Assembly (NCBI GenBank): GCA_947627285.1 | Contig: CANQVL010000009.1 | Span: forward strand, 9-64,008 | Source of the DNA: an uncultured Oscillospiraceae bacterium | GTDB lineage: Bacteria > Bacillota > Clostridia > Oscillospirales > Oscillospiraceae | Length of the DNA: 64,000 nt | Reading direction: 5' to 3' | Part shown: piece after piece, positions 1 through 64,000 of the stretch | Numbering within the stretch: position 1 is the stretch's first letter | Layout: every line of letters begins with the position of its first letter | The notes under the pieces: model-generated | What the model was told of the DNA's origin: nothing | The model's input: the letters and a program-made list of their open reading frames with translations, nothing else | Database searches by the model: none | Program-made: the position numbers and the translations under genes

Positions 1-77
1 AAATTGCTGCTTTGCTAATAAGTATTGAGCATCGGATAACCTTGAATAAAAAGATAAATGATAATTTAGCGGCTTAG
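1..77 (+). CDS. hsdS: Type I R-M specificity subunit HsdS, 3' terminal fragment (5' part outside window); frame stops prematurely inside the conserved central helix
   Basis: Frame starting at nt 3 reads IAALLISIEHRITLNKKINDNLAA*, the kI.LNkkIN.NL helix typical of HsdS conserved regions. TAG at 75-77 lies two codons past the inverted repeat at 50-69. Confidence 0.6.
   Translation, partial: IAALLISIEHRITLNKKINDNLAA
50..69. repeat. Left 20-bp inverted repeat (AAAGATAAATGATAATTTAG) bounding an invertible hsdS segment
   Basis: Exact reverse complement of 757-776. It sits in the hsdS codons KKINDNL. Confidence 0.85.
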
Positions 78-751
78 CCGGACACGTTTGCCTGACCATT
101 CATAAGCATAGGAAGAAGCCAATCACGGATTTCATTTAGCATTTGACTTTCCATTGCATTTTCTGTAATAGGTTTTTGAATAGAAAGCTCGGCAAATTTC
201 CTTGCCACACTTTCTGAATAAGGAACCTTATAGGAAAGTAGAGCATCGCTACTTACTACCGGCATTTTAGTGCCAGAAGAAACATTGACGGCGTAATCAA
301 AGAAAGAAGGTCTTGTAATGGTAAATAACGCAAAGTTATAATCATAATCTTTAAGTACACGGTATGAATGGACAGTTCCAGCGACTACCCCGTCGCAAGG
401 AGCTATCCCGGCTTTATGAAGATAGGGTCTAATAGAGCCAAACAAAATGTCTCCCTTCTTCATTTCAAAGAGATTGGTTGTAAAGTTTTTGCTTGAATTG
501 AGTTGTGTAATAGAAATGGAATTTGACGGCATTATACTCAGATCAACGGCAGCCTGTACTGATAAATAGTCGAATGGCTTGGCGTTCTTTTGCATAATCT
601 GCGAAAGCGTTTTTACTTCCCAGTCAACAGGTATTTCACGCTTAACCTGTTCATTCCACACCATTTGACCCCCACTTGAACGATAAGGCTTGCCGTTCTC
701 ATCTGGAAAGTCAAATTGTGTGAACCAATAATCATAAATGGTCTTAGCCAT
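74..751 (-). CDS. hsdS: HsdS target-recognition-domain cassette (half-size specificity subunit), currently inverted relative to the upstream hsdS
   Basis: Starts MAKTIYDYWFTQFDFPDENGKPYRSSGG (second half of the HsdS conserved region), followed by a TRD. Ends with the helix NEIRDWLLPMLMNGQ. No Shine-Dalgarno visible upstream of the ATG in this orientation. Stop overlaps the stop of the + strand fragment. Confidence 0.8.
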   Translation of the reverse strand: MAKTIYDYWFTQFDFPDENGKPYRSSGGQMVWNEQVKREIPVDWEVKTLSQIMQKNAKPFDYLSVQAAVDLSIMPSNSISITQLNSSKNFTTNLFEMKKGDILFGSIRPYLHKAGIAPCDGVVAGTVHSYRVLKDYDYNFALFTITRPSFFDYAVNVSSGTKMPVVSSDALLSYKVPYSESVARKFAELSIQKPITENAMESQMLNEIRDWLLPMLMNGQANVSG

Positions 752-756
752 CTGCT

Positions 757-776
757 CTAAATTATCATTTATCTTT
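757..776. repeat. Right 20-bp inverted repeat (CTAAATTATCATTTATCTTT)
   Basis: Exact reverse complement of 50-69. Confidence 0.85.
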
Positions 777-830
777 CATGAGGACTATGAGATACGGCGT
801 TTATCAATGATTTTAGGTAAGGAAAAACTT

Positions 831-1451
831 ATGGATGAGATGGATCAAATACTAAACGACTTAGAATTAATTTCTGAACAGCATCAACAAATTTATGACC
901 ATGCTTATAAAGTATATACAGATGCTGTCAACTCGATGGTCTCTGTTCTCCTACCGTATGAACGACAGGTCGAGCAGTTGTTGGATGGACTGCTTGACTT
1001 TTGCGATGATAACCGTTTTTTGGAACTTTATAAAAAGCTGTGCCGTCATGTCTATACACTCTACCCACATCTCGTAACGGAATATGTTCAGCTTTACCAT
1101 TCTGAATACGAAGAACAAAAGTCAAAAGCGAAGCAAACGAATTTGAAGAAAGCAACATCAACTTCCATTGAAAAAATGAATGAATTACAGCGCCGCCTTT
1201 TTGATCAAATGTCTGCTGTGGAGCAACAGAAAATACTTGGAGGGTATGCCGCTTCAGTTGTCGATCTTGATAATGGAAATGTGGTTTGCCAGTTCAACAT
1301 GGAGCATTACTTTCCGCCAAAACATGCTATTGAGAGTTTTGCCAGACAAATTCTCCCTGACATTGAGGAATTTTATTCCCATGAAGAAAACCGTCGTGAA
1401 TTTGAGGAATGGAAAAAACAACAAGACAAGGACAAAGGTATAGACAAATAA
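831..1451 (+). CDS. Hypothetical protein, mostly helical, K/S-rich central linker, no family recognised
   Basis: Long ORF in the AT-rich patch. ATG at 831 is preceded by AAGGA at 7-nt spacing (alternative ATG 807; ORF-track start 738 overlaps the inverted repeat). Followed by a strong terminator. Confidence 0.55.
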   Translation: MDEMDQILNDLELISEQHQQIYDHAYKVYTDAVNSMVSVLLPYERQVEQLLDGLLDFCDDNRFLELYKKLCRHVYTLYPHLVTEYVQLYHSEYEEQKSKAKQTNLKKATSTSIEKMNELQRRLFDQMSAVEQQKILGGYAASVVDLDNGNVVCQFNMEHYFPPKHAIESFARQILPDIEEFYSHEENRREFEEWKKQQDKDKGIDK

Positions 1452-1453
1452 CC

Positions 1454-1499
1454 AAAAAGCACGAAGTGCAGGGATTGCTCCCCATACTTCGTGCTTTTT
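1454..1499 (+). terminator. Rho-independent terminator
   Basis: AAAAAGCACGAAGT ... ACTTCGTGCTTTTT: perfect 9-bp GC-containing stem plus T-run. Confidence 0.75.
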
Positions 1500-1710
1500 G
1501 TTTGCCCCAATCCAGTCTGACAGATGCCGCAATTAAAATTTTTGCTTCATAACTTTCTTATGGGCACCCGGCATTGAGCCGGGGGCTTTTTGTGAAGGGT
1601 GTTGAGAGAAACGTCTTAACGGACGGTAGATTTCTTCACATTTGGGTGGTATAATATCCAGTGTCGAGTAGGTGACTGTTTGACAAATCGGGCTTTTGAA
1701 GGAGAGATCA

Positions 1711-2235
1711 ATGAATATTGAACTGATAAGATTAACCACCGAATATAGAGAACAGTTATTTGAAATGCTGACGGAGTGGAAGAATGATATCATAGAAAAT
1801 CATACCAATATGTCTCCATGGAAAATATGGGCTAATGATTTTCATGATTTAGAGTGTTACATAGAAAGCCTTGATACAGGGAAAAAGGAAGAGAATGGTT
1901 GGGTTCCTGATACGACTTTGTTTTGTCTTGATAAGGACAGAAATATATTTGTAGGAGCTGTTAATATCCGTCATTATTTAAATGATGAACTATTAAAAAC
2001 TGGCGGGCATATAGGAGATGGCGTCAGACCCAGTGAAAGACGAAAAGGTTATGCGACAGCAATGATTGCTTTAGCATTAGAAGAATGTAAAAAACTTGGC
2101 ATTAAGAGGGTTTTGATGACTTGCGACAAAAATAACATAGGTTCAGCGAAATCAATAATCAATAATGGTGGTGTATTAGAAAATGAAGTTGAAGAAGATG
2201 GACATATTGAGCTACGTTATTGGATTCAGTTATAG
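1711..2235 (+). CDS. GNAT family N-acetyltransferase
   Basis: Acetyl-CoA binding motif region VRPSERRKGYATAMIALALEECKKLG. GGAGAG RBS before ATG 1711. TGGTATAAT extended -10 near 1648. Confidence 0.85.
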   Translation: MNIELIRLTTEYREQLFEMLTEWKNDIIENHTNMSPWKIWANDFHDLECYIESLDTGKKEENGWVPDTTLFCLDKDRNIFVGAVNIRHYLNDELLKTGGHIGDGVRPSERRKGYATAMIALALEECKKLGIKRVLMTCDKNNIGSAKSIINNGGVLENEVEEDGHIELRYWIQL

Positions 2236-2282
2236 TCCAGATTCCCGTTTGTTGAGAAGATGCAAAACCCTTTAGGAACTAA

Positions 2283-2293
2283 AGGGCGCACTT
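2283..2293 (-). promoter_or_regulatory. Candidate oriT nic core AAGTGCGCCCT (MobQ family)
   Basis: Minus strand reads GAAGTGCGCCCTTTAG. The 11-nt core equals the nic region shared by RSF1010/R1162 and pC221-type oriTs as I recall them. It is embedded in the imperfect inverted repeat GCGCAC...GTGCGC (2287-2329). Confidence 0.5.
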
Positions 2294-2533
2294 CTATACA
2301 TAGGTCTGGCGACCATGTATCGTGCGCTCGGAAGGCTCTCTCTGACAGCAGGAAGCCGCCGTCCGAGAGGTTTCGTCGCTTCGCTCCGTCAAGGGGGCTA
2401 CACCCCCTTGCACGCTCGCGCGGCTATCCCCTGTGTACTTGCCGAACAGATAAACCCGCTTCGCGTCTTTACCTGTTCAACAAGTCTGAAAACTGAATAC
2501 CGAAAGATTGACCGTTGACACACCGGCTCCCCG

Positions 2534-2878
2534 GTGAAAAAGCCAACGGTCTTTTTTATCCAAAAATCAAAGCAGTCAGCCGCCTACCGCTCCGGGGAAA
2601 AGCTGTTTGGCGAATACTACGGCGAGTACAGCGACTACACCCGCAAGGGCGGTGTGATCTGCTCCGGCATCCTGCTACCGCCCCAAGCCCCGCCGGAGTA
2701 CCAAGACCGCCGGGCCCTATGGAACGCCGTGGAGAAAGCCGAGCGCGGCGGGAACGCCCAGCTTGCATACAGTTTTGAGATTTCCTTGCAGAATGAGTTT
2801 TCTCTTGAGGAAAATATCGCTCTGGCAAGGCAATTTTTATCGGAGCGGTTTGTCTGCCGGTTGAAATTTCTGCGGTAA
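2534..2878 (+). pseudogene. MobA/MobL-family relaxase, N-terminal fragment only (about 100 aa of a protein normally several hundred aa long)
   Basis: SAAYRSGEKL...YSDYTRKGGV...LLPPQAPPEY.DRRALWNAVEKAERGGNAQLAYSFEISL matches the relaxase N-domain. The MAIYH-type start is degenerate and homology stops near 2855, just before cobB. Confidence 0.7.
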
Positions 2879-2918
2879 GGTGATAGAATCAGGGTATCAA
2901 GGCTTAGGAGGGGTCGGT

Positions 2919-3641
2919 ATGGGCGGGAAGATCGAGAGGCTTCAAGGGCTTATTGACGGGGCGGAGAGGATAGTGTTTTTTGGGGGCGCGGGGGTGTCCA
3001 CGGAGAGCGGGATACCTGATTTCCGAAGTGTGGACGGGCTCTACAACCAAAAGTACGACTACCCGCCGGAGGAGATACTGAGCCGCAGCTTTTTTGACCG
3101 GTATCCCGATGAGTTTTACCGCTTTTACCGGGACAAGCTGATAGTTCGTGGGGCAAAGCCCAACGCCGCCCACGAATATCTGGCGCGGCTTGAAAAGCGG
3201 GGAAAGCTCCGGGCGGTGGTGACGCAGAACATCGACGGGCTCCACCAGGCGGCGGGCAGTAAAAACGTCCTGGAGCTCCACGGGACGCTTTTAAAGAATT
3301 ACTGCGTCAAGTGCGGCAGGCGCTATGACGCGGATTTCGTCCAGAACGCCTCCGAGACGCCCCGGTGCACCGCCTGCGGGGGTATAGTGAGGCCCGACAT
3401 CGTGCTTTACGAGGAGGGGCTTGACCAGGACGTGCTTTCAAGGGCGGTGACGGAGATCTCCCGTGCGGATATGCTCATCATCGGCGGCACGTCTCTGGCG
3501 GTCTACCCGGCGGCGGGGCTTATCCACTACTTCAGGGGGCCGCATCTGGTGCTGATAAACAAGTCCCCCACGCCCATGGGCTCCCTGGCGGAGCTTGTTA
3601 TCGCCGGAAAAATCGGGGAGGTCTTCTCACAGCTGCGCTGA
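2919..3641 (+). CDS. cobB: NAD-dependent protein deacylase, Sir2 family
   Basis: GAGVSTESGIPDFRS, QNIDGLH, zinc ribbon CVKCG...CTACGG. AGGAGG RBS before ATG 2919. Confidence 0.9.
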   Translation: MGGKIERLQGLIDGAERIVFFGGAGVSTESGIPDFRSVDGLYNQKYDYPPEEILSRSFFDRYPDEFYRFYRDKLIVRGAKPNAAHEYLARLEKRGKLRAVVTQNIDGLHQAAGSKNVLELHGTLLKNYCVKCGRRYDADFVQNASETPRCTACGGIVRPDIVLYEEGLDQDVLSRAVTEISRADMLIIGGTSLAVYPAAGLIHYFRGPHLVLINKSPTPMGSLAELVIAGKIGEVFSQLR

Positions 3642-4130
3642 CTGCTCCTCTGCCCTTACGCCCTCGATATGCAGGAGCCTTGCCCGAGAGTAGACGTAGC
3701 TTGAGAGCTTACGGTCCAGCGCGTCGTAGGTGTGGGCGCAGACAAGTATCTCCGGCTCAGTCTTGACTATGACGGGGGAGTGGTAGAAGCGGCCCTCCGA
3801 CCCGCCGAGCTGGAGGATGTCGCCGGGCTCCGCCTCGGAAAGAGGGGCTTCACGGGCGAAGGGCCCCGCGCCATTATTTCTTACGAGAAAGTCATACAGG
3901 TATTCCACCCCCGTCCAGGAGGCTGTGCGCTCGTTTGCCGAGATGTAGTACCAGCCCGTGACGGGGGTGTAGTTCATGACGCCGGAGCCCGCGAAAATAC
4001 ATTGTGAGGCGAAATTTGTGCAGTCGCCGCCTATTTCCTGGAAGTCGTAGTACCGGGGGTTCCTTGTAAGCGCCCAGCGCCTTGCGTACTCCACCGCCGC
4101 GTATCTGTCGTAGGGCTTTTCAATGAGCAT
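3627..4130 (-). CDS. Putative amidase-domain protein (Amidase_6-like)
   Basis: GGDCTNFASQC nucleophile-type motif and overall resemblance to the putative amidase domain family. Its 3' end overlaps cobB by 15 nt. Confidence 0.7.
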   Translation of the reverse strand: MLIEKPYDRYAAVEYARRWALTRNPRYYDFQEIGGDCTNFASQCIFAGSGVMNYTPVTGWYYISANERTASWTGVEYLYDFLVRNNGAGPFAREAPLSEAEPGDILQLGGSEGRFYHSPVIVKTEPEILVCAHTYDALDRKLSSYVYSRARLLHIEGVRAEEQSAQL

Positions 4131-4225
4131 AGCTATACCTCTTTACCGATATTTCGCCACATAATATGCCGGGTTTTCACCGACCGACACGCGGCGGCGT
4201 ATAATGCGGCAGGGAGGGATAAATT

Positions 4226-5506
4226 ATGCTCATTCATATCATTCGCCGGGGAGACACGCTCTACGCCATCGCCCGGCGCTACGGCACCTCGGTCCAGCGT
4301 ATCCGTTCGGACAACGGGCTTGGGGAGAATCAGACGCTTGTGGTGGGGCAGGCGCTTTTAATCACACTGCCGTCGCAGGTTTACACGGTGCGGCAGGGGG
4401 ATACCCTGTACTCCATCGGCAGGAGGTTCGGCGTCAGCGTTCCGGAGCTTATCCAGAATAACCCGGAGCTCGCCCAAAACGAGACGATACGCCCGGGACA
4501 ACAGCTGACGGTAAGCTTTCAGGGCTCGAAAATACGCTCGATAGCCACAAAGGGCTACGCCTATCCACACATTCAGCGCTCAACGCTCCTGGGCGCCCTG
4601 CCGTATCTTACGTACCTTGCCGTTTTCACCTACGGCTTTACGGAATCGGGCACGCTGATACCCGCTTCGGACACGGAGCTCATCGCCGCCGCTTACAGGT
4701 TCAACACGGCGCCGGTGCTTGTTTTTTCCAGTCTTGATGAGACGGGTGGCTTCTCCACCGCCAGGGCGTCCCGGCTCTTTTCCGACCCGCAGCTCCAGGA
4801 CACGGTGCTGACGAACCTTCTGGAGGTCATGCGGGAGAAGGGGTATGTGGGCGTCGACATGGACTTTGAATACATCGCCCCGGAGGACGCGGAGGGATAT
4901 CAGGCGTTCCTGCGAAGGGCTGTGGAGAGGCTGAGGCCCAACGGCTTCACCGTAAGCGCGGACCTGGCGCCGAAGATCACCGCCAACCAGCCGGGGCTCC
5001 TTTACGAGGCCCACGACTACCCCGCCATCGGCGCGATTGTGGACAGGGTGCTGCTGATGACCTACGAGTGGGGCTACACCTACGGTCCGCCAATGGCTGT
5101 GGCGCCAATAAACCAGGTGCGGAATGTGGTGAAGTACGCCGTCACGGAGATCCCGCCGGAGAAGATAATGATGGGCATACCCAATTACGGCTACGACTGG
5201 ACTCTGCCCTATGAACAAGGCGTGACGAGGGCGGAGAACATCGGCAACCAGGGCGCGGTGCTCAGGGCGGCAAGGTACGGGGCGGAGATACAGTTTGACG
5301 AGACCACCCAGTCGCCGTTTTACGAGTATTACGCGGGCGGACGCCGCCACACGGTGTGGTTCGAGGATGTGAGGAGCGTTGAGGCAAAGCTGGCGCTGGC
5401 TGACGAATACGGGCTCTACGGCGTGGGGTACTGGAATATAATGCGCCCCTTCAACCAAAACTGGGTGCTTTTGGCGGCGAGGTACAATATTGAGAAGATA
5501 GTGTAG
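4226..5506 (+). CDS. LysM-repeat glycoside hydrolase family 18 protein (YaaH/SleL-like spore peptidoglycan hydrolase)
   Basis: Two LysM repeats (RRGDTLYAIARRYG, RQGDTLYSIGRRFG) and the GH18 motif GVDMDFEY. Confidence 0.85.
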   Translation: MLIHIIRRGDTLYAIARRYGTSVQRIRSDNGLGENQTLVVGQALLITLPSQVYTVRQGDTLYSIGRRFGVSVPELIQNNPELAQNETIRPGQQLTVSFQGSKIRSIATKGYAYPHIQRSTLLGALPYLTYLAVFTYGFTESGTLIPASDTELIAAAYRFNTAPVLVFSSLDETGGFSTARASRLFSDPQLQDTVLTNLLEVMREKGYVGVDMDFEYIAPEDAEGYQAFLRRAVERLRPNGFTVSADLAPKITANQPGLLYEAHDYPAIGAIVDRVLLMTYEWGYTYGPPMAVAPINQVRNVVKYAVTEIPPEKIMMGIPNYGYDWTLPYEQGVTRAENIGNQGAVLRAARYGAEIQFDETTQSPFYEYYAGGRRHTVWFEDVRSVEAKLALADEYGLYGVGYWNIMRPFNQNWVLLAARYNIEKIV

Positions 5507-5591
5507 GTGTAACGGCTAATCGCAACATTCGCTATTGAAAATTTCCCGAAAGGTGATAACATCAGCTCATAACGGATCCGGGAGAGATATA

Positions 5592-7097
5592 ATGTCCGAC
5601 ATACATGAGCACAGGGGGAAGACGGTCATAACCGCGCTGGACCGCCTGCCCTACGGAAGCCCCGGCGGTCCAGGCGAGACCGGCAGGGTGGGAAAGGCGC
5701 GGGAGCCGGAGGGCGTAACGAAGCGGGAGCTCTACCGCGACGTGATATTTATCGCCATGCCCAGCCTCATTGAGCTGGTGCTGACACAGCTCACCTCCAT
5801 CGCCGACCAGATGATGGTGGGCAACCTGCCCGGCTATGAGGGCATAGTCGCCCTCACCGCCGTGGGACTTGCCTCACAGCCGAAATTCCTGCTTATGACC
5901 ATGATACAGGCCATGAACGTGGGAGCTACGGCTGTGATAGCACGCTTTCGCGGGAGGCAGGACAGGGAAAAGTGCAATCAGGTGTTCAAGCACGCCATGA
6001 TATTGAACCTCCTTATGAGCGTCGTATTCATGGCGGTGGGGCTTGCCTGCTCTGAGTGGCTCATCAGCTTCATGGGCGGCACGGGCATAAGCGAGGAGGC
6101 GCTCAGGCTGGGCAAGGAGTACCTTGACATCCAGCTCTACGGCTTCATACCGCTTTGCGTCACCATAACCGTCACCGCCGTGCTTCGTGGCATTGGCGAC
6201 ACCAAGACGCCGATGATATACAACACTGTGGCGAATGTGGTTAATTTGGGCTTCAACTACGTGATGATCTACGGACACTTCGGCGTTGCGAAGATGGGCG
6301 TGGCGGGGGCGTCCTGGGCGACCAACATCGGGCAGACCGTGGCGTTTGTCATAGCCATGTGGGTGAGCCTGGGGAAGAAAAAATACGTCTATCTGGACTT
6401 GAGGGAAAGATTCACCTTCAACAAGGGGCTCATGGGCGACGTCATAAACATCGGCGTCCCGTCTATGATAGAGCAGCTTCTCATGCGCGCGGGGCTCATA
6501 ATCTACACCCGCCAGGTCACGGGGCTTGGCGACACCGTGTACGCCACGCACAACGTGTGTATGTCCATACAGTCAATGAGCTTCATGATGGGTCAGGCCT
6601 TCGCCAACGCCGCCACGACCCTCATGGGGCAGTCCATAGGCAAGCGGCGGTACGATATGTCGGCGGTGTATATGCGCAGGACCAGGGACCTGGGGATCGC
6701 CGCGTCGTTTTTGACGGCGGCGCTGATGGTGCTTTTCAACAGGCAGATCATAGGTATGTTCAAAAACGACCCGCAGGTAATCAGCATGGGCGCGCCCATA
6801 TTGCTGCTGCTGGCGGCGTCCCAGCCCTTCCAGGCGGACCAGTTTATCGTCTCCGGCGGGCTCAGGGGAGCGGGGGACACCCGCTTTACCGCGGTGGTGA
6901 TGGCGATAACCGTCCTGGGTCTCAGAAGCGGGCTTGCCATACTGCTTATAAATTACGCGAACCTCGGTCTGTGGGGAGCGTGGATTGCCCTGGTCATCGA
7001 CCAGTGCTCCAGAACCTTCATAATGGCAGCCAGATACCATTCGGGGAAATGGAAGGAGATAAGCCGGAGCTTTAAACATTCCCACGCGCAAGCTTAG
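5592..7097 (+). CDS. MATE family efflux transporter
   Basis: Multi-TM MATE-like sequence. ATG 5592 has a GGAGAG RBS (the ORF track begins at an upstream TTG, 5535). Confidence 0.85.
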   Translation: MSDIHEHRGKTVITALDRLPYGSPGGPGETGRVGKAREPEGVTKRELYRDVIFIAMPSLIELVLTQLTSIADQMMVGNLPGYEGIVALTAVGLASQPKFLLMTMIQAMNVGATAVIARFRGRQDREKCNQVFKHAMILNLLMSVVFMAVGLACSEWLISFMGGTGISEEALRLGKEYLDIQLYGFIPLCVTITVTAVLRGIGDTKTPMIYNTVANVVNLGFNYVMIYGHFGVAKMGVAGASWATNIGQTVAFVIAMWVSLGKKKYVYLDLRERFTFNKGLMGDVINIGVPSMIEQLLMRAGLIIYTRQVTGLGDTVYATHNVCMSIQSMSFMMGQAFANAATTLMGQSIGKRRYDMSAVYMRRTRDLGIAASFLTAALMVLFNRQIIGMFKNDPQVISMGAPILLLLAASQPFQADQFIVSGGLRGAGDTRFTAVVMAITVLGLRSGLAILLINYANLGLWGAWIALVIDQCSRTFIMAARYHSGKWKEISRSFKHSHAQA

Positions 7098-7129
7098 AAC
7101 GCGGCTTAAAAACGGAGTGCCAAAAGCTC

Positions 7130-7225
7130 AAAAGGATTCGGAAATGTCCGCGGACATTTCCGAATCCTTTTTCGCACGTATTCCCTTCAAGTATAGAAAA
7201 AGGCAAAGCCTTTTTCTATACTTGA
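7130..7225 (+). repeat. Hairpin-repeat family, copy A (modules HP3-linker-HP4)
   Basis: 42-nt perfect palindrome AAAAGGATTCGGAAATGTCCGCGGACATTTCCGAATCCTTTT (7130-7171), linker CGCACGTATTCCC, then hairpin TCAAGTATAGAAAAAGGC-AAA-GCCTTTTTCTATACTTGA (7187-7225). Lies between convergent genes. Confidence 0.85.
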
Positions 7226-7977
7226 TACGCCCACATATTTCTGATCTCGCCCTGTATATCCTCGTAGCTCCAGGTTTTGCAGTTGGAGGGGCGGTAGGGG
7301 TCGTAGACCTGGAAGCCCTCCTCGTCACAGCCGGTGAGGACGATGTAGTGGCCCGTCTCGGTGAAGTGACCGGTGCCCATGATGCAGATCATTGGGTTCC
7401 CCGCCTCCAGCTCGGAGCGCATGGTGGGCTCCCAAAGGGGTATCTCCCTCGCGGTGAGGCCCAGCTTTTCGGCGCCCTCGGAGAAGAGCAGCCACGCGGT
7501 GCCGTTGCCGGCGACGCAGTAGCCCTCGCTGATGGCGAAATCCGCTATGTACGCCGGCGTCAGCGTGCCGTCGCCGGTGAGGCCCATCGCAACCATGGAA
7601 AGCGCCGTGGGACCGCAGCCGGTCCAGCCCATGAGCCCGGAGCCGTAGCGGCAGTACCCCCAACGGCTGTCCCACTGGGTGAAATAGGGTATCTCGCCCT
7701 CGGCAAGCTCGTCGGAGAGGTCCAGCGTCAGGTCGTAGTCCGTCACGCCGTCAAAGCCGTCCAGGTACGCCTGGGCCTCGGGGTTCTTTTCGGAGATCTC
7801 CAAGAAGGCCTCGCGAATGTCCTCGTCGCTGATGTTGGAGTAGGCGCGGGCGCGGTTGATGAACGCCCTTATCTTGCCCATACCGCCTGTGGCGGCGACA
7901 AGGGCGGACACAAGGGCGAGGATGAGGATAAGTATTATGAGCCCCGCGAGGGGGCTTCTTTTTTTGCTGTCGTGCAT
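7216..7977 (-). CDS. Membrane-anchored C39-like (papain-fold) cysteine peptidase domain protein
   Basis: N-terminal TM helix, Cys motif GWTGCGPTALSMV, His motif GHYIVLTG. Confidence 0.7.
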   Translation of the reverse strand: MHDSKKRSPLAGLIILILILALVSALVAATGGMGKIRAFINRARAYSNISDEDIREAFLEISEKNPEAQAYLDGFDGVTDYDLTLDLSDELAEGEIPYFTQWDSRWGYCRYGSGLMGWTGCGPTALSMVAMGLTGDGTLTPAYIADFAISEGYCVAGNGTAWLLFSEGAEKLGLTAREIPLWEPTMRSELEAGNPMICIMGTGHFTETGHYIVLTGCDEEGFQVYDPYRPSNCKTWSYEDIQGEIRNMWAYQV

Positions 7978-7990
7978 ATTCAGCCGCCTT

Positions 7991-9649
7991 TCACAGGAGC
8001 TTCAGGCGGATCTCCGCCTTGAAAAGGTCCCCGTCGATGCTTATGTCGAACCGCCCGCCCATGAGCTCCGTGAGGGAGCGGGCTATGGAGAGGCCGAGAC
8101 CCGAGCCCTCGGTGTGGCGGCTCTCATCGCCGCGCACGAACCGCTCCATCAGCTCGTCGGCGGACACGTTCAGCCTGTCGCGGGAGATGTTTTTTACGGA
8201 TATGACCGCCTCGCCGTCAAGCCTGCGGGCGTCGATGTAGACCCTGGTCCCCGGCTGGGCGTATTTAACCGTGTTGCTGAAAAGGTTGTCCAGCACCCGC
8301 CACAGGTGCCGCCCGTCGGCAAGGACCGTTATGGTCTTCTCCGGCAGGGTTATGACCGGCTCCAGGTGCCCCTGGGCGAACCTGTCGGCGTACTCCGCCA
8401 CGGCCTGGTTTATGAGCTCGTCGGTGTTGGTGGGGACAAGCTCCGTGGTCAGGTTGCCGGTGGACGCCTTGGACGCCTCCACCAGGTCCAGGGTGAGACG
8501 CCGGAGCTTGTCGGACTGGCGCTTGAGGACGTCAAGATACTGCGTCTCCTCCTCCGGCGTGTGCTCCTTCTGAAGAAGGTCCACGTAGTTTATTATGCTT
8601 GTGAGGGGCGTTTTGATGTCGTGGGAGACGTTGGTTATGAGCTCCGTTTTCAGCCGCTCGGACTTCATTTTCTGCTCCACCGCGGCGCTCATGCCCTCGC
8701 CGATGGAATTCAGGTCCTCTCCCATGAGGCGGAAGTCAAAGTACATCTTCTCCGTGTTCACCTTGTAGTCCAGCTCGCCGGCGGCCAGCTTTCCTCCGGC
8801 GACGCGCAGCTTTCTCAGCTGATTGGCGCCGAATACAAGGATCGTGAACACCGCCGCCCACACCAGGAGGTAAATTAAGAAGCCGGTGCTGCTCTCGTTG
8901 ATGGCGACATAGGTCAGCGCGATGAAATCAAGGAACCACGCGGCGGCAGTTGCCAGCGCCACGCGCCACTCAAAGCGTATAGCCCGGAAAAGCCGGACTG
9001 CCCACCGGAAGACCGCCCGGACCCACACGCATAAAAGATGGCACACCATGAAAATCAGGGTGTTCCGCCACCATTTCCCCGCCTTCACCCTGGCGGCGAA
9101 GGAGCAGCACACCAGCAGGAAGAGGAGAAGCGCCGCGGCGACGACAAGCGCCATCATCAAAATGAAAAAGAAGGTGTCCGCGCGGCCCAGGTTATAGGAC
9201 AGATCGCTCACAAAGACCATGAGCACCACCTCAAGGGCGGCGGCGACGGCGAGGATCAGGTCAAAGGGGAGCCTGTCGAAGTAATTAAGGCTCACGCCCT
9301 CACTACCGTTTTTCCTCCCCGAGGCGCACATCAGGAGGATAAAGAGGGCGACAGAGACCAGGGCGCAAACCGACGCTATGACGATGGCGCTGTATCTGTT
9401 TACGAATACGAACTCAAATAGCCCTCTCTCCGACCCGGACATGTGGCTGTACATATATTCGCCGAGCCACCCGTCCTCATAAAGCCGCTCCAGCGCGTCG
9501 ATATAACTCCAGCCCGTGGGGAATTGGTAAAAGCCTGTGTCGTAGGCGCCGCAGACCAAAATGACCGCGCCCGCGGCAAGCAGAGTCGAAACGATGAACA
9601 CAAGCCCACAGGCGAGCTTCGCGGGCAGTGAATACGCCGCCTTTTTCAC
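7991..9649 (-). CDS. Sensor histidine kinase with polytopic membrane N-terminus
   Basis: H-box SHDIKTPLTSI, N-box DNLFSNTVKYA, G-box GSGLGLSIA. Confidence 0.9.
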   Translation of the reverse strand: MKKAAYSLPAKLACGLVFIVSTLLAAGAVILVCGAYDTGFYQFPTGWSYIDALERLYEDGWLGEYMYSHMSGSERGLFEFVFVNRYSAIVIASVCALVSVALFILLMCASGRKNGSEGVSLNYFDRLPFDLILAVAAALEVVLMVFVSDLSYNLGRADTFFFILMMALVVAAALLLFLLVCCSFAARVKAGKWWRNTLIFMVCHLLCVWVRAVFRWAVRLFRAIRFEWRVALATAAAWFLDFIALTYVAINESSTGFLIYLLVWAAVFTILVFGANQLRKLRVAGGKLAAGELDYKVNTEKMYFDFRLMGEDLNSIGEGMSAAVEQKMKSERLKTELITNVSHDIKTPLTSIINYVDLLQKEHTPEEETQYLDVLKRQSDKLRRLTLDLVEASKASTGNLTTELVPTNTDELINQAVAEYADRFAQGHLEPVITLPEKTITVLADGRHLWRVLDNLFSNTVKYAQPGTRVYIDARRLDGEAVISVKNISRDRLNVSADELMERFVRGDESRHTEGSGLGLSIARSLTELMGGRFDISIDGDLFKAEIRLKLL

Positions 9650-10368
9650 TTTACGTCCCCCTCGATCTTGTAGCCCTGCCCCCAGACGACCTTGATGTAC
9701 CGGGGCTCCGAGGGCGTGATCTCGATCTTCTCCCGTATGTGCCTTATGTGTACGGCGACGGAGCTCTCAGCGGAAAGCGCCATGCCGCCGGATACGGCGG
9801 CGTATATGGCGCCGGAGGAGAACACCTTGCCGGGGTTCTGCATCAGAAGCCGCAGTATGGCAAACTCCGTGGGCGTCAGGGAGACGGGCTCCCCGTCCAC
9901 GGTGACGGTCTTGCCGGAGTCGTCCAGGTCGATGCCGCCGATGATGTAGTGGTCCGGCTTGCGCTCAAGTCCGCCCAGCATGGTGTACCGCCTGAGGGCG
10001 CTTTTCACCCGGGCGATGACCTCCACCGGGTTGAAGGGCTTGGTGATGTAGTCGTCCGCCCCCACGTTGAGCCCCAGGACCTTGTCCGTGTCCTCGCCCT
10101 TGGCGGTGAGGAGGATTATGGGTATGTTGTACTCCTCCCTGAGCTTCGAGGTGGCGGATATTCCGTCCATCTCCGGCATCATTATGTCCATGAGAATGAG
10201 GTGTATCTCGCGGCTTTTCACCACCTCGATGGCCTCCCTGCCGGTGTGCGCCTCAAAGAGCGCGAACTCCTGACCGGAGAGATATATTTTCAGCGCCGCC
10301 ACTATATCGCGGTCGTCGTCGCAGATAAGAATGTTGTACAAGCCGGATCCCGTCCTTTCTGACGCCAT
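9646..10368 (-). CDS. OmpR-family response regulator
   Basis: Receiver domain (ILICDDD, ILMDIMMPEMDG, LTAKG) plus a winged-helix C-terminus (RYIKVVWGQGYK). 4-nt overlap with the kinase gene. Confidence 0.9.
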   Translation of the reverse strand: MASERTGSGLYNILICDDDRDIVAALKIYLSGQEFALFEAHTGREAIEVVKSREIHLILMDIMMPEMDGISATSKLREEYNIPIILLTAKGEDTDKVLGLNVGADDYITKPFNPVEVIARVKSALRRYTMLGGLERKPDHYIIGGIDLDDSGKTVTVDGEPVSLTPTEFAILRLLMQNPGKVFSSGAIYAAVSGGMALSAESSVAVHIRHIREKIEITPSEPRYIKVVWGQGYKIEGDVK

Positions 10369-10512
10369 TATACACGCAAACGCATTAATATAAAAGAGGA
10401 GAAATTTTTAAGAAAGGATAAACATTTCACATATCGGCATAGATTTCGCGCAATCGTATAAGTCGAAAGGGAAAATTCTACATAAAAATTGAAAATTTTT
10501 TTGTGCAACCTA

Positions 10513-10541
10513 TTGAAAAAAGAAAAATAAGGGAATATAAT
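10513..10541 (+). promoter_or_regulatory. Sigma-70-type promoter for the adhesin gene
   Basis: TTGAAA - 17 nt - TATAAT, exact consensus spacing. Confidence 0.55.
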
Positions 10542-10559
10542 AATTTAAAGAATTGCCGT

Positions 10560-10600
10560 GAGAGGGGATATCCCCTCTCATTCCTCCCACAGGGAGGAAT
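10560..10600 (+). promoter_or_regulatory. Two back-to-back perfect 9-bp hairpins in the adhesin 5' leader
   Basis: GAGAGGGGA-TA-TCCCCTCTC (10560-10579) followed directly by ATTCCTCCC-ACA-GGGAGGAAT (10580-10600). Confidence 0.4.
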
Positions 10601-10639
10601 GACAAGGTCTTAAAAATTTTTGAAAGCGAGGGTTTTACT

Positions 10640-13600
10640 GTGAAGAAACTGTTGGCAATGGTGTTGGCGTTTGTGATGGTACTGTCCCTTGTACCGATGA
10701 TTGATTTGACCGCGAAAGCGGCAGCAGACAAAGATCTGCATAAGGGAAGTGACGTAGGGGATGATATCACCATAGACATAACCGAGATTTCCCACGGACC
10801 GTATTATTCGGGGAAAACGGTGGAATACTCCGTTGTTTTCACGAATACCGGAGATGCCATAAAAGGAAGCGGCTCCCAAACACTGAAGATACATATATAT
10901 AACACTAACAGCAACCTTAATAACGTTTTTGATGACGTAACTCTGCCCGATAATAACCTTCAATACAGATTTGCCGGACATACGGAGAGCGAAGGCTTCG
11001 GAAACATTAAAAACGACAAATACAATCAGTTGGAGTTTGAGCTTAATGGTGATGTCCTTTTCCCGGCAAACGGTTCCATCACTTTGACATTACAGTATAA
11101 GGTCAGGGACAATGACAAGGATCTGCATAAGAACCTTGAAAACTTTATTATTATTTATTTGGGAGATACAGAAAAAGAAAATGCTGTCGGCAAATTTGTG
11201 ACGAGCAGCTTTGACCAGGTCGTCAGCGAGAAGGAGAAAGGCGAGCTTACAGTCACAAATACCGTAACTAAAGACGATGCACCCGATAACGATACGGAGT
11301 TTTCCTATACTTTGACGCTTGAGGATAAAAGCTTTAACGAAAAGGTCGATGATTTGCAGTTTACAAACGGTCAGGCAACGTTTAGATTAAAAAACGAAGG
11401 AAAACGCACGATCTCTCTCCCGGTAGGGACTGATTTTACCCTGACGGAGACTCCAAACGGAGAATTTGTGATTGAAAACACAACGACTGGCGGTACTCAT
11501 ATAGATGACAGAACAGTAACCGGAAAAATATCAAGCTCCCCGATAACGGTAGGATTTACCAATACGCTGACGAGCGCCCCAGTCGAACCGGGCGAGCCGG
11601 CGCATACGTATAAATATAAGGTCGTCTATCACGCAAACCTTCCGACGGGGGTTGAGTCGCAATATCCGGATATAAAGGATTATGAAGATAAAAATGATTC
11701 CGGATTTTTTGTGGTAAAGGAAATATGCGAAGGCGGAGAGACAAAGAACACTACCGATGATGACATTCCGCTGTTTACCGACAGCAATAGCAAACCGATT
11801 AAGTGGAGCGTAGAAGATGGAAGCGGTACGACATGGTATTTTGAGGGTTGGCATACAAGTGAATCCGTTGCCGAAGGTGATAGTATTGAATACTCTGTCT
11901 CAGATTTCTCGGGGAACAAGCGCGGCTTCGTTAAAGACGATACTTCACGAGAACTGACACTGGATACCAAAACTGTTTCACAGGACCTATACGCCATTTG
12001 GTCTAAAACGCCCGGCAGGATCGGGTATACAATGCAGGTGGAGGGCGGCAGATTCAAGGACAGCGGCAAAACGTCAGACGGTCAGCTGCTTGGAGATAAC
12101 GGAACAACAGGCTCCAACGCGAAAAAGTTTATTGTAAATGACGGAGGACATTCAAACGGAGCTACGGTTACCGCGACGCAGGAGATACCCACAAGCAGCG
12201 ATTGGAGCTTTGTAATTTGGATGAACAAAAAGGCAAATACGGATGGAGACAGCAACACAAAATACCTTGTAGGTCCCGGAAAAGAGTTCTCGTTTGGTAC
12301 GACAAGCACAAATTACAGCCTTGACGCCATATGGTCAAAAATAACTGGGACGAATGACGAAGAATACATCTATGACGGGAAATCGCACAACATTGATATT
12401 TCTAAAGTTTCAGTTGAATTCAACAATCCGTCAACGTCAAGCTCATATGATGATAACGCGAAAGCTGCCTATGACAACCTTTTTGCCAAGGATAATATTA
12501 TTACATATGACGTTTCGGTTTATGACGTTCAGAAGGATGAGGAAAGCGACACAATAATAGGGTACGAACCGGGGGACGCTGTGCCGGCAGAATTACAGTA
12601 CACGGAGCCCGGAACGTACATATATAAGATAGGGGCAAGGCTTAATTCATCATACGGGTCCGACTCTATTAATCAGACCCTCGGCTACGTTTATGCCACC
12701 CTCACGATTTTGGACACCAGCCTCACCGTCACCAAAAACGTTCCCAACGTCATCGACGACACGACGGGATTCGATTTCAAAATTGCCTTTGATGGCTGGG
12801 AACCGGCTGATCTGAAATTTAAGGACGGGACACCAGTGACCAAGGACTCCTCCTCCGGCGCTTTCAGCTTTACGCTCCAGGACGGCAAAAGCGTGACGAT
12901 TATAAGTATCCCAGTGGGCGTTTCGTACACGGTGACGGAGACAGATAAGACGAACTATATTGAGCTGACCGCTGAGCAAAAGGGCACAATTACCGGCGCT
13001 GACAAGGACCAACAGGTCACCTTTACCAATTATAAGACCGCCAGCTTGACTGTAAAAAAAGAGGTTAAAACTGACGGGGGGACGCTTCCGTCGAGCGAAA
13101 ATGAAAAAGTATTCAATTTCACGCTATCGCTTTCACTGCCAGCGGGAATGCCGGATCAGACTATTGAGGGGCAAACTGTAAAAAGCGGCGAGACGACCGA
13201 TATAAGCTTTGCGCTGAAGGCTGGCGAAACAAAAGAGTTTACCGGTATACCGTTCGGCTCCACATACAGCGTCAAAGAGAAGCTTGAAGGCACGGACGAG
13301 CACTTCTACACGCAGGCTTTTACCAGCGACCATGGTACTATCGGCGAAACAATCGACAGTGAAAGTGAGACAATAACCTGCACAAACACATACCATGAAA
13401 ACGCTTCGGATACAGGGCGCCTCAGGATAACCAAATATGCCGCCGGTATGGCCTCGCTGACCGAATTCAAGGTTAAGGTGACGTATGAGTATAATGGGGA
13501 CCCTGCACATATAGAGTTGTATAATTCATTCAAGACGGCAGAAGGGATCACCTCCGGTGATTCTCAGACCTACACGATCCCGAGAAACGGCAGCATTTTG

Positions 13601-15301
13601 ATCAAAAATATCCCATACGGCACCAAGTATACGATCGAGGAGGTCTTTGATGCAGGTTCCACTAAGCCGAGGAACATGCTGATCACCGTACCTGATGGCG
13701 AGGCGGGGGAGTATGAGATTTCCGGAACAGGCACTAGCGCCAAGGTAAGCGGCGCTATTCTGGAGAAGGACGAGGGCGCTGAAGGCTATGACTTTGACAG
13801 CGTGACGCTGACAAACCGGTACCTCGGCGACCTGACCATTAAAAAAGAGGTTGACGGGGATTATAAGCCTGAGACCTGGGAAGTTGAGCTCACACTTAAA
13901 TTCAGCGGCTTTGATAAAAGCGAGCTTGGCCTCCTTGAAAACGCCATGCGCATTACCGACGCCAATGGAGAACGCACCGCGGCGGAGCTTATGGAGGACT
14001 TTAGAGTTGACGACGCCGTAACCGTCACCCTCACCAATGAGAAACCGGAGGCTGTCGTATATGACGTACCCATTGAACGCACCAGCTACGTCATCTCCGA
14101 GGACTCCGAATTCGCGGGCGATACGGTTAAAATCCAGGTGGGCACCGGAGCGGAGAAGGAGGCGTCCCAGACAGACCCCACGGTTTTCACAAACGAAACG
14201 GCAAACGTGGTATTTAAAAATAGTTATACCGAGGAGCCGCCCGCGCCTCCCACCATCTATCCACCAATCGAAAATCCCGCCTCTACGCTGACCGTTACCA
14301 AGAGGGTCGACGGGGAGGGCGCCGATACAGAGCAGGAGTTTGATTTCACCGTGAAAAACAGCTCCGGCGTTGAGATTGCGTCGTTTAAGCTCAAAAACGG
14401 CGGGACACGCTCCGTATCCGTCACGCCGGGCGCTGAATACACGGTCACAGAGGAATATGTATCCGGCTACACGCCTAAGTGGAACGGCGAGGTAAACGGA
14501 AGCGTATACACCTTTACCGCAAAAAGCGGTGTGAACCGCGCGGAGTGTGTTAACACATATAAAAGGCCGTACACCGTCCCCGACGTTCTGGACGCGGACA
14601 GCCATTACGCTTACGCGGTGGGCGATACCTTCGGGCTCATTCTTCCAAACAGCACCGTCACGCGCAAGGAGGTCGTCGCTATCCTGTTCCGCCTGCTCAA
14701 GGAGGACGTGAGGATGGAAAACTGGAGCCAGGAGTCGCCCTTTGCCGACGTGCCCAATGACGCGTGGTATTCCAGCGCCGTGGGAACGCTCTACAACCTG
14801 GGGTATCTCCACGGCACAGGCGGCGGCAAATTTGAGCCCGACCTGCCCATGACGCGCGCCGAGATAACGGCTCTTGTGGCGAGCTTCTTTACCGGCTCGC
14901 AGACCGACGGGGATCTGCCCTTTGACGACGTGGACGGGGACGCCTGGTACGCCGACGACATAAGGACGGCCTTTGAGGTCGGACTTGTGGAGGGCGACGG
15001 CGACAGGACCTTTGAGCCCGAGGACACGCTCACCCGCGCCGAGGTGATGACCGCCTTCAACAAGCTGCTTGACCGCCATCCCAACCAGGACACCCTGCTG
15101 GAGGGCATGATCGAGTGGCCCGACAACCTGGATACCTCCGCGTGGTACTACGCCCAGATCCAGGAGGCGACCAATTCCCACACCTGCGGCGACAGGTGGA
15201 CAGGGGAGGACGGAGAAATTTACGAGCGCTGGGAGTCTCTGACCAAAAACCGCGACTGGCTCGGCATATCCTGGGAAAACGTCCCGAATTACGAGGAATA
15301 A
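10640..15301 (+). CDS. Large secreted cell-surface protein: signal peptide, at least 6 Cna-B/SpaA-like repeat domains, three C-terminal SLH domains
   Basis: GTG start with signal peptide KKLLAMVLAFVMVLSLVPMIDLTAKA. Recurrent LTVTK.V...F.F...G.S..I..IP.G..YTVTE modules. SLH repeats: FADVPNDAWYSSAV, FDDVDGDAWYADDI. Confidence 0.85.
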   Translation: MKKLLAMVLAFVMVLSLVPMIDLTAKAAADKDLHKGSDVGDDITIDITEISHGPYYSGKTVEYSVVFTNTGDAIKGSGSQTLKIHIYNTNSNLNNVFDDVTLPDNNLQYRFAGHTESEGFGNIKNDKYNQLEFELNGDVLFPANGSITLTLQYKVRDNDKDLHKNLENFIIIYLGDTEKENAVGKFVTSSFDQVVSEKEKGELTVTNTVTKDDAPDNDTEFSYTLTLEDKSFNEKVDDLQFTNGQATFRLKNEGKRTISLPVGTDFTLTETPNGEFVIENTTTGGTHIDDRTVTGKISSSPITVGFTNTLTSAPVEPGEPAHTYKYKVVYHANLPTGVESQYPDIKDYEDKNDSGFFVVKEICEGGETKNTTDDDIPLFTDSNSKPIKWSVEDGSGTTWYFEGWHTSESVAEGDSIEYSVSDFSGNKRGFVKDDTSRELTLDTKTVSQDLYAIWSKTPGRIGYTMQVEGGRFKDSGKTSDGQLLGDNGTTGSNAKKFIVNDGGHSNGATVTATQEIPTSSDWSFVIWMNKKANTDGDSNTKYLVGPGKEFSFGTTSTNYSLDAIWSKITGTNDEEYIYDGKSHNIDISKVSVEFNNPSTSSSYDDNAKAAYDNLFAKDNIITYDVSVYDVQKDEESDTIIGYEPGDAVPAELQYTEPGTYIYKIGARLNSSYGSDSINQTLGYVYATLTILDTSLTVTKNVPNVIDDTTGFDFKIAFDGWEPADLKFKDGTPVTKDSSSGAFSFTLQDGKSVTIISIPVGVSYTVTETDKTNYIELTAEQKGTITGADKDQQVTFTNYKTASLTVKKEVKTDGGTLPSSENEKVFNFTLSLSLPAGMPDQTIEGQTVKSGETTDISFALKAGETKEFTGIPFGSTYSVKEKLEGTDEHFYTQAFTSDHGTIGETIDSESETITCTNTYHENASDTGRLRITKYAAGMASLTEFKVKVTYEYNGDPAHIELYNSFKTAEGITSGDSQTYTIPRNGSILIKNIPYGTKYTIEEVFDAGSTKPRNMLITVPDGEAGEYEISGTGTSAKVSGAILEKDEGAEGYDFDSVTLTNRYLGDLTIKKEVDGDYKPETWEVELTLKFSGFDKSELGLLENAMRITDANGERTAAELMEDFRVDDAVTVTLTNEKPEAVVYDVPIERTSYVISEDSEFAGDTVKIQVGTGAEKEASQTDPTVFTNETANVVFKNSYTEEPPAPPTIYPPIENPASTLTVTKRVDGEGADTEQEFDFTVKNSSGVEIASFKLKNGGTRSVSVTPGAEYTVTEEYVSGYTPKWNGEVNGSVYTFTAKSGVNRAECVNTYKRPYTVPDVLDADSHYAYAVGDTFGLILPNSTVTRKEVVAILFRLLKEDVRMENWSQESPFADVPNDAWYSSAVGTLYNLGYLHGTGGGKFEPDLPMTRAEITALVASFFTGSQTDGDLPFDDVDGDAWYADDIRTAFEVGLVEGDGDRTFEPEDTLTRAEVMTAFNKLLDRHPNQDTLLEGMIEWPDNLDTSAWYYAQIQEATNSHTCGDRWTGEDGEIYERWESLTKNRDWLGISWENVPNYEE

Positions 15302-15308
15302 AGCACTT

Positions 15309-15341
15309 TTGTCAAAAAAGGGCGCAGCCCTTTTTTGACAA
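15309..15341. terminator. Bidirectional terminator hairpin, HP4-like module of the repeat family (copy H)
   Basis: TTGTCAAAAAAGGGC-GCA-GCCCTTTTTTGACAA, about 90 percent identical to HP4 at 61436-61469. Confidence 0.7.
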
Positions 15342-15345
15342 TCTT

Positions 15346-15383
15346 AAGCGGAGGACCATTTGATTGGTCCTCCGCTTTTTAAA
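15346..15383 (+). terminator. Rho-independent terminator
   Basis: AAGCGGAGGACCA-TTTGAT-TGGTCCTCCGCTT followed by TTT. Confidence 0.7.
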
Positions 15384-15650
15384 GACGCGCAGGAGACGCA
15401 CCTTGTCGCCAGAACAAGGGTTTTGACTCCCTTTTGGCTTTTGACCTTTCGTCCCGCGCTTTGTTTTTCTTTCGGCGCTGACACCGGTCTGATTGAAAGC
15501 CTCATCGCGTCTGAGCTTATTATGCGCCCTGATTTCACAAGTAAACATGGAAATAACGGAAAATAGCGCGCAAAACCTTGCCAGACTGCGAAAAAAATGG
15601 TATACTAAATTGATTAATACGCAAAAACCACACAACATATAGGTGATCGA

Positions 15651-17636
15651 ATGAGAAAAGGCGCGAAGGCCGAGTACGGCAACGAAAGTATAAGCCAGCT
15701 GAAGGGCGCGGACCGGGTGCGCAAGCGCCCCGGCGTCATATTTGGCTCCGACGGGCTTGAGGGGTGCGAGCACTCCGTATTTGAGATACTCTCCAACTCC
15801 ATCGACGAGGCGCGGGAGGGCCATGGGAAGGTCATAAACCTCACAAGCTACGCCGACGGCTCCGTGGAGGTGGAGGACTTCGGGCGCGGCTGCCCCGTGG
15901 ACTGGAACCCGGTGGAGCGGCGCTATAACTGGGAGCTTGTCTTCTGCGAGCTCTACGCCGGAGGAAAATACAAAAACGACAACGGCGGGGACTATGAGTA
16001 TTCCCTGGGGCTCAACGGCCTCGGCACCTGCGCCACGCAGTATTCCTCCGAGTACATGGACGTGACCGTATGGCGCGACGGGAAGAAGTATTCCCTCCAC
16101 TTTGAAAAGGGCGAAAACGTAGGCGGGCTCAAATCGGAGCCCTACAGCGGGCGCAGGACCGGCTCCTGCATGAAATGGCGCCCCGACCGTGAGGTCTTCA
16201 CCGACACACGCATCCCCAGGGAATATTTTGAGGACGTGCTGAAAAAGCAGTCCGTGGTGAACCCGGGCGTAAAGTTCGTGTTCAGGTTTCAGAACGGCGG
16301 CAAATTCGAGGAGCGGGAGTACCTGTACGAAAACGGCATTTTGGACTACGTGGCGGAGCTCGCCGGAGAAAACCCGCTGACAGCCCCCTATTTCATCGAG
16401 GGTGAGCGAAAGGGCAGGGACCGGGAGGATAAGCCGGAGTACAAGGTGAAGCTCTCCGCCGCCTTCTGCTTTTCAAATACCGTAAACGTCATAGAGTATT
16501 ACCACAACTCCAGCTGGCTGGAGCACGGCGGCGCCCCCGACAAGGCGGCGAAGAGCGCCTTCGTCTCCGCAGTCGACGCCTACCTGCGCCAGGGGAACAA
16601 GTACCAGAAAAACGAGTCGAAAATAAGCTTCCAGGACGTGGCGGACTGCCTAATACTGGTGACGAATTGCTTCTCAACGCAGACAAGCTACGAGAACCAG
16701 ACGAAAAAGGCCATAACAAACAGGTTCATTCAGACCGCCATGACGGAGTTCCTCCGCTCCCAGCTGGAGGTCTACTTCATCGAGCACAAGGCGGAGGCTG
16801 ACAGGATCTGCGACCAGATACTTGTGAACAAGAGGAGCCGCGAGCAGGCGGAAAAGGCGCGGGTCACCATAAAAAAGAAGCTCTCCGGCAGCATCGACAT
16901 AGCCAACCGCGTCCAAAAATTCGTCCCCTGCCGCTCGCGGGACGTGACCCGCACCGAGCTCTACATCGTGGAGGGCGACTCCGCTCTGGGCTCCGTCAAG
17001 CTCTCCAGGGACGCTGAATTTCAGGGGATAATGCCTGTCCGGGGCAAGATACTCAACTGCCTGAAGGCAGACTACGCCCGCATATTCAAAAGCGACATCA
17101 TAACGGACCTTGTGAAGGTCCTGGGCTGCGGCGTGTCCGTGCCCGTGAAGATAAAAAGCGACCTCACCGCCTTCGACATGGACTCCCTGCGCTGGAGCAA
17201 GGTCATAATCTGCACCGACGCCGACTTTGACGGCTACCAGATAAGGACGCTTATCCTCACTATGATCTACCGCCTCATGCCCGCCCTCATCGAGGAGGGG
17301 AAGGTGTTCATCGCCGAGACGCCCCTTTACGAGATAAACTCCGGCGAAAAGACCTGGTTTGCATATACCGACAAGGAGAAGGCGGACATCACGGCGAAGC
17401 TCGAGGGAAAAAAATACACCGTCGCCCGCTCGAAGGGACTTGGCGAGAACGACCCGGACATGATGTGGATGACCACCATGAACCCCCAGACCCGACGGCT
17501 CATCAAGGTCCTCCCCACCGACGCCGAGGAGACCGCCCGCGTCTTCGATATGCTCCTCGGCGACAACATCCAGGCCCGCAAGGACCACATAGCCAGCGAC
17601 GGATATAAATACCTGGAGCTGGCGGATATATCGTAA
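15651..17636 (+). CDS. parE: Type IIA DNA topoisomerase subunit B (ParE/GyrB-like)
   Basis: GHKL ATPase region HSVFEILSNSIDEA, TOPRIM EGDSALGS, PVRGKILN. The assignment to topo IV rather than gyrase is an inference. Confidence 0.85.
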   Translation: MRKGAKAEYGNESISQLKGADRVRKRPGVIFGSDGLEGCEHSVFEILSNSIDEAREGHGKVINLTSYADGSVEVEDFGRGCPVDWNPVERRYNWELVFCELYAGGKYKNDNGGDYEYSLGLNGLGTCATQYSSEYMDVTVWRDGKKYSLHFEKGENVGGLKSEPYSGRRTGSCMKWRPDREVFTDTRIPREYFEDVLKKQSVVNPGVKFVFRFQNGGKFEEREYLYENGILDYVAELAGENPLTAPYFIEGERKGRDREDKPEYKVKLSAAFCFSNTVNVIEYYHNSSWLEHGGAPDKAAKSAFVSAVDAYLRQGNKYQKNESKISFQDVADCLILVTNCFSTQTSYENQTKKAITNRFIQTAMTEFLRSQLEVYFIEHKAEADRICDQILVNKRSREQAEKARVTIKKKLSGSIDIANRVQKFVPCRSRDVTRTELYIVEGDSALGSVKLSRDAEFQGIMPVRGKILNCLKADYARIFKSDIITDLVKVLGCGVSVPVKIKSDLTAFDMDSLRWSKVIICTDADFDGYQIRTLILTMIYRLMPALIEEGKVFIAETPLYEINSGEKTWFAYTDKEKADITAKLEGKKYTVARSKGLGENDPDMMWMTTMNPQTRRLIKVLPTDAEETARVFDMLLGDNIQARKDHIASDGYKYLELADIS

Positions 17637-17640
17637 AACT

Positions 17641-17714
17641 GGCGAAAAATGCCTTACGGCATTTTTCTGCCAATAGGTGATTTTTCCGATGTACATGCCG
17701 CCGGAAAAATATTT
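17641..17714 (-). repeat. Hairpin-repeat family, copy B (HP1 plus an HP4-like hairpin, opposite orientation)
   Basis: The reverse complement reads AAATATTTTTCCGGCGGCATGTACATCGGAAAAATCACC-TATTG-GCAGAAAAATGCCGTAAGGCATTTTTCGCC. Confidence 0.75.
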
Positions 17715-17763
17715 GATTGAGATTTTTGGCGGCGGTTATACCTTTCGAAAGGAGCCATGGCCT

Positions 17764-18432
17764 ATGAGTATTTTCGACATCCTGGGTCCCGTTATGGTGG
17801 GGCCGTCCAGCTCGCACACCGCGGGGGCGGTGAGGATGGGGCAAATGACCAGGAGGCTCCTGGGCGGAGAGCCCGAGAGCGCGGAGATTCTTCTTTCCGG
17901 CTCCTTTGCCCTCACCGGCGAGGGACACGGCACGCCTCGGGCGATATTGGCGGGGCTCATGGGCATGGACCCGGACGATGAGCGCATCCCCCAAAGCTTT
18001 GAGCTCGCCGGGGAGCACGGGATAAAATTCTCCTTCGGGACCGTGAACCTTCGGAACGCGCACCCCAACTCTGCCCTCATCAGGGCAAAAAGAGACGGGC
18101 GCGGCGTGGAGGTGGGCGCCTCCTCTCCCGGCGGCGGGAGGATAAGGGTATTCTCCCTCGACGGGCTCCCCACCTCATTTTCCGGCGAGGTGCCGACGCT
18201 GATCGTCAGGTGCGAGGACCGTCCGGGGCACGTAAGCCGCGTCACCGGCGCCGTCGCCGCCCAGGGGATAAATATGTCAAAGCTCCAGGTGGAAAGGGAC
18301 ACACGCGGCGGCACCGCCCTGATGGTTATAGAGTGCGACCAGCGCATACCCTACAAGGTCAAGGTGGCGATCTCCGCCATCGAGGGGATTTACAACGTCA
18401 CACGGCTCAATCCGGGGGAGGAGTCAAAATGA
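17764..18432 (+). CDS. sdaAB: L-serine ammonia-lyase (iron-sulfur dependent), beta subunit
   Basis: MSIFDILGPVMVGPSSSHTAGA plus a C-terminal ACT-like domain. AAAGGAG RBS. Confidence 0.9.
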   Translation: MSIFDILGPVMVGPSSSHTAGAVRMGQMTRRLLGGEPESAEILLSGSFALTGEGHGTPRAILAGLMGMDPDDERIPQSFELAGEHGIKFSFGTVNLRNAHPNSALIRAKRDGRGVEVGASSPGGGRIRVFSLDGLPTSFSGEVPTLIVRCEDRPGHVSRVTGAVAAQGINMSKLQVERDTRGGTALMVIECDQRIPYKVKVAISAIEGIYNVTRLNPGEESK

Positions 18433-19328
18433 GCGCCGTAACGTCCATAGCCGGACTTTTGAAGGTGTCGGCAGAGAAAAAGCTTCCCTTGTGGAAGACC
18501 GTCCAGCTCACAGACTGCGCCGAGCAGGACATGAGCGAGGCGGATTCCTGGGAAAAGATGAAAAATATGCTCTCCGTCATGCGCGAGGCGGACCAAAGCT
18601 ACGACAGCCGCCGGCGCTCCCTGAGCGGACTTTCCGGCGGCGACGGCGGAAAGATGGAGGACTACGTAAGGTCCGGCAGATCCATCTCCGGCCCCCTTGT
18701 GGGCGAGATCATCGCCGCCGCGCTGAGAATGGGGGAGTGCAACGCCTGCATGAAGCGCATAGTCGCCGCCCCCACCGCCGGCGCCTGCGGCGTCCTGCCG
18801 GCTGTTATCATACCCTGCGGCAAGGCTATGGGGCTTCCCGACGAAAGGCTCATCGAAGCCCTCTACGCCGCCGCCGGGGTGGGGCAGGTCATCGCCCTGA
18901 GGGCCAGCATCTCCGGCGCCCAGTCGGGCTGTCAGGCGGAGATAGGCGCGGCGTCAGCTATGGCAGCGGCGGCGCTCACCCATATGGCGGGCGGAACCTC
19001 CCAGCAGATCGCGAACGCCTCTGCGCTTGCGCTGAAATCCCTCCTGGGGCTGGTCTGCGACCCAGTTGGCGGGCTCGTGGAGGTCCCGTGCGTAAAGCGC
19101 AACGCCGCCGGAGCCGTCATCGCCCTCACCGCCGCCGAGATGTCCCTTGCCGGGATAGAGAGCCGCGTCCCGCCAGACGAGGTGATAGACGCCATGCGTG
19201 AGGTGGGCGAAAAGATGTCGCCCACCCTCCGTGAGACCGCCGAGGGCGGTCTGGCGGACACCGAGACGGCGAGAAAATTCAGGGAAAGAGATGAAGCGGC
19301 GATCCGGCACGGTCCGGGCTTAACTTAA
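18429..19328 (+). CDS. sdaAA: L-serine ammonia-lyase, alpha subunit
   Basis: ATGA overlap with sdaAB. Conserved stretches CNACMKRIVAAPTAGACG and SGCQAEIG. Confidence 0.9.
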   Translation: MSAVTSIAGLLKVSAEKKLPLWKTVQLTDCAEQDMSEADSWEKMKNMLSVMREADQSYDSRRRSLSGLSGGDGGKMEDYVRSGRSISGPLVGEIIAAALRMGECNACMKRIVAAPTAGACGVLPAVIIPCGKAMGLPDERLIEALYAAAGVGQVIALRASISGAQSGCQAEIGAASAMAAAALTHMAGGTSQQIANASALALKSLLGLVCDPVGGLVEVPCVKRNAAGAVIALTAAEMSLAGIESRVPPDEVIDAMREVGEKMSPTLRETAEGGLADTETARKFRERDEAAIRHGPGLT

Positions 19329-19347
19329 ACAGAAGGACACGATACCA

Positions 19348-21603
19348 ATGGCTAAAAAAACTCCCACCGACGACAATTCAAAAAAGAACAACCCCAACGT
19401 TATGGGGCTTCACGCGGAGGTCATGGACCAGGAGATAACCGACACGCTTGAGGTGAACTTCATGCCCTACGCCATGTCGGTCATAGTCTCCCGCGCCATA
19501 CCGGAGATCGACGGCTTCAAGCCCGCCCACAGAAAGCTCTTGTACACCATGTATAAGATGAACCTTCTCACCGGCGGGCGCACCAAATCCGCCAACATCG
19601 TGGGGCAGACCATGCGCCTGAACCCCCACGGGGACGCCGCCATATATGAAACCATGGTGCGCCTCTCCAAGGGCTACGAGGCGCTTCTGACGCCGTTTGT
19701 GGACTCCAAGGGCAACTTCGGGAAGGTCTACTCCCGGGACCTCTCCTACGCCGCCTCCCGGTACACCGAGGCGAAGCTCGCACCCATATGCTCCGAGCTT
19801 TTCCGCGACATCGACTCGGACACCGTGGACTTTGTGGACAACTACGATTCCACCATGAAGGAGCCCACCCTTCTGCCCACCTCGTTCCCCAACGTCCTTG
19901 TCTCCGCCAACACCGGCATCGCCGTGGGCATGGCGTCAAATATCTGCTCCTTCAACCTGGAGGAGGTCTGCCGGACGGAGATCGAATACCTCTCCGACAC
20001 CAACTGCGACATCTACCTCACCCTCCGCGCGCCTGATTTCACCACCGGCGGTGAGGTCATCTACGAGGCCGACGCGCTTAGGGAGGTATACGAGACAGGC
20101 AGGGGCAGTGTGAAGCTCCGCGCCCGCTGGAGGTTCGACAAAAAGGAAAACCTCATCGAGGTATACGAGATACCCTACACCACCACCGCCGAGGCGATAA
20201 TGGACAAGGTGGAGGACCTGGTGAAGACCGGCAAGCTCCGGGAGATCTCCGATATGCGTGACGAGACGGACCTTTCGGGCCTGAAGCTCACAATCGACTT
20301 AAAGCGCGGGGTGGACCCGGAAAAGCTCATGGCAAAGCTATATAAGCTCACCCCGCTGCAGGACGCCTTCGCCTGCAACTTCAACATACTCATCGCCGGC
20401 ACACCAAAGGTCATGGGTATCCGGGAGATACTCTCCGAGTGGACCGCCTGGCGCATGGAGTCCGTTCGCCGGCGCGTATTCGCCGACCTTTCAAAGAAAA
20501 AGGACCGCCTGCACCTTCTCAAGGGCCTGGGGAAGATACTCCTGGACATCGACAAGGCAATAAAGATAATCCGTGAGACCGAGGAGGAGCGGGAGGTGGT
20601 CCCCAACCTCATGATCGGCTTCGGCATAGACGAGATCCAGGCGGAGTTCGTGGCGGAGATAAAGCTTCGCAATATAAACAAGGAATATATCCTCAAACGC
20701 CTTGAGGACATAACGAAGCTGGAGGAGGAGATCGCGGACCTTGAGGACATCCTTCAAAATAAGCGCCGCGTAAAGACCATCATCAGGCGCGAGCTGGAAA
20801 ACGTGATAAAGAAGTACGGCGAGCCGCGCCGGACCCAAATAATCTACCCCCACGAGATCTCCGAGCCCGAGGAGGACGAGCCGGAGGACGGCTACCCGGT
20901 CACCGTCTTCTTCTCAAAGGGCGGATACCTCAAGAAGATAACGCCACAGTCCCTTCGCATGTCCGGCGAGCAGAAGTACAAGGAGGGGGACAGCCTGCTT
21001 ATGAGCTTTGAGGCGTCCAACTCCTCCGAGCTTTTGGTGTTCACGGACAAATTCCAGTGCTACAAGACGCGCCTCTCCGACTTCCCCGACGGCAAGGCGT
21101 CGGCGCTGGGCACCTATATCCCCACGCAGCTGGGGATGGACGAGGGCGAGAACGCCCTTTATATCTGCGCCCCCGGTGACTACACCGCCAGCCTTCTGCT
21201 GATGTTTGAAAACGGCAAGGCGGCGCGCATATCCCTCTCGGGCTTTGAGACAAAGACCAACCGCAAGCGGCTCACCGGCGCGTACTCCGACAAGAGCCCC
21301 CTTGTGGGCTTCCTGCCCGTATATGAGGATTTCGAGGCGGCGGCGTACACCTCTGACGGGCGCTGTGTCGTGTTCTCCACGGCTCTGCTGACGCCCAAAC
21401 CCACCCGAAACACGCAGGGTGTGTCGGTGGTCACGCTGAAAAAGAACAGGACCGTAACGCAGCTCCGCCCCGTATCCGAGACGAGCATCAAAAACGCCTC
21501 CCGCTACCGCGTCCGCTCGATCCCCGCCGCCGGCGCCGTTTTGAAGGACGAGGACCGGGAGGAGCGGCAGCTGAGCCTTTTGGAGGGCGACGGAAATGCG
21601 TAG
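19348..21603 (+). CDS. parC: Type IIA DNA topoisomerase subunit A (ParC/GyrA-like)
   Basis: AMSVIVSRAIPEIDGFKPAHRKLLY; catalytic Tyr context AASRYTEAKL. Confidence 0.85.
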   Translation: MAKKTPTDDNSKKNNPNVMGLHAEVMDQEITDTLEVNFMPYAMSVIVSRAIPEIDGFKPAHRKLLYTMYKMNLLTGGRTKSANIVGQTMRLNPHGDAAIYETMVRLSKGYEALLTPFVDSKGNFGKVYSRDLSYAASRYTEAKLAPICSELFRDIDSDTVDFVDNYDSTMKEPTLLPTSFPNVLVSANTGIAVGMASNICSFNLEEVCRTEIEYLSDTNCDIYLTLRAPDFTTGGEVIYEADALREVYETGRGSVKLRARWRFDKKENLIEVYEIPYTTTAEAIMDKVEDLVKTGKLREISDMRDETDLSGLKLTIDLKRGVDPEKLMAKLYKLTPLQDAFACNFNILIAGTPKVMGIREILSEWTAWRMESVRRRVFADLSKKKDRLHLLKGLGKILLDIDKAIKIIRETEEEREVVPNLMIGFGIDEIQAEFVAEIKLRNINKEYILKRLEDITKLEEEIADLEDILQNKRRVKTIIRRELENVIKKYGEPRRTQIIYPHEISEPEEDEPEDGYPVTVFFSKGGYLKKITPQSLRMSGEQKYKEGDSLLMSFEASNSSELLVFTDKFQCYKTRLSDFPDGKASALGTYIPTQLGMDEGENALYICAPGDYTASLLLMFENGKAARISLSGFETKTNRKRLTGAYSDKSPLVGFLPVYEDFEAAAYTSDGRCVVFSTALLTPKPTRNTQGVSVVTLKKNRTVTQLRPVSETSIKNASRYRVRSIPAAGAVLKDEDREERQLSLLEGDGNA

Positions 21604-22792
21604 GGCGGCGGCGTTTTTGCTGGCGGCGGCGCTCGCGCTGTCGCTTACCGGCTGTGCCACACTCATCGACGGGGAGTATTCCTCCTCCCGGGACCACATG
21701 AGCTCCTCCGACGAAAGTCCGGGCGACGCCGAGCTCACCCTTGACGCGGCGGACCCCGAGGAGCTCTACTCCGCCGTGTCCCAGTTCATCTCCCGGGGAG
21801 TGGAGCGGGGGACGATACGCATGGCGAGCTACGAGGGCAATTTGGAGTCCGACCTTGCCGACGCCTGCCTTGAGGCGTCAGCCAACACCGCCATGGGCTC
21901 CTACTGCGTCTACTTCATAAATTACAGCCTCAACCGCCTGGTGTCCGTTTACGAGGCCAGCGTGTCCATAATATACCGCCATCAGCCCGAGGAGGTGGGG
22001 GGCCTGACTGTCTGCGAGGACGCGGAGGAGCTGGAGGACATAATGCGCGCCGCCATGGAGACAAGGTCGGAGCTTGCGACGGTGAAGCTTGAAAGCGCCG
22101 AGATCACCGGCGAGACCGTCGCGCAGGCGGTGGAGAGCGCCTACTACTCAAATCCCGCGACGATACTTTACATCCCGTCATATACGGTGACCTCCTATCC
22201 CGAGGAGGGCAGCGAGAGGATAGTCGAGGTCGCCTTCACTTACCCCTACGCCACCTCCACCGTCCAACAGCGCGAAAGGTCCCTCACCGGACGCGCGGAG
22301 GAGATAGTGAGCGGGCTCTCCGGCGGGACGGAAAGCGAGCGCCTCATGTCGGCGGGCTCCTGGTTCGCGGAAAACGTGACCTATGACACCACCGTCAACA
22401 CCTCCGACGCCCAGGCCCGCCGCTACAACGCCATGACAGCTTACGGCGCGCTGGTCCAGGGCGCCGCCGTCGGCGAGGGCTGCGCCATGGGGCTGAAGGT
22501 CCTGTGCGGGCTTATGGGCATCGAGTGTGAGGTCATATCCGGGCGCTTCAACAACATGGACCACACCTGGAACCTGGTGCGCCTTGAAAACGGGGAGCTC
22601 TACCATGTGGATATGACAAGCTTCGACCCCGACGGCGCCGTCTTCAAAAACGACGAGCAGCAGCTCTCCTCCAACTATTGGTGGGACGCCTCCCAATACC
22701 CACGCTGCTCCGGCCCGTCCCTCTACGGCCCCGAATTCGACCCTGAAAACAACCCCACCGAACCCCCACCGCCCCCCGTAAACTGGGAATAA
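21596..22792 (+). CDS. Lipoprotein with C-terminal transglutaminase-like cysteine protease core
   Basis: Lipobox LSLTGC. Cys-His-Asp core GEGCAMG...DHTWNLV...YHVDMT. The start overlaps the parC stop by 8 nt. Confidence 0.75.
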   Translation: MRRAAAFLLAAALALSLTGCATLIDGEYSSSRDHMSSSDESPGDAELTLDAADPEELYSAVSQFISRGVERGTIRMASYEGNLESDLADACLEASANTAMGSYCVYFINYSLNRLVSVYEASVSIIYRHQPEEVGGLTVCEDAEELEDIMRAAMETRSELATVKLESAEITGETVAQAVESAYYSNPATILYIPSYTVTSYPEEGSERIVEVAFTYPYATSTVQQRERSLTGRAEEIVSGLSGGTESERLMSAGSWFAENVTYDTTVNTSDAQARRYNAMTAYGALVQGAAVGEGCAMGLKVLCGLMGIECEVISGRFNNMDHTWNLVRLENGELYHVDMTSFDPDGAVFKNDEQQLSSNYWWDASQYPRCSGPSLYGPEFDPENNPTEPPPPPVNWE

Positions 22793-22827
22793 AACCCCGG
22801 CATGAAGACCCGGTTCGCAAAAATCTC

Positions 22828-23016
22828 TTAATTAAATATTTTTCCGGCGGCATGTACGTCGGAAAAATCACCTCTTGTTTTGCAAGCGTGCGCCCCTTCG
22901 GGGCGTGCGCACAGCAAAACAGCAGAAAAAAATTTCGGAAATGTCCGCAGACATTTCCGGAATTTTTTTCGCACGCTCCCCATTGCCCAAAAAGGGCGGA
23001 GCCCTTTTTGGGCAGC
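22828..23016 (+). repeat. Hairpin-repeat family, copy C (full: HP1-HP2-HP3-HP4)
   Basis: HP1 22839-22867, HP2 22877-22920, HP3 22926-22969, linker CGCACGCTCCCC, HP4 22984-23015. Confidence 0.85.
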
Positions 23017-23021
23017 AAAAA

Positions 23022-23094
23022 AGCGGCCTACGAGGCTCGAACTCGCTACCTCCACCTTGGCAAGGTGGCGCTCTACCAGATGAGCTAAGGCCGC
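23022..23094 (-). tRNA. tRNA-Gly (anticodon GCC), CCA not encoded
   Basis: Reverse complement GCGGCCTTAGCTCATCTGGTAGAGCGCCACCTTGCCAAGGTGGAGGTAGCGAGTTCGAGCCTCGTAGGCCGCT folds as a cloverleaf: 7-bp acceptor stem, anticodon loop TTGCCAA, TTCGAGC T-loop. G1-C2-G3 and U73 fit Gly identity. Confidence 0.85.
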
Positions 23095-23179
23095 ACGGAA
23101 CGGTATTGATTATAACCTCCCCGTGCGGCTTTGTCAAGAAGTTTTTTTGCTTTATAAAAATTTTATAAAAATTTTCTTC

Positions 23180-24697
23180 TCAGCTGTTCTTCTCCGCCCG
23201 GCGGCTTTTCATGCCGCGGACCACGTTTTCGTCCACCGCCTTTTCCAGGGCGTCGGTGACAATCTGGAGCGTGCGGATACGGGCGTATTTCTTGTCCACG
23301 GACTCGATGATGTGCCAGGGGGCGTACTCCGTGCTTGTTTTTTGGAGCATATCCTCCACGGCCTGCTCGTACTGGGGCCACTTGTCCCGGTTGCGCCAGT
23401 CCTCGTCGGTGATCTTCCACTGTTTCTCCGGGGTGTTCTGCCGCGCCTCGAAGCGCTCCAGCTGGGTGTCGGGGTCGATATGTATCCAGAACTTCAAAAC
23501 CACCGTGCCCCAGTCCGTAAGCTCCTTCTCGAATTCGTTGATCTCCCCGTAAGCCCTCTGCCAGTCGTTCTCGGAGCAGAAGCCCTCTATTCTCTCCACC
23601 ATCACCCTGCCGTACCAGGTGCGGTCAAATATGGCTATGTGCCCGCTGCGGGGGAGCTTTGTCCAGAACCGCCAGAGATAGTGCCGCGCCTTCTCCGCCG
23701 GCGTGGGGCTGGCGATGGGGATGACGTCAAAGCCCCTGGGGTCCAGAGGATAGGTGAGCCTTCGGATATTTCCGCCCTTTCCCGCGGCGTCCCAGCCCTC
23801 GTAGCATATGACCACGGGTATCTTCTTCCTGTATATGCGGTTGTGGAGCTTTGCCAGCTTCTCCTGGAGCTCCCGAAGCTTCTTGTCGTACTTCTTGGGG
23901 TCTATTGTCGCCGTGAGGTCCGCGTCCTTCTGCGACGGGCCGCCCAGGAGCGGGAATTTAACACCGGAGGGCCTGCCCTCATATTTCCCCGAGGCGATGG
24001 CGGCCTCCACATTCCCCGTGATGGCGGACAGCGCGTCATAGAGCGCCTTCTGCCTGCCCTCGCCGTCAAGCACGGTCCAGGGGGAGATCTTCGTGGTTGC
24101 CTCCATAAAATCGTCATAGGCCTTCAAAAACTGCCCGTACTCCTGCTGCTGCCACAGGTCATCGCCGGACACCCTCCACTGGGTGTCACGGTTCTCCCGC
24201 AGAGCGGTTATGCGCTCCAGCTGGCAGGCGCGGGAGATGTGTATGAAGAGCTTTATCACCACGTACCCGTTGTCCCGAAGCTGGCGCTCGAAGGTGTTGA
24301 CGGACGCCACGCGGCGGTCGTACTCCTGAGCCGGGATCTCACGCCGCAGGTACTTGCCCACCACGTCCTCCATCCAGCCGGTGTCCATGAAAAGAAATTT
24401 GCCGGACTCGGGGACGACCTCGAAAAACTTCTTTAAGAACGGGTAACGCTCGTCGTACTCGTGGGTCCTGCCGAAGCTCTTCACCGAGAAAAATCTGGGG
24501 TCCATCTCGCAGATGAGCTCACGGATTAGGTTCCCCTTTCCCGCGCAGTCCCAGCCCTCCACCAGGACGATTACGGGCAGCTTCGCCTCCCGTATCTCCT
24601 GCTGCTGAGCCGAGAGCACCGCCTTGAGGCGGCGTATCTCCGCACGCCTCACGTCCTTGTCCAGGCAGTCGTCGTTTCTCTTGAAATCCAGGATCAT
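23180..24697 (-). CDS. ppk2: Two-domain polyphosphate kinase 2 family protein (polyphosphate:AMP phosphotransferase-like)
   Basis: Duplicated PPK2 modules with P-loops VEGWDCAGKG and YEGWDAAGKGG. Confidence 0.9.
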   Translation of the reverse strand: MILDFKRNDDCLDKDVRRAEIRRLKAVLSAQQQEIREAKLPVIVLVEGWDCAGKGNLIRELICEMDPRFFSVKSFGRTHEYDERYPFLKKFFEVVPESGKFLFMDTGWMEDVVGKYLRREIPAQEYDRRVASVNTFERQLRDNGYVVIKLFIHISRACQLERITALRENRDTQWRVSGDDLWQQQEYGQFLKAYDDFMEATTKISPWTVLDGEGRQKALYDALSAITGNVEAAIASGKYEGRPSGVKFPLLGGPSQKDADLTATIDPKKYDKKLRELQEKLAKLHNRIYRKKIPVVICYEGWDAAGKGGNIRRLTYPLDPRGFDVIPIASPTPAEKARHYLWRFWTKLPRSGHIAIFDRTWYGRVMVERIEGFCSENDWQRAYGEINEFEKELTDWGTVVLKFWIHIDPDTQLERFEARQNTPEKQWKITDEDWRNRDKWPQYEQAVEDMLQKTSTEYAPWHIIESVDKKYARIRTLQIVTDALEKAVDENVVRGMKSRRAEKNS

Positions 24698-24829
24698 GTT
24701 AAGACACCTCCATAATTTATTTTATTTTTATTTACAATATCATATCCGCCGGACTTTGTCAAAAGAATCAAGGGCGTTTTTTCGCCGGCGGCATAAGATG
24801 GGGTGAAAAACTATTGAAAGGACGCTGGC

Positions 24830-25882
24830 ATGGATAAACAATCTATATCCGAATACTTCCTGGGCGCGAACTCGCCGGAAGGCTTTTACTCACTTTACGG
24901 GGAATTCACCGACCCCTCCGCGGACCACCTGTACATACTCAAGGGCGGACCGGGGTGCGGAAAATCCACCTTTATGAAAAGGGTGGGCAGGGCGGCGTCG
25001 GAGGCGGGGTATTCCGTGGAGTACATCCGCTGTTCCGGCGACCCGGACTCACTGGACGGGGTGTATATACCCTCGCTCCGCAAGGCTTACGTGGACGGCA
25101 CCTCGCCCCACGTCATTGAACCTCTGTTCGCCGGAAGTCAGGCGAGCTATGTGAACATGGGCGCATTTTACGACCTGGCGGAGCTTGACCGCAGAAGGGA
25201 GGAGATAGAGGCGCTCACCCGCGGCTATAAGGCCTGCTACCGGCGGGCGTTCCGGCTCCTCTCCGCCGCCGCGTCGCTGTCGGGACCTGTGAAGCTGCCG
25301 GAGGAGGCTCTGCTCACCGCGGCAAAGCGGGCGCGGGGCATAATACGGCGGGAGATAAAGGGACACGGCGAGGGCAGGAGCGTCAGCCGCTTCCTGTCCG
25401 CCTACACCTGCAAGGGGCAGATGGCGCTCTGGGACACCGTGGCGGAGCTGGCGGATAAGGTGTACCTTCTTGACAACGAGCTCGGCCTTGCCGCCATAAT
25501 CATGGAGGCCGCGGCGTCCGAGGCGGAGAGCCGGGGCTGGGGCGTGGTGCGATGCCGGTCGCCGCTTTTCCCGGAGAGAACGGAGCACATCATCGTTCCT
25601 GGGCTGGGACTTGCGCTTGTCAGCCGCTCCGCCGCCCTTCCGTACCCATATGAGCCACACCGCCATCTGAGGCTTGACGCCATACCGGATAAGGATACCA
25701 TAGCCGCCGTAAAGCCTGAGCTGCGCCGCCGCGCCAGGCTCCGGGAGGGCGTTATATCCGAGGCGACGGTCGCTCTCGCCGAGGCAAAGGAGCTCCACGA
25801 CAGGCTGGAGGCGCAATATATACCCACTGTGGACTTTGACGGGATAGACCGCCTGACACAAAGGCACATAGAGGCGCTGTGA
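24830..25882 (+). CDS. Uncharacterised P-loop NTPase
   Basis: Walker A LKGGPGCGKST. No further family recognised. Confidence 0.65.
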   Translation: MDKQSISEYFLGANSPEGFYSLYGEFTDPSADHLYILKGGPGCGKSTFMKRVGRAASEAGYSVEYIRCSGDPDSLDGVYIPSLRKAYVDGTSPHVIEPLFAGSQASYVNMGAFYDLAELDRRREEIEALTRGYKACYRRAFRLLSAAASLSGPVKLPEEALLTAAKRARGIIRREIKGHGEGRSVSRFLSAYTCKGQMALWDTVAELADKVYLLDNELGLAAIIMEAAASEAESRGWGVVRCRSPLFPERTEHIIVPGLGLALVSRSAALPYPYEPHRHLRLDAIPDKDTIAAVKPELRRRARLREGVISEATVALAEAKELHDRLEAQYIPTVDFDGIDRLTQRHIEAL

Positions 25883-25945
25883 GGGATTTACTTTTTCCGC
25901 CGCCGGTGATATAATGAGCCAAAATCCTGCAAAAGAGGTGCGAAT

Positions 25946-27112
25946 ATGTACGATTTTGATACCCCCGCCCCCCGCGCCGGCTCGGGAGCGCTGAAGTGGG
26001 ACCTGAGGGGACCCGCCTTCGGCAACGAAAACGCCCTGCCCTTCTGGGTGGCGGACTCGGACTATATGTCCCCGCCGGAGGTGGTGGAGGCGATACGCGA
26101 CGCCGCCTCACGGTGCGTTTTCGGCTACACCGTACCCACGGAGGAGTACAAAAACGCCGTCCGCAAATGGGTGGGGGAGCGCCACGGCTGGGACATCGAG
26201 CCGGACTTCGTTGTTCCCTCCACCGGCATAGTGTCGGAGCTTGCCAACATAGTCCGGTGCTTCACGGACCCCGGTGACAAGATACTGATTCAGACGCCGG
26301 TATACGACCCCTTTGCCTCGGTGGTGAAGACCGCCGGCAGAACGCTGGTGGAGAACAGGCTCCGGCGGGACGGGGACCTGCGGTACACCATGGATTTTGA
26401 GGACCTCTCCCGCGACCTGCGCTCCGGCGTGCGGATGATGATACTTTGCTCGCCCCACAACCCCGTTGGAAGGGTTTGGACACGGGAGGAGGTCACGCGC
26501 GTGGCGGAGCTTTGCGCGGAAAACGGCGTGCTTTTGGTGTCCGACGAGATACACTGGGACATCATCATGCCGGGACACACCCACTTCACCGCGGGGAACG
26601 CGGGTACGCCCGACAACGTCATCGTCCTCACCGCCCCAAGCAAGACCTTCAACGTGGCGGGGCTGAAGTGCTCCAACGGCATAATCCCCTCCGCCTCGCT
26701 GAGAAAGAGGCTTGAGGCATGGAAGGAGGCGCGCCACATCGAGGGCGGCAACAATCTGGGGCAGACGGCCTGCAGGGCGGCGTATGAGTACGGCGCCAAG
26801 TGGGCGGACGAGCAGAACGAATACATTTGGAAAAACGCCGGGGCGGTTCGCGGCTTCCTTGCGGAGAACCTGCCGGAGGTGAAGGCCGCGCCGCTGGAGG
26901 GCACATATCTCATGTGGCTGGACATATCCGCCTCCGGCGCGGGCTCGCGGGAGGTGTGCGCCTCCATGAACAGGGCGGGGGCGATACTCAATGACGGCTT
27001 CCGCTACGGCGACGACGGCTTTGTACGGCTGAACATAGCCTGCCCGCGGGCGCAGCTTGAGGCGGGTCTGCCGCTCATACTCAAGGGATACAGGGGAGCG
27101 GCGGGGAAATGA
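25946..27112 (+). CDS. patB: PLP-dependent aminotransferase class I/II, MalY/PatB-type C-S lyase
   Basis: PLP-lysine context APSKTFNVAGLK. N-terminal FDTP..R.GS.ALKW. Confidence 0.85.
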   Translation: MYDFDTPAPRAGSGALKWDLRGPAFGNENALPFWVADSDYMSPPEVVEAIRDAASRCVFGYTVPTEEYKNAVRKWVGERHGWDIEPDFVVPSTGIVSELANIVRCFTDPGDKILIQTPVYDPFASVVKTAGRTLVENRLRRDGDLRYTMDFEDLSRDLRSGVRMMILCSPHNPVGRVWTREEVTRVAELCAENGVLLVSDEIHWDIIMPGHTHFTAGNAGTPDNVIVLTAPSKTFNVAGLKCSNGIIPSASLRKRLEAWKEARHIEGGNNLGQTACRAAYEYGAKWADEQNEYIWKNAGAVRGFLAENLPEVKAAPLEGTYLMWLDISASGAGSREVCASMNRAGAILNDGFRYGDDGFVRLNIACPRAQLEAGLPLILKGYRGAAGK

Positions 27113-28257
27113 CACATCTTCTCCTCGCCGTGATTTACCTCTCCTTCATAAGCCTCGGCCTTCCCGACGCGCTTCTCGGCGCGGGGTGGCCCGTGATGTA
27201 CCGCGATTTGAACGCCGGTGTCGGCTGGGCGGGGGTGGTCTCGACCATCATCTCCGTCTCAACTGTGGTATCCAGCCTCAACTCCGACCGCATGACCCGC
27301 CGCTTCGGGGCGGGGACGGTCACGGCGGTGAGCGTGGCGTTGACGGCGGTTTCGCTTTTCGGCTTCTCCGCCGCGCCGGGCTTCCGGGCGCTGTGCGTCC
27401 TCGCCGTGCCGTACGGTCTTGGCGCGGGGGCGGTGGACGCGGCGATAAACAACTACGCCGCCATACATTACGAGAGCCGGCACATGAGCTGGCTCCACTG
27501 TATGTGGGGCATCGGCGCGGCGGCGGGGCCGTACATAATGGGCTGGGCCCTGACAAACCGCACCTGGCGCTTCGGCTACGGGGCTGTCGGCGCCCTGCAG
27601 GTCATGCTCACCGCCGCGCTTTTCCTCAGCCTGCCGCTGTGGAAAAGGGGAGAGGCGGAGGAAAAAATGAGCGGCGGCGGCATGACCACGGCGGAGGTCC
27701 TGCGGGTGCCGGGCGTCATTCCCTTTGTGCTCACCTTCTTCTGCTACTGCGCCCTGGAGAGCACCGCCGGGCTATGGGCGGCGAGCTACCTGGTGCTGAG
27801 CCGGGGGATAGGGGAGGAGACGGCGGCAGGCTTCGCCAGCCTCTTTTACATCGGCATAACCCTCGGAAGGTTTTTGAACGGCTTCCTCACCCTGAGGCTG
27901 TCGGACAGGCAGCTCATCTTCGCCGGCTCCGCTGTGGCGGCGTTGGGCGCGGCGGTGCTTTTACTGCCCCTGGGAGCTCCCGTGGCGGCGGCGGGGCTTG
28001 TACTTGTGGGGCTGGGGTGCGCGCCGGTCTACCCCTGCATGATCCACTCCACCCCCGCCTATTTCGGCGCGGATAAGTCCCAGTCGGTGATAGGCGTCCA
28101 GATGGCGGCGGCGTACCTTGGCACCGCCCTGGTCCCGCCGATTTTCGGGGCGCTGGCGTCCCGCGTTACACCCGCGCTTTACCCGCCGTTTCTGCTGGCT
28201 TTGACCGGGCTTATGGGAATGTTTCACGTAAAACTTTTACGTAAAATGCGTAAATAA
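27109..28257 (+). CDS. MFS transporter
   Basis: About 12 predicted hydrophobic helices. 4-nt overlap with patB. Confidence 0.8.
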   Translation: MTHLLLAVIYLSFISLGLPDALLGAGWPVMYRDLNAGVGWAGVVSTIISVSTVVSSLNSDRMTRRFGAGTVTAVSVALTAVSLFGFSAAPGFRALCVLAVPYGLGAGAVDAAINNYAAIHYESRHMSWLHCMWGIGAAAGPYIMGWALTNRTWRFGYGAVGALQVMLTAALFLSLPLWKRGEAEEKMSGGGMTTAEVLRVPGVIPFVLTFFCYCALESTAGLWAASYLVLSRGIGEETAAGFASLFYIGITLGRFLNGFLTLRLSDRQLIFAGSAVAALGAAVLLLPLGAPVAAAGLVLVGLGCAPVYPCMIHSTPAYFGADKSQSVIGVQMAAAYLGTALVPPIFGALASRVTPALYPPFLLALTGLMGMFHVKLLRKMRK

Positions 28258-28301
28258 AAAAACTGTGAAGGTACTCAAAATGTCACCTTCACAGTTTTTT
28301 T
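28256..28301. terminator. Bidirectional terminator between convergent genes
   Basis: A-run, CTGTGAAGGT...ACCTTCACAG, T-run. Confidence 0.7.
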
Positions 28302-28310
28302 GCATGTATC

Positions 28311-30104
28311 TCAGGACCCCTGGCCGCGGATCATCTCATAGACCAGCCTCACAAGCTCCCCTCTGGTGCAGGGGGAGGCGGGGGAGAACCTGCCGTTTTC
28401 GTCGGGGGTTATCATTCCCTCGCCTGCCGCCCAGAGTATGGCCTTGTAGTAGGCGTTTTCGGATACGTCCGAAAACGGGTTTACGCTTTCCGCGGGCTCC
28501 GGCTTGCCCATGTAGTTCCACAAAAGCGTCACCACCGAGCGCCTGTCACATATCCCCGTGGGGTTGAAGCGACCGTCCCCAACGCCGCTGATAATGCCCT
28601 TTTCGGCGCACCACGCCACGGCGCCGGCGTACCAGACGTCAGGGTCCACGTCGGAAAACGGCTCTTTCGCGGTCTCGATCTCCGGGGTGCCGGCGGCGTT
28701 CCAGAGGATACGCGCCATCATCCCGCGATCGACAGACCCCGCTGTGTCAAAGGTCCCGTCCGCGTTGCCGGAGACGACCCCGTTTTCCGACGCCCACATA
28801 ACGGCGTCAAAATATTCACTGTCCGTGCCCACGTCCGGGAAGACGAGCCCCGCCGGAACGGAGGCGACGCCATCATCGGAAAGCTCATAAAACACCGGCG
28901 CGGAGCCGTTTGTCACGTACCAGACAGCCCTGCTGTCCAGAAGCAGGGGGGCGCAGTCGGAAAGGGGGGCACAGGCTGTCATGACCTCTCCGGGCTTTCC
29001 GGCGGCGTCAAACCTCACGTATTGAAGGGTGTCGGTGAGGGAGCCGTCCTCGCCGCAGGTGTTCCAGATAACAAATCCGCCGTCCTCGCCGCAGGCAAGC
29101 TGCGGGGTGGACGCGCCGGGGGCGGATACCGCCTGGGTGGTGACCGCAAGGGTCCGCTTGTCGATTGCGGCGACGTACACCGACCTGTCGGCGTTCACGG
29201 TGCTGTCGCCCCTGCCGTCATAATTGTACGCCGTTATATACGAGCTCTCCGTCTCGCCGAAGCCGCCGAAGCTGGCGCCGGTGACCTGGTCGCTCTCGCC
29301 CAAAGGGTAGCTGAGGACCGGGACCGTGGTCACGGAGCCGGAGGTTATGTCCTCGCTCCCCGCCGGAGCGGAAAAAATGCTTATCGCCGCGGCCCTTATG
29401 GGGTGCTTGTCGCCCTGGTCCAGGGCGGCTAATCGCCCCGCGCTGTCGGTGAGAATGAACTGGTTGAAGGAGCGGGAGACGTATCCGCACCCCACGTCAG
29501 CCACAAGGTGGGCGGAATCGGTGACAGCCATGTCGCTCTCACGGACGGCGACGGTCATATTTGCCGGGGCGTTGACGCCCGTGCCGCCGGAGTACATCTG
29601 GTGGCAGGTGCGGATGTACAGCATACCGCCGGACTCCGCCATTCTCAGGGACCCGTAGGCAAAGGGGCGGGAGGTGTTGGCGCCCTTCAACGACGCCTGA
29701 CCCAGCCTTTCCCAGCTCTTGGAGTATTTGACCACCCGTATGACCTCAACGCTGTCGCTCTCCACGGGATTTGACTGCCCGAACACGAAGAAGTTGTATT
29801 CCTCCCCGGCGAAGAACCCGCCCCAGAAGGGGAGCTCAAGGGGTATCTCAAGACGCTTTATGAGCATATATTCGCTGTTATATTCCTCAACGACTGCCCG
29901 GGGCTCCGTGCCGGGGCGCTCCACCCTGGTGAGGCGCCCGTCGGGACCCGAGAAGAGATAGGAGCTCACGGGCGAGGCGTCCCAGGTGAGGTAATTCTGA
30001 GCGTTTATGTTGGTCGTCTCCCTCGCGCCGGAGGCGCCGGCGGGGACGCAGACGATGAAGGCAAGCGCGGCAGCGGCGGCAAAGGTCAGGATCCGTTTTC
30101 CCAT
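28311..30104 (-). CDS. Secreted protein of unknown function with three C-terminal SLH domains
   Basis: Signal peptide MGKRILTFAAAAALAFIVCVPAGA. SLH repeats FPDVGTDSEYFDAV, FSDVDPDVWYAGAV, FSDVSENAYYKAIL. Confidence 0.8.
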   Translation of the reverse strand: MGKRILTFAAAAALAFIVCVPAGASGARETTNINAQNYLTWDASPVSSYLFSGPDGRLTRVERPGTEPRAVVEEYNSEYMLIKRLEIPLELPFWGGFFAGEEYNFFVFGQSNPVESDSVEVIRVVKYSKSWERLGQASLKGANTSRPFAYGSLRMAESGGMLYIRTCHQMYSGGTGVNAPANMTVAVRESDMAVTDSAHLVADVGCGYVSRSFNQFILTDSAGRLAALDQGDKHPIRAAAISIFSAPAGSEDITSGSVTTVPVLSYPLGESDQVTGASFGGFGETESSYITAYNYDGRGDSTVNADRSVYVAAIDKRTLAVTTQAVSAPGASTPQLACGEDGGFVIWNTCGEDGSLTDTLQYVRFDAAGKPGEVMTACAPLSDCAPLLLDSRAVWYVTNGSAPVFYELSDDGVASVPAGLVFPDVGTDSEYFDAVMWASENGVVSGNADGTFDTAGSVDRGMMARILWNAAGTPEIETAKEPFSDVDPDVWYAGAVAWCAEKGIISGVGDGRFNPTGICDRRSVVTLLWNYMGKPEPAESVNPFSDVSENAYYKAILWAAGEGMITPDENGRFSPASPCTRGELVRLVYEMIRGQGS

Positions 30105-30295
30105 AAGTACGCCTCCCCGATAGTCAAGCGTTGTGAACCGAATTAATTATATATCATTTTCCCACGGTTTTCAACATAAATCGCTGTCGAATAACGTAAA
30201 ATTTTCTCAAAATATTATTGGAAATCGTTGACTTTTCCTTGCGCCGGTGCTATTATTTATACTGATTTAAAGAATGAATCGGGAGGCACGAGACG

Positions 30296-31168
30296 GTGGA
30301 AAAAACCAGGAGACGTTTTGGCGACAGGAAGGACGGAAGGCTTATCCGCGACCTGGACGCCATGCATTTTGTCACGCCCCTCCTTTATCCGAACCGCTGT
30401 GACAACGAGGCGTACATATCCGAGCGCATAGACCTTACGAACCTGAACGCGTATCTTGCCAAAAAGAACGAAAACGAAGCCGAGTTCCCCTACACCCTTT
30501 TTCACGTGATCCTGGCGGCGCTGGTAAAGACAATAACCCTCCGCCCGAAGCTCAACAGGTTCATACAGAATAAGAACATGTATGAGCGCAACGAGGTATC
30601 CGCCTCCTTCGTGGTGAAAAAGCGCTTTGCCGACACCGGCGCCGAGGCGCTGGCGTTTGTCCACTCAAAGGATGGGGACACTATTGACACCATCCACGAC
30701 TACATCAAGAGCCAGGTGATGTTCTGCCGCAGTGAGCAGAAGGACAGGAGCACCGACTCCATGGAGTTTTTCACAAAGCTCCCCAGATTCGTGAGCAAGA
30801 CCGCGGTGCACTTCGTCACCTTCCTTGACCGCCACGGCTGGTGCCCCAAGGTGCTTATCGCCACGGACCCCTACTACGCCTCCGTGATAATCTCGAATCT
30901 GGGCTCAATCAAGCTCAAGTCCGGCTACCACCACCTGACAAACTGGGGCACCTGCTCGCTTTTCTGCATAATCGGCGAGAAGGCGATGAACCCTGTTTTC
31001 AACACCGACGGCACCTTTGAGATGCGCGAGACCCTGGATCTGGGGCTCACCATCGACGAGCGCCTTGCCGACGGATACTATTATTCCAAGTCTGTCCGCC
31101 TTCTGAAGCACCTTCTCCAGAATCCGGAGCTGCTGGAAAGACCAATGACCGAGGAGGTTGATTACTGA
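30296..31168 (+). CDS. Stand-alone 2-oxoacid dehydrogenase E2-type acyltransferase catalytic-domain protein with variant active-site motif
   Basis: C-terminal LDLGLTIDERLADGYYY aligns to the E2/CAT DHRxxDG motif with Glu in place of His. No lipoyl or subunit-binding domain. GTG start after GGGAGG. Confidence 0.65.
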   Translation: MEKTRRRFGDRKDGRLIRDLDAMHFVTPLLYPNRCDNEAYISERIDLTNLNAYLAKKNENEAEFPYTLFHVILAALVKTITLRPKLNRFIQNKNMYERNEVSASFVVKKRFADTGAEALAFVHSKDGDTIDTIHDYIKSQVMFCRSEQKDRSTDSMEFFTKLPRFVSKTAVHFVTFLDRHGWCPKVLIATDPYYASVIISNLGSIKLKSGYHHLTNWGTCSLFCIIGEKAMNPVFNTDGTFEMRETLDLGLTIDERLADGYYYSKSVRLLKHLLQNPELLERPMTEEVDY

Positions 31169-32901
31169 TGAGCGAACCGAAAATGCCCTGGCTCAAGAGC
31201 CTGGGGGACATGCCGTCGCACCTTGAATACTTTAGCGGCTCGCTTTACGACATGGTGGCGAATACGGCGAAGAAATACCCGGACTATGTCGCCTTTGACT
31301 TCATGGGCAGGCCCACCACCTACCGGCGCATGATGGAGATGATCGACCAGTGCGCCAAGGCTCTGCGTACCATCGGCGTGCGGGAGGACGACAGGGTCAC
31401 CATAGCCCTGCCCAACTGCCCACAGGCGATATATATGTTTTACGCCGTCAATCGGGTGGGAGCCATCGCCAACATGATCCACCCGCTCTCCAGCGAGAAC
31501 GAGATACAGTTCTATCTCAACGAGTCCAAGTCCGTCACCGTCATAACCCTCGACCAGTTCTATCACAAGATAGAGGCGATACGCCAAAACACCTCCATCG
31601 TCAACGTGATAATCGCCCGCATAAAAGACGAGCTGGCACAGCCCTTAAAGACCGGCTATATGCTCACCGAGGGACGGAAGATAGCGAAGATCCCCGCCGA
31701 CGCGCCGGTGATAATGTGGAACGACTTCGTAAGGCTGGGCAACGCCTGCTTCTGGAATTTCGCGGCGCAAAAGAAGGGCACTGACCCTGCCGTCATCCTC
31801 TACTCCGGCGGCACCACCGGCACCACCAAGGGAATACTCCTGACAAACTACAACTTCAACGCCCTCGCCGCCCAGGTCATAGCTGTGAACCCCATGTTCC
31901 GCCCCGGCGACAAGATGCTTGCGGCGATGCCCGTGTTCCACGGCTTCGGACTGGGCGTCTGTATCCACACCATGCTCGCCAACGGCGGCAGGTGCCTCCT
32001 TGTCCCGCGCTTCACCCCAAAGAGCTACGGCAAGCTGATAGTGAAGGAAAAGTGCAACTTCATCGCCGGCGTCCCCACGCTTTTTGAGGCGCTCCTGCGC
32101 CTGCCCAGCATGGAAAAGACCGACCTCAGCTCCCTGAAGGGCGTGTTTTCCGGCGGCGACTCCCTGTCCATCGAGCTGAAGAAAAAGATGGACAAGTTCC
32201 TCTATGACCACCACTGCGCCATCCAGGTGCGGGAGGGCTACGGCACCACCGAGACCGTCACCGCCTGCTGCCTGACGCCCCCGCACATTTACAAGGAGGG
32301 CTCCATCGGCCTTCCCTTCCCGGACACCTACATCAAAATAGTAAAGCCCGGCACGGACGAGGAGCTGCCCTACGGCGAGGAGGGGGAGATACTTCTCTCC
32401 GGCCCCACCGTCATGCGGGAGTATATAAAGCACCCGGAGGAGACGGCCCAGACCCTCCGCCGCCACGACGACGGGCTCACCTGGGTCTACACCGGCGACC
32501 TGGGCACCATGGACGACGAGGGCTTCGTCTACTTCAAGGGCCGCGCCAAGCGCATGATAATCACCGCCGGCTACAACGTCTACCCCGCCCAGCTTGAGAA
32601 CATCATCGACGCCTGCGAGCTCGTCCAAATGAGCTGCGTCATCGGGGTCAAGGACGATTACAGAATGCAGAGGGTAAAGGCGTTCGTGATGCTCAAGCCC
32701 GGCGTTCCAAAGAACAACGAGACAAAAGAGGCGATACTCGCCCACTGCCGCAAGAACATAGCAAAATACGCCATGCCCAGGGAGCTGGAGTTCCGCGACG
32801 AGCTCCCCAAGACATTGGTGGGCAAGGTGGCTTACCGCGTACTGGAGGAAGAGGAGGCGGCAAAGACCGCCGAAAGTGCCCAGGAGACGCCGAAAAAGTG
32901 A
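31168..32901 (+). CDS. AMP-forming acyl-CoA/acyl-carrier ligase (ANL superfamily)
   Basis: LYSGGTTGTTKG, GYGTTET, YTGDLGTMDDEGFVYFKGRAKRMI. The ATG overlaps the upstream TGA (TGATG). Confidence 0.9.
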   Translation: MSEPKMPWLKSLGDMPSHLEYFSGSLYDMVANTAKKYPDYVAFDFMGRPTTYRRMMEMIDQCAKALRTIGVREDDRVTIALPNCPQAIYMFYAVNRVGAIANMIHPLSSENEIQFYLNESKSVTVITLDQFYHKIEAIRQNTSIVNVIIARIKDELAQPLKTGYMLTEGRKIAKIPADAPVIMWNDFVRLGNACFWNFAAQKKGTDPAVILYSGGTTGTTKGILLTNYNFNALAAQVIAVNPMFRPGDKMLAAMPVFHGFGLGVCIHTMLANGGRCLLVPRFTPKSYGKLIVKEKCNFIAGVPTLFEALLRLPSMEKTDLSSLKGVFSGGDSLSIELKKKMDKFLYDHHCAIQVREGYGTTETVTACCLTPPHIYKEGSIGLPFPDTYIKIVKPGTDEELPYGEEGEILLSGPTVMREYIKHPEETAQTLRRHDDGLTWVYTGDLGTMDDEGFVYFKGRAKRMIITAGYNVYPAQLENIIDACELVQMSCVIGVKDDYRMQRVKAFVMLKPGVPKNNETKEAILAHCRKNIAKYAMPRELEFRDELPKTLVGKVAYRVLEEEEAAKTAESAQETPKK

Positions 32902-33001
32902 CCGACCTCCGCCCCTCGGACGGGAGAGGAAAGAATAAACGGCAACAGAGAAAAAGGATAAGCGCGCCGACGCGAAACGGCAAAAAGGGAAAGGAGTAAA
33001 A

Positions 33002-33301
33002 ATGAATAAGAACACCGACCAGCCCAGGAATGAGGATCTGTACAAGGCAATCATGAAGCTCCGGTCCATCGACGAGTGCAAGCGTTTCTTTGACGACCTT
33101 TGCAGTATTTCCGAGCTTCGCGCCATGGAGCAGCGCTTCCAGGTCGCGGAGCTTCTGCACCAGGGACTCATCTATAACGACATTCTTGAAAAGACCGGCG
33201 CCTCCAGCGCCACCATCAGCCGCGTCAACCGCTCCCTCAGGTACGGCAACGACGGCTACGACGTGATCTTCAAGCGCCTGGAGGAGGACGAGGGCAAGTG
33301 A
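33002..33301 (+). CDS. YerC/YecD-family TrpR-like DNA-binding protein
   Basis: About 100 aa with ELRAMEQRFQVA..L..G..Y..I...TGASSATISRV. Confidence 0.8.
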   Translation: MNKNTDQPRNEDLYKAIMKLRSIDECKRFFDDLCSISELRAMEQRFQVAELLHQGLIYNDILEKTGASSATISRVNRSLRYGNDGYDVIFKRLEEDEGK

Positions 33302-34044
33302 GCCGCTACCTGTCCCTCGCCCATCGGTACGACGACTTCACCTACGATGTGCCCTACGGCAGATTTGCCGATTTTTATGAGCTCATCTTCAAAAAATACG
33401 GCGCTGCCCCCGGGCTCGTCCTGGACCTTGCCTGCGGCACCGGCACGCTTACGCTTGAGCTTGCCCGCCGAGGCTATGAGATGATAGGTACGGACGGCTC
33501 CGCGGAAATGCTCTCCGTCGCGGCGGAAAAGTCGGCGGAGGCGGGACTGCCCGTCCCTCCCGTATTTTTGAACCAGTCCATGGAGGAACTGGACCTTTTC
33601 GGCACGGTCTCCGCCGCTGTATCCTCCCTTGACAGCATAAATTATCTTCCGCCGGGCTCACTGGGCCAGGTCTTTGAAAGACTGCGGCTTTTTGTGGAGC
33701 CGGGCGGGGTTTTTGTCTTTGACGTAAACACCCCGGAAAAGCTTCTGAGCCTGGACGGGCAGATGTTCATGGACGAGACGGAGGACGCCTTCTGCGTGTG
33801 GCGCGCCCAGCTTTCCGAGGACAGGGACGCCCTCGATTACGGCATGGACATCTTCACCCTTCGCGGGGACGGCGCCTGGGAGCGGGGGAGCGAGGAGCAT
33901 ACGGAGTATATCCACACGCCGGAGAGCCTCGCCCGCGAGCTTCGCGCCCACGGCTTTGGCGAGATCCGGACCTTTGGCGAGCTCATTGACGCGCCGCCGA
34001 GTGAGAAAGAACAGCGTATATTCATCGCCGCGCGCCGGCTGTAA
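33298..34044 (+). CDS. Class I SAM-dependent methyltransferase
   Basis: Motif I VLDLACGTG. GTG start overlaps the yerC-like stop (GTGA) and follows GGAGGA. Confidence 0.8.
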   Translation: MSRYLSLAHRYDDFTYDVPYGRFADFYELIFKKYGAAPGLVLDLACGTGTLTLELARRGYEMIGTDGSAEMLSVAAEKSAEAGLPVPPVFLNQSMEELDLFGTVSAAVSSLDSINYLPPGSLGQVFERLRLFVEPGGVFVFDVNTPEKLLSLDGQMFMDETEDAFCVWRAQLSEDRDALDYGMDIFTLRGDGAWERGSEEHTEYIHTPESLARELRAHGFGEIRTFGELIDAPPSEKEQRIFIAARRL

Positions 34045-34116
34045 ATCAAATAACCGGTCGGACCTATTGCCCTCCGACCGGTTTTCTGCTATAATCGGGC
34101 AAAAGAGGTGTTGAAA

Positions 34117-35397
34117 ATGCAAAGCCGAAAAAGCGCCGCCCTCCCAAAGCGCACAGCCGCCCTGTGCCTCGCCGTTATCCTCCTTTTGTCCCTCGCCGCC
34201 TGCGGTAAGCCGACCTACGATTTGCCCGACCCGGACCAGTTTTTTAAAGACGTGGCTGTCCGCAGGGCGGGAGAGGACAGGACGTATCATTTCTCTTTGC
34301 ACGGCGACGAGGTGAAAACCGCCTGCCGCGCCTACGCGGACCTGCTGGTGGAGGAATACGGCTTTACCCTTGAAATAAAGCGCGGCACTGATAAACTCTA
34401 TCTGACTCCGGAGAGCGGTAACACCGATGAAAATATTGTTCTGGATATATCCTACGACGAGCTGTCTATCCGCCTGGACCCGCGGGATATGCACGCGGCA
34501 AAGTTCAAAATAGTCGATTCACCGGAGGTTTACGACCCCGACAGCAGCGCCGCCGAGCCGGAAAACGACCCCGTTTCCCAGCCCGAGCAGACGCCCGAGC
34601 CGGAGCAGACGCCCGAGCCCGAGCAAAAACCCGAGCCGGAAGCAAAACCCGTGCCTGAGCAAAAGCCGCAGCCGGAAACAAAACCCGAACCGGAGCAGGA
34701 GCCCGAACCGGAGCCCAAACCGGAGGACCGGGACGGCACCCTCCCGGACCCGTATACCTTCTTCAATGAGGACCTCTCCTATTCTTACGAAGCCGAAGGC
34801 AATAAAAATTACATCACCTTTTATATGGAGCCCTCCATCGAACCGATGTTGGCATATCTGGAGCTTTTGACCGATGAGCGCTATGGGCTTACGCCGACGC
34901 GAACAAAAACTGAACATGAGTATCAGAGCGTAGACTGGATCTTCAACTACGTTGGAGACAAGCAGATCGAGGAATTTCCCATATTGTATGATAAATACAT
35001 TTCCTCGTGCGCGGTTCGCTTTCTGGGATTTGTCAATAACGGCGTGATGCAAATGGATATCTGGTACATGGCCGACGGCCTCACCTTCGCCGACTTCGGT
35101 GACCGGTACACGGAACGACTGATGGGCAAGGACGATGACGGTCTTCTTACCGGTGTGGTGGGGACGGTGAAGCCGGAGGAGAACAAGCCCGCCGGGGAGG
35201 ACGGACCCGGAATCTTTGACGATGAATGCCCCATCTGCGGCGGGACCGGGAAGGTATTCTGCTCCAGCTGCGGCGGCAGCGGCAGGACCGGTTACGGTTA
35301 CGGCTACGGCGGCGTTGGCGGCACTGGCAACTGCTCCACCTGCCACGGCAGCGGCAAGGTCAACTGCTCCAGCTGCGGCGGTGACGGGAAAAGGTGA
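34117..35397 (+). CDS. Predicted lipoprotein with Pro/Glu-rich linker and C-terminal DnaJ-type zinc-finger module
   Basis: Lipobox LSLAACG. PEQTPEPEQTPEPEQKPEPEAKP linker. Four CxxCxGxG repeats: CPICGGTG, CSSCGGSG, CSTCHGSG, CSSCGGDG. Confidence 0.7.
   Translation: MQSRKSAALPKRTAALCLAVILLLSLAACGKPTYDLPDPDQFFKDVAVRRAGEDRTYHFSLHGDEVKTACRAYADLLVEEYGFTLEIKRGTDKLYLTPESGNTDENIVLDISYDELSIRLDPRDMHAAKFKIVDSPEVYDPDSSAAEPENDPVSQPEQTPEPEQTPEPEQKPEPEAKPVPEQKPQPETKPEPEQEPEPEPKPEDRDGTLPDPYTFFNEDLSYSYEAEGNKNYITFYMEPSIEPMLAYLELLTDERYGLTPTRTKTEHEYQSVDWIFNYVGDKQIEEFPILYDKYISSCAVRFLGFVNNGVMQMDIWYMADGLTFADFGDRYTERLMGKDDDGLLTGVVGTVKPEENKPAGEDGPGIFDDECPICGGTGKVFCSSCGGSGRTGYGYGYGGVGGTGNCSTCHGSGKVNCSSCGGDGKR
34582..34728 (+). 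repeat. Imperfect 18-nt tandem repeats encoding the PE(P/Q)(E/T)xK linker
   Basis: CCCGAGCCGGAGCAGACG-type units repeated about 8 times, in frame within the lipoprotein gene. Confidence 0.8.
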
Positions 35398-35419
35398 ATC
35401 ATATTTCGGAGGTGCTCAA

Positions 35420-36292
35420 ATGGACAGGGTAATACGCGCCATATCGGCTGACGGATTTGTGAAAATAACGGCTGTGGAGCTGACGGAGGCGGTGGAGCGG
35501 GCGAGGAATATACACCGCACGCTTCCCGTGGTCACCGCCGCCCTTGGGCGGACGATGTGCGCCGCCTCCATGCTCGGCAACGCCATGAAGTCCGACGGGG
35601 ACTCCGTAACCGTCAGGATAAACGGCGGCGGACCCGTCGGGATCGTCCTTGCTGTCTCGGACAGCCTGGGCAACGTCCGCGGCTACGCCCAAAATCCGGC
35701 GGTGGACCTGCCTCTGCGCCCCGATGGGAAGCTTGCGGTGGGAGCCGCCGTGGGGAATGACGGTATGCTCACCGTAATTCGCGACCTGGGCTTCGGCGAG
35801 CCGGTATCCGGCTCCACCCGGCTTGTAACCGGGGAGATAGCCGAGGATTTTGCCCAATACTTTGTTGAGAGCGAGCAGATCCCCACCGCCTGCGCCCTGG
35901 GCGTACTTGTGGACAGGGACCAGCACGTCCTCGCCGCCGGGGGATATATAGCCCAGCTCATGCCCGGAGCCGGCGAGGATACCGCCCAGAGGCTCGAGAA
36001 TGCCGTCAACGCCGCCGGACCCGTCACCGCACAGCTCGTCCACGGAACGCTGGAAAACGTCGTAGAGCGCGTTCTGGAGGGCTTTGAGCCGAAAATCGTG
36101 GAGACGGACGCCGTTTCGTATCTCTGCCCCTGCTCCCGCGAGCGCGTCGCCGCCGCCCTCTCCGGCATACCCGAGGCGGAGCTTGACGAGATGTTCCGCG
36201 AGGACGGGAAGATAGAAATAAAATGCCGCTTCTGCGACAGCGTCTATACCTTCACCCCCGACGACAGGCCCCTTATCCGCGGCGAAAAATAA
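35420..36292 (+). CDS. hslO: Redox-regulated chaperone Hsp33
   Basis: C-terminal zinc centre CPCS...CRFC and overall Hsp33 similarity. Confidence 0.9.
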   Translation: MDRVIRAISADGFVKITAVELTEAVERARNIHRTLPVVTAALGRTMCAASMLGNAMKSDGDSVTVRINGGGPVGIVLAVSDSLGNVRGYAQNPAVDLPLRPDGKLAVGAAVGNDGMLTVIRDLGFGEPVSGSTRLVTGEIAEDFAQYFVESEQIPTACALGVLVDRDQHVLAAGGYIAQLMPGAGEDTAQRLENAVNAAGPVTAQLVHGTLENVVERVLEGFEPKIVETDAVSYLCPCSRERVAAALSGIPEAELDEMFREDGKIEIKCRFCDSVYTFTPDDRPLIRGEK

Positions 36293-36318
36293 AATTTTAG
36301 AAAAAACGCAAAAACCAC

Positions 36319-36347
36319 TTGACAATCCCCCCGCCCTATGGTATTAT
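36319..36347 (+). promoter_or_regulatory. Promoter for tRNA-Ala
   Basis: TTGACA - 17 nt - TATTAT. Confidence 0.5.
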
Positions 36348-36375
36348 CTCTCTTGCTGTTGCAAACAACATCTCT

Positions 36376-36451
36376 GGGGGCGTAGCTCAGCTGGGAGAGC
36401 GCCTGAATGGCATTCAGGAGGTCATCGGTTCGATCCCGACCGTCTCCACCA
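36376..36451 (+). tRNA. tRNA-Ala (anticodon GGC), CCA encoded
   Basis: GGGGGCGTAGCTCAGCTGGGAGAGCGCCTGAATGGCATTCAGGAGGTCATCGGTTCGATCCCGACCGTCTCCACCA. G3-U70 pair, A73, anticodon loop ATGGCAT. Confidence 0.9.
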
Positions 36452-36455
36452 AAAA

Positions 36456-36492
36456 AGCCTTAGAGCCGCAAGGGTTCTGAGGCTTTTTTGTT
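36456..36492 (+). terminator. Rho-independent terminator after tRNA-Ala
   Basis: AGCCTTAGAGCC-GCAAG-GGTTCTGAGGCT followed by a T-run. Confidence 0.65.
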
Positions 36493-36577
36493 TTGCGGGA
36501 AAATGAGTTTGTTAGTAACGTGTTAATAACCGTCCAAGCTCTCCGTTCTCAAGTCAAAAATTTTTTTAAAAACCCAC

Positions 36578-36631
36578 TTGACAAAGCCAGGTTACAGGTG
36601 TAAACTGCTCAATGAGGTTACAATTGTAAAC
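36578..36631 (+). promoter_or_regulatory. blaI-blaR promoter with two BlaI/MecI-type operator dyads
   Basis: TTGACA (36578) - 17 nt - TAAACT (36601). Dyads TTACAGGTGTAA (within 36591-36605) and TTACAATTGTAA (within 36617-36631) fit the TACA/TGTA operator type. Confidence 0.6.
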
Positions 36632-36653
36632 TTACCTGAAGGGAGTGCTGTTT

Positions 36654-37043
36654 ATGTCGGGACCGGCGGAGAAAATATCCGGGTCGGAGCTTGATGTGAT
36701 GGAGGCGCTGTGGCAGGCGGGGGAGCCCGTGCCGCTGGCGCCGGTGAGGGAGCGGCTGGAGCGGGAGCGCGGCTGGGACGCGTCCACGGTGAAAACCCTC
36801 CTTAGGAGGCTCTGCGAGAAGGGCGCGGTCAGAGCCGAAAAGCGTGAGGTGTTCTACTACGCCCCGCTCCTGAGCCGGGAGGACTACCGCCGCTGGTCGT
36901 CCAGGGCGTTCCTGGAGCGCGTGTACCGTGGGAGCGTCCGGGACCTGGTGGCGAATCTGGTGGACTCGGCGGAGCTCTCCGACAAGGACCTGCGCGAGCT
37001 TCGGGAGATACTCTATCCGAATGAGGGCGGCAAAAATGGCTGA
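36654..37043 (+). CDS. blaI: BlaI/MecI/CopY-family transcriptional repressor
   Basis: Winged-helix ISGSELDVMEALWQ...STVKTLLRRLCEKG. Confidence 0.85.
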   Translation: MSGPAEKISGSELDVMEALWQAGEPVPLAPVRERLERERGWDASTVKTLLRRLCEKGAVRAEKREVFYYAPLLSREDYRRWSSRAFLERVYRGSVRDLVANLVDSAELSDKDLRELREILYPNEGGKNG

Positions 37044-39564
37044 TCCTCTCCGCCTGCTCCTGTCGCTGACCCTGTCCGGCGGGATACTGACGCTTTTTAT
37101 CGCCCTGCTGTGCCGCGTTCTTAGGGGGAGGGTCCCGGCGGTGCTGGCGGCGCTGCTGTGGCTTGCGGCGCTGGCGCGGTTTCTCATTCCCCTGGGCGCG
37201 GAATGGAGCCTGATGGCGCAGATTTTAACTCCGCCGGAGGAGGCCGCGCACTCCGCGCCTTCGGAGCCCGCCGGCGACGCGGAAGCCGTACAAATCCCCT
37301 CTCCGCCTGCGCAGACATCGCCTCCAAGCGCCGAAACGCCTGTCCACGCCGCGCCGGAGCCGGATTTTCCGGTCGAGGCGCCCGCGCCGGTACGTAAAGG
37401 ACCCGACGCCGCGTCAATAATCATGACTTTGTGGGCTGTTGGCGTCTTGCTGTGCGCCGCAACGTTCCTGGTCAGCGCCGCAAGATTTCGCCGGGAGCTC
37501 CGCCGCCGTGAGGTGGCGGCGGGGGAGGACGCGGAGGACGCCTGCCGCTCCGCCGCAAAAGAGCTGGGGATAGGCTGTCCCGCTATACGCAGATCCGCCG
37601 CCGTCACCGGTCCCATGCTGGAGGGCGTCATCCGCCCGACGGTGTGGCTGCCGGCGTCCTGCCCGGAGGGGGAGGAGCTTCGGCTTGCTCTCCTCCACGA
37701 GCTTACGCACCTGCGCCGCCGCGACCTGTGGTACAAGCGCGCGGCGCTGGTGAACGCGTGCCTCCACTGGTTCAACCCCGCCGCCTGGTATCTTCTGCGC
37801 GCGGTCGGGAGGGACTGCGAGCTCGCCTGCGACGAGACGGTGGCGCTGAGGCTCACCGACCGGGAAAAGCCCGTGTACGGCGAGCTCCTTTTGCGCGGCG
37901 CGTCGAAAAACCGGCAAAACAGCATCCTCTTTATGCCCTTTGGAAACTCCAAAAGAATCATGAAAGAGAGGTTGACAATAATCATGAGAAAAAATCCAGA
38001 CAGCCGAAGCTCCCGTGCCCTGACTGCCCTGTGCGCGGCGGCCGCCTTAACACTCGGCGCGGTCCTGGGCTCCTGCGGCTACGCCTCGGCAAGCGGCAGA
38101 GATGCCGAAAAAGACCCTGAAAAACCTGGGGATACGCAGATAGAAGCGTCCGGCGCCATAAATTTCGGCGCCCTTGAGGAGATGGATCTGATCGCCGTGG
38201 ATACCGTGAGCTCCGGCTCCTCCATCGCGGCGATAGTGTGGGACGGACAGAGGCAAACAGTTTACATAACGCTTGACTCCGGCGCGACGTGGACCGAGGA
38301 CCTCCCGGAGCCGGGCTATGACGGCGGGGCGGAGGCGGAGTATACCCGCGGCGGAACCGGCGTCTTCCCGGTCTGCGGGCTTGAAAACGGTGCCGCGGCG
38401 CTCTATCGTGTGGAGCTCACGGGCAGGAGCCTGGGGCTTGTCCGCTGGGAGGACAGGCTGATGTTTGCCGATATGGAATTCGTGGAATCCCAGCGCGTCG
38501 CCGAAAGCCGCCTCGCCCTTGCCGACCTTGACGGCGACGGGGAGGAGGAGCTGGCGGCTGCCGTGGCTAACTCTGTCGGTTCCGGTGTTGACTGCTTTGA
38601 CCTCTACGTCTTTGAAAGGGACAGATCGGCGGCGGTACTGCGTTGGCAGGACGCGGCGGAGCTCCTTGAGGAAAACCTTTCCGGCTCCTTCGACCCGGAG
38701 ACCTGCGTTTACACCGTCGCCCTCTCCGGCAGGGCATGGGAGCTGGACCTGTCCGCCGACGCTCAGTGGCTGGCGGACTCCCCGATAGGCGACGGCGGGC
38801 TTGACGCCTCCGGGAGCGTCACAGCCGATCTTGAAAACCTTGTCCTCTCCGTGGTCCTCCGCCCGGAGGGTATGCCGGCCTACGACCTGGCGGCTCTCGC
38901 CGTCCCCGTGGCATACTCCGGCTCCGTCCTCACGCCCGACATCTCCGCCGCCGCGCTGGATCCCCTCGCCGGACCTGCCCGTGAGGCCTCGCCGATCCAG
39001 CTTGAAAGCTATATAGACGCGTTAAAGGAGGTCCTTCGGGGCGAGAGGGACTTCTACTGCCGGTCCTCGGAGGGCGAGAGCGTGGGAGAAGCCAACGTGG
39101 GCTCCATCGAAAAAGCCCTGACGCCGGACCCAGTATCCAAGGGCGAGGTAAACGGCTTTACCGTCCTTGATATGGACGGCGACGGCGCTGTCGAGGCGGT
39201 ACTGAGCGTATACTACGGCGGATATGAGCAGGCAAGCGTCGTCTTGCGGCGTACCGCCGACGGGGTGGAGGGGATACGCGTTTGGTCAAGAAGCTTTTCC
39301 GGCTTAAAGACCGACGGCACCTTTGAATCCTCCTCAGGCGCGGACAACGCCGAGATACGCGTCCTTCGCGGCGGGGAGATCCAAACCCTCTGGTCCCGTG
39401 ACGGCGCGTACGACGAAAACGGCTCCTTCCTGGGCTGGGAGTACCGCAAGGGCGGTGAAAAGTGCGCCGAGGAGGAATTCCAAGCCGCCCTCGCCCTCCA
39501 ATCCTCCAAGCCCGCCGCCCAATATTACGATTTGACCCCGGAAAACATAAACCAAATCAGATGA
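37036..39564 (+). CDS. BlaR1-type M56 membrane metalloprotease sensor with a large non-PBP extracellular C-terminal region
   Basis: HELTHLRRRD zinc motif. Overlaps the blaI stop. The C-terminal ~480 aa lack SxxK/KTG motifs and contain LADLDGDGEEEL and VLDMDGDGAVE (FG-GAP/VCBS-like). Confidence 0.8.
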   Translation: MADPLRLLLSLTLSGGILTLFIALLCRVLRGRVPAVLAALLWLAALARFLIPLGAEWSLMAQILTPPEEAAHSAPSEPAGDAEAVQIPSPPAQTSPPSAETPVHAAPEPDFPVEAPAPVRKGPDAASIIMTLWAVGVLLCAATFLVSAARFRRELRRREVAAGEDAEDACRSAAKELGIGCPAIRRSAAVTGPMLEGVIRPTVWLPASCPEGEELRLALLHELTHLRRRDLWYKRAALVNACLHWFNPAAWYLLRAVGRDCELACDETVALRLTDREKPVYGELLLRGASKNRQNSILFMPFGNSKRIMKERLTIIMRKNPDSRSSRALTALCAAAALTLGAVLGSCGYASASGRDAEKDPEKPGDTQIEASGAINFGALEEMDLIAVDTVSSGSSIAAIVWDGQRQTVYITLDSGATWTEDLPEPGYDGGAEAEYTRGGTGVFPVCGLENGAAALYRVELTGRSLGLVRWEDRLMFADMEFVESQRVAESRLALADLDGDGEEELAAAVANSVGSGVDCFDLYVFERDRSAAVLRWQDAAELLEENLSGSFDPETCVYTVALSGRAWELDLSADAQWLADSPIGDGGLDASGSVTADLENLVLSVVLRPEGMPAYDLAALAVPVAYSGSVLTPDISAAALDPLAGPAREASPIQLESYIDALKEVLRGERDFYCRSSEGESVGEANVGSIEKALTPDPVSKGEVNGFTVLDMDGDGAVEAVLSVYYGGYEQASVVLRRTADGVEGIRVWSRSFSGLKTDGTFESSSGADNAEIRVLRGGEIQTLWSRDGAYDENGSFLGWEYRKGGEKCAEEEFQAALALQSSKPAAQYYDLTPENINQIR

Positions 39565-39574
39565 TCTCAAAACC

Positions 39575-39640
39575 AAAAGGATTCGGAAATGTCCGCGGAC
39601 ATTTCCGAATCCTTTTTCGCGCGTTTCTCTTTTTCGAAAA
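39575..39640 (+). repeat. Hairpin-repeat family, copy D (HP3-linker plus a mini hairpin)
   Basis: Same 42-nt palindrome as copy A, linker TCGCGCGTTTCTC, then TTTTTCGAAAA. Confidence 0.85.
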
Positions 39641-40894
39641 TCAGTACAAAGGGAACCTTGCGCACAGGTCGGTGATTATCCCTCTTGTCTCCTCCTGAGT
39701 GCCCTCGTAGTCGTGGACGGTGGCGGCGATCCTGTCGGCAATGATCACCATCTCCGGCTCCTTGAAGCCGCGTGTGGTGACGGCGGGAGTGCCGATCCTT
39801 ATCCCGCTGGTGACAAAGGGCTTTTCCGGGTCGTTGGGTATGGCGTTTTTGTTTACCGTGATGTAAACGGAATCGAGCCGCTTTTCCAGCACCTTTCCGG
39901 TGACGCCCGTGCCGCGGAGGTCCGCCAGCATAAGGTGGTTGTCGGTGCCGCCGGAGACCAGGTTGACGCCCCGCTTCATAAGCTCCTCCGCCAGCACCTT
40001 GGCGTTTTTCACTATCTGCGCCTGATATGCCTTGAACTCCGGCCTCAGCGCCTCGCCGAAGCAAACCGCCTTCGCCGCGATGACGTGCATAAGCGGTCCG
40101 CCCTGGGTGCCGGGGAATATGGCTTTGTTAAACTGCTTGCCAAATTCGGGGTCCGCGGTGAGAATGAGCCCGCCGCGGGGTCCGCGCAGGGTCTTGTGGG
40201 TGGTGGTGGTCACCACATGTGCCCAGGGTATGGGCGACTCGTGCTCGCCCGCCGCCACAAGTCCCGCGATGTGGGCCATGTCCACCATCAGGTAAGCGCC
40301 CACGGAGTCCGCGATCTCGCGGAAGCGCTTGAAGTCGATGGCGCGGGGATACGCCGACGCGCCGGCGACGATGAGCTTCGGCTTGTTCTTCCGCGCCAGC
40401 TCCATAAGCGCGTCATAGTCGATGCGACCGGTCTCCGGGGAGACGCCGTAGGGGACAAAGTTAAAATATTTACCCGAGAGGTTCACGGGGGAGCCGTGGG
40501 TCAGGTGCCCGCCCTCGGCAAGATTCATCCCCAGGACCGTGTCGCCGGGGTTCAAAAGGGCAAAGTACACGGCAGTGTTTGCCTGGGCGCCGGAGTGGGG
40601 CTGGACGTTGGCGTAGCCCGCGCCGAAGATGGCCTTCGCCCGCTCGATGGCGAGCGTCTCCACCTCGTCCACGTACTCACAGCCGCCGTAATAGCGCTTT
40701 CCTGGGTAGCCCTCGGCGTATTTGTTGGTGAGTACGCTGCCCATCGCCGCCATGACGGCGGGGGAGACGTAGTTTTCCGAGGCTATGAGCTCGATGTTGC
40801 GCTTCTGCCGTCCCAGCTCACGGCCCATAGCCGCCGCCAGATCCGGATCTTGATTGGCTATGAAGCCGATGGAATCCTGAAGGTCTGAATACAT
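39641..40894 (-). CDS. glyA: Serine hydroxymethyltransferase
   Basis: [19 protein letters not shown]-lysine motif. Confidence 0.95.
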
Positions 40895-40914
40895 GTTTAT
40901 ACTCCTGTCAAAAA

Positions 40915-41760
40915 TTATTTTCTGTACATCAATATTCCCAGCGTCTTGGGACCGCAGTGGTTGGAGATGGTACAGCCCGCCGTGGCGTCGATGAGTTCGT
41001 CAAAGGGGCAAAGCTCCTGTACGGTTTTCCGAGCCTCGGACAGAAACTCCTCCGAAAAGCCGTTGGAATTTACGATGAACGCCCTGCGCCTGTCGATTTT
41101 ATCTGGCTGAGCGAGCCTGTCCGCCAGGTACTTAAGCACCACCTTCTCAATGGCGCCCCGGTACTTTTTTCCCACGCCCATGCTCCCGTCCGAAAGCTCT
41201 ATGCAGGGCTTCAGATTCAAAAGGTTGGCCCCCAGCGCCACCAGCGGCGAGCACCGCCCGCCGGCCTTGAGGTAGTCCAGCGTGTCGATGACAAAGCTCA
41301 CGTCAAGCCTGTCGCGCTTTGCCTCCAGCGCCGCCACGATCTCCTCTGGGCTCTTTCCCTCCGCCGCCATATCGCAGGCGTCCAGCACCAGCAGCGATAT
41401 GCCGCAGGACAGGGTCGTTGAGTCCACCACCCACACGTTCCCCACCTCCGCGCCGGCGATGTTGGCGTTTTGGAAGCAGGCGGACATGGACTGGGAGATG
41501 GTGAAGTGTATCACCGCGTCGCATTCTTTGCGAAGCTCCCTGAATACCTCCAGGTAGTCGCCCACGTTCACAGCCGCCGTGTTCCCCAGCTTTCCGCCGG
41601 CGGCGACGTGGTCAAATATGTCCTGGGCGCATATCTCCACCCCGTCCTTTTTCGCCTCGCCGTCCATCACCACATAGAGGGGGAAGATGTGGACGCCGTA
41701 TTTTTCCGCCAACTCAACGGGCAGATCGCACGTGCTGTCAGCCGTTATTTTTATCTTCAT
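40915..41760 (-). CDS. DegV-family fatty-acid-binding protein
   Basis: [14 protein letters not shown] start and overall DegV similarity. Confidence 0.9.
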
Positions 41761-41910
41761 GGGAGCTTCCTCCTGACGTGATTTTATTTCGCTACAATAA
41801 TATCACATACCCGGAGAAATTGGTAGGGGATTAATAAACAAATTTTTAAAAATGTGTTGTAATTTTGCTGTACCAAAAGCAAAAGGAACAGCCGATTCAG
41901 TGCAATTCCT

Positions 41911-42088
41911 TTAATTATATATTTTTCCGGCGGCATGTACGTCGGAAAAATCACCTTTTGTCGCGCAAGTGTATGGTCTTTGACCATGCGCGCAGCGCGA
42001 CGGCAGGAAAATTTTTTTGAATTTCGCAAAATTCAAAAAAATTTTCTGAACGTTTCCATCTTTCGGAAAAGGGTTTACCCTTTTCCGA
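41911..42088 (+). repeat. Hairpin-repeat family, copy E (full: HP1-HP2-HP3-HP4)
   Basis: HP1 41922-41950, HP2 41960-42001, HP3 42007-42046 (all-A/T stem, CGCA loop), linker TGAACGTTTCCATC, HP4 42062-42088. Confidence 0.85.
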
Positions 42089-42096
42089 CGGTAAGC

Positions 42097-42125
42097 AAAA
42101 GGAGACGCCTTGAGGCGTCTCCAAT
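42097..42125 (-). terminator. rpmA terminator
   Basis: GGAGACGCC-TCAA-GGCGTCTCC followed by TTTT on the minus strand. Confidence 0.75.
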
Positions 42126-42140
42126 GGTGGAAATTTCGTG

Positions 42141-42404
42141 TTACTGCGCGGCTTCCTCGTAAACGGAGACCTGCTTGCGCTCGCGGTTGATGTGCTCATA
42201 GCGGACGGTGCCGGAGACCAGCGCGAACAGGGTGTCGTCGCTGCCCTTGCCCACGTTGTTGCCCGGGTGGATCTTTGTCCCGCGCTGGCGGACAAGGATG
42301 TTGCCGGCGAGGACGTACTGCCCGTCGGAGCGCTTCACGCCAAGGCGTTTGGACTCGGAATCGCGACCGTTCTTGGTGGAGCCCATTCCTTTTTTATGTG
42401 CCAT
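42141..42404 (-). CDS. rpmA: 50S ribosomal protein L27 (no N-terminal propeptide)
   Basis: [22 protein letters not shown]. Confidence 0.95.
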
Positions 42405-42442
42405 GTAAATTACACCTCCAAAATCGTGATGCTAAAGGCCCA

Positions 42443-42757
42443 TTACGCGTTGATGGCGTCGATGGTGACCTTGGTATAGGGCTGTCTGTGGCCCTGCTTG
42501 CGGCGGTAGTTCTTCTTGGGACGCATCTTGTAGACGATGATCTTCTTGCTCTTGCCGGTCTTCACCGCCGTGGCGGTGACGGAAGCGCCGGAGACCACCG
42601 GCGTGCCGAAGCTGGCGGTGCCGTCGTCATTGAAGATCGCCAGTACCTTGTCGAAGGTGACGGACGCGCCGTCCTCCACGTTCAGCTTCTCCACAAAGAG
42701 GGTGTCCCCCGCGGAGACCCGGTACTGCTTTCCGCATGCCTCAATAATCGCTGTCAT
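42443..42757 (-). CDS. rplU: 50S ribosomal protein L21
   Basis: [23 protein letters not shown] favours ATG 42757 over ORF-track start 42769. Confidence 0.9.
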
Positions 42758-42849
42758 TGACCTTTTCACCTCTTAAAAAATAGAGTCTCGCTCTCGCAGG
42801 CGCGCCGGAAAACCGGCGACTTTACGGCTCAGCTCAAAGCGGCTTTCCA

Positions 42850-42878
42850 ATTATACCTTCGCGGACCTGAAAAGTCAA
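42850..42878 (-). promoter_or_regulatory. rplU-rpmA promoter, followed by a ~90-nt structured leader
   Basis: Minus strand TTGACT - 17 nt - TATAAT. The leader contains the CGCCGG-TTTT-CCGGCG hairpin and a T-run before the RBS. Confidence 0.5.
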
Positions 42879-42908
42879 CACCTTTTTTGAAAAATCCGCC
42901 GCTTTTTC

Positions 42909-43658
42909 TCATTTATATACCCTGACCATTACCCTCAGCCGCCCCTTTTTCGTCTCGCGGGCGATACCCTCGTACAAAAACCTCCCGTAGTGCCTCACGG
43001 ATACCACGGTCCCCGGCTCCAGTGAGGCGGAGGGGGAGGAGGCGAGCCTTCCCGAGAGGAAAACCTGCTCCTTCGCGATGAGCTCCTGCGCCTGAGCGCG
43101 GGACAGCCTGTACACCGCCGCCACAGCCGCGTCAAGCCTCTCCGACGCCACCACCAGCTCCGACAGGGGAGGGGGCGCGGAGAGCTTCTCCGGCGGCTCG
43201 GAGCGGCTCACGGATACCGTCGTGCGCCTCACGGACGTCAGGCTCTCGCAAATAAATCCCGCGATGGACTCAAGGCAGAAGAGATACCCCACATTGTCGG
43301 AAATCTCAATGTCCCCCAGCACCTCCCGGCGTATGCCCAGCGCCATCAGCGACCCCAAAAAATCCCTGTGCGTCAGGGCGTCGGCAAATTTCTGGCTGAC
43401 CGGCTCCAGCTTGAGGCACACCACCGGCGGCGCCTCCACATATCCGCAAAGCTCCTCCGAGCCAAAGCACGCCACCCTCCTCTCGGAGGACTCAAGCCCC
43501 CCGAAAAGCGTAAAGGGGCACGTGACCCTGAGCCTCAGCAGCACGTCCTGCTCCGCCGGGGTCAAAAACTCCGAGAACACCCACTGCCCGCGCCCCTCGG
43601 CGCGCCGGGCAAGCTCGCTGAGCCTGTTTTTCAAAAGAGCCTCGTTTTCCATGCTCAT
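42909..43658 (-). CDS. YlmH-like RNA-binding S4-domain protein
   Basis: N-terminal FLTPAEQ motif and a C-terminal S4-like segment (RLDAAVAAVYRLSRAQAQELI). Confidence 0.7.
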   Translation of the reverse strand: MSMENEALLKNRLSELARRAEGRGQWVFSEFLTPAEQDVLLRLRVTCPFTLFGGLESSERRVACFGSEELCGYVEAPPVVCLKLEPVSQKFADALTHRDFLGSLMALGIRREVLGDIEISDNVGYLFCLESIAGFICESLTSVRRTTVSVSRSEPPEKLSAPPPLSELVVASERLDAAVAAVYRLSRAQAQELIAKEQVFLSGRLASSPSASLEPGTVVSVRHYGRFLYEGIARETKKGRLRVMVRVYK

Positions 43659-44155
43659 CTCCTCAGCGCCTTCCCCAGCCTTTTTACGGCAAGCTGTCCC
43701 GCAAGCCCGGTGAACGCCCCGGCTATGATGCCGGAGACCGCCAGCACCGGCAGGTAATATATAAGCGACGGTGTGCCCGTGACCGCGATCGCCGCCCCGA
43801 TCTGCCCTAAGTTGTGCCCCAGCGCGGCAAAAACCGACGACACCCAGATCTGCTTTTCCGTCATGATTTTTCGCGTGAGCAGAAGCACCAGGTACGCCGT
43901 AAGCCCGCCGGACAGTGAATAAATCATCGCCGCGGGGCTTCCCGCGATGAGCCCCCCCAGCAGTATCCGCGCCAAAAGCACCGCCAGCGCGTCGCCGGGA
44001 CCCAGCGTGAACATCGTCACCACCGTCACGATGTTGGCAAGCCCCAGCTTCACCCCCGGCACCGGCACGATCTCAGGTATCTGGAGCTCCACAATAAAGA
44101 TAGTCAACGCCACGGCGGTGAGCACCCCGTCCCTGGCAAGAGAGCGAACGCGCAT
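43655..44155 (-). CDS. Gx transporter family membrane protein (heptaprenyl diphosphate synthase component I-like)
   Basis: VELQIP...PGVKLGLANIVT motif; about 5 TM helices. Confidence 0.75.
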   Translation of the reverse strand: MRVRSLARDGVLTAVALTIFIVELQIPEIVPVPGVKLGLANIVTVVTMFTLGPGDALAVLLARILLGGLIAGSPAAMIYSLSGGLTAYLVLLLTRKIMTEKQIWVSSVFAALGHNLGQIGAAIAVTGTPSLIYYLPVLAVSGIIAGAFTGLAGQLAVKRLGKALRR

Positions 44156-44529
44156 CAGCCCACCTCCGCGTCTATCCCGCCGCCCGGGTCAAGCTCTATC
44201 ACAAGACTGTGCGGCAGGCACACTATCGGGGCGGGGGAGTCCGACAGCCACCCACGCCGCACGCACACCAGATCCGGGCAGTCCGCCGACTCAACGCGTA
44301 TCCTCCCAGGCTCTACCAAAATGACGTTGACGCCCCCGCCCGCCTCAACGGTGAACCGCTCGGACTCTGTGACGGCGGAGAGGTCAATACTGCGCACAAG
44401 CTCCCCGTCCACGTATATTTTGGCAACCCTCCCCCCGGCGCTCCGGGGGACATAAAGGTACACGGACGCGGCGACGGAGAGCGCGAGTATCACAAGAATT
44501 ACGATGACCCATGTTCCCGTCTTAGCCAC
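44155..44529 (-). CDS. NusG domain II-containing membrane protein
   Basis: N-terminal TM helix plus CPDLVCVRRGWL...IVCLPH motif. Confidence 0.7.
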   Translation of the reverse strand: MAKTGTWVIVILVILALSVAASVYLYVPRSAGGRVAKIYVDGELVRSIDLSAVTESERFTVEAGGGVNVILVEPGRIRVESADCPDLVCVRRGWLSDSPAPIVCLPHSLVIELDPGGGIDAEVG

Positions 44530-45520
44530 GCCGTATCACCTGTATTTCAGTATTTTCATAGCCGTCCATGGGGGTAAAAACGTCCTCCAGCCCCTCGGTG
44601 ATGTATATTTCTCCCCCGTCGGTCACCAGCGCCAGCTCAAAGCCCGCGTTTTCCCGCCAAAGCTCCGCCGCCGCGTCAAGACCCATCACGTATACCGCCG
44701 TGGAGAGCCCGTCGCACAGGACCCCCTCGGCTCCTGTTACCGTGACTGAGGCGAGCCCCGAATCCGCCGGACGGCCGGTCTGAGGGTCGATTATGTGGCA
44801 GTAGCGCACGCCGTCCTCTTCAAAGTACCGCTGGTAGCCGCCGGAGGTGACCACCGCCGCGTCCCTGACGGACACCGCGCCCACAAGCCCATCGGAAAAC
44901 GGGTCGCGTATGCCCACTACCCAGTCGCCGCCGTTTGGCTTTGAGCCCACCGCCATCACGTTCCCGCCCAGGTTTATGAGCCCGCTTTTGACACCGGCAT
45001 CCCGCCAGCCTTCGGCGATGAGATCGGCGGTCCACCCCTTGGCGACCGCCCCCAGGTCCAAAAGCGCCCCACGGGGCAGGGCGACGGCGCCGTCCTCAAG
45101 CCTCACGGAGGCGTAGTCCACGCCCTCCAAAAGCTTCTCTATCTCGCCGTCCTCCGGTATCCTGTATTCCCCCGTGGTGAAGCCCCACGCCCGCACCAGC
45201 GGGTAAACCGTTATGTCCAGCGCCCCGTCCGTGAGGGCGCATATCTCCAGAGCCCTCTCCAAAAGCGCCGCCGTCTCGCCGTGTACCTCGCCCTTCCCGG
45301 CGGAATTTAAAAGCGCGATGTCGCTTCCCTCCGCCGTCACGGACAAAAGCCCCTCCGCGTCGTGGATGAGCTCCGCCGCCTCGTCAAGCCGTTCCTGAGG
45401 TCCGTAGACCGTGAGCTCCATCACCGTGTCCATGGCAAAGAGCGTGGAGGACCGGGCTGTGGGGGCGCACCCGGCGAGCAAAAGCGCCAGCGCCGCCGCC
45501 AAAAGAGGCGCCCGCCTCAT
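44522..45520 (-). CDS. apbE: FAD:protein FMN transferase (ApbE family lipoprotein)
   Basis: Lipobox LLLAGC; ApbE-like core. Start chosen at MRRAPLL (ORF track begins 45562). Confidence 0.85.
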   Translation of the reverse strand: MRRAPLLAAALALLLAGCAPTARSSTLFAMDTVMELTVYGPQERLDEAAELIHDAEGLLSVTAEGSDIALLNSAGKGEVHGETAALLERALEICALTDGALDITVYPLVRAWGFTTGEYRIPEDGEIEKLLEGVDYASVRLEDGAVALPRGALLDLGAVAKGWTADLIAEGWRDAGVKSGLINLGGNVMAVGSKPNGGDWVVGIRDPFSDGLVGAVSVRDAAVVTSGGYQRYFEEDGVRYCHIIDPQTGRPADSGLASVTVTGAEGVLCDGLSTAVYVMGLDAAAELWRENAGFELALVTDGGEIYITEGLEDVFTPMDGYENTEIQVIRRG

Positions 45521-45729
45521 TCCGCCCCCTCCGGGGCGGCGTCCTCCGCCTCCTGGAGCCATGGGACCTCCAGCTTCACCCCGTCGGAGGTGTATACGAT
45601 GTACCGCTTGAAGCCGAAAAATATCCCCGCGGCGATGACGATCAGCGCCGCCAGCACGGAGAAGACGACCGCCAGCGCCGTTTTCAGCGGCTTGCGGGAG
45701 CGGTAGACGCGCGCCTCGTCCCTCGCCAT
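45517..45729 (-). CDS. Small single-pass membrane protein, hypothetical
   Basis: MARDEARVYRSRKPLKTALAVVFSVLAALIVIAAGIFFGF. Couples by overlap to apbE. Confidence 0.4.
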   Translation of the reverse strand: MARDEARVYRSRKPLKTALAVVFSVLAALIVIAAGIFFGFKRYIVYTSDGVKLEVPWLQEAEDAAPEGAE

Positions 45730-45730
45730 C

Positions 45731-46177
45731 TCAAAGCTCCCCCCGCTCGATGTCGGAGAGCAGTCCCACCCGGACGGAGTGGCGCCCGCCCTCAAAGGAG
45801 TTGGAAAGGAAGGTGTCAACTATCTTCAGCGCCAGCCCCGGCCCCACAACGTTTGCGCCCAGGGCGAGCATGTTGGCGTTGTTGTGCCGCCGCGTCATCT
45901 CCGCCGAGTAGCAGTCGGAGCACAGGGCGCACCGCACACCGTTCACCTTGTTTGCCGCCATGGATATGCCTATGCCCGTGGTGCATATGACGACCCCCAG
46001 CTCGCAATCCCCGCCCGCCACGGCGCGGGCGGCCTTCGCCGCGAAGACCGGGTAGTTGCAGCTGTCCTTTGAGTACGTCCCAAAGTCCACGCACTCGTGC
46101 CCCAGCGCGGCAAGGTGCGCCTTCACCGTCTGCATAAGGTCATATCCCCCGTGGTCACAGCCAAGCGCGATTTTCAT
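45731..46177 (-). CDS. rpiB: Ribose-5-phosphate isomerase B
   Basis: MKIALGCDHGG, CTTGIGISMAANK. Confidence 0.9.
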   Translation of the reverse strand: MKIALGCDHGGYDLMQTVKAHLAALGHECVDFGTYSKDSCNYPVFAAKAARAVAGGDCELGVVICTTGIGISMAANKVNGVRCALCSDCYSAEMTRRHNNANMLALGANVVGPGLALKIVDTFLSNSFEGGRHSVRVGLLSDIERGEL

Positions 46178-46191
46178 ATCTTCCCCACCCT

Positions 46192-47010
46192 TCAAAGCCT
46201 GACAAACTCAGGCTTGTGTTCTCTGTACAGGCATACGTACTTAAAGCCGCATTCCCTCAAAAGCCCGTATCCCGCGTCCACGTCCCGCCCCGCGTCAAAG
46301 CGCCGGTGGGAGTCGGAGCCCACGGTTATTATCTCCCCGCCGCACTCCCGGTAGAGCCTCACCACCGAGGGCTGCGGCAGAAAATCCTTTAGCGTGTCGT
46401 GTATGGCGGCGGTGTTCACCTCGATACCCACGCCCTTTTCCACGCAGGTCTTGAATAAAAGCCTCAGCCGCTCCTCGAATATCATCATGTCAAAGCCCTT
46501 GCCCTGCCTTGCCATGTACTTCTGCATGTACCCTATGTGCCCCAGCACGTCGCACATCCCCGAGCGGGCAAGCTCGATGTACTCGTCGATGTACTGCTCG
46601 GCGGCGGGGCGGAAGTTGTCAAAGTCCTCAGGGTAGCTGAGGAAATAAAAATCTCGCGCCTTCCTCAGATTGTGGACGGAGCCTATAACAAAGTCCAGCT
46701 CCGGTCGGGCGTATATCCTCCGTCCCTCCTCAGGAAGGTAGTGGGGCGCTCCAACCTCCGCGCCGAGCCGCACGTCCAGACGTCCGCCCATGGCATCCTT
46801 AACGGACACAAAGTCCCGCCAAAGCGCCTCCCAGTCCTCAAAGGGCGGGAACTGGTCTGGAAAATCCGGGTCCTGGGTGCAGTTTTCAACGTGGTTTGTC
46901 ACACATATATGTGTCATGCCCCTCTCCAGGGCACCCTCCGCCATGTCAAGCATGGTGTCCTGGGCGTCGGGGGAGTAGGGCTTACAGTGCATGTGGTAAT
47001 CGGCAAGCAT
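46192..47010 (-). CDS. PHP-domain histidinol-phosphatase family protein
   Basis: DYHMHC metal motif, VTNH, GHIGY. Confidence 0.8.
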   Translation of the reverse strand: MLADYHMHCKPYSPDAQDTMLDMAEGALERGMTHICVTNHVENCTQDPDFPDQFPPFEDWEALWRDFVSVKDAMGGRLDVRLGAEVGAPHYLPEEGRRIYARPELDFVIGSVHNLRKARDFYFLSYPEDFDNFRPAAEQYIDEYIELARSGMCDVLGHIGYMQKYMARQGKGFDMMIFEERLRLLFKTCVEKGVGIEVNTAAIHDTLKDFLPQPSVVRLYRECGGEIITVGSDSHRRFDAGRDVDAGYGLLRECGFKYVCLYREHKPEFVRL

Positions 47011-47069
47011 ACCGTTCCCTCCCAAAATTACTCAATTCGCGGCGGCGCGCCGCCCGCCTCATGATTATA

Positions 47070-47717
47070 TCAGCCCGCCGGCGGAAAATCAACAAGATCC
47101 GCAAAGTCCCGTATATACCTGTCCGCCGTTTTCCGAAGCTCCGCCTCCGCCGCGGAGTAGGATCTGTCCCATATCCCGCACGTTCCGAACCCGGCGTCGT
47201 GAGCCGTTTTCAGGGCGTGGGGCGCGTCCTCAAATACAAACGTCTCCGCCGGTTCAGCCCCCAGCCTTCGGGCGCACTCAAAAAATATGTCGGGCCTGTC
47301 CTTGCCCGAGCTGAACTCGGAGCAGGTGAGTATGAACCGCACCTTGTCCTCAAGCCCCAGCCGCCGTAGCACATATTCCACCAGCGGCCTCACCGTGTTG
47401 GTGGCGACGCACGCCGGGATCCCCGCCCTTTGGAGCCTGCCTAGATACTCAACAGCGCCCATCTTCGGCTCCACGCCGGCGTAGCCCTCCAGCACGTACC
47501 CGTTCACCTCGTCCCGAAGCTCCCCGGCGCCGGCGGGGATGCTGAGCCTCGCCTTGTAAAAATCTATCGCCGACTCCAGCGTCCTCGCCTTGTACTCGGC
47601 AAAAAGCTCCTCGTCCCTCACGGGGGAGTATTTAACGCAGAACCTCTCCCACGCCCCGTCCCAAACGGGCATGGAGTCGATGAGCGTCCCGTCCAGATCG
47701 AATATCGCCGCCTTCAT
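47070..47717 (-). CDS. HAD-superfamily hydrolase (beta-phosphoglucomutase-like subfamily IA)
   Basis: MKAAIFDLDGTLIDS motif I. Confidence 0.8.
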   Translation of the reverse strand: MKAAIFDLDGTLIDSMPVWDGAWERFCVKYSPVRDEELFAEYKARTLESAIDFYKARLSIPAGAGELRDEVNGYVLEGYAGVEPKMGAVEYLGRLQRAGIPACVATNTVRPLVEYVLRRLGLEDKVRFILTCSEFSSGKDRPDIFFECARRLGAEPAETFVFEDAPHALKTAHDAGFGTCGIWDRSYSAAEAELRKTADRYIRDFADLVDFPPAG

Positions 47718-48346
47718 TCCCTGCGCCTCCCGCTCTCCCACATTATAACGCACGTCCCCTCGTGTACCGTCACCCTCGCTGTCCGCCCCGTGAAGGAGTT
47801 GCTCACGCCCATGGGCTTTTCGTCCGTCAGGGTGTATCTGTCAAGCCCGTACAAAAGCCCCGTCTCGCTCACAACGCTCCTCCCTCCGTAGGCAAAGACC
47901 GACACCGTCCCGGCGTACTCCGGCGAAAACTCCAGCCCGCCGCGCGTCACCGCCGTGACGGTCCACTCAGGACCCGCAAGCTCCGCCCGGACGCCCCGCC
48001 GCGAGAGCATGACCAAAAGCTGTATATTGGCGAAGGTGTGGTCAAGCCTTCCGCCAAGCCCGCCGTACATTACTATCCTCTCCGCGCCCCGCTCCAGCGC
48101 CAGCCTCACCGCCAGCTCCATGTCCGTCTCGTCCTTCATTACGGGGTGTCGGATCACCTCCACCCCGCGCGGGAGCGCCCCGCCGTAGGAGTCAAAATCC
48201 CCCACGATAAGGTCCGGCGTCACTGAAAGCTCCTCCAGCACGGAAAGCCCCCCGTCGGCGGCGATGACAAACGCCCCCGGCTTAATCTCCGGCTTCATAT
48301 CCCCGTAATCCCCGGAGCCGAATACGTAAAAGCACCTCACAGGCAC
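47714..48346 (-). CDS. thiN: Thiamine diphosphokinase
   Basis: IAADGG...GDFDS...KDETD...GGRLDH. Confidence 0.85.
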   Translation of the reverse strand: MPVRCFYVFGSGDYGDMKPEIKPGAFVIAADGGLSVLEELSVTPDLIVGDFDSYGGALPRGVEVIRHPVMKDETDMELAVRLALERGAERIVMYGGLGGRLDHTFANIQLLVMLSRRGVRAELAGPEWTVTAVTRGGLEFSPEYAGTVSVFAYGGRSVVSETGLLYGLDRYTLTDEKPMGVSNSFTGRTARVTVHEGTCVIMWESGRRRE

Positions 48347-49023
48347 TTCTCCACCTCCCGCGCGGCTATTTCCCCGGAGAAGGAGTTGAAATGCACCCCG
48401 TCCACCGTGAGCTCCAGCCCCCGGCGGCGGGAGTATATATCCTTCGTAAAGGGGAAAAGCCCCATGGTTATTATGTCCGTAAGCCTGCGAAAGCCCGTCT
48501 TCCCAAAATCATAGTCAAGCCTCGCCCCAGGCGCCGCCCGAAGCTCCGCCCCATAGACGTCCGCGAATTTAAGCCCGTACTCCTCGGAGAGCCTCTTTAA
48601 AACCGCGTTTCGCTCCGCAAGCTTATCGAGCGGGTAGCCCCGAAGCTGCATGAGCGGCAGTCCCATGAGCACCGCCCTTTTCCCGTCGGAGATAAGCGTC
48701 TCAATGATCTCCCTGAGCACCAGCTCATATTCCGCCGTATCAGCCCACCTCTTCCAGCTACGCCGCCAGCCGAAAACCAGCCGCCAAACCGGTGCGGTGC
48801 CCATCAGGTAAGGCTGCAAAAGGTCGTTTGTCCCAATGCCCACCACGCAGGTGTCCACATCCCCGTACCAGGGCGTTTTCCTGTAGATACGCAGTCTCCT
48901 CAGCGCGCCGTGGGCGGTGTCCCCGTCCAGCCCGCCGTTTTTGCAAAGACCCTTTGGCATGAATTTTATGTACGACCTGCCCACAAGCCCCCTTGTAAGG
49001 CTGTCCCCAAGGCAGAGTATCAT
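48337..49023 (-). CDS. SGNH/GDSL-family hydrolase
   Basis: ILCLGDSLTRG block I, GTND block, DGVH block. Confidence 0.7.
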   Translation of the reverse strand: MILCLGDSLTRGLVGRSYIKFMPKGLCKNGGLDGDTAHGALRRLRIYRKTPWYGDVDTCVVGIGTNDLLQPYLMGTAPVWRLVFGWRRSWKRWADTAEYELVLREIIETLISDGKRAVLMGLPLMQLRGYPLDKLAERNAVLKRLSEEYGLKFADVYGAELRAAPGARLDYDFGKTGFRRLTDIITMGLFPFTKDIYSRRRGLELTVDGVHFNSFSGEIAAREVEKCL

Positions 49024-49177
49024 CGGCTTCACCTCGCTCAGATGAAAGTATATCATAATTTGCCCCTGTTGGCAAATTTTCAAAAATTTTTACAAAATAA
49101 ACAAAATCCCCTTTTCCTCAGAAAAAAATATGCTATAATATACCTATCAATTTTAAACGGAAAAGGAGATTTTACAT

Positions 49178-50266
49178 ATGAAACGTGTAGGCATACTCAC
49201 CAGCGGCGGCGACTGCCAGGCGCTCAACGCCACGATGCGCGGCGTAGCCAAGGGGCTTTACAGTCTCTACGGCTCCGACGGCGTGGAGATCATCGGCTTC
49301 CTTGAGGGCTACAAGGGCCTGATCTACGAGAAGTACCGCCGCATGACCCCCCGGGACTTCACTGGCCTTCTCACCGTCGGCGGCACCATCTTAGGCTCCT
49401 CCCGCACCCCCTTCAAGCTCATTCGCGAGCCCGACCGCAACGGTCTTGACAAGGTCAAGGCGATGAAGGACACCTACAAAAAGCTGAAGCTCGACTGCCT
49501 TGTGGTCCTGGGCGGCAACGGCAGCCAGAAGACCGCCAACCTCCTCTCCGAGGAGGGCCTGAACGTCATCGGCCTCCCCAAGACCATCGACAACGACCTT
49601 TGGGGCACCGACACCACCTTCGGCTTCCAGTCCGCCATCTCCACCGCCACCAACGTCATCGACTGCATCCACACCACCGCCGCCTCCCACAACCGCATCT
49701 TCATAGTCGAGGTCATGGGCCACAAGGTGGGCTGGCTCACCCTCAACGCCGGTATAGCCGGCGGCGCCGACATAATCCTCATCCCCGAGATACCCTACAA
49801 CGTCAAGTCCATAATCTCCAAGATCGAGGAGCGCGGCAAGACCGGTCACGACTTCACCATCCTCGCCGTCGCCGAGGGCGCCATCTCCAAGGAGCGGGCG
49901 GAGATGAAGAAGAAGGACCGCAAGGCGGCTCTTGCCGAGCTTGCCGCCAACTACCCCTCCGTCAGCTACGAGCTCGCCGCCCAGATAACCGAGGCCACCG
50001 GCAAGGACGTGCGCGTCACCGTCCCGGGCCACATGCAGCGCGGCGGTATGCCCGTGGCGTATGACCGCGTCCTCTCCTCGCGCCTGGGAGCTCAGGCGGC
50101 GCTGAACATCTCAAAGGACAAGTACGGGGACCTGGTTGCGATACAGAACCACAAGATAGTCTCCGTCCCCCTGAGCGAGATCGCCGGAAAGCTGAAAATG
50201 GTTGACCCCAACGACGACATCATCGCCGAGGCGCGTCTTCTTGGCATAAGCTTCGGCGACGAATGA
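49178..50266 (+). CDS. pfkA: ATP-dependent 6-phosphofructokinase
   Basis: GILTSGGDCQALN, GGNGS, PKTIDNDL, MGHKVG. Confidence 0.95.
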   Translation: MKRVGILTSGGDCQALNATMRGVAKGLYSLYGSDGVEIIGFLEGYKGLIYEKYRRMTPRDFTGLLTVGGTILGSSRTPFKLIREPDRNGLDKVKAMKDTYKKLKLDCLVVLGGNGSQKTANLLSEEGLNVIGLPKTIDNDLWGTDTTFGFQSAISTATNVIDCIHTTAASHNRIFIVEVMGHKVGWLTLNAGIAGGADIILIPEIPYNVKSIISKIEERGKTGHDFTILAVAEGAISKERAEMKKKDRKAALAELAANYPSVSYELAAQITEATGKDVRVTVPGHMQRGGMPVAYDRVLSSRLGAQAALNISKDKYGDLVAIQNHKIVSVPLSEIAGKLKMVDPNDDIIAEARLLGISFGDE

Positions 50267-50287
50267 GTAAAACAGCTTGACCCAAAT

Positions 50288-50316
50288 AAAAAACGTCGGT
50301 ATCCCCGGCGTTTTTT
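50288..50316. terminator. Bidirectional terminator between pfkA and the MATE gene
   Basis: AAAAAACGTCGG-TATCC-CCGGCGTTTTTT. Confidence 0.7.
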
Positions 50317-50335
50317 ATTTTGCGCAAAAGGGCTG

Positions 50336-51724
50336 TCATACGACCTCCGCCGCCTCCTCGCCTCGCGGCTGCCGCACGTGGGCGTACATCTTCTTTCTCG
50401 ACAAAAAGCACGCCGTGGCGATGACCGCCGCCGTGATGGAAAGGCTCACGGGATAGACCATCATCAGCGTCCCGAAGGTGGGGTTTGCCGGGAAGACCAC
50501 GAACACCCAGAAAAATCTGCTCCCGCATACGAACACCAGCGAGCAGAGCGCCGGGACAAGGCTGTACCCGAAGCCCCTCATGTACCCCGACAGCACCTCC
50601 ACCGCCAGTGAGAAGGTGTGCCCGATGAACATATACCTTATGCGTATGAGCCCGTTTTCAATAACGGCGGGGTCCGAGTTGAATATCCTGAGCAGGGGCG
50701 TGGCAAAGATGAGCAGAAGCGCCACCGCCGCGCCGAAAAATATGTAGCCCACAAGGAGCGTGACCCTAAGCGACCGGCGGCACCTGTCCAGGTCCCCAGC
50801 GCCGCAGTTTTGCCCCACAAAGGTGGTTATCGCCTGCCCGAAGGCGCTGAGCACCGAGTAGGTGAAGCTCTCCACGTAGTTTGCCGCCGAGGACCCGGCC
50901 ATAACTACCGTCCCCAGGGAGTTCAGCGCCCGCTGGATGGTTATGTTGGCTATGGAGAACACCATTGACTGCACCCCGGCGGGGAGCCCCACCTGGATTA
51001 TCCGCCTCAGGGTGAACCAATCGACCCTCATGTATTTAAGCTCCACCTTCACCTGCCCCTGCCCGCGAATGAGGAGCCACAGCAGTACGGCGGAGCTCAC
51101 AAGGTTGGAGACCACCGTGGCTATGGCGACGCCGTCCACCGTCATGTGGAGCCCCACCACAAAGAGCAGATTGAGCGCCACGTTGACGACGCCGGAGATA
51201 AAGAGCACTATAAGCGGCGTCTTCGTGTCCCCCTGCGCCCTGAATACCGCGGAGAGGAAGTTGTAGAGCAGTATCACCGGCATACCCATGAGGTATATCC
51301 GCAGATACAGCACCGCCATGTCGTGTACGTCCTCCGGCACATCCATCACCGTGACCACCGGCGAGGATATGAACCACCCCAGCGCCGCCAGCGCCACGCC
51401 GCCAACGACGCCCAGTATAATTGAGGTGTGTACGGTCTTTCTCACGCCGCCCTCGTTCCCCGCGCCTATGTATTGGGAGACAAGCACGTTCGTCCCCAGC
51501 GACAGCCCGATGAACAGATTCACCAAAAGCCCGATTATCGGCCCGTTGCTCCCCACAGCCGCCTGAGCCGCGTTGCCCACGAACCTGCCCACCACCGCCA
51601 CGTCCGCGGCGTTGAATACCTGCTGGAGTATGCTCGTCGCCGCCAGCGGCAGAGCGAAAAGAAGTATCTTGTCCCAAATGGACCCGGAGAGCATACCGGA
51701 TCTGCGTTCACTTGCTGATTTCAT
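50336..51724 (-). CDS. MATE family efflux transporter
   Basis: 12-TM MATE-like sequence. Confidence 0.85.
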   Translation of the reverse strand: MKSASERRSGMLSGSIWDKILLFALPLAATSILQQVFNAADVAVVGRFVGNAAQAAVGSNGPIIGLLVNLFIGLSLGTNVLVSQYIGAGNEGGVRKTVHTSIILGVVGGVALAALGWFISSPVVTVMDVPEDVHDMAVLYLRIYLMGMPVILLYNFLSAVFRAQGDTKTPLIVLFISGVVNVALNLLFVVGLHMTVDGVAIATVVSNLVSSAVLLWLLIRGQGQVKVELKYMRVDWFTLRRIIQVGLPAGVQSMVFSIANITIQRALNSLGTVVMAGSSAANYVESFTYSVLSAFGQAITTFVGQNCGAGDLDRCRRSLRVTLLVGYIFFGAAVALLLIFATPLLRIFNSDPAVIENGLIRIRYMFIGHTFSLAVEVLSGYMRGFGYSLVPALCSLVFVCGSRFFWVFVVFPANPTFGTLMMVYPVSLSITAAVIATACFLSRKKMYAHVRQPRGEEAAEVV

Positions 51725-51762
51725 TCCCTGTAAGACCGTTCCTTTCTCACCGTTGAGAAGCC

Positions 51763-52911
51763 TTATTTCAAAAACGGCAGAGCCGTCACGTCCTCCGGCA
51801 CCTCCGCCAGATACATCTGGCAGTAGCCTGACACGTTGGAGTTATAGAGTATCCTCCGCCCGTCCTCGGTGAACCTGGGGTGGGGGTGGTGCGAGCCGTA
51901 AAAGAAGCTCCCGTCGTGCATACACAGCACCCTCGCCGGGTCAAAGTCCGTCCCGTTGAACCTGTATAGCTTGATGGTGTTGCCGGAGTCGGATACTATC
52001 AGCTCAAAACCGTTGGAGTGGATGTGGTCGGGGGAGGGCAGCGGCACGCACTCCGCCTCCCGCTCCTCCGTCCCGTCGTACCTGACGGCGCCGAACCAGC
52101 TCCTTCCCAGCTCCCGCCGGTGTACCTGATAGCCTATGTGCTCCCCGTCCAGGTGCCAGTATTCGTGCCCCACCATCTCACCGGGCGCCCGGCGCTCGCG
52201 CACCCTTTTCGGAGCTCCGCCGGCGGTGTCCATCACCCATATCCTGTGGTCCACCAGGTTCCATGGCCCCTCATGGCAGAAGCTCAGAAGGTCCGCCCGC
52301 TTTGGCGAGGGGTTCACGTGCCCCACCCAGTTGTTCTCCTGCCAAATGACCTCCCCGCCGCCCTTTTCGGTGTCCACCCGGACTATCCTGCTGTCCGGGT
52401 GGGCGTTAAAGGTCTCCTCCATGCCTATGTAGCCCGCCGACAAATCGGCGTATACCCTGCTTGAAAGGTCCTCGCCCACAACGCCGTAGACGTACCTGCC
52501 GTCCGCCCCCACAAGTCCCCCGTGGAGGTTGAAGCCCTCGGGCGCGCGGTACAAAAGCCGCGTTCTCAGCGTCTCAAGCTCCAGGGCGTAGAGCCTGTTT
52601 TCAAGAGTGTAGTAGACCTCCGGGCGCGCGGGATTCACGTCATTGGGGAAATTGGGCACAGCCTTTGCCCGGGGCTGAAAGTCCGTGAGCCGGCTTATCT
52701 CCCCGCTTTCTATCTCCACGGAAAAGAGGTTGGAGGCGTTTTCCCTGTCTCCCCTGAAAAGGAGCCTCCGCCCGCCGTCCCACCAGCCGTTGTTGGTGAA
52801 GTAGGCGTGGCAGCTGTGGGCGAGGTACCCCGTCAGCTGGGTTATCCTCACCCCCGTTACCCGGTCGTATTTTACACATTTTTCACTGGGATAGACCTGA
52901 TAGCTCTTCAT
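51763..52911 (-). CDS. ogl: Oligogalacturonate lyase family (PL22) protein
   Basis: FCHEGPWNLVDHRIWV and HHPHPRF...ILYNS motifs typical of Ogl. Confidence 0.75.
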   Translation of the reverse strand: MKSYQVYPSEKCVKYDRVTGVRITQLTGYLAHSCHAYFTNNGWWDGGRRLLFRGDRENASNLFSVEIESGEISRLTDFQPRAKAVPNFPNDVNPARPEVYYTLENRLYALELETLRTRLLYRAPEGFNLHGGLVGADGRYVYGVVGEDLSSRVYADLSAGYIGMEETFNAHPDSRIVRVDTEKGGGEVIWQENNWVGHVNPSPKRADLLSFCHEGPWNLVDHRIWVMDTAGGAPKRVRERRAPGEMVGHEYWHLDGEHIGYQVHRRELGRSWFGAVRYDGTEEREAECVPLPSPDHIHSNGFELIVSDSGNTIKLYRFNGTDFDPARVLCMHDGSFFYGSHHPHPRFTEDGRRILYNSNVSGYCQMYLAEVPEDVTALPFLK

Positions 52912-52931
52912 TCCCGACGCTCCTTTTTAAA

Positions 52932-53660
52932 TCAGTCATGCCTCGTATCATCTGTAAAGCACTCGCAGAACCTGGCGGAAAAGGAGGGCTCCACGCCCCT
53001 GGCGTACAGGTGCGATACGTCCCCGTACCCCCAGGCGCGGAAGGAGGCGACGCCCTCCCTGCGCTCCTCGGTGAGTAAAGTGGTCACAGAGGACGGCGCC
53101 GCGCAAAGCCCGTGCCAAAGCACCATGGGCGAGCAGGAGATGAGATGGCTCAGCAGTACGCACCCCACGCCGAAGTGACAAAAAAGCGCCAGCATGTCGT
53201 GATTCGGGCGAACAGCCCTGTAAAATCGCCCCTCCCGGACGTACCCGTGCTCCTCCAGAAGCCCGTCCAGCCCCCGGCAAACACGCTCATATTCCTCCCT
53301 GACGCCGCCCTCGCGCATGACCGCGCTCTCCAGCCACCCGTCGGCGCTGTATAAAAGCCCGTCGCCCGACATATCCTCCGGCAGCCAGTCCCAGCAAATG
53401 TGCCGCTTCTCCGTATCGTCCGGCCTCCATATCTGCGGGTCAAACTCCCGGAGCCACGAAAGCACCTCCGCCTCCCGCCCGAGCCTTCGGAGCGTAACGG
53501 ACGCCGTGTCCCGCGCCCTTCCCAGAGGCGAGACATAGAAGAAGTCGATCTTCTCCTTTTCCAGCCTGTCCGCCAGACACTCCGCCTCCACCCACCCGGC
53601 ATCAGTCAGCGAGTCCTTCTCATAGTCCGGGTCAGCGTGGCGAATAAGAAGTATCCTCAT
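52932..53660 (-). CDS. Histidine phosphatase (phosphoglycerate mutase-like) family protein
   Basis: MRILLIRHADP catalytic RH motif. Confidence 0.8.
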   Translation of the reverse strand: MRILLIRHADPDYEKDSLTDAGWVEAECLADRLEKEKIDFFYVSPLGRARDTASVTLRRLGREAEVLSWLREFDPQIWRPDDTEKRHICWDWLPEDMSGDGLLYSADGWLESAVMREGGVREEYERVCRGLDGLLEEHGYVREGRFYRAVRPNHDMLALFCHFGVGCVLLSHLISCSPMVLWHGLCAAPSSVTTLLTEERREGVASFRAWGYGDVSHLYARGVEPSFSARFCECFTDDTRHD

Positions 53661-53774
53661 ATATCCTCACCCCTTCAAGCCGCTGATTTCGATTATACTC
53701 CATTGATCTCAAAAAATCCCCTGATTTTTCGACGAAAATCAAAATAATTTTTAAAAAGTGTTATATAATCTGCC

Positions 53775-54136
53775 AGCCCAGCGCCCAAAGGCGCAGCCGA
53801 GGGCGCGTAAACAGAAGCAGGTCGTAAAAAAACAGACGCGGCAGCACACGCAGTGTAGAAGCAGCACTAAAACATCCCGCCCGACAACCGCCCACAAAGC
53901 GCGGCGCAATTGAAGTGCAGGGCGTCCCAACACCCGACCACGTTAAGCGGCTAAGCGATTTCGGAGACTGTGCAATTCAGTTTTGGGAACCCGCGCGTCG
54001 TCCCTTCTGCCCATGCCCAAAACCTTCACCCCGCGTGAGCCGACCCGCCGACAAAAACCACACAACGCAAAAGCTTCTGCCCATCCCAATCGAGGAACCA
54101 GGGAGGGATGACATCATCCCTCCCTGGTCGTTTTTC
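53775..54136 (+). ncRNA. Candidate C/A-rich non-coding transcript (hypothetical; boundaries inferred from promoter-like and terminator-like signals)
   Basis: Extended -10-like GTGTTATATAAT at 53758-53769. Strong + strand terminator CCAGGGAGGGATG-ACAT-CATCCCTCCCTGG + TCGTTTTT at 54098-54135. No credible ORF between them. Confidence 0.25.
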
Positions 54137-54282
54137 TCCTCTTTGCTACTTTCTCCTCTTTTGGCGAAACCAAAAGAGGAGAAAGTAAATCCCCCGCCCC
54201 ATAAGGGCGGATACCTTACAAAGAGCCCGGCGGCTCCGGAGCGCCCGCGCCTATTAAAGGCGCGGCCCTTTAGGTTATAACC

Positions 54283-55368
54283 TTATTGCTTCAATGCTTC
54301 CAGCATATCCCATACGCCAAGCATATACTCCACCCCCAGCGCCCTGTCGTAGAGCCCATACCCAGGCCGGACTGTGCCGGGGCCCTCGTCCCAGAGGTGC
54401 CGGCCGTGGTCGGGGCGGATGTAGCCCTCAAAGCCGCAGTCGTGGTACGCCTTCAAAATCTCAAGTATACCCGTATCCCCGCAGCAGTCCCTGTGGGCCG
54501 CCTCGGAGAAATCTCCGTTTTCAAAGTGCTTTACGTTCCTTATGTGCGCGAAGGCTATCCTGTCGCAGTGCTTGCGGACGATGTCGGCAACGTTGTTTTC
54601 AGGGTTCGCGTTGAGACTGCCGGAGCAGAGCGTCAGGCAGTTCATGGGGTCGTCCACCATCTTGAGGAACCTGTCGATAGAGGGCGCGTCCACCAACAGA
54701 CGCGGAAGGCCGAAGATGTCCCAGGGGGGATCGTCCATGTGTACCGCCATCTTTATCCCGCACTCCCTGCACGCGGGCATTATCGCCTCCAGGAAGTATT
54801 TGAAGTTCTCCCAGAGCTTCTCTTTTGTCACCGGCGCGTAGGCCTTGAAAAGCTCGTCAAGCTTCGCCATTCTCTCCGGCTCCCAGCCGGGGAAGGTCAT
54901 GTTGTATTTCTCGGTGAAGGACATGATGTAATCCGCCATGGCCTTGTAGTCGCTTTGGATCATGTCCTTTTTGTAGTATAGGGCGGTGGAGCCGTCGGGT
55001 AGCTTGTGGAAAAGGTCCGTGCGGGTCCAGTCAAAGACCGGCATGAAGTTGTAGCATATCACCTTCACCCCAAAGGGGGCGAGGTTGCGTATGGTCTGAA
55101 TGTAGTTTTCAATGTACTTGTCCCTCGTGGGGAGCCCTATCTTTATGTCGTCGTGGACGTTTACCGACTCCACCACCTCGGCGTTGAAGCCGTGTGCCTT
55201 TATCCGGTCCACGACCCTCTTTATCTCCTCCGTCTGCCATATCTCGCCGGGGAGCTTGTCGTGAAGCGCCCAGACTATGGTGGATATTCCCGGTATCTGC
55301 CTTATGTGGTCCAGGGTTATCTTGTCGTTCCCCTCGCCGTACCACCGCCAGCTCATCTGCATGGGCAT
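54283..55368 (-). CDS. uxuA: Mannonate dehydratase
   Basis: MQMSWRWYGEGNDKITLDHIRQIPG start and overall UxuA similarity. Confidence 0.9.
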   Translation of the reverse strand: MPMQMSWRWYGEGNDKITLDHIRQIPGISTIVWALHDKLPGEIWQTEEIKRVVDRIKAHGFNAEVVESVNVHDDIKIGLPTRDKYIENYIQTIRNLAPFGVKVICYNFMPVFDWTRTDLFHKLPDGSTALYYKKDMIQSDYKAMADYIMSFTEKYNMTFPGWEPERMAKLDELFKAYAPVTKEKLWENFKYFLEAIMPACRECGIKMAVHMDDPPWDIFGLPRLLVDAPSIDRFLKMVDDPMNCLTLCSGSLNANPENNVADIVRKHCDRIAFAHIRNVKHFENGDFSEAAHRDCCGDTGILEILKAYHDCGFEGYIRPDHGRHLWDEGPGTVRPGYGLYDRALGVEYMLGVWDMLEALKQ

Positions 55369-55372
55369 GATA

Positions 55373-56989
55373 TTATACCTCCTTCAAAGCGTCGTGGAGC
55401 GTCCGCCGGACCGCTCCGGGTCCCGAAAGCTCCGATATGAAATAATTTTCGATTTTTTCCGCCAAGGGCGTTTTCGTGAGATTCACACCGAATATCTTCT
55501 CATTGGAGAGTATCCCCCGCAGCTGCCCGGAGTACGTCTCCGGCGCCCCCACGGTTATCCCCGCAAGCTTCGCCTGAAGCTCCTCCTTAAGCGGGTCGTC
55601 GGAGACGGGCATGGGTGCGAGGGCGTCGTCCACCGCCAAAAGGTAGCGGAGCCACCCGGCGATTGCCAGAGGCACCGAGACGAGCCCGTTCAGATCGAGC
55701 CCCCGGGATATGTAGCTCTTCACCGTCTCGCCGAAGCGTATGCCCACCTTCTGGGAGGTGTCCGTGGCTATCCTCTGGGGCGCGTCGGGCATGAAGGGGT
55801 TGGGGAGCCGCTCCGTCACCACCTCGTCGATGAACCTTCCGGGGTCAAGTATCCCCGGGTGGACCACCACGGGGAGCCCCTCGGTGTAGCCCAGCCTCTT
55901 TATGAGGGCGACGATGTCCGGGTCGCGCATCTCGTCGCAAATAAGGGTGTAGCCCAGCATACAGCCGTATACGCTCATGGCGGTGTGCAGGGGATTGAGG
56001 CAGGTGGTGACCTTCATTCTCTCCGTATTGTTCACCGTCTCCCTTTCCGTCATGTACACCCCCGCCCTCTCCAGTGGAGGCCGCCCGTTGGGGAAGCTGT
56101 CCTCTATCACCAGGTAGCGCGGCCTTTCGGAGTTCACAAAGGGCGCTATGTAGGTGCCCTTGGAGGTGACTATGGGCGCCATATCCTCTACCCCCGATGC
56201 CGTAAGGCTCTCCTCCACCAGGGAGTGGGGGCGGGGAGTGATCCTGTCGATCATGCTCCAGGGGAAGGCGACACATGACTCATCTGAGATCCAGTCGATG
56301 AAATCGCTCCCCACAAAGCCGTTTTCCAGCCACCCTTCGGCGACGGCAAGGACGCTTCCCCTCAGCTTCTCCCCGTTGTGCGAGCAATTGTCCATTGACA
56401 CCAGCGCCACGGGCTTTGCCCCCGCGTTAAAGCGCCGCCAGAGGAGCGCCGCCGTCACGCCCATGGCGTGGCGCACGTTGTCGGGACCTGACTCCATGTC
56501 GCTTTGAGCCGCCGGAAGCAGCGAGCCGTCTGGCCTGTAGAGCGCGTAGCCCTTCTCGGTGATGGTGTAGGATATGAGCTGTAGGGACGGGCTTTCGGCT
56601 ATGGCATAAAGGCGTGAAAGGTCCGCCGGGTCCGAGCCGTCAGCCAAAAGCGCCTCCGCCACCGACGCCGTTATCTCCTTGGAGGTGGTGCCGTCGGGGT
56701 TGAGGGTGACGTTGAGGGTGAGGTTGTCGAAGGGGGCGTAGATCCTGCCGACGATCTCGCCGTCAAAGGTCTCCGCCGCGATGATGCCCCTGTCGGCGAG
56801 CCCCTGCTCCAAAAGCTCCTGCTGGAGGGAGGCTATAAAGCCGCGGAATATGTTCCCCGCGCCGAAGTGGAGCCAGACGGGGCTCTCACGGGTGCGCCGG
56901 GACATCTCGGCGGGGTCAAAGCCCGGGACCCTCACCCCCGCGCCTGCCCAGCCCGGGGCGTCCCTGAGAGATTTCAATTCAAGCTTCAT
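55373..56989 (-). CDS. uxuB: Mannitol dehydrogenase family oxidoreductase (fructuronate reductase-like)
   Basis: HFGAGNIFRGF Rossmann start. AAAGGAG RBS supports ATG 56989. Confidence 0.85.
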   Translation of the reverse strand: MKLELKSLRDAPGWAGAGVRVPGFDPAEMSRRTRESPVWLHFGAGNIFRGFIASLQQELLEQGLADRGIIAAETFDGEIVGRIYAPFDNLTLNVTLNPDGTTSKEITASVAEALLADGSDPADLSRLYAIAESPSLQLISYTITEKGYALYRPDGSLLPAAQSDMESGPDNVRHAMGVTAALLWRRFNAGAKPVALVSMDNCSHNGEKLRGSVLAVAEGWLENGFVGSDFIDWISDESCVAFPWSMIDRITPRPHSLVEESLTASGVEDMAPIVTSKGTYIAPFVNSERPRYLVIEDSFPNGRPPLERAGVYMTERETVNNTERMKVTTCLNPLHTAMSVYGCMLGYTLICDEMRDPDIVALIKRLGYTEGLPVVVHPGILDPGRFIDEVVTERLPNPFMPDAPQRIATDTSQKVGIRFGETVKSYISRGLDLNGLVSVPLAIAGWLRYLLAVDDALAPMPVSDDPLKEELQAKLAGITVGAPETYSGQLRGILSNEKIFGVNLTKTPLAEKIENYFISELSGPGAVRRTLHDALKEV

Positions 56990-57201
56990 GACGTGAGCTC
57001 CTTTCATTGTGCAGATGAAATAATTATATATTCATATCACAACAATTTCAATAAACTTTCCGCGCATTTTCGGCGAATTCATGGCGAAGCTTGCGAAAAA
57101 ATAATTTTTTATTGAATTGAAAAGCCCGAATGTGCTATAATATGTCGCATGTGACATATAAGACGCCGGATTCGGGCGATTTTAAGGCGAGGGGATAGGC
57201 T

Positions 57202-58956
57202 TTGAAGCTCATTTTCAGGTACATGGGAAGATACAAAAGGCTTGTGTTCATCGCTATGGTGATGAAGCTTGCCGGCACCGTGGTGGAGCTGCTTCTGCCC
57301 ACGATTTTTGAGCACATAATCGACAAGGTGGTGCCGGCGGGGAAAATGCTTCCGGTGGTCCTCTGGGGTCTGGGCATGTTCCTCACGGCGATACTCTGCC
57401 GGGAGCTGAACGTGCGGGCAAACAGGCGCGCCATCGACAACGCCCACCGGGTGAGCTACGACGTGCGCCAGGACCTTTTCCGCAAGACGGTGAACCTGTC
57501 GGGGGCGCAGTTTGACGCCTTCGGACTGCCCAGCATAATAAGCCGCATGACCTCCGACAGCTACAACGTCCAGTCCGCGGCCCAGCAGCTCCAGCTCATG
57601 TGCGTGAGAGCGCCCATGATGCTGGTGGGCGGAATACTCGTCTCGCTGTGGATGGACGCCAGCCTCGCCCTCATAATGGTGCTCATGCTCCCGCTTCTGC
57701 TCGTAATAATCCTGGGCGTCTCGGCAAAGGGACTGCCGCTTTACGCCCGGGTCCAGCAGAAGCTTGACGCCGTGGTGCGGGTCATGCGGGAGAACATAAC
57801 CGGCATCCGCGTGGTGAAGGCCCTCTCCAAGGCGGACTACGAGACACGCAGGTTCGCCGGCGTCAACGAGGATATGACAAAAAGCGACATCAAAGCCACC
57901 ACGGTCATGGCGATACCCGGACCCTTCATGCAGATGTGCCTCAATATCGGGCTCGCGCTGGTGGTTATAATTGGCGCGCAGAGGGTGAACGGCGGGCAGA
58001 TGGAGCCGGGTGTCATTCTGGCGTTCCTCACCTATTTCAATATGGTGACCATGGGCATAATGGGGCTTTCCAGGATATTTATGACCATGTCCAAGGCCAG
58101 CGCCAGCGCCAACAGGATCGACACGGTGATAGAGGCGGACACGGACCTGGAGGCGCTCCCCGAGGAGGCGGCGTCAAAGCCCTCGGGAGAGGGGTTCATA
58201 CGGTTCGAGAACGTCTCCTTCAGCTACGGGGAGGACTCGGAGGACAAGTCGGGCTTTGTTGGGGAGAGCCGGGAGCGGGCGCTTTCGGACATCTCCTTCA
58301 CCGTCAAAAAGGGCGAGAGCCTGGGTATAATCGGTCCCACCGGCTGTGGGAAGACGACCGTTATAAACCTGCTCATGCGGTTTTACGACGTGACCTCCGG
58401 CGGGGTGTTCGTGGATGGCAGGGACGTGCGGACCTACGAAAAGGACGAGCTCCGGCGCAGGTTCGGCACGGTGTTCCAGAACGACATGGTGTTCCGGGAC
58501 ACCCTGCGGGAGAACATAAGCTTCGGGCGGAGCGTCACGGAGGAGAACATACTCGAGGCCGTGAGGGACGCCCAGGCGTCGGAATTCATAGCGGGGCTCC
58601 CGGACGGACTTGAGCATGAGGCGGCGATAAAGGGCGCCAACCTCTCCGGCGGGCAGAAGCAGAGGATATTCGTGGCCCGGGCCCTGGCGGCAAGACCGGA
58701 GATACTGGTGCTTGACGACTCCTCCTCCGCGCTGGACTACAAGACCGACGCCGCCATGCGCCGTGCGATAGCCGAGAACCACGGTGACAGCACCACGATA
58801 ATGATAGCCCAGAGGGTGTCCAGCGTCATGAACATGACGAGGATACTTGTGCTGGACAACGGCAAATGCGTGGGCTACGGCACACACGAGGAGCTTATGG
58901 AGAATTGCCCCGCCTATCGGGAGACCTTCAAGGTCCAGATGGGCGAGATAGCGTAA
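57202..58956 (+). CDS. ABC exporter permease/ATPase half-transporter (Walker B Asp variant)
   Basis: GPTGCGKTT, LSGGQKQR, ILVLDDSSSALD (Asp where the catalytic Glu normally sits). TTG start. Confidence 0.85.
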   Translation: MKLIFRYMGRYKRLVFIAMVMKLAGTVVELLLPTIFEHIIDKVVPAGKMLPVVLWGLGMFLTAILCRELNVRANRRAIDNAHRVSYDVRQDLFRKTVNLSGAQFDAFGLPSIISRMTSDSYNVQSAAQQLQLMCVRAPMMLVGGILVSLWMDASLALIMVLMLPLLLVIILGVSAKGLPLYARVQQKLDAVVRVMRENITGIRVVKALSKADYETRRFAGVNEDMTKSDIKATTVMAIPGPFMQMCLNIGLALVVIIGAQRVNGGQMEPGVILAFLTYFNMVTMGIMGLSRIFMTMSKASASANRIDTVIEADTDLEALPEEAASKPSGEGFIRFENVSFSYGEDSEDKSGFVGESRERALSDISFTVKKGESLGIIGPTGCGKTTVINLLMRFYDVTSGGVFVDGRDVRTYEKDELRRRFGTVFQNDMVFRDTLRENISFGRSVTEENILEAVRDAQASEFIAGLPDGLEHEAAIKGANLSGGQKQRIFVARALAARPEILVLDDSSSALDYKTDAAMRRAIAENHGDSTTIMIAQRVSSVMNMTRILVLDNGKCVGYGTHEELMENCPAYRETFKVQMGEIA

Positions 58957-58969
58957 GGGAGGCGGGGAT

Positions 58970-60775
58970 ATGCCCGGAAAAGGAGACAGAGGCGGCGAAA
59001 AGCGCAAGCCGAAGCACGCGAAACGCACGCTTCTGAGGATAATCAAATATTTGGCGGTTTACAAATGGGTGGTCCTTGCCCTGGTCATACTGGCGTTTTT
59101 GAGCAACCTGGGGAACCTCATAGGCCCGCAGCTGGCGGGCGAGGCGATAGGGCTCGTTGAGGAGGGCTTCAAGCTCAACAGGGACACCGGCACCACCGGC
59201 AACGTGGATATGGCGGGGGTGACGCGGTACGCCGTGCTCATGCTTATATTTTACGTGGGGAGCAGTATTTTGAGCTTCCTCATAAGCATAGGCATGGCGA
59301 GAGTCGCCCGCCGCATAGCCAACCATATGCGCCGTGACGTGTTCCACAAGCTGATGGTAATGCCCGTGAGCTATTTTGACCGCAATCAGGCGGGGGATAT
59401 AATAAGCCGCGTGAGCTACGACGTGGACGTGGTGACCACGAGCCTGTCCTCCGACGTGGTGCAGATAATTACCAGCGCCGTTACGGTGGCGGGGAGCTTC
59501 ATAATGATGGTGGTCATATCCCCGCCTATGGTGCTGTGCATGATATTCACAATCCCCGTGTCCGTGTGGTACACAAGAATGATGTCCCGAAAGACACGCC
59601 CGCTTTACTCAAAGCGCAGCGCCGCCTACGGGGAGATGAACGGCTTTGCCGAGGAGATGTTCTCCGGGCAGAAGACCATCCTCGCCTACGCCGGCGAGGA
59701 CAGGGCGACGGAAAACTTCAGCGCCATAAACTCCGCCGCGGCGGAGGCGTACAAGAACTCCGACGGGCTGGGCGTCACAATGGGCCCCACCATCGGCATG
59801 ATAAATAACTTCGGCCTCTCCGCCATAGGTCTCGGCGGCGCGGCGCTGTACCTTCTGGGGATCGTGGGGCTGAAGCAGATATCCAGCTTCGTCTTGTACT
59901 CCAGAAAGTTTTCCGGACCCATAAACGAGATCTCAAACATCATAAACGAGATATACTCCGCCCTCGCCGCCGCGGAGAGGGTATTTGAGTTCCTGGACGA
60001 GCCGGAGGAGCCCAAGGACGCCCCTGACGCCGCGGTACTGACGGACTGCACAGGCAGCGTGAGGGTGGACGACGTGAGCTTCGGGTACGTGCCGGAGAAG
60101 CTCATACTCAAAAACGTGAGCTTAGAGGCAAAGCCCGGCCAGACCGTCGCCATAGTCGGCCCCACGGGAGCGGGAAAGACGACGATCATCAACCTGCTCA
60201 TGCGCTTTTACGACGTGAGCCGGGGGGCGATATATGTGGACGGGCTGGAATCCAGGGACTACACCCTGGACAGCCTGCGCCGGGGCTACGCCATGGTGCT
60301 CCAGGACACCTGGGTGTTCAACGGCACCATATTCGACAACATAGCCTACGGCAAGGAGAACGCCACCGAGGAGGAGGTGGTCAGGGCGGCAAAGGCCGCA
60401 ATGATACACGGGTACATAATGCGCCTGCCACAGGGGTACAAGACCGTGATCTCCGAGGACGGGGGCAATATCTCCAAGGGGCAAAAACAGCTTTTGACCA
60501 TCGCCAGGGCGATGCTTTACAACACGAGTATGCTCATACTTGACGAGGCCACCTCCAACGTGGACACCACCACCGAGCGGCAGGTCCAGGAGGCGATAAG
60601 GGGGCTCATGCGCGGCAAGACGAGCTTCGTCATCGCCCACCGGCTCTCAACGGTCCAGAACGCCGACAAAATACTGGTCATAGACCACGGCGCCCTCATC
60701 GAGCAGGGTACCCACACCGAGCTAATGGCGCAAAAGGGCTTCTATTACAAGCTCTACGCCAGTCAGTACGAGTGA
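58970..60775 (+). CDS. ABC exporter permease/ATPase half-transporter (degenerate signature motif)
   Basis: GPTGAGKTT, ISKGQKQL in place of LSGGQ, MLILDEATS. Together with the upstream gene this predicts one degenerate ATP site, as in known heterodimeric exporters. Confidence 0.85.
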   Translation: MPGKGDRGGEKRKPKHAKRTLLRIIKYLAVYKWVVLALVILAFLSNLGNLIGPQLAGEAIGLVEEGFKLNRDTGTTGNVDMAGVTRYAVLMLIFYVGSSILSFLISIGMARVARRIANHMRRDVFHKLMVMPVSYFDRNQAGDIISRVSYDVDVVTTSLSSDVVQIITSAVTVAGSFIMMVVISPPMVLCMIFTIPVSVWYTRMMSRKTRPLYSKRSAAYGEMNGFAEEMFSGQKTILAYAGEDRATENFSAINSAAAEAYKNSDGLGVTMGPTIGMINNFGLSAIGLGGAALYLLGIVGLKQISSFVLYSRKFSGPINEISNIINEIYSALAAAERVFEFLDEPEEPKDAPDAAVLTDCTGSVRVDDVSFGYVPEKLILKNVSLEAKPGQTVAIVGPTGAGKTTIINLLMRFYDVSRGAIYVDGLESRDYTLDSLRRGYAMVLQDTWVFNGTIFDNIAYGKENATEEEVVRAAKAAMIHGYIMRLPQGYKTVISEDGGNISKGQKQLLTIARAMLYNTSMLILDEATSNVDTTTERQVQEAIRGLMRGKTSFVIAHRLSTVQNADKILVIDHGALIEQGTHTELMAQKGFYYKLYASQYE

Positions 60776-60920
60776 CCGTTTCACCCTCCTTTTTTCACTT
60801 ACAGGTGCATTATACCACTAAGCTAAGTAAAAGTCAAGTAAAATTTTAAAGTAAAGTAAAATACAGCAAGATTTGCAATGTTTTTTCGGGGGAAATCGGG
60901 ATCCGGCGAGGAAGGATGAT

Positions 60921-61355
60921 ATGGTAAGAGAAATTGCGGAAAATGATTTTGACGGTCTTTTGAGGCTTTATACGCAGCTGCGCGATAATCCTTTTCCTGA
61001 AAAGAACGATAAAGTAATCGGGATATGGGAGAGCATACTGAGCGATAAAAATCATCATTTGATCGTTGCGGAAGAAAACGGAATTTTGGTATCCTCGTGC
61101 GTATGCGTCATTATTCCGAATCTGACACATGAGCAGCGTCCATACGCGCTGATCGAGAATGTGATCACCGATGAGAATTACAGAAAAAAGGGTCATGCGA
61201 CAGCTTGTTTGAATTTTGCAAAGGAAATTGCCCGACGCGAAAATTGCTACAAGATGATGCTGCTGACCGGTTCAAAAAGTAAGGATACCCTCAGTTTTTA
61301 TGAGCAGGCGGGATATAACAGGAAGGATAAAACGGCTTTTATACAATGGCTGTAA
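60921..61355 (+). CDS. GNAT family N-acetyltransferase
   Basis: YRKKGHATACLNFAKEIARRENCYKMML acetyl-CoA motif region. GAAGGA RBS. Confidence 0.8.
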   Translation: MVREIAENDFDGLLRLYTQLRDNPFPEKNDKVIGIWESILSDKNHHLIVAEENGILVSSCVCVIIPNLTHEQRPYALIENVITDENYRKKGHATACLNFAKEIARRENCYKMMLLTGSKSKDTLSFYEQAGYNRKDKTAFIQWL

Positions 61356-61379
61356 ATTCCTGCTTGTCAAGACGACGCA

Positions 61380-61469
61380 AAAGCCCTTGAGAAAGGTCCG
61401 CGGACCTTTCTCAAGGGCTTTCCGCACGTTTCCCCCCGTCAAAAAAGGGCGAAGCCATTTTTTTGACGG
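61380..61469 (+). repeat. Hairpin-repeat family, copy F (HP3-linker-HP4)
   Basis: AAAGCCCTTGAGAAAGGTCCGCGGACCTTTCTCAAGGGCTTT, linker CCGCACGTTTCCCC, CCGTCAAAAAAGGGC-GAA-GCCATTTTTTTGACGG. Confidence 0.85.
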
Positions 61470-61495
61470 GGAACGAAACCGCTAACTTGATGACC

Positions 61496-62068
61496 CTATT
61501 TCCAATATACCTTTGCGCCGGATATTTGGATCGCTGCGTTCTTTGGCAGCTTCAACGAATGCAGGATATTCAAATAATCTCCGCAGCTTCCTCCGATATG
61601 TATTAAGCTGAAAACGCAAAGCGTTATGCTTAAAAAAGTATATGTACGCGGGATCACCATAAATAATGTCAATGGAACAAGCCCTAAAATCATTGACGGA
61701 AACAGGTTCACAAAAATAAATCTGTTTCTCGACATTGGCGTGATACAGGTTGCGCCAAGTCCCTGCATTGTGTAGAACAAAAACACATCACTACCCGCCG
61801 GAAAACAAATCGCGTGGAGAAGCTCGTGTACGGGAAAGAATAACAACGCTATTAAAATGCCTATCATCCAGATGGCTCTTGAAAATGCGACACCGCCCAA
61901 AAATACGCTTTTGCAGTAGACGAAAAGGGCGAATATGAGCAGTATCGGCAGCAAAATGACAGCGGATCTTGCGGTAACCTCCGGCAGAGATTTTGTGTCA
62001 GTTTTAACCTCGACCACAGGTAAATTGTGCCCGTCATACTTTCCGATCCACTTGATATTCATTCTCAT
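61496..62068 (-). CDS. Polytopic membrane protein with HExxH motif (DUF3267-like putative zincin)
   Basis: FFPVHELLHAICF, with 4-5 hydrophobic helices. Confidence 0.6.
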   Translation of the reverse strand: MRMNIKWIGKYDGHNLPVVEVKTDTKSLPEVTARSAVILLPILLIFALFVYCKSVFLGGVAFSRAIWMIGILIALLFFPVHELLHAICFPAGSDVFLFYTMQGLGATCITPMSRNRFIFVNLFPSMILGLVPLTLFMVIPRTYTFLSITLCVFSLIHIGGSCGDYLNILHSLKLPKNAAIQISGAKVYWK

Positions 62069-62077
62069 TAACCTGCG

Positions 62078-62554
62078 TTACCCCTCTTTCCCGTCTTCAA
62101 CGTCATCCAATTTCTCGCGGCGTTTTTTGTATATCAGGCGGGAGAGCTCCAGGAGGGCGAGGCAGGGGATAAACACGGCGGCGCTTATTGCGAGGATTTG
62201 AAGGGTGGGGCGGAGGGCGATCGGTCTTTTCAGGATAACAAACGCTCTGACGGAATTGATGAGCCCGAGAATAAATGAGGCTATGGCGCTTGCTATGATG
62301 TTGGCTTTGAGCGTCGGGGTATATTTTCGCGTCCACAGGCCGTTTTTCAGGCAGGAATACACGCCATATACGCTTGCCGCGAATAATGCGGCGAGCTCGC
62401 CCATCAGCTCCTTTAAAGTCGTCCCCAGCAGCGCCTGTAGAATAACGGCGGCAAACAATACCCAGAACACCAGCCAAAAACCGAACTCCTCGATTTTCAG
62501 CATTTTTATGTCCTGCATTTCATCAAGCATATTTTTTGATTTTTTGATTTTCAT
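62078..62554 (-). CDS. Hypothetical 4-TM membrane protein
   Basis: Hydrophobic helices. The start overlaps the stop of the XRE gene. Confidence 0.55.
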   Translation of the reverse strand: MKIKKSKNMLDEMQDIKMLKIEEFGFWLVFWVLFAAVILQALLGTTLKELMGELAALFAASVYGVYSCLKNGLWTRKYTPTLKANIIASAIASFILGLINSVRAFVILKRPIALRPTLQILAISAAVFIPCLALLELSRLIYKKRREKLDDVEDGKEG

Positions 62555-62805
62555 CAGTTTTCCTCCTCGCCAAACAGTTCATCAAGTGATTTTCCCAGTA
62601 CCCTGCAAATTGCGCGGCATAATTTGATCGTCGGATTATAATCGCCCTGCTCTATGGCGTTCATCGTCTGCCGGGAAATGCCGACAGCCTCCGCAAGCGC
62701 CTTCTGCGTCATATCCAACTCCCCCCTCGCCGCCTTGATTTTCAAATTCCTGCCTATTCTGACCACCTCCTCATACAGAGTAACATATATACGAACAAAT
62801 GTCAA
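62554..62805 (-). CDS. Small XRE-family helix-turn-helix regulator (start codon uncertain)
   Basis: MTQKALAEAVGISRQTMNAIEQGDYNPTIKL. A GAGGAGG motif lies inside the ORF-track N-terminus, so the true start is probably downstream of 62805. Confidence 0.75.
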   Translation of the reverse strand: MTFVRIYVTLYEEVVRIGRNLKIKAARGELDMTQKALAEAVGISRQTMNAIEQGDYNPTIKLCRAICRVLGKSLDELFGEEEN

Positions 62806-62826
62806 CTATATACGACAAATTTTATT

Positions 62827-63020
62827 TAATTTTTATAAAATATTTTTTCCAAGGACATGCGCCTTGGAAAAAACACCTTTTGTCGCGCAAGTGTGTCGCC
62901 TTCGGCGACGCGCGCAGCGCGACAGCAGGAAGACCCCCGAGAAAAGCCCGCAGGCTTTTCTCGGGGGTCTTCCGCACGTTCCCCTTGGCATTTAGAGCCC
63001 GCAAAGCGGGCTCTAAAGCC
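62827..63020 (+). repeat. Hairpin-repeat family, copy G (full: HP1-HP2-HP3-HP4)
   Basis: HP1 62843-62873, HP2 62882-62923, HP3 62928-62973 (CGCA loop), linker GCACGTTCCCC, HP4 62987-63020. Confidence 0.85.
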
Positions 63021-63022
63021 AG

Positions 63023-63715
63023 TTATAGTTGCTTTTGTGCGTTTATCTTTATGCCGGGGCCCATGGTGCTGGCGGTGACGCAGCTGCGGATATACTGGCC
63101 CTTGGCGGCGGCGGGCTTGGCGCGAAGGAGGGCGGTCATGAGAGCGTTGTAGTTCTCGGTGAGCTTCTCGGCACCGAAGGAGACCTTGCCGATGGGGCAG
63201 TGGATTATGTTGGTGCGGTCCAGGCGGTACTCGATCTTACCGGCCTTGACCTCGGTGATGGCCTGGGTGAGGTTGGGGGTGACGGTGCCGGCCTTGGGGG
63301 AGGGCATCAGGCCCTTGGGGCCCAGGGTCTTACCGAGGCGGCCCACAACGCCCATCATGTCGGGGGTGGCGATGACCACGTCGAAATCGAACCAGTTCTC
63401 CTTCTGGATCTTCTCCACCATATCCATGGCGCCAACGTAATCGGCGCCGGCTGCCAGGGCCTCCTCCTTGCGCTCGTCCTTGCAGAACACCAGGACGCGG
63501 CGGGTCTTACCTGTTCCGTGGGGGAGGACGACGGCGCCGCGGACCTGCTGGTCGGCGTGGCGGGAGTCGACGCCAAGCTTCACGTGGAGCTCCACGGTCT
63601 CATCGAATTTGGCCTTGGCGGTCTTGGTGATGAGGTCAAAGGCGTCGGCGGGCTCGTACTGGACGGAGCGGTCCACAAGCTTTGCGCTGTCTACGTATTT
63701 TTTACCCTTAAACAT
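63023..63715 (-). CDS. rplA: 50S ribosomal protein L1
   Basis: Typical L1 sequence ([20 protein letters not shown]). Confidence 0.95.
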
Positions 63716-63719
63716 TGCT

Positions 63720-64000
63720 TCAGCCCTCCTCTACTACGATGCCCATGCTGCGGGCGGTGCCGGCGATCATGCTCATGGCGGCCTCGATGGAGCCGGCGTT
63801 AAGGTCGTTCATCTTTGTCTCGGCGATCTTGCGCACGTCTTCCTTGGAGATCTTGGCGACCTTGTCCCGCTGGGGGACGCCGGAGCCCTTTTCGATGCCG
63901 CAGGCCTTCTTCAGAAGGACGGCGGCGGGGGCGGACTTGGTGACGAAGGTGAAGCTGCGGTCGGAGTACACGGTGATGACCACGGGGGTGATCATGCCCA
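63720..64000 (-). CDS. rplK: 50S ribosomal protein L11, C-terminal part (gene continues beyond the window)
   Basis: [25 protein letters not shown]...MNDLNA. Confidence 0.9.

Follow-up and report, generated by a model that had tools for sequence, protein, structure and literature searches.

A family of four-hairpin, MITE-type intergenic repeats that probably inserts at terminator hairpins in uncultured gut Oscillospiraceae

Results

Repeat loci in the 64-kb window

The stretch of DNA that was analysed, called the window below, covers 64,000 nt of a contig (CANQVL010000009.1) from an uncultured Oscillospiraceae bacterium. It holds eight loci of an intergenic repeat, of which three are full copies, four are deletion derivatives and one is a solo hairpin. 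A full copy consists of a lead-in and four hairpins (HP1 to HP4), with a linker between HP3 and HP4. The features, all located in the window, are as follows.

22812..23016, + strand: full copy 1, defined by profile matches and the fold, between a 398-aa ORF (stop at 22792) and a tRNA-Gly gene (23022-23094, - strand)
Modules of copy 1: lead-in 22812-22837; HP1 22838-22868; AUCACCU 22869-22875; HP2 22876-22921; HP3 22922-22972
3' modules of copy 1, + strand: linker CGCACGCUCCCC at about 22973-22982; HP4 22983-23015
41888..42092, + strand: full copy 2, a 205-nt insertion, defined by alignment of filled and empty sites (two strains are without copy 2)
41877..41887, no strand: left target-site duplication of copy 2, 11 bp, AAGCAAAAGGA, present once in the empty site
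42093..42103, no strand: right target-site duplication of copy 2, whose - strand reads TCCTTTTGCTT, the final 3 bp of the rpmA terminator stem together with the terminator's U-tract
42101..42122, - strand: host intrinsic terminator hairpin of rpmA (L27), GGAGACGCC-TTGA-GGCGTCTCC, the target structure beside copy 2
42141-42404: rpmA (Pfam Ribosomal_L27)
62812..63022, + strand: full copy 3, abutting the stop codon of rplA (63023-63715, - strand)
62985-63022: HP4b of copy 3, an alternative 3' hairpin, TTGGCATT...AAGCCAG
7114..7225, + strand: deletion derivative located between convergent MatE and peptidase C39 genes and made up of a lead-in remnant, HP3, linker and HP4
61360..61475, + strand: deletion derivative with TIR-like CTGCTTGTCAAGAC, HP3, linker and HP4
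39565..39641, + strand: deletion derivative with lead-in remnant, HP3 and linker, without HP4, between convergent BlaR1-type and SHMT genes
17641..17726, - strand: deletion derivative with lead-in, HP1, CACCUAUUGGCAG and then a short A-run/T-run hairpin, downstream of gyrB
15309..15341, no strand: solo HP4-type palindrome TTGTCAAAAAAGGGC-GCA-GCCCTTTTTTGACAA, adjoining another hairpin at 15346-15377

The loci were located with nhmmer profiles for the 5' half and the 3' half of the element, each built from 38 copies, and with a covariance model of HP3 plus linker that was run over the window with filters off. The 5' module was matched at 22819, 41904 and 62833 on the plus strand, with one more match at 17670-17726 on the minus strand. 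The 3' module was matched at 7131, 22920, 39576, 42001, 61380 and 62923, and HP4 alone was matched at 15308-15342. The E-values ranged from 1e-10 to 1e-29, except for the solo HP4 (E = 2e-4). The covariance model returned the six HP3 modules exactly, with 44-77 bits, and one extra weak match at 28250-28313 (25 bits) that looks like an ordinary bidirectional terminator.

The list of eight loci, partial copies included, is exactly the one that a sequence-only reading of the window had given, and both direct reading and the profile searches confirmed the module order it had described for the three full copies. Its coordinates pointed to the right loci, while the true starts of the full copies were found ~15-25 nt further 5' (22812, 41888 and ~62812). 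Our gene calls agree with its statement that all copies are intergenic.

The three full copies have a mean identity of 76%, and their differences in HP2 and HP3 are chiefly paired changes. Among the 18 perfect palindromes of the window with arms of at least 10 bp, 13 fall in the repeat loci. The arms of HP3 are 18-21 bp long, with the exception of copy 1, where a perfect core of 10 bp lies in a stem of ~21 bp that includes one G·U pair. A remnant of the lead-in persists in the partial copies (e.g., 7114-7133 and 61360-61379), joined directly to HP3 or, after HP1, to a hairpin; we therefore consider them internal deletion derivatives and not random fragments. The junctions in the short copies of the window are located in A-runs. 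In the derivative at 61360..61475, the linker pairs additionally with GGGGAACG, located 3' of HP4.

The weak match at 28250-28313, as well as the generic bidirectional-terminator shape of HP3 and HP4, would fit an explanation in which ordinary intrinsic terminators and local duplications became alike by convergence and do not make up a mobile family. We find this highly improbable, given that the similarity is collinear over ~200 nt, unpaired linkers included, that it recurs in ~50 dispersed copies with nhmmer E-values down to 1e-29, and that copy 2 shows a presence/absence polymorphism with a target-site duplication (TSD).

Distribution and database comparisons

A scan for the pattern AAAAWCACCTYTTGTNNNGCAAG in one genome per species produced 57 loci. 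About 40 of them came from one metagenome-assembled genome (MAG), uncultured Oscillospiraceae bacterium Lapin-001__bin59 (bin59 below). Three were found in Lapin-004__bin43 and one each in Lapin-032__bin32, Lapin-032__bin131 and an Acetatifactor bin from the same sample as bin59; the remaining matches were chance matches in coding regions of unrelated taxa. At least 45 full copies are present in bin59, with a few more in three other rabbit MAGs of Oscillospiraceae/Clostridia, and profile searches of the loci brought the count to 50 across all sequence examined. These counts bear out the genome-wide abundance that had been suggested from the window. Judging from where the matches fall, the family looks confined to a narrow clade of the rabbit gut.

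The window is ~96% identical over 7.7 kb to contig 11 of bin59, where the ortholog of copy 1 (locus L043) is also found. Given this identity and the orthologous copy, the window comes from the same species as bin59 or from a sister species.

In searches of Rfam 15, made in both gathering and E-value modes with the window, the three full copies and six loci, only tRNAs scored above threshold. The best match below threshold was to the sodF sRNA (34.4 bits compared to a threshold of 46), a generic hairpin match. Exact-pattern searches gave no match in viral contigs (5'-module and HP2-insert patterns) or in JGI metagenomes (5'-module pattern and the continuation of locus L005, described below), and a blastn search with copy 1 gave none in plasmids and phages. 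With the Rfam 15 comparison negative and no named equivalent found, the earlier view that the repeat cannot be assigned to a described element stands.

Module structure

The anatomy of the element was derived from an alignment of 38 copies, 196-207 nt long. All three mod-3 length classes are represented, and no ORF is conserved across the 38 copies (the longest internal ORF has a median length of 44 aa), in agreement with the coding capacity having been judged absent in the initial reading.

The lead-in, with the consensus (C)AGaCTGTCAAAAACyCmAAATyAAATA, is followed by HP1, which has a U5 ... A5 stem and the loop GCAUGUA. The junction of HP1 and HP2 is an unpaired UCACCU(C/U)UU; as AUCACCU(C/U)UU, it resembles the anti-Shine-Dalgarno end of 16S rRNA. 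In HP2, an internal loop separates the outer stem from the inner one, and CAGCAG follows. The cores of HP3 fall into five classes; its loop, CGCA, is invariant, and its outer stem is hypervariable. The linker between HP3 and HP4 has the consensus CGCACGUUCCCC. In seven copies, copy 3 of the window among them, HP4b replaces or follows HP4.

In seven copies, the apex of HP2 is extended by an insert of ~115 nt. The insert was considered as a ribozyme and this was rejected, the best match being to twister with 15.5 bits compared to a threshold of 67. Loci L005 and L055, two contig ends, share sequence after HP2, and the notion that it is the interior of a full-length insertion sequence was also rejected. 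This sequence fits an alternative 3' module better, because it runs for only 66 nt, closes with another hairpin and breaks off at an identical base in both contigs.

Folding and strand-specific constraints

For the 38 copies, RNAalifold predicted 55 pairs, 37 of which showed compensatory changes. On the fixed structure, 98.9% of the cells were paired compared to 82% after shuffling, and the number of doubly changed pairs was 37 compared to 23 ± 1.8 in the shuffles (0/500), with the significance overstated by the shuffles because the copies are related. The covariation score was 0.497, while sliding the partners by 1-3 columns gave at most 0.126. Both the slid controls and the occurrence of five distinct HP3 cores speak for a real maintenance of the pairing. 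Covariation is strong in all four hairpins.

The two halves of the element differ in the kind of pairs they tolerate. The numbers of G·T versus A·C cells were 35/0 in HP1, 136/1 in HP2, 12/7 in HP3 and 5/4 in HP4, where the G·T cells of HP1 and HP2 cluster at about eight pair positions, of which several are common to all copies by descent, and thus reflect few independent events. The loop of HP2 reads C(UNCG)G on the plus strand in 27 of the 38 copies with a varying N (UUCG, UACG, UCCG). Copy 1 folds with -101.3 kcal/mol (z = -11.4) on the plus strand and with -88.1 kcal/mol (z = -7.9) on the minus strand, a difference of 13 kcal/mol in favor of the plus strand. Since G·T pairs occur without A·C pairs, UNCG caps the loop and the fold favors the plus strand, the HP1-HP2 domain is constrained on one strand, either as RNA or as a single DNA strand. 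HP1 and HP2 probably fold only on the plus strand and are probably selected at the RNA level. Such a constraint would imply an RNA-level function or history, for which a 3'-UTR structure, a remnant of the leader of a parent element's transposase and an sRNA are candidates.

Conversely, HP3 and HP4 are strand-symmetric perfect palindromes made of an A-run, a GC core and a T-run. In shape they agree with intrinsic terminators, having a GC-containing stem followed by a U-tract. A scan of copy 1 with a terminator consensus flagged HP3 on the minus strand and HP4 on the plus strand, and both hairpins probably act as bidirectional intrinsic terminators. The CGCA loop of HP3 is UGCG on the minus strand, a UNCG loop. 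The 3-nt loop of HP4 was found in both orientations across copies, and even between the orthologous copies 1 of the window and of bin59 it is GGA in one and TCC in the other; the flipped loop points to palindrome dynamics at the DNA level.

Genomic context

Genes were predicted by a simple codon-usage caller, and context was counted for the 43 full copies with both neighbors called. Convergent regions hold 21 of these copies compared to a baseline of 15% (p = 1.4e-7), tandem regions hold 22, and divergent regions hold none, compared to a baseline of 16% (p = 6e-4). The orientation in tandem gene pairs was 15:7, with no significant bias (p = 0.13). The HP4 end is usually located 0-50 nt from the stop codon of the opposing gene; in the window, the neighbors are rplA, rpmA and tRNA-Gly. 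A hairpin of at least 8 bp was found within ~15 nt of the 3' end in 18 of 50 copies, and on the 5' side in nine.

We considered the possibility that the repeats are mainly sRNA genes or 3'-UTR RNA modules, with mobility being secondary. A transcript of ~170 nt would consist of HP1, HP2, HP3 and a terminator, with AUCACCU(C/U)UU and ACGUUCCCC as C/U-rich, anti-Shine-Dalgarno-like seeds. Such a reading would account for the strong covariation, for the G·U pairs without A·C pairs and the plus-strand UNCG tetraloops of HP1 and HP2, for the conserved linkers being unpaired in the predicted fold and for the terminator-like hairpin at the 3' end. For 28 of 47 copies, the gene upstream has the same orientation, and copy 3 has a promoter-like ACGACA-18-TAAAAT just 5' of HP1. 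On the other hand, no consistent sigma-70 promoter was found, as the promoter scans disagree between copies, ~40% of the copies are without a co-oriented upstream gene, and the UNCG-type loop of HP3 is on the opposite strand. Deletion derivatives that lack HP1 and HP2 are frequent, so the HP1-HP2 domain is dispensable for persistence. Together with the direct evidence for insertion of copy 2 with a TSD, this makes a primarily sRNA or 3'-UTR nature unlikely.

Element ends and insertion polymorphism

The empty-site comparison was based on a look-up of the exact L27 protein encoded beside copy 2, whose matches lay on contigs of several ENA metagenome assemblies. Copy 2 is present in L058, L060, L061, L062 and L065, where the spacer between the L27 and DegV genes is 380 nt long, and absent in L059 and L063, where it is 164 nt long. 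When the filled sites (window, L058, L060, L061 and L065) were aligned with the two empty ones, we observed an insertion of 205 nt (41888-42092) with an 11-bp duplication (41877-41887 and 42093-42103) that is located at the foot of the rpmA intrinsic terminator. The filled allele L058 has flank SNPs in common with the empty alleles; therefore, the event, be it insertion or precise loss, was recent. The empty allele could also have arisen by precise deletion between the 11-bp repeats.

Among five look-ups, the rpmA site was the one found polymorphic across strains: two further sites gave filled alleles only, and two queries had no identical protein on record. Although copies 2 and 3 match the scan pattern exactly, the scan did not recover them from bin59; this suggests further polymorphism, but the MAG may be incomplete. 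In bin43, the copy at L052 lies between a gene and mutL; the orthologous spacer of bin59 is 31 nt long and has neither the element nor a hairpin.

Four copies are flanked by long direct repeats, each repeat being a complete hairpin: 32 nt at L019, 27 nt at L039, at least 27 nt at L052 and ~30 nt at L022, where one of the two repeat copies has decayed. The hairpin duplicated at L052 is an HP4-type module of the family and not a unique host terminator. In most copies no long flanking duplication was detectable. The lengths of the target duplications vary (11 bp and 27-32 bp), which is unusual for one transposase.

Just inside these direct repeats, the element starts with CAGTTTGTCAAAAAAC or CAGwCTGTTGACAAAC and ends with TTTTTCGACAAGCTG or ...GACAGGCT. 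The terminal inverted repeats (TIRs) are short and imperfect, (C)AGyyTGTyGAmAAA. The outer right arm of HP4 constitutes the right TIR, and the motif occurs a third time as the left arm of this hairpin. In the four copies bounded by direct repeats, 11-13 of 14-16 positions match (11 of 14-15 in L039 and L019). The TIRs are clear in a subset of copies and degenerate in many, including the three of the window; copy 2, the sole copy with an empty-site control, has weak ends (AC.G.CG). The sequence-only reading had seen neither TIRs nor target duplications. Both claims have to be withdrawn in view of the 14-16-bp imperfect TIRs of the four copies and the 11-bp duplication at copy 2, and the degenerate ends of its three full copies explain why neither feature could be recognized in the window.

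No transposase was found in the window by Pfam searches with ten window proteins, and an all-against-all blastp of the 336 predicted proteins of the loci (about 0.5 Mb) gave no multi-copy protein. A regular-expression search for TIR pairs with kb spacing gave only chance matches inside genes.

The target duplications bear on another possible origin, in which the repeats would be REP/BIME-like or derived from IS200/IS605 (PATE) and moved as single-stranded DNA by an HUH enzyme (RAYT or TnpA) that recognizes strand-specific hairpins. The repeats are hairpin-rich and extragenic with a bias to 3' ends, and the one-strand folding of HP1 and HP2 is what would be expected of single-stranded recognition hairpins. 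REP/BIME elements are likewise abundant extragenic palindromes at gene ends, some of which serve as terminators or mRNA stabilizers. However, HUH transposition makes no target duplication, and we observed the 11-bp duplication as well as duplications of whole hairpins, which disfavors both REP/RAYT and IS200/IS605-type origins. REP/BIME elements are single palindromes of 20-40 nt with a conserved head tetranucleotide and no target duplication, whereas the unit described here has 200 nt, four hairpins and TSDs, with no GTAG-type REP head. PATE elements have no TSD and insert 3' of a fixed 4-5-nt target; here the TSD at copy 2 is 11 bp long, and the flanks of different copies have no such short target in common. 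In addition, orientation is mixed within contigs, and no RAYT or TnpA gene was seen in the window and the retrieved loci. Movement by an HUH enzyme is thus very unlikely.

Discussion

The repeats described here are a new family of a known kind, a MITE or small interspersed structured repeat. They are small, below the ~500 bp that bounds MITEs, and non-coding, occur in many dispersed copies, have TIRs and a target-site duplication, and show insertion polymorphism. Being structured, modular and dispersed in many copies, they support the earlier assignment to modular intergenic repeats of the BOX/REP/MITE type. As for their movement, it is likely that these miniature non-coding elements of a rabbit-gut Oscillospiraceae clade were moved in trans, with structure-directed insertion at terminator hairpins.

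In the proposed mechanism, a transposase supplied in trans would bind the TTGTCAAAAA-type ends and integrate the element at the base of an extruded terminator hairpin, with staggered cuts of variable spacing. Targeting would be directed by structure, as in IS1272/TnSha1 of the IS1182 family. The insertion would keep or even reinforce termination of both neighboring genes via HP3 and HP4, and many copies may be tolerated at gene ends because termination would be preserved on both sides. The HP1-HP2 domain could represent a structure of a 3' UTR or of a leader, perhaps one derived from the transposase leader of the parent element.

A more far-reaching version combines RNA function and mobility. 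Every full copy would encode a structured sRNA of ~170 nt as its own transcription unit, the unpaired AUCACCU(C/U)UU and ACGUUCCCC would pair with ribosome-binding sites, and the transposase would recognize and duplicate terminator hairpins. If true, the genome would have ~50 paralogous regulatory RNA genes and a self-propagating cassette of an sRNA plus a bidirectional terminator. We consider this version decidedly unlikely.

By analogy, the closest described elements are BOX, which is modular and folded, and SPRITE, which is terminator-like and found at convergent 3' ends; for targeting, it is IS1272. BOX elements of Streptococcus pneumoniae are modular repeats (boxA-boxB-boxC) with TIR-like ends, enriched downstream of genes (PMC3049150). 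The present family is similar in being a non-coding, modular, multi-copy repeat of a Firmicute, with modules absent or swapped, a tight predicted RNA fold, TIR-like ends and enrichment downstream of genes. It is not known to be related to BOX in sequence and differs in having four distinct hairpins instead of A, B and C boxes, with two terminator-like palindromes among them, as well as in inserting at the feet of terminators and in showing target duplications that range from 11 to 32 bp.

SPRITE is a terminator-like repeat strongly enriched near the 3' ends of convergent genes, with no cognate IS identified (PMC3049150), and all three properties are shared by the repeats studied here. While SPRITE is a single long stem with a U-rich tract, our elements have an extra strand-specific HP1-HP2 domain, a second palindrome and demonstrable TSDs.

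IS1272 and TnSha1 of the IS1182 family insert at the base of RNA-seq-verified terminators and other stem-loops with no sequence consensus; they delete the target hairpin and make no duplication (PMC4923244, PMC5678879). The likeness to our repeats is in the targets (stem-loops and terminators), in insertion at the hairpin base and in ends that can themselves form a stem-loop; it concerns targeting behavior. The difference is that IS1272 deletes or replaces the hairpin without duplication, whereas here the U-tract or the whole hairpin is duplicated. Duplication of a whole stem-loop has been described as the outcome of joining at the 5' feet ('pathway b'), in a published model only (PMC4923244, PMC5678879), and the four hairpin-flanked copies look like this outcome.

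With regard to duplication length, TSDs in the IS1202 group (IS1202, ISSeq2) measure 16-28 bp, those of the streptococcal members 27-28 bp, with no targets known for the long-TSD group, and the family has TIRs of 24-26 bp that start with 5'-TGT and end with ACA-3' (PMC10132070). These TSDs are near the 27-32 bp of the four copies described above, while the verified case, copy 2, has 11 bp. Unlike the IS1202 termini, the TGTC...GACA of our elements is subterminal, lying 4-5 nt inward of the ends that the direct repeats mark, and no transposase was found.

The family adds a well-defined MITE to the poorly studied uncultured Oscillospiraceae of the gut. Its copies would provide natural examples of insertion at a terminator foot in which either the U-tract or the entire hairpin is duplicated, previously only modelled for IS1272-type elements. 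TSDs that span parts of terminators or whole terminators are among its less common features, as is the presence of strand-specific and strand-symmetric halves in one element. Such split constraints could make it a convenient system for studying how mobile repeats between convergent genes come to be tolerated or put to use as terminators. In practical terms, copies of the repeat will break short-read assemblies and mimic sRNA and terminator predictions in such MAGs.

Variation in the repeat family and a second MITE

The rabbit-gut MAG Lapin-001__bin59 carries a second MITE of ~255 nt, which is unrelated to the main repeat family and is absent from the window. Its terminal inverted repeats are near-perfect (TACTAATATCTAtTTaAAA ... 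TTTTAATTAGATATTAGTA), and it is accompanied by a 3-bp duplication, TCA. The filled site lies in L043, the bin59 locus with the ortholog of window copy 1.

Sites of the second MITE
L043 about 2690-2945, reverse strand: filled site, with the tRNA-Gly promoter region on one side and PPK2 on the other
window 23164-23180: empty site

Where bin59 has the second MITE, ATAAAAATTTT is tandemly duplicated in the window (23159-23180).

A structured module of ~115 nt was found in two settings: it forms the core of the second MITE, and it is inserted at the HP2 apex in some copies of the main repeat family. Its layout is GGGGUCCCC-hairpin-GGGGAGAGGAGGAGCGAAG...GCGCCUGA-hairpin-GAGGUUAAGCGnCUUCnGCGACGACGA, and both hairpins covary across the module versions. 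When the module was compared with Rfam, no match was obtained, the best being twister at 15.5 bits.

Occurrences of the ~115-nt module in the retrieved loci
inside HP2: L026, L029, L030, L044, L050, L051, L057
other: L043:2724-2804
other: L042:5282-5362
other: L012:2394-2474
other: L057:3656-3792 and 4319-4430
other: L032:2978-3071
other: L021:4538-4651

The 3' part of the main repeat family was also variable. Both L005 and L055 are bin59 contigs; each stops 66 nt past HP2, at the same base, and the two have in common an alternative 3' sequence with a terminal hairpin GAGTTACCA-AGGGACCC-TGGTAACTC. This sequence is probably a further 3' module variant that breaks assembly.

Loci with the alternative 3' sequence
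L005 5581-5749
L055 417-579

In the orthologous copies, the 3-nt HP4 loop reads GGA in the window (22998-23000) versus its reverse complement, TCC, in bin59 (L043). Since the loop is thus reverse-complemented between orthologs, and since both orientations were seen across the copies of the family (AAA/TTT, GGA/TCC, GCA/TGC), we suggest inversion or template switching at the HP4 palindrome.

Other features of the window and of related strains

Two stretches of the window fall below its G+C content of about 0.6 elsewhere: positions 1-2000 (0.39) and much of the gene at 10640-15301 (0.45-0.49), whose 1553-aa protein has SLH, DUF7601 and DUF5979 domains. Both may have been acquired horizontally or may be surface-variable.

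In strain ERZ27059539, small ORFs and a gene for a Rep_trans/Rol_Rep_N replication protein are situated directly upstream of rplU (639-1652 of L058, one of the metagenome-assembly contigs carrying copy 2), while the equivalent position in the other strains holds ylmH and neighboring genes. The replication-protein region is probably an integrated plasmid or ICE remnant.

An 87-nt tRNA-Lys(ttt) predicted by ARAGORN at window 43512-43598 (minus strand) was not reported by the Rfam tRNA model and falls within 42909-43658, a region called coding; the prediction is likely a false positive.

Follow-up and report, generated by a model that had tools for sequence, protein, structure and literature searches.

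The window, meaning the whole 64,000-nucleotide stretch of Oscillospiraceae DNA that was analysed, holds next to the intrinsic terminator of rpmA (L27) a series of hairpins, HP1 through HP4, with no protein-coding gene of their own. HP1, HP2 and HP3 are modules of one dispersed, intergenic, non-coding element of about 200 bp that is found in Oscillospiraceae gut bacteria. Its modules follow one another in the order leader (about 21 nt or more), HP1, CU-rich linker, HP2, HP3 (a long palindrome with a CGCA loop), a spacer with the family consensus GCACGTTCCCC, and a variable HP4. The element is multi-copy, all copies are intergenic, and it has no conserved ORF. The family consensus, and with it sequence conservation, starts only about 21 nt 5' of HP1; in other species an additional hairpin, HP0, fills the space upstream of HP1. 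The copy beside rpmA, copy E, is laid out as follows.

41877..41887: left direct repeat, AAGCAAAAGGA, or about 17-19 nt if mismatches are allowed (alignment of occupied and empty alleles)
41888..41920, + strand: 5' leader, A/T-rich (…TTCAGTGCAATTCCTTTAATTATATA), within the 216-bp segment that is missing from alleles L121 and L125
41921..41951, + strand: HP1, a GCATGTA loop on a stem of 12 bp whose eighth pair is G·U
41952..41959, + strand: HP1-HP2 linker, CACCTTTT, pyrimidine-rich and unpaired in the consensus structure
41960..42001, + strand: HP2, a 7-bp outer stem, an internal loop AA/GCA, an inner stem and a UUU triloop
42006..42047: HP3, a 19-bp palindrome of A/T only, with its CGCA loop at 42025-42028
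42048..42092, + strand: spacer and HP4, GAACGTTTCC… and then CGGAAAAGGG-TTTA-CCCTTTTCCG, reaching the 3' end of the insert
42093..42103: right direct repeat, the same 11-mer as the left, overlapping the rpmA terminator at its U-tract and stem foot
42101..42122, - strand: native intrinsic terminator of rpmA (L27), GGAGACGCC-TCAA-GGCGTCTCC and then TTTTGCTT (terminator scan)

A covariance model built on the family matches this copy over 41915-42005 with 104.6 bits. The window contains three full copies (C, E and G), one short copy and three copies without HP1 and HP2, a density of about one copy per 10-15 kb, and the HP1 pattern has four matches in the window vs none in 100 shuffles. Besides copy E, these are:

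22817..23014, + strand: copy C, with leader, HP1 (22838-22868), HP2 (22877-22920), HP3 (22925-22970, apex CGCA at 22946-22949) and HP4 (22983-23014); 97.9 bits; adjoined by a tRNA-Gly (23022-23094, - strand)
62822..63019, + strand: copy G, with HP1 (62843-62873, the CCAAGG/CCTTGG variant), HP2 (62882-62923), HP3 (62927-62972) and HP4 (62986-63019); 102.6 bits; ends 3 nt from the rplA stop codon
17637..17725, - strand: short copy of leader, HP1 and one terminator-like hairpin, without HP2 or HP3; 51.8 bits; lies between a gyrB/parE-like gene and sdaAB and is kept in a related genome (L025, 95% identity)
7117..7227, + strand: copy without HP1/HP2, with leader-like GTGCCAAAAGCTC, HP3 (7130-7171, CGCG apex), TCGCACGT and HP4; convergent genes on either side
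39560..39629, + strand: copy without HP1/HP2, with leader-like CAGATGATCTCAAAACC, HP3 (39575-39616, identical to the HP3 at 7130) and TCGCGCGT; no HP4
61366..61471, + strand: copy without HP1/HP2, with HP3 (61380-61421, CGCG apex), CCGCACGT and HP4 (about 61434-61471); convergent genes on either side

Beyond the window, at least 55 copies are present in one related rabbit-gut genome (assembly CANPYX01), and many copies within one genome are near-identical. Copies also occur in many other Oscillospiraceae genomes and in gut or rumen metagenomes, and the element lies on 46 metagenome contigs; none was found in the viral contigs searched. Carriers include the isolate Flavonifractor sp. HCP28S3_F3 (locus L066) and members of Dysosmobacter and Evtepia. 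At gathering score, Rfam 15 returned no match to the element in the window and 15 related loci (only tRNA and THF riboswitch matches, elsewhere), while a permissive Rfam scan of 41800-42200 gave only chance miRNA-like matches on the A/T palindrome. Literature searches for a described equivalent found none. Integron attC sites were considered as well and set aside: when all copies were read, no RYYYAAC … GTTRRRY core sites were seen at the feet of the hairpins, and the flanking genes are housekeeping genes (L27, L1, tRNA-Gly, PPK2) with no cassette array.

An earlier note on this DNA had proposed that the stems change in sequence from copy to copy while keeping their pairing, and the sequences it quoted were found in place at all coordinates that were checked. 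The outer stem of HP2 is GTCGCGC/GCGCGAC in copies E (41960-42001) and G (62882-62923) and GTTTTGC/GCAAAAC in copy C (22877-22920), an exchange of three pairs. The apical stems of HP2 read ATGGTC-TTT-GACCAT in E, GTCGCC-TTC-GGCGAC in G and GCGCCCC-TTC-GGGGCG in C, and the HP1 stem is CCGGCG/CGTCGG in C and E, CCAAGG/CCTTGG in G. The wobbles it had singled out are likewise present: U41970·G41990 and U41972·G41988 in the inner stem of HP2 in E (T·G in the DNA), T62894·G62910 and T62892·G62912 in G, and T22935·G22960 in HP3 of C. A UNCG tetraloop at the apex of HP2 was rejected on inspection, the full stem leaving triloops of UUC, UCC or UAC.

Larger sets of copies show the same pattern, well outside anything that chance would give. 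Among 41 distinct copies, 97.5% of HP1/HP2 cells are paired (81.9% in shuffles, 36-60% in slid registers) and at 16 of 28 pairs both sides have changed, and among 116 covariance-model matches the figures are 94.2% paired vs 78.7% shuffled and 19 of 28 pairs; these cells are not independent events, because many of the copies come from a single genome. Across species, at least 12 different perfectly complementary versions of the HP2 outer stem occur. The invariance of TTTTCC, CATG, GGAAAAA and CACC in the alignment is partly imposed by the search pattern. Ten copies were found by the covariance model alone, and all ten carry the CATG loop; they add further compensations in the HP1 stem, with CC/GG replaced by TC/GA or GC/GC. 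Their linker is not an invariant CACC, reading ATCC, CACT, TTCC, GCCC or CTCT, and only its CU-richness persists. An anti-Shine-Dalgarno role for the linker CACCU was dropped, since CACC came from the search pattern and varies in these model-only copies.

The mismatches within HP1 and HP2 distinguish one strand from the other. There are 345 G·U to 23 A·C and 114 G·A to 11 C·T; counting only sporadic mismatches outside the four fixed wobble sites, G·U still stands at 64 vs 20 for A·C. The U41972·G41988 pair is nearly invariant: none of the 41 copies has lost it, and 95 of 106 in the wider set retain it. The earlier note had called for a comparison of folding energies, and it favors the + strand: in copy E this strand folds at -45.6 kcal/mol (z -6.7) and the - strand at -31.6 (z -3.05), and the + strand has the lower folding energy in 62 of 64 copies under RNA parameters and in 63 of 64 under DNA parameters. 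These data support the view that HP1 and HP2 are selected for a fold existing only on the + strand. The note's case for selection on structure, rather than neutral repeat decay, has thus held for HP1 and HP2, where pairing above shuffles, the G·U excess and the matching of arms (see below) all agree.

HP3 occurs as 48 distinct near-perfect 19-bp stems. Its apex is CGCA in copies C, E and G and CGCG in the three copies without HP1/HP2 (7130-7171, 39575-39616, 61380-61421), just as the note had it. The HP3 wobble that had been offered as a strand indicator fares differently, with G·T 11 vs A·C 11 over the 48 distinct stems; HP3 is a strand-symmetric near-perfect palindrome, and its wobble is therefore uninformative on strand. 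In copy C, HP3 (on the - strand) and HP4 (on the + strand) pass a terminator scan. Both hairpins fail it in copies E and G, the reason being an A/T-only stem or a T-run contained within the stem, and the label "terminator" for HP3 and HP4 is partly interpretive, because several copies are without a canonical U-tract or a G+C-rich stem. The sequence of HP4 varies from copy to copy, yet HP4 lies inside the inserted segment at copy E.

That this segment is an insertion is the part of the story that the earlier note overlooked. Its choice had been between a functional RNA and a protein-binding structure; selection on the fold stood, and a mobile, terminator-associated repeat family was missed. Alleles L121 and L125, from related strains, are without exactly 216 bp at copy E, the segment being bounded by AAGCAAAAGGA in the occupied/empty alignment. 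This alignment, the one empty-site comparison that bears on the question, shows copy E to be a 216-bp insertion directly after the U-tract of the gene's intrinsic terminator, with direct repeats flanking it. The rpmA terminator is unchanged in the empty alleles and was the target of the insertion. Searches for further empty sites by way of the L1, PPK2 and gyrB-like proteins and the 398-aa neighbor of copy C gave no record or occupied alleles only.

At nine other loci, the element is flanked on both sides by copies of the whole neighboring terminator hairpin (21-33 nt). Flanking repeats scoring at least 20 were found in 10 of 94 copies vs 0% in permuted controls, and each such repeat is a complete hairpin. 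Repeat length is variable, from 11 nt at copy E to 21-33 nt at the nine loci, and most copies have no detectable repeat. Because insertion can duplicate a complete terminator, both neighboring genes retain terminators, and the duplication points to structure-directed targeting and a harmless insertion strategy. The element is also oriented, and at its HP3/HP4 end it meets a convergent gene's 3' end: the 3' neighbor is convergent in 87 cases vs 14, and on the 5' side the two orientations number 49 and 44. A tie between orientation and the replication strand was rejected (local GC skew 37 vs 39), as was the idea that the upstream flank duplicates a copy's own HP4 arm, for which there is no own-copy excess. 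Inverted-repeat-like ends, TCAGACTGYYGACAAA / TTTGTC…CAGKCTGA, are seen at loci L006, L040, L061 and L062; terminal inverted repeats were discarded as a general feature, since they occur in few copies and match other copies equally well. Neither the window nor 0.85 Mb of loci yielded a transposase, a reverse transcriptase or a repeated ORF.

Among known transposons, the IS1202 group offers one comparison. Direct repeats in the IS1202 subgroup are about 24-29 bp, and the family is not known for targeting terminators. The element resembles this group in its unusually long direct repeats at the nine loci, and one subgroup of the family also inserts in a fixed orientation beside a structured site. 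It is conceivable, if unlikely, that the element is a MITE moved by a DDE transposase of this sort, one that makes long target duplications, and that its internal hairpins are passengers. The 21-33 nt duplications are indeed similar to the 27-bp direct repeat that IS1202 generates (bioRxiv 10.1101/2022.12.17.520857), and a small, non-coding, multi-copy element (at least 55 in one genome) with a 216-bp presence/absence polymorphism at copy E and inverted-repeat-like ends at four loci is much what a MITE would look like. That said, those ends are missing from most copies and are not own-copy-specific, the duplications range from 11 to 33 nt rather than having a fixed length and are undetectable in most copies, and the ends of the element lack the initial TGT that is typical of the IS1202 family. 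A transposase gene was likewise not seen in the window or the 0.85 Mb of loci. Moreover, a DDE transposon gives no reason for a conserved, strand-specific internal fold.

For about half of the copies, HP1 begins 14-100 nt after the end of a co-oriented upstream gene, which would make the element that gene's 3' untranslated region. Where the upstream gene is divergent, as in 44 of 93 copies, transcription of the + strand is only putative. The stable transcript of about 190 nt that the earlier note had anticipated is not supported, as there is no consistent sigma-70-type promoter upstream and conservation starts about 21 nt before HP1. Upstream of HP1 no such promoter was found in copies C and E, and a 9/12 promoter-like site, ending just before HP1, is present only in copy G.

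These observations bear on the proposal that the copies are a family of stand-alone small-RNA genes, each with its own promoter and a + strand RNA of about 190 nt (HP1-HP2 with HP3/HP4 as terminators) acting in trans for the host, for instance by pairing of the CU-rich linker with ribosome-binding sites. Such genes could explain why the fold is strand-specific, why hairpins with T-runs stand at the 3' end and why the single-stranded linker is CU-rich in all copies, and the site in copy G would be their promoter. Copies C and E are without that site, however, and the roughly 21 nt conserved before HP1 are too short to hold a -35 box and are occupied by HP0 in other species. A -10-like TATTTT would place the RNA start inside the 5' arm of HP1, and with a relaxed search pattern the CACC of the linker is no longer conserved. 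More than 55 copies in one genome, an insertion/empty-site polymorphism and duplicated targets are, moreover, the features of a mobile repeat, and small-RNA genes are quite an unlikely account.

Recombination among the copies offers a view of the fold from another side. Module variants share just the mutual information that shuffling predicts, and modules thus assort independently between copies. The outer arms of HP2 are nevertheless paired in 41 of 41 compact copies vs 38% expected (P ~1e-14), and in copies with an insert of about 130 nt between these arms they match in only 2 of 8. Copies recombine freely between hairpins, and compact hairpins with unmatched arms are never seen.

It is very unlikely, given this behavior, that the fold is not selected at all and that the hairpins are simply DNA palindromes kept by gene conversion and template-switch correction, their covariation inherited from a few master copies. 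Correction of palindromes should erase wobbles and internal loops, but all 41 copies retain the U·G at 59:91, tandem G·U and G·A pairs have survived, and species share the internal loop. The sporadic G·U excess (64 vs 20) lies outside the fixed wobble sites, the dozen or more perfectly complementary versions of the HP2 outer stem span species, and the HP2 arms are matched in all 41 copies while the flanking modules are unlinked. The strand symmetry of HP3 (G·T 11 vs A·C 11) does agree with palindrome correction, as does the exchange of modules between copies, and near-identical copies in one genome mean that the cell counts overstate independent events.

Folded single-stranded DNA could in principle be what is selected, because G·T and G·A are the best-tolerated DNA mismatches and DNA parameters favor the + strand too. 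A relic or non-autonomous single-stranded-DNA transposon (IS200/IS605 palindrome-associated or REP/RAYT-type), with hairpins recognized on one DNA strand, would suit the strand-specific hairpins (63 of 64 copies with DNA parameters) and their position near the element ends, but is highly improbable, as IS200/IS605 and REP/RAYT insert without target duplication (here 11-33 nt), such families are oriented by the replication strand (here GC skew is 37 vs 39), no Y1 transposase was seen in the window or 0.85 Mb of loci, and the element is far longer and more modular than REP.

The observations as a whole are probably best explained by a modular, non-coding, mobile, terminator-associated repeat with a selected HP1-HP2 fold and with HP3 and HP4 as barriers. 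The HP1-HP2 fold appears to be under selection, and the two hairpins would work as a folded single strand, most probably RNA. HP3 and HP4 would be two-way hairpin barriers or terminators, ending the RNA and keeping both neighboring genes terminated. The family being mobile and terminator-associated, selection may act on propagation of the element rather than on an RNA function for the host. The fold would then be a cis-recognition module for the copying machinery, kept because element lineages that lose it stop spreading, rather than because the host benefits from each of more than 50 copies.

How such a terminator-associated repeat might be copied is more speculative. One very unlikely possibility is that it is copied via its + strand RNA as a bacterial SINE-like retroposon. 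The transcript would start in the leader, carry HP1-HP2 as a recognition handle, stop at whichever working terminator comes first (HP3, HP4 or one picked up at the donor locus) and be reverse-transcribed into a nick beside another terminator. If true, this would account for RNA-type constraints on the + strand only, a 3' end that is always a terminator-like hairpin, the variation of HP4 inside the insert, the variable duplications of 11-33 nt, the ragged 5' leaders and the absent transposase.

Several described repeats share some of these properties. BOX, RUP and SPRITE of Streptococcus pneumoniae and the bcr1-type repeats of the Bacillus cereus group are short, non-coding, intergenic multi-copy repeats of Firmicutes with optional modules and predicted stable folds, often located at gene ends, and compensatory changes and transcription have been reported for bcr1. 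The element is likewise short, intergenic, modular and predicted to fold stably. No sequence similarity to them is known, however, and the core of the element is two local hairpins with fixed one-strand wobbles rather than end-to-end pairing; unlike these repeats, it can duplicate a whole target terminator (21-33 nt) and its module variants assort independently. The REP/BIME sequences of enterobacteria are similarly abundant extragenic palindromes at gene 3' ends and between convergent genes, with hairpins that stabilize or terminate mRNA and stems that vary compensatorily. A REP is a single imperfect palindrome of 20-40 nt with a conserved GTAG head, mobilized by a RAYT transposase, whereas the element has about 200 nt, four or five different hairpins, a strand-specific core and target duplications. 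Class C group II introns home in fixed orientation to sites immediately 3' of intrinsic terminator hairpins, recognizing structure rather than sequence, and in this mobile, oriented insertion beside terminator hairpins the element resembles them. These introns are ribozymes of about 2 kb that encode a reverse transcriptase and are not known to make target duplications, while the element yielded neither intron domains nor Rfam intron matches.

If confirmed, the element would be a repeat family not described before, and a very abundant one, in a major gut-bacterial group. It breaks metagenome assemblies, because contigs end at it, and its presence at the ends of housekeeping genes could change termination and mRNA stability. 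The family also amounts to a natural experiment on structural selection, in which modules shuffle, yet arms stay matched and specific one-strand wobbles are fixed. Ordinary cut-and-paste transposition has no use for a conserved fold on one strand, and identifying its reader, whether an RNA-binding factor, a structure-specific recombinase or a reverse transcriptase, could bring to light a mobility mechanism so far undescribed in bacteria.

The non-coding dispersed repeat of about 200 bp followed here, whose successive hairpin modules are termed HP1 through HP4 (5' to 3'), is a mobile, modular element that homes, in fixed orientation, to sites downstream of intrinsic terminators. It lies in a window of 58% G+C whose composition and gene content are those of an Oscillospiraceae-type genome. 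A covariance model scan found only four HP1-bearing copies there, including three full copies, C, E and G, whose + strand scores are 98-105 bits, against 16-23 bits for the opposite strand.

HP1-bearing copies in the window (for C, E and G, the HP2 interval)
22877-22920, + strand: HP2 of copy C, outer stem GTTTTGC/GCAAAAC
41960-42001, + strand: HP2 of copy E, outer stem GTCGCGC/GCGCGAC
62882-62923, + strand: HP2 of copy G, outer stem GTCGCGC/GCGCGAC
17637-17725, - strand: short fourth copy with HP1 and one hairpin, from sequence reading

Copy E can be seen to be an insertion. Of the 12 public contigs encoding the adjoining L27 protein, two (L121 and L125) have an rpmA-degV spacer shorter by 216 bp. 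Alignment with the occupied allele gives the empty site as …GGAGACGCC-TCAA-GGCGTCTCC-TTTTGCTT/TTGGTACAGC… (the slash marks the junction) and places copy E antisense to rpmA, exactly past the U-tract of the rpmA terminator. An 11-nt perfect direct repeat flanks the copy (41877-41887 and 42093-42103; 14 of 17 positions match when it is extended), and HP4 falls within the inserted segment. Nine distinct loci, drawn from several species, have flanking direct repeats of 21-33 nt, each a complete terminator-like hairpin, as in L046, where AAAAAAGACCTGCC-TGCG-GGCAGGTCTTTTTGT stands at both flanks. Insertion can duplicate the target hairpin. Among 94 copies searched, flanking repeats scoring at least 20 occur in 10, against 0% of permuted controls, and in most they are not detectable.

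On the HP3/HP4 side the adjacent gene is convergent in 87 cases versus 14, while on the HP1 side 49 genes are co-oriented and 44 divergent; local GC skew has no relation to orientation (37 vs 39). Sequence conservation begins about 21 nt ahead of HP1, with AAAAAnCYCAAAATnAAATAT, and stops at GCACGTTCCCC, 3' of HP3. HP4 is highly variable from copy to copy, and inverted-repeat-like ends (TCAGACTGYYGACAAA…) are present in just a few copies. Neither a transposase nor another candidate mobilizing gene was identified in the window, and a search of 0.85 Mb of related loci turned up no repeated ORF.

The HP1 pattern (21 fixed bases) has 4 matches in the window and 0 in shuffles. Scanning one genome per species returned at least 73 stretches, and a stricter pattern returned 46 metagenome contigs. 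At least 55 stretches come from a rabbit-gut Oscillospiraceae assembly, CANPYX01, which shares about 95% identity with the window over common regions; other carriers among the matches listed are sheep, goat, chicken and human-gut Oscillospiraceae, including Dysosmobacter, Evtepia, Butyricicoccus and a Flavonifractor isolate. Viral contigs yielded 0 copies. In other species the element has an added 5' part (…AAAGCCTCGCAGAGTT, then a hairpin, HP0) and a last hairpin with GCGAAGC or CTTG at its apex; the window-type element is without HP0 and has a CGCA hairpin in place of the latter. Contigs L130 and L131 (at their ends), and also L009, L036 and L047, break off within or at the element, which evidently disrupts short-read metagenome assemblies, so that assemblies of this kind underestimate its copy number. 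No description of the element was found in the literature, a silence that does not prove it undescribed; large human-microbiome RNA-motif catalogues (e.g. PMC8040213) may include it.

The fold of the element core is constrained on one strand. Compensatory exchanges had been claimed in an earlier note, and re-reading the sequence bears them out: the HP2 outer stems are those listed, the apical stems of C, E and G are mutually different, and the HP1 stem is CCGGCG/CGTCGG in C and E but CCAAGG/CCTTGG in G. Applied to 41 distinct copies, RNAalifold gives a structure made up of HP1 with 12 bp, an HP2 outer stem of 7 bp, an internal loop and the inner stem of HP2. Changes on both sides, or compensatory ones, affect 16 of the 28 pairs in these copies and 19 of 28 among 116 model hits, an alignment biased toward structure because it was fitted to the covariance model. 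Paired cells make up 97.5% in the distinct copies, versus 81.9% in column shuffles and 36-60% in slid registers (94.2%, 78.7% and 38-60% among the model hits), and double-change cells number 171 versus 53 in shuffles (474 versus 147), though cells are not independent events, since copies of one genome share kinship. Fully complementary HP2 outer stems come in at least 12 different types (GTCGCGC, GTTTTGC, GTCACGG, GTCACGC, GGCCCGC, AGCCCGC, AGTCCGC, AGCCCTC, AGTTCCC, AGGCCGC, GCCCTGC and AGTCTGC). Part of the HP1 invariance is imposed by the search pattern itself, a caveat lifted by the 10 copies detected by the model alone, because all 10 keep the CATG loop and their outer HP1 stems show further compensated pairs (CC/GG to TC/GA, GC/GC or CCC/GGG). 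The linker CACC varies in these copies, with just its CU-richness retained.

Strand preference is real in HP1 and HP2. Over the 28 HP1/HP2 pairs in 116 copies, G·U outnumbers A·C by 345 to 23 and G·A outnumbers C·T by 114 to 11; away from four habitual wobble sites, G·U and A·C stand at 64 and 20. The wobbles reported earlier (T41972·G41988, T41970·G41990, their equivalents in G, and T22935·G22960 in HP3 of C) were all located, and the U·G pair matching 41972/41988 recurs in all 41 distinct copies and in 95 of 106 among model hits, next to a G·U or G-C pair. The comparison of folding energies that had been proposed also favors the + strand: RNA parameters do so in 62 of 64 copies (means -49.3 vs -39.4 kcal/mol) and DNA parameters in 63 of 64. 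For copy E itself the energies are -45.6 kcal/mol (z -6.7) for the + strand and -31.6 (z -3.05) for the - strand.

The selection on a + strand fold that was first proposed is supported in HP1 and HP2 and not in HP3; that the element is mobile had been missed. HP3 stems (48 distinct) are near-perfect 19-bp palindromes with two to four Watson-Crick pair types at 18 of 19 positions, and the loop is CGCA in 49 of about 51 full copies; the remaining HP3 sequences quoted earlier, at 7130-7171, 39575-39616 and 61380-61421, have CGCG apices. Because G·T and A·C mismatches are equal in the 48 stems (11 each), a single HP3 wobble is uninformative on strand, and T22935·G22960 loses its standing as strand evidence. 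The constraint on HP3 is equal on both strands or acts at the DNA level, and DNA-level palindrome correction is a fair alternative account of how these stems are kept.

In 39 compact window-type copies (those without a long insert between the HP2 arms), variants of the four modules are statistically unlinked, with mutual information at the shuffled expectation; HP2 and HP3 are unlinked (P = 0.54) despite a spacing of just 6-20 nt. Copies thus exchange segments freely. The HP2 outer-stem arms, 30 nt apart, are nevertheless paired in 41 of 41 copies (39 Watson-Crick throughout, 2 with one G·U), where free assortment would give 38% (P ~1e-14), so either selection eliminates compact mismatched hairpins or a DNA process at the hairpin level mends them. 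For HP1 and HP2, the persisting wobbles, tandem G·A pairs and internal loop argue for selection. When the arms are split by a structured insert (about 130 nt), 2 of 8 match, as expected at random, and 4 copies are clean chimeras.

This HP2-apex insert (about 115-130 nt, GGGGTCCCCACGCAATCATGATTGCGTGGGGAGAGGAGGAGCGAAGCC…GACGACGAG) is conserved, strongly structured and absent from the window. It occurs in L001, L006(-), L010, L030, L041, L043, L052, L054 and L056(-), with variants in L013, L031, L097 and L114, has no Rfam match, and accompanies mismatched outer arms in 6 of 8 copies. It may represent a second element nested in the first, or else an RNA domain that is optional.

Several other features of the region deserve mention. 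A solitary HP4-type hairpin, TTTTGTCAAAAAAGGGC-GCA-GCCCTTTTTTGACAA (15306-15345), followed by a second terminator hairpin (15350-15385), resembles a reduced version or relic of the 3' module of the element. It lies directly 3' of a large S-layer gene (10640-15301, +; third-position G+C 0.60, below its neighbors) for a cell-surface protein of 1553 aa that carries SLH domains, six DUF7601 repeats and five DUF5979 repeats. HP4 of copy C is the sole terminator-like hairpin of a tRNA-Gly, upstream of which is a perfect consensus promoter, TTGACA-17-TATAAT (12/12; 23109-23137, -). ARAGORN calls an 87-nt tRNA-Lys(ttt) at 43512-43598 (-), where the Rfam tRNA model gives no call; this is probably a false positive, because it lies inside a well-supported YlmH-like ORF (42909-43658, GC3 0.83). 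Contig L120 has a Rep_trans/DUF3846 gene block (139-1899, upstream of rplU, in one strain) where the window (about 42800-43700) and other strains have ylmH and its neighbors; this is an insertion or replacement at strain level, close to copy E. The block at 60846-62805 (third-position G+C 0.50-0.64, versus about 0.8 elsewhere) comes after rplA, at the usual place of rplJ-rplL, and encodes a GNAT acetyltransferase, DUF3267, DUF6773 and a Cro/C1-type HTH protein; its DNA was probably acquired, and copy G and the HP3/HP4 copy at 61380 form its borders.

BOX, RUP and bcr1 are structured interspersed repeats of Firmicutes, and in general terms the element works like them, sits at gene ends like REP/BIME, and recalls class C group II introns in its terminator homing. 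It matches no Rfam family and does not show the defining features of IS200/IS605 or REP elements, of integron attC sites or of a stand-alone small-RNA gene. Of three features that define a MITE, the first is clear (a small, non-coding, multi-copy element with insertion polymorphism), while flanking repeats vary in length and inverted-repeat-like ends occur in a subset of copies. Its long duplications recall the 27-bp repeat produced by IS1202 (bioRxiv 10.1101/2022.12.17.520857). In a rough split of mechanisms, which overlaps the confidences in the rival readings, a DDE-type MITE with long duplications is a tentative possibility, a single-stranded-DNA mechanism and RNA-templated copying are each improbable, and some other mechanism takes the rest. 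The absence of a consistent promoter of its own upstream of copies C, E and G makes a stand-alone small-RNA gene improbable.

Judging from its sequence, the HP1-HP2 core most probably acts as a folded single strand, RNA most likely. A co-oriented gene stops 14-100 nt before HP1 in roughly half of the copies, and there HP1 and HP2 would be transcribed as its 3' UTR, because such a gap leaves no room for another terminator; this RNA would terminate at HP3 or HP4. Selection at the level of the element is favored, since not all of more than 50 copies in a genome can be of use to the host, and since the fold is kept across species while the ends vary. The core fold may then be the feature read by the copying machinery. 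HP3 and HP4 would serve as two-way barriers keeping both neighbors terminated and, together with duplication of the target terminator, would make insertions harmless.
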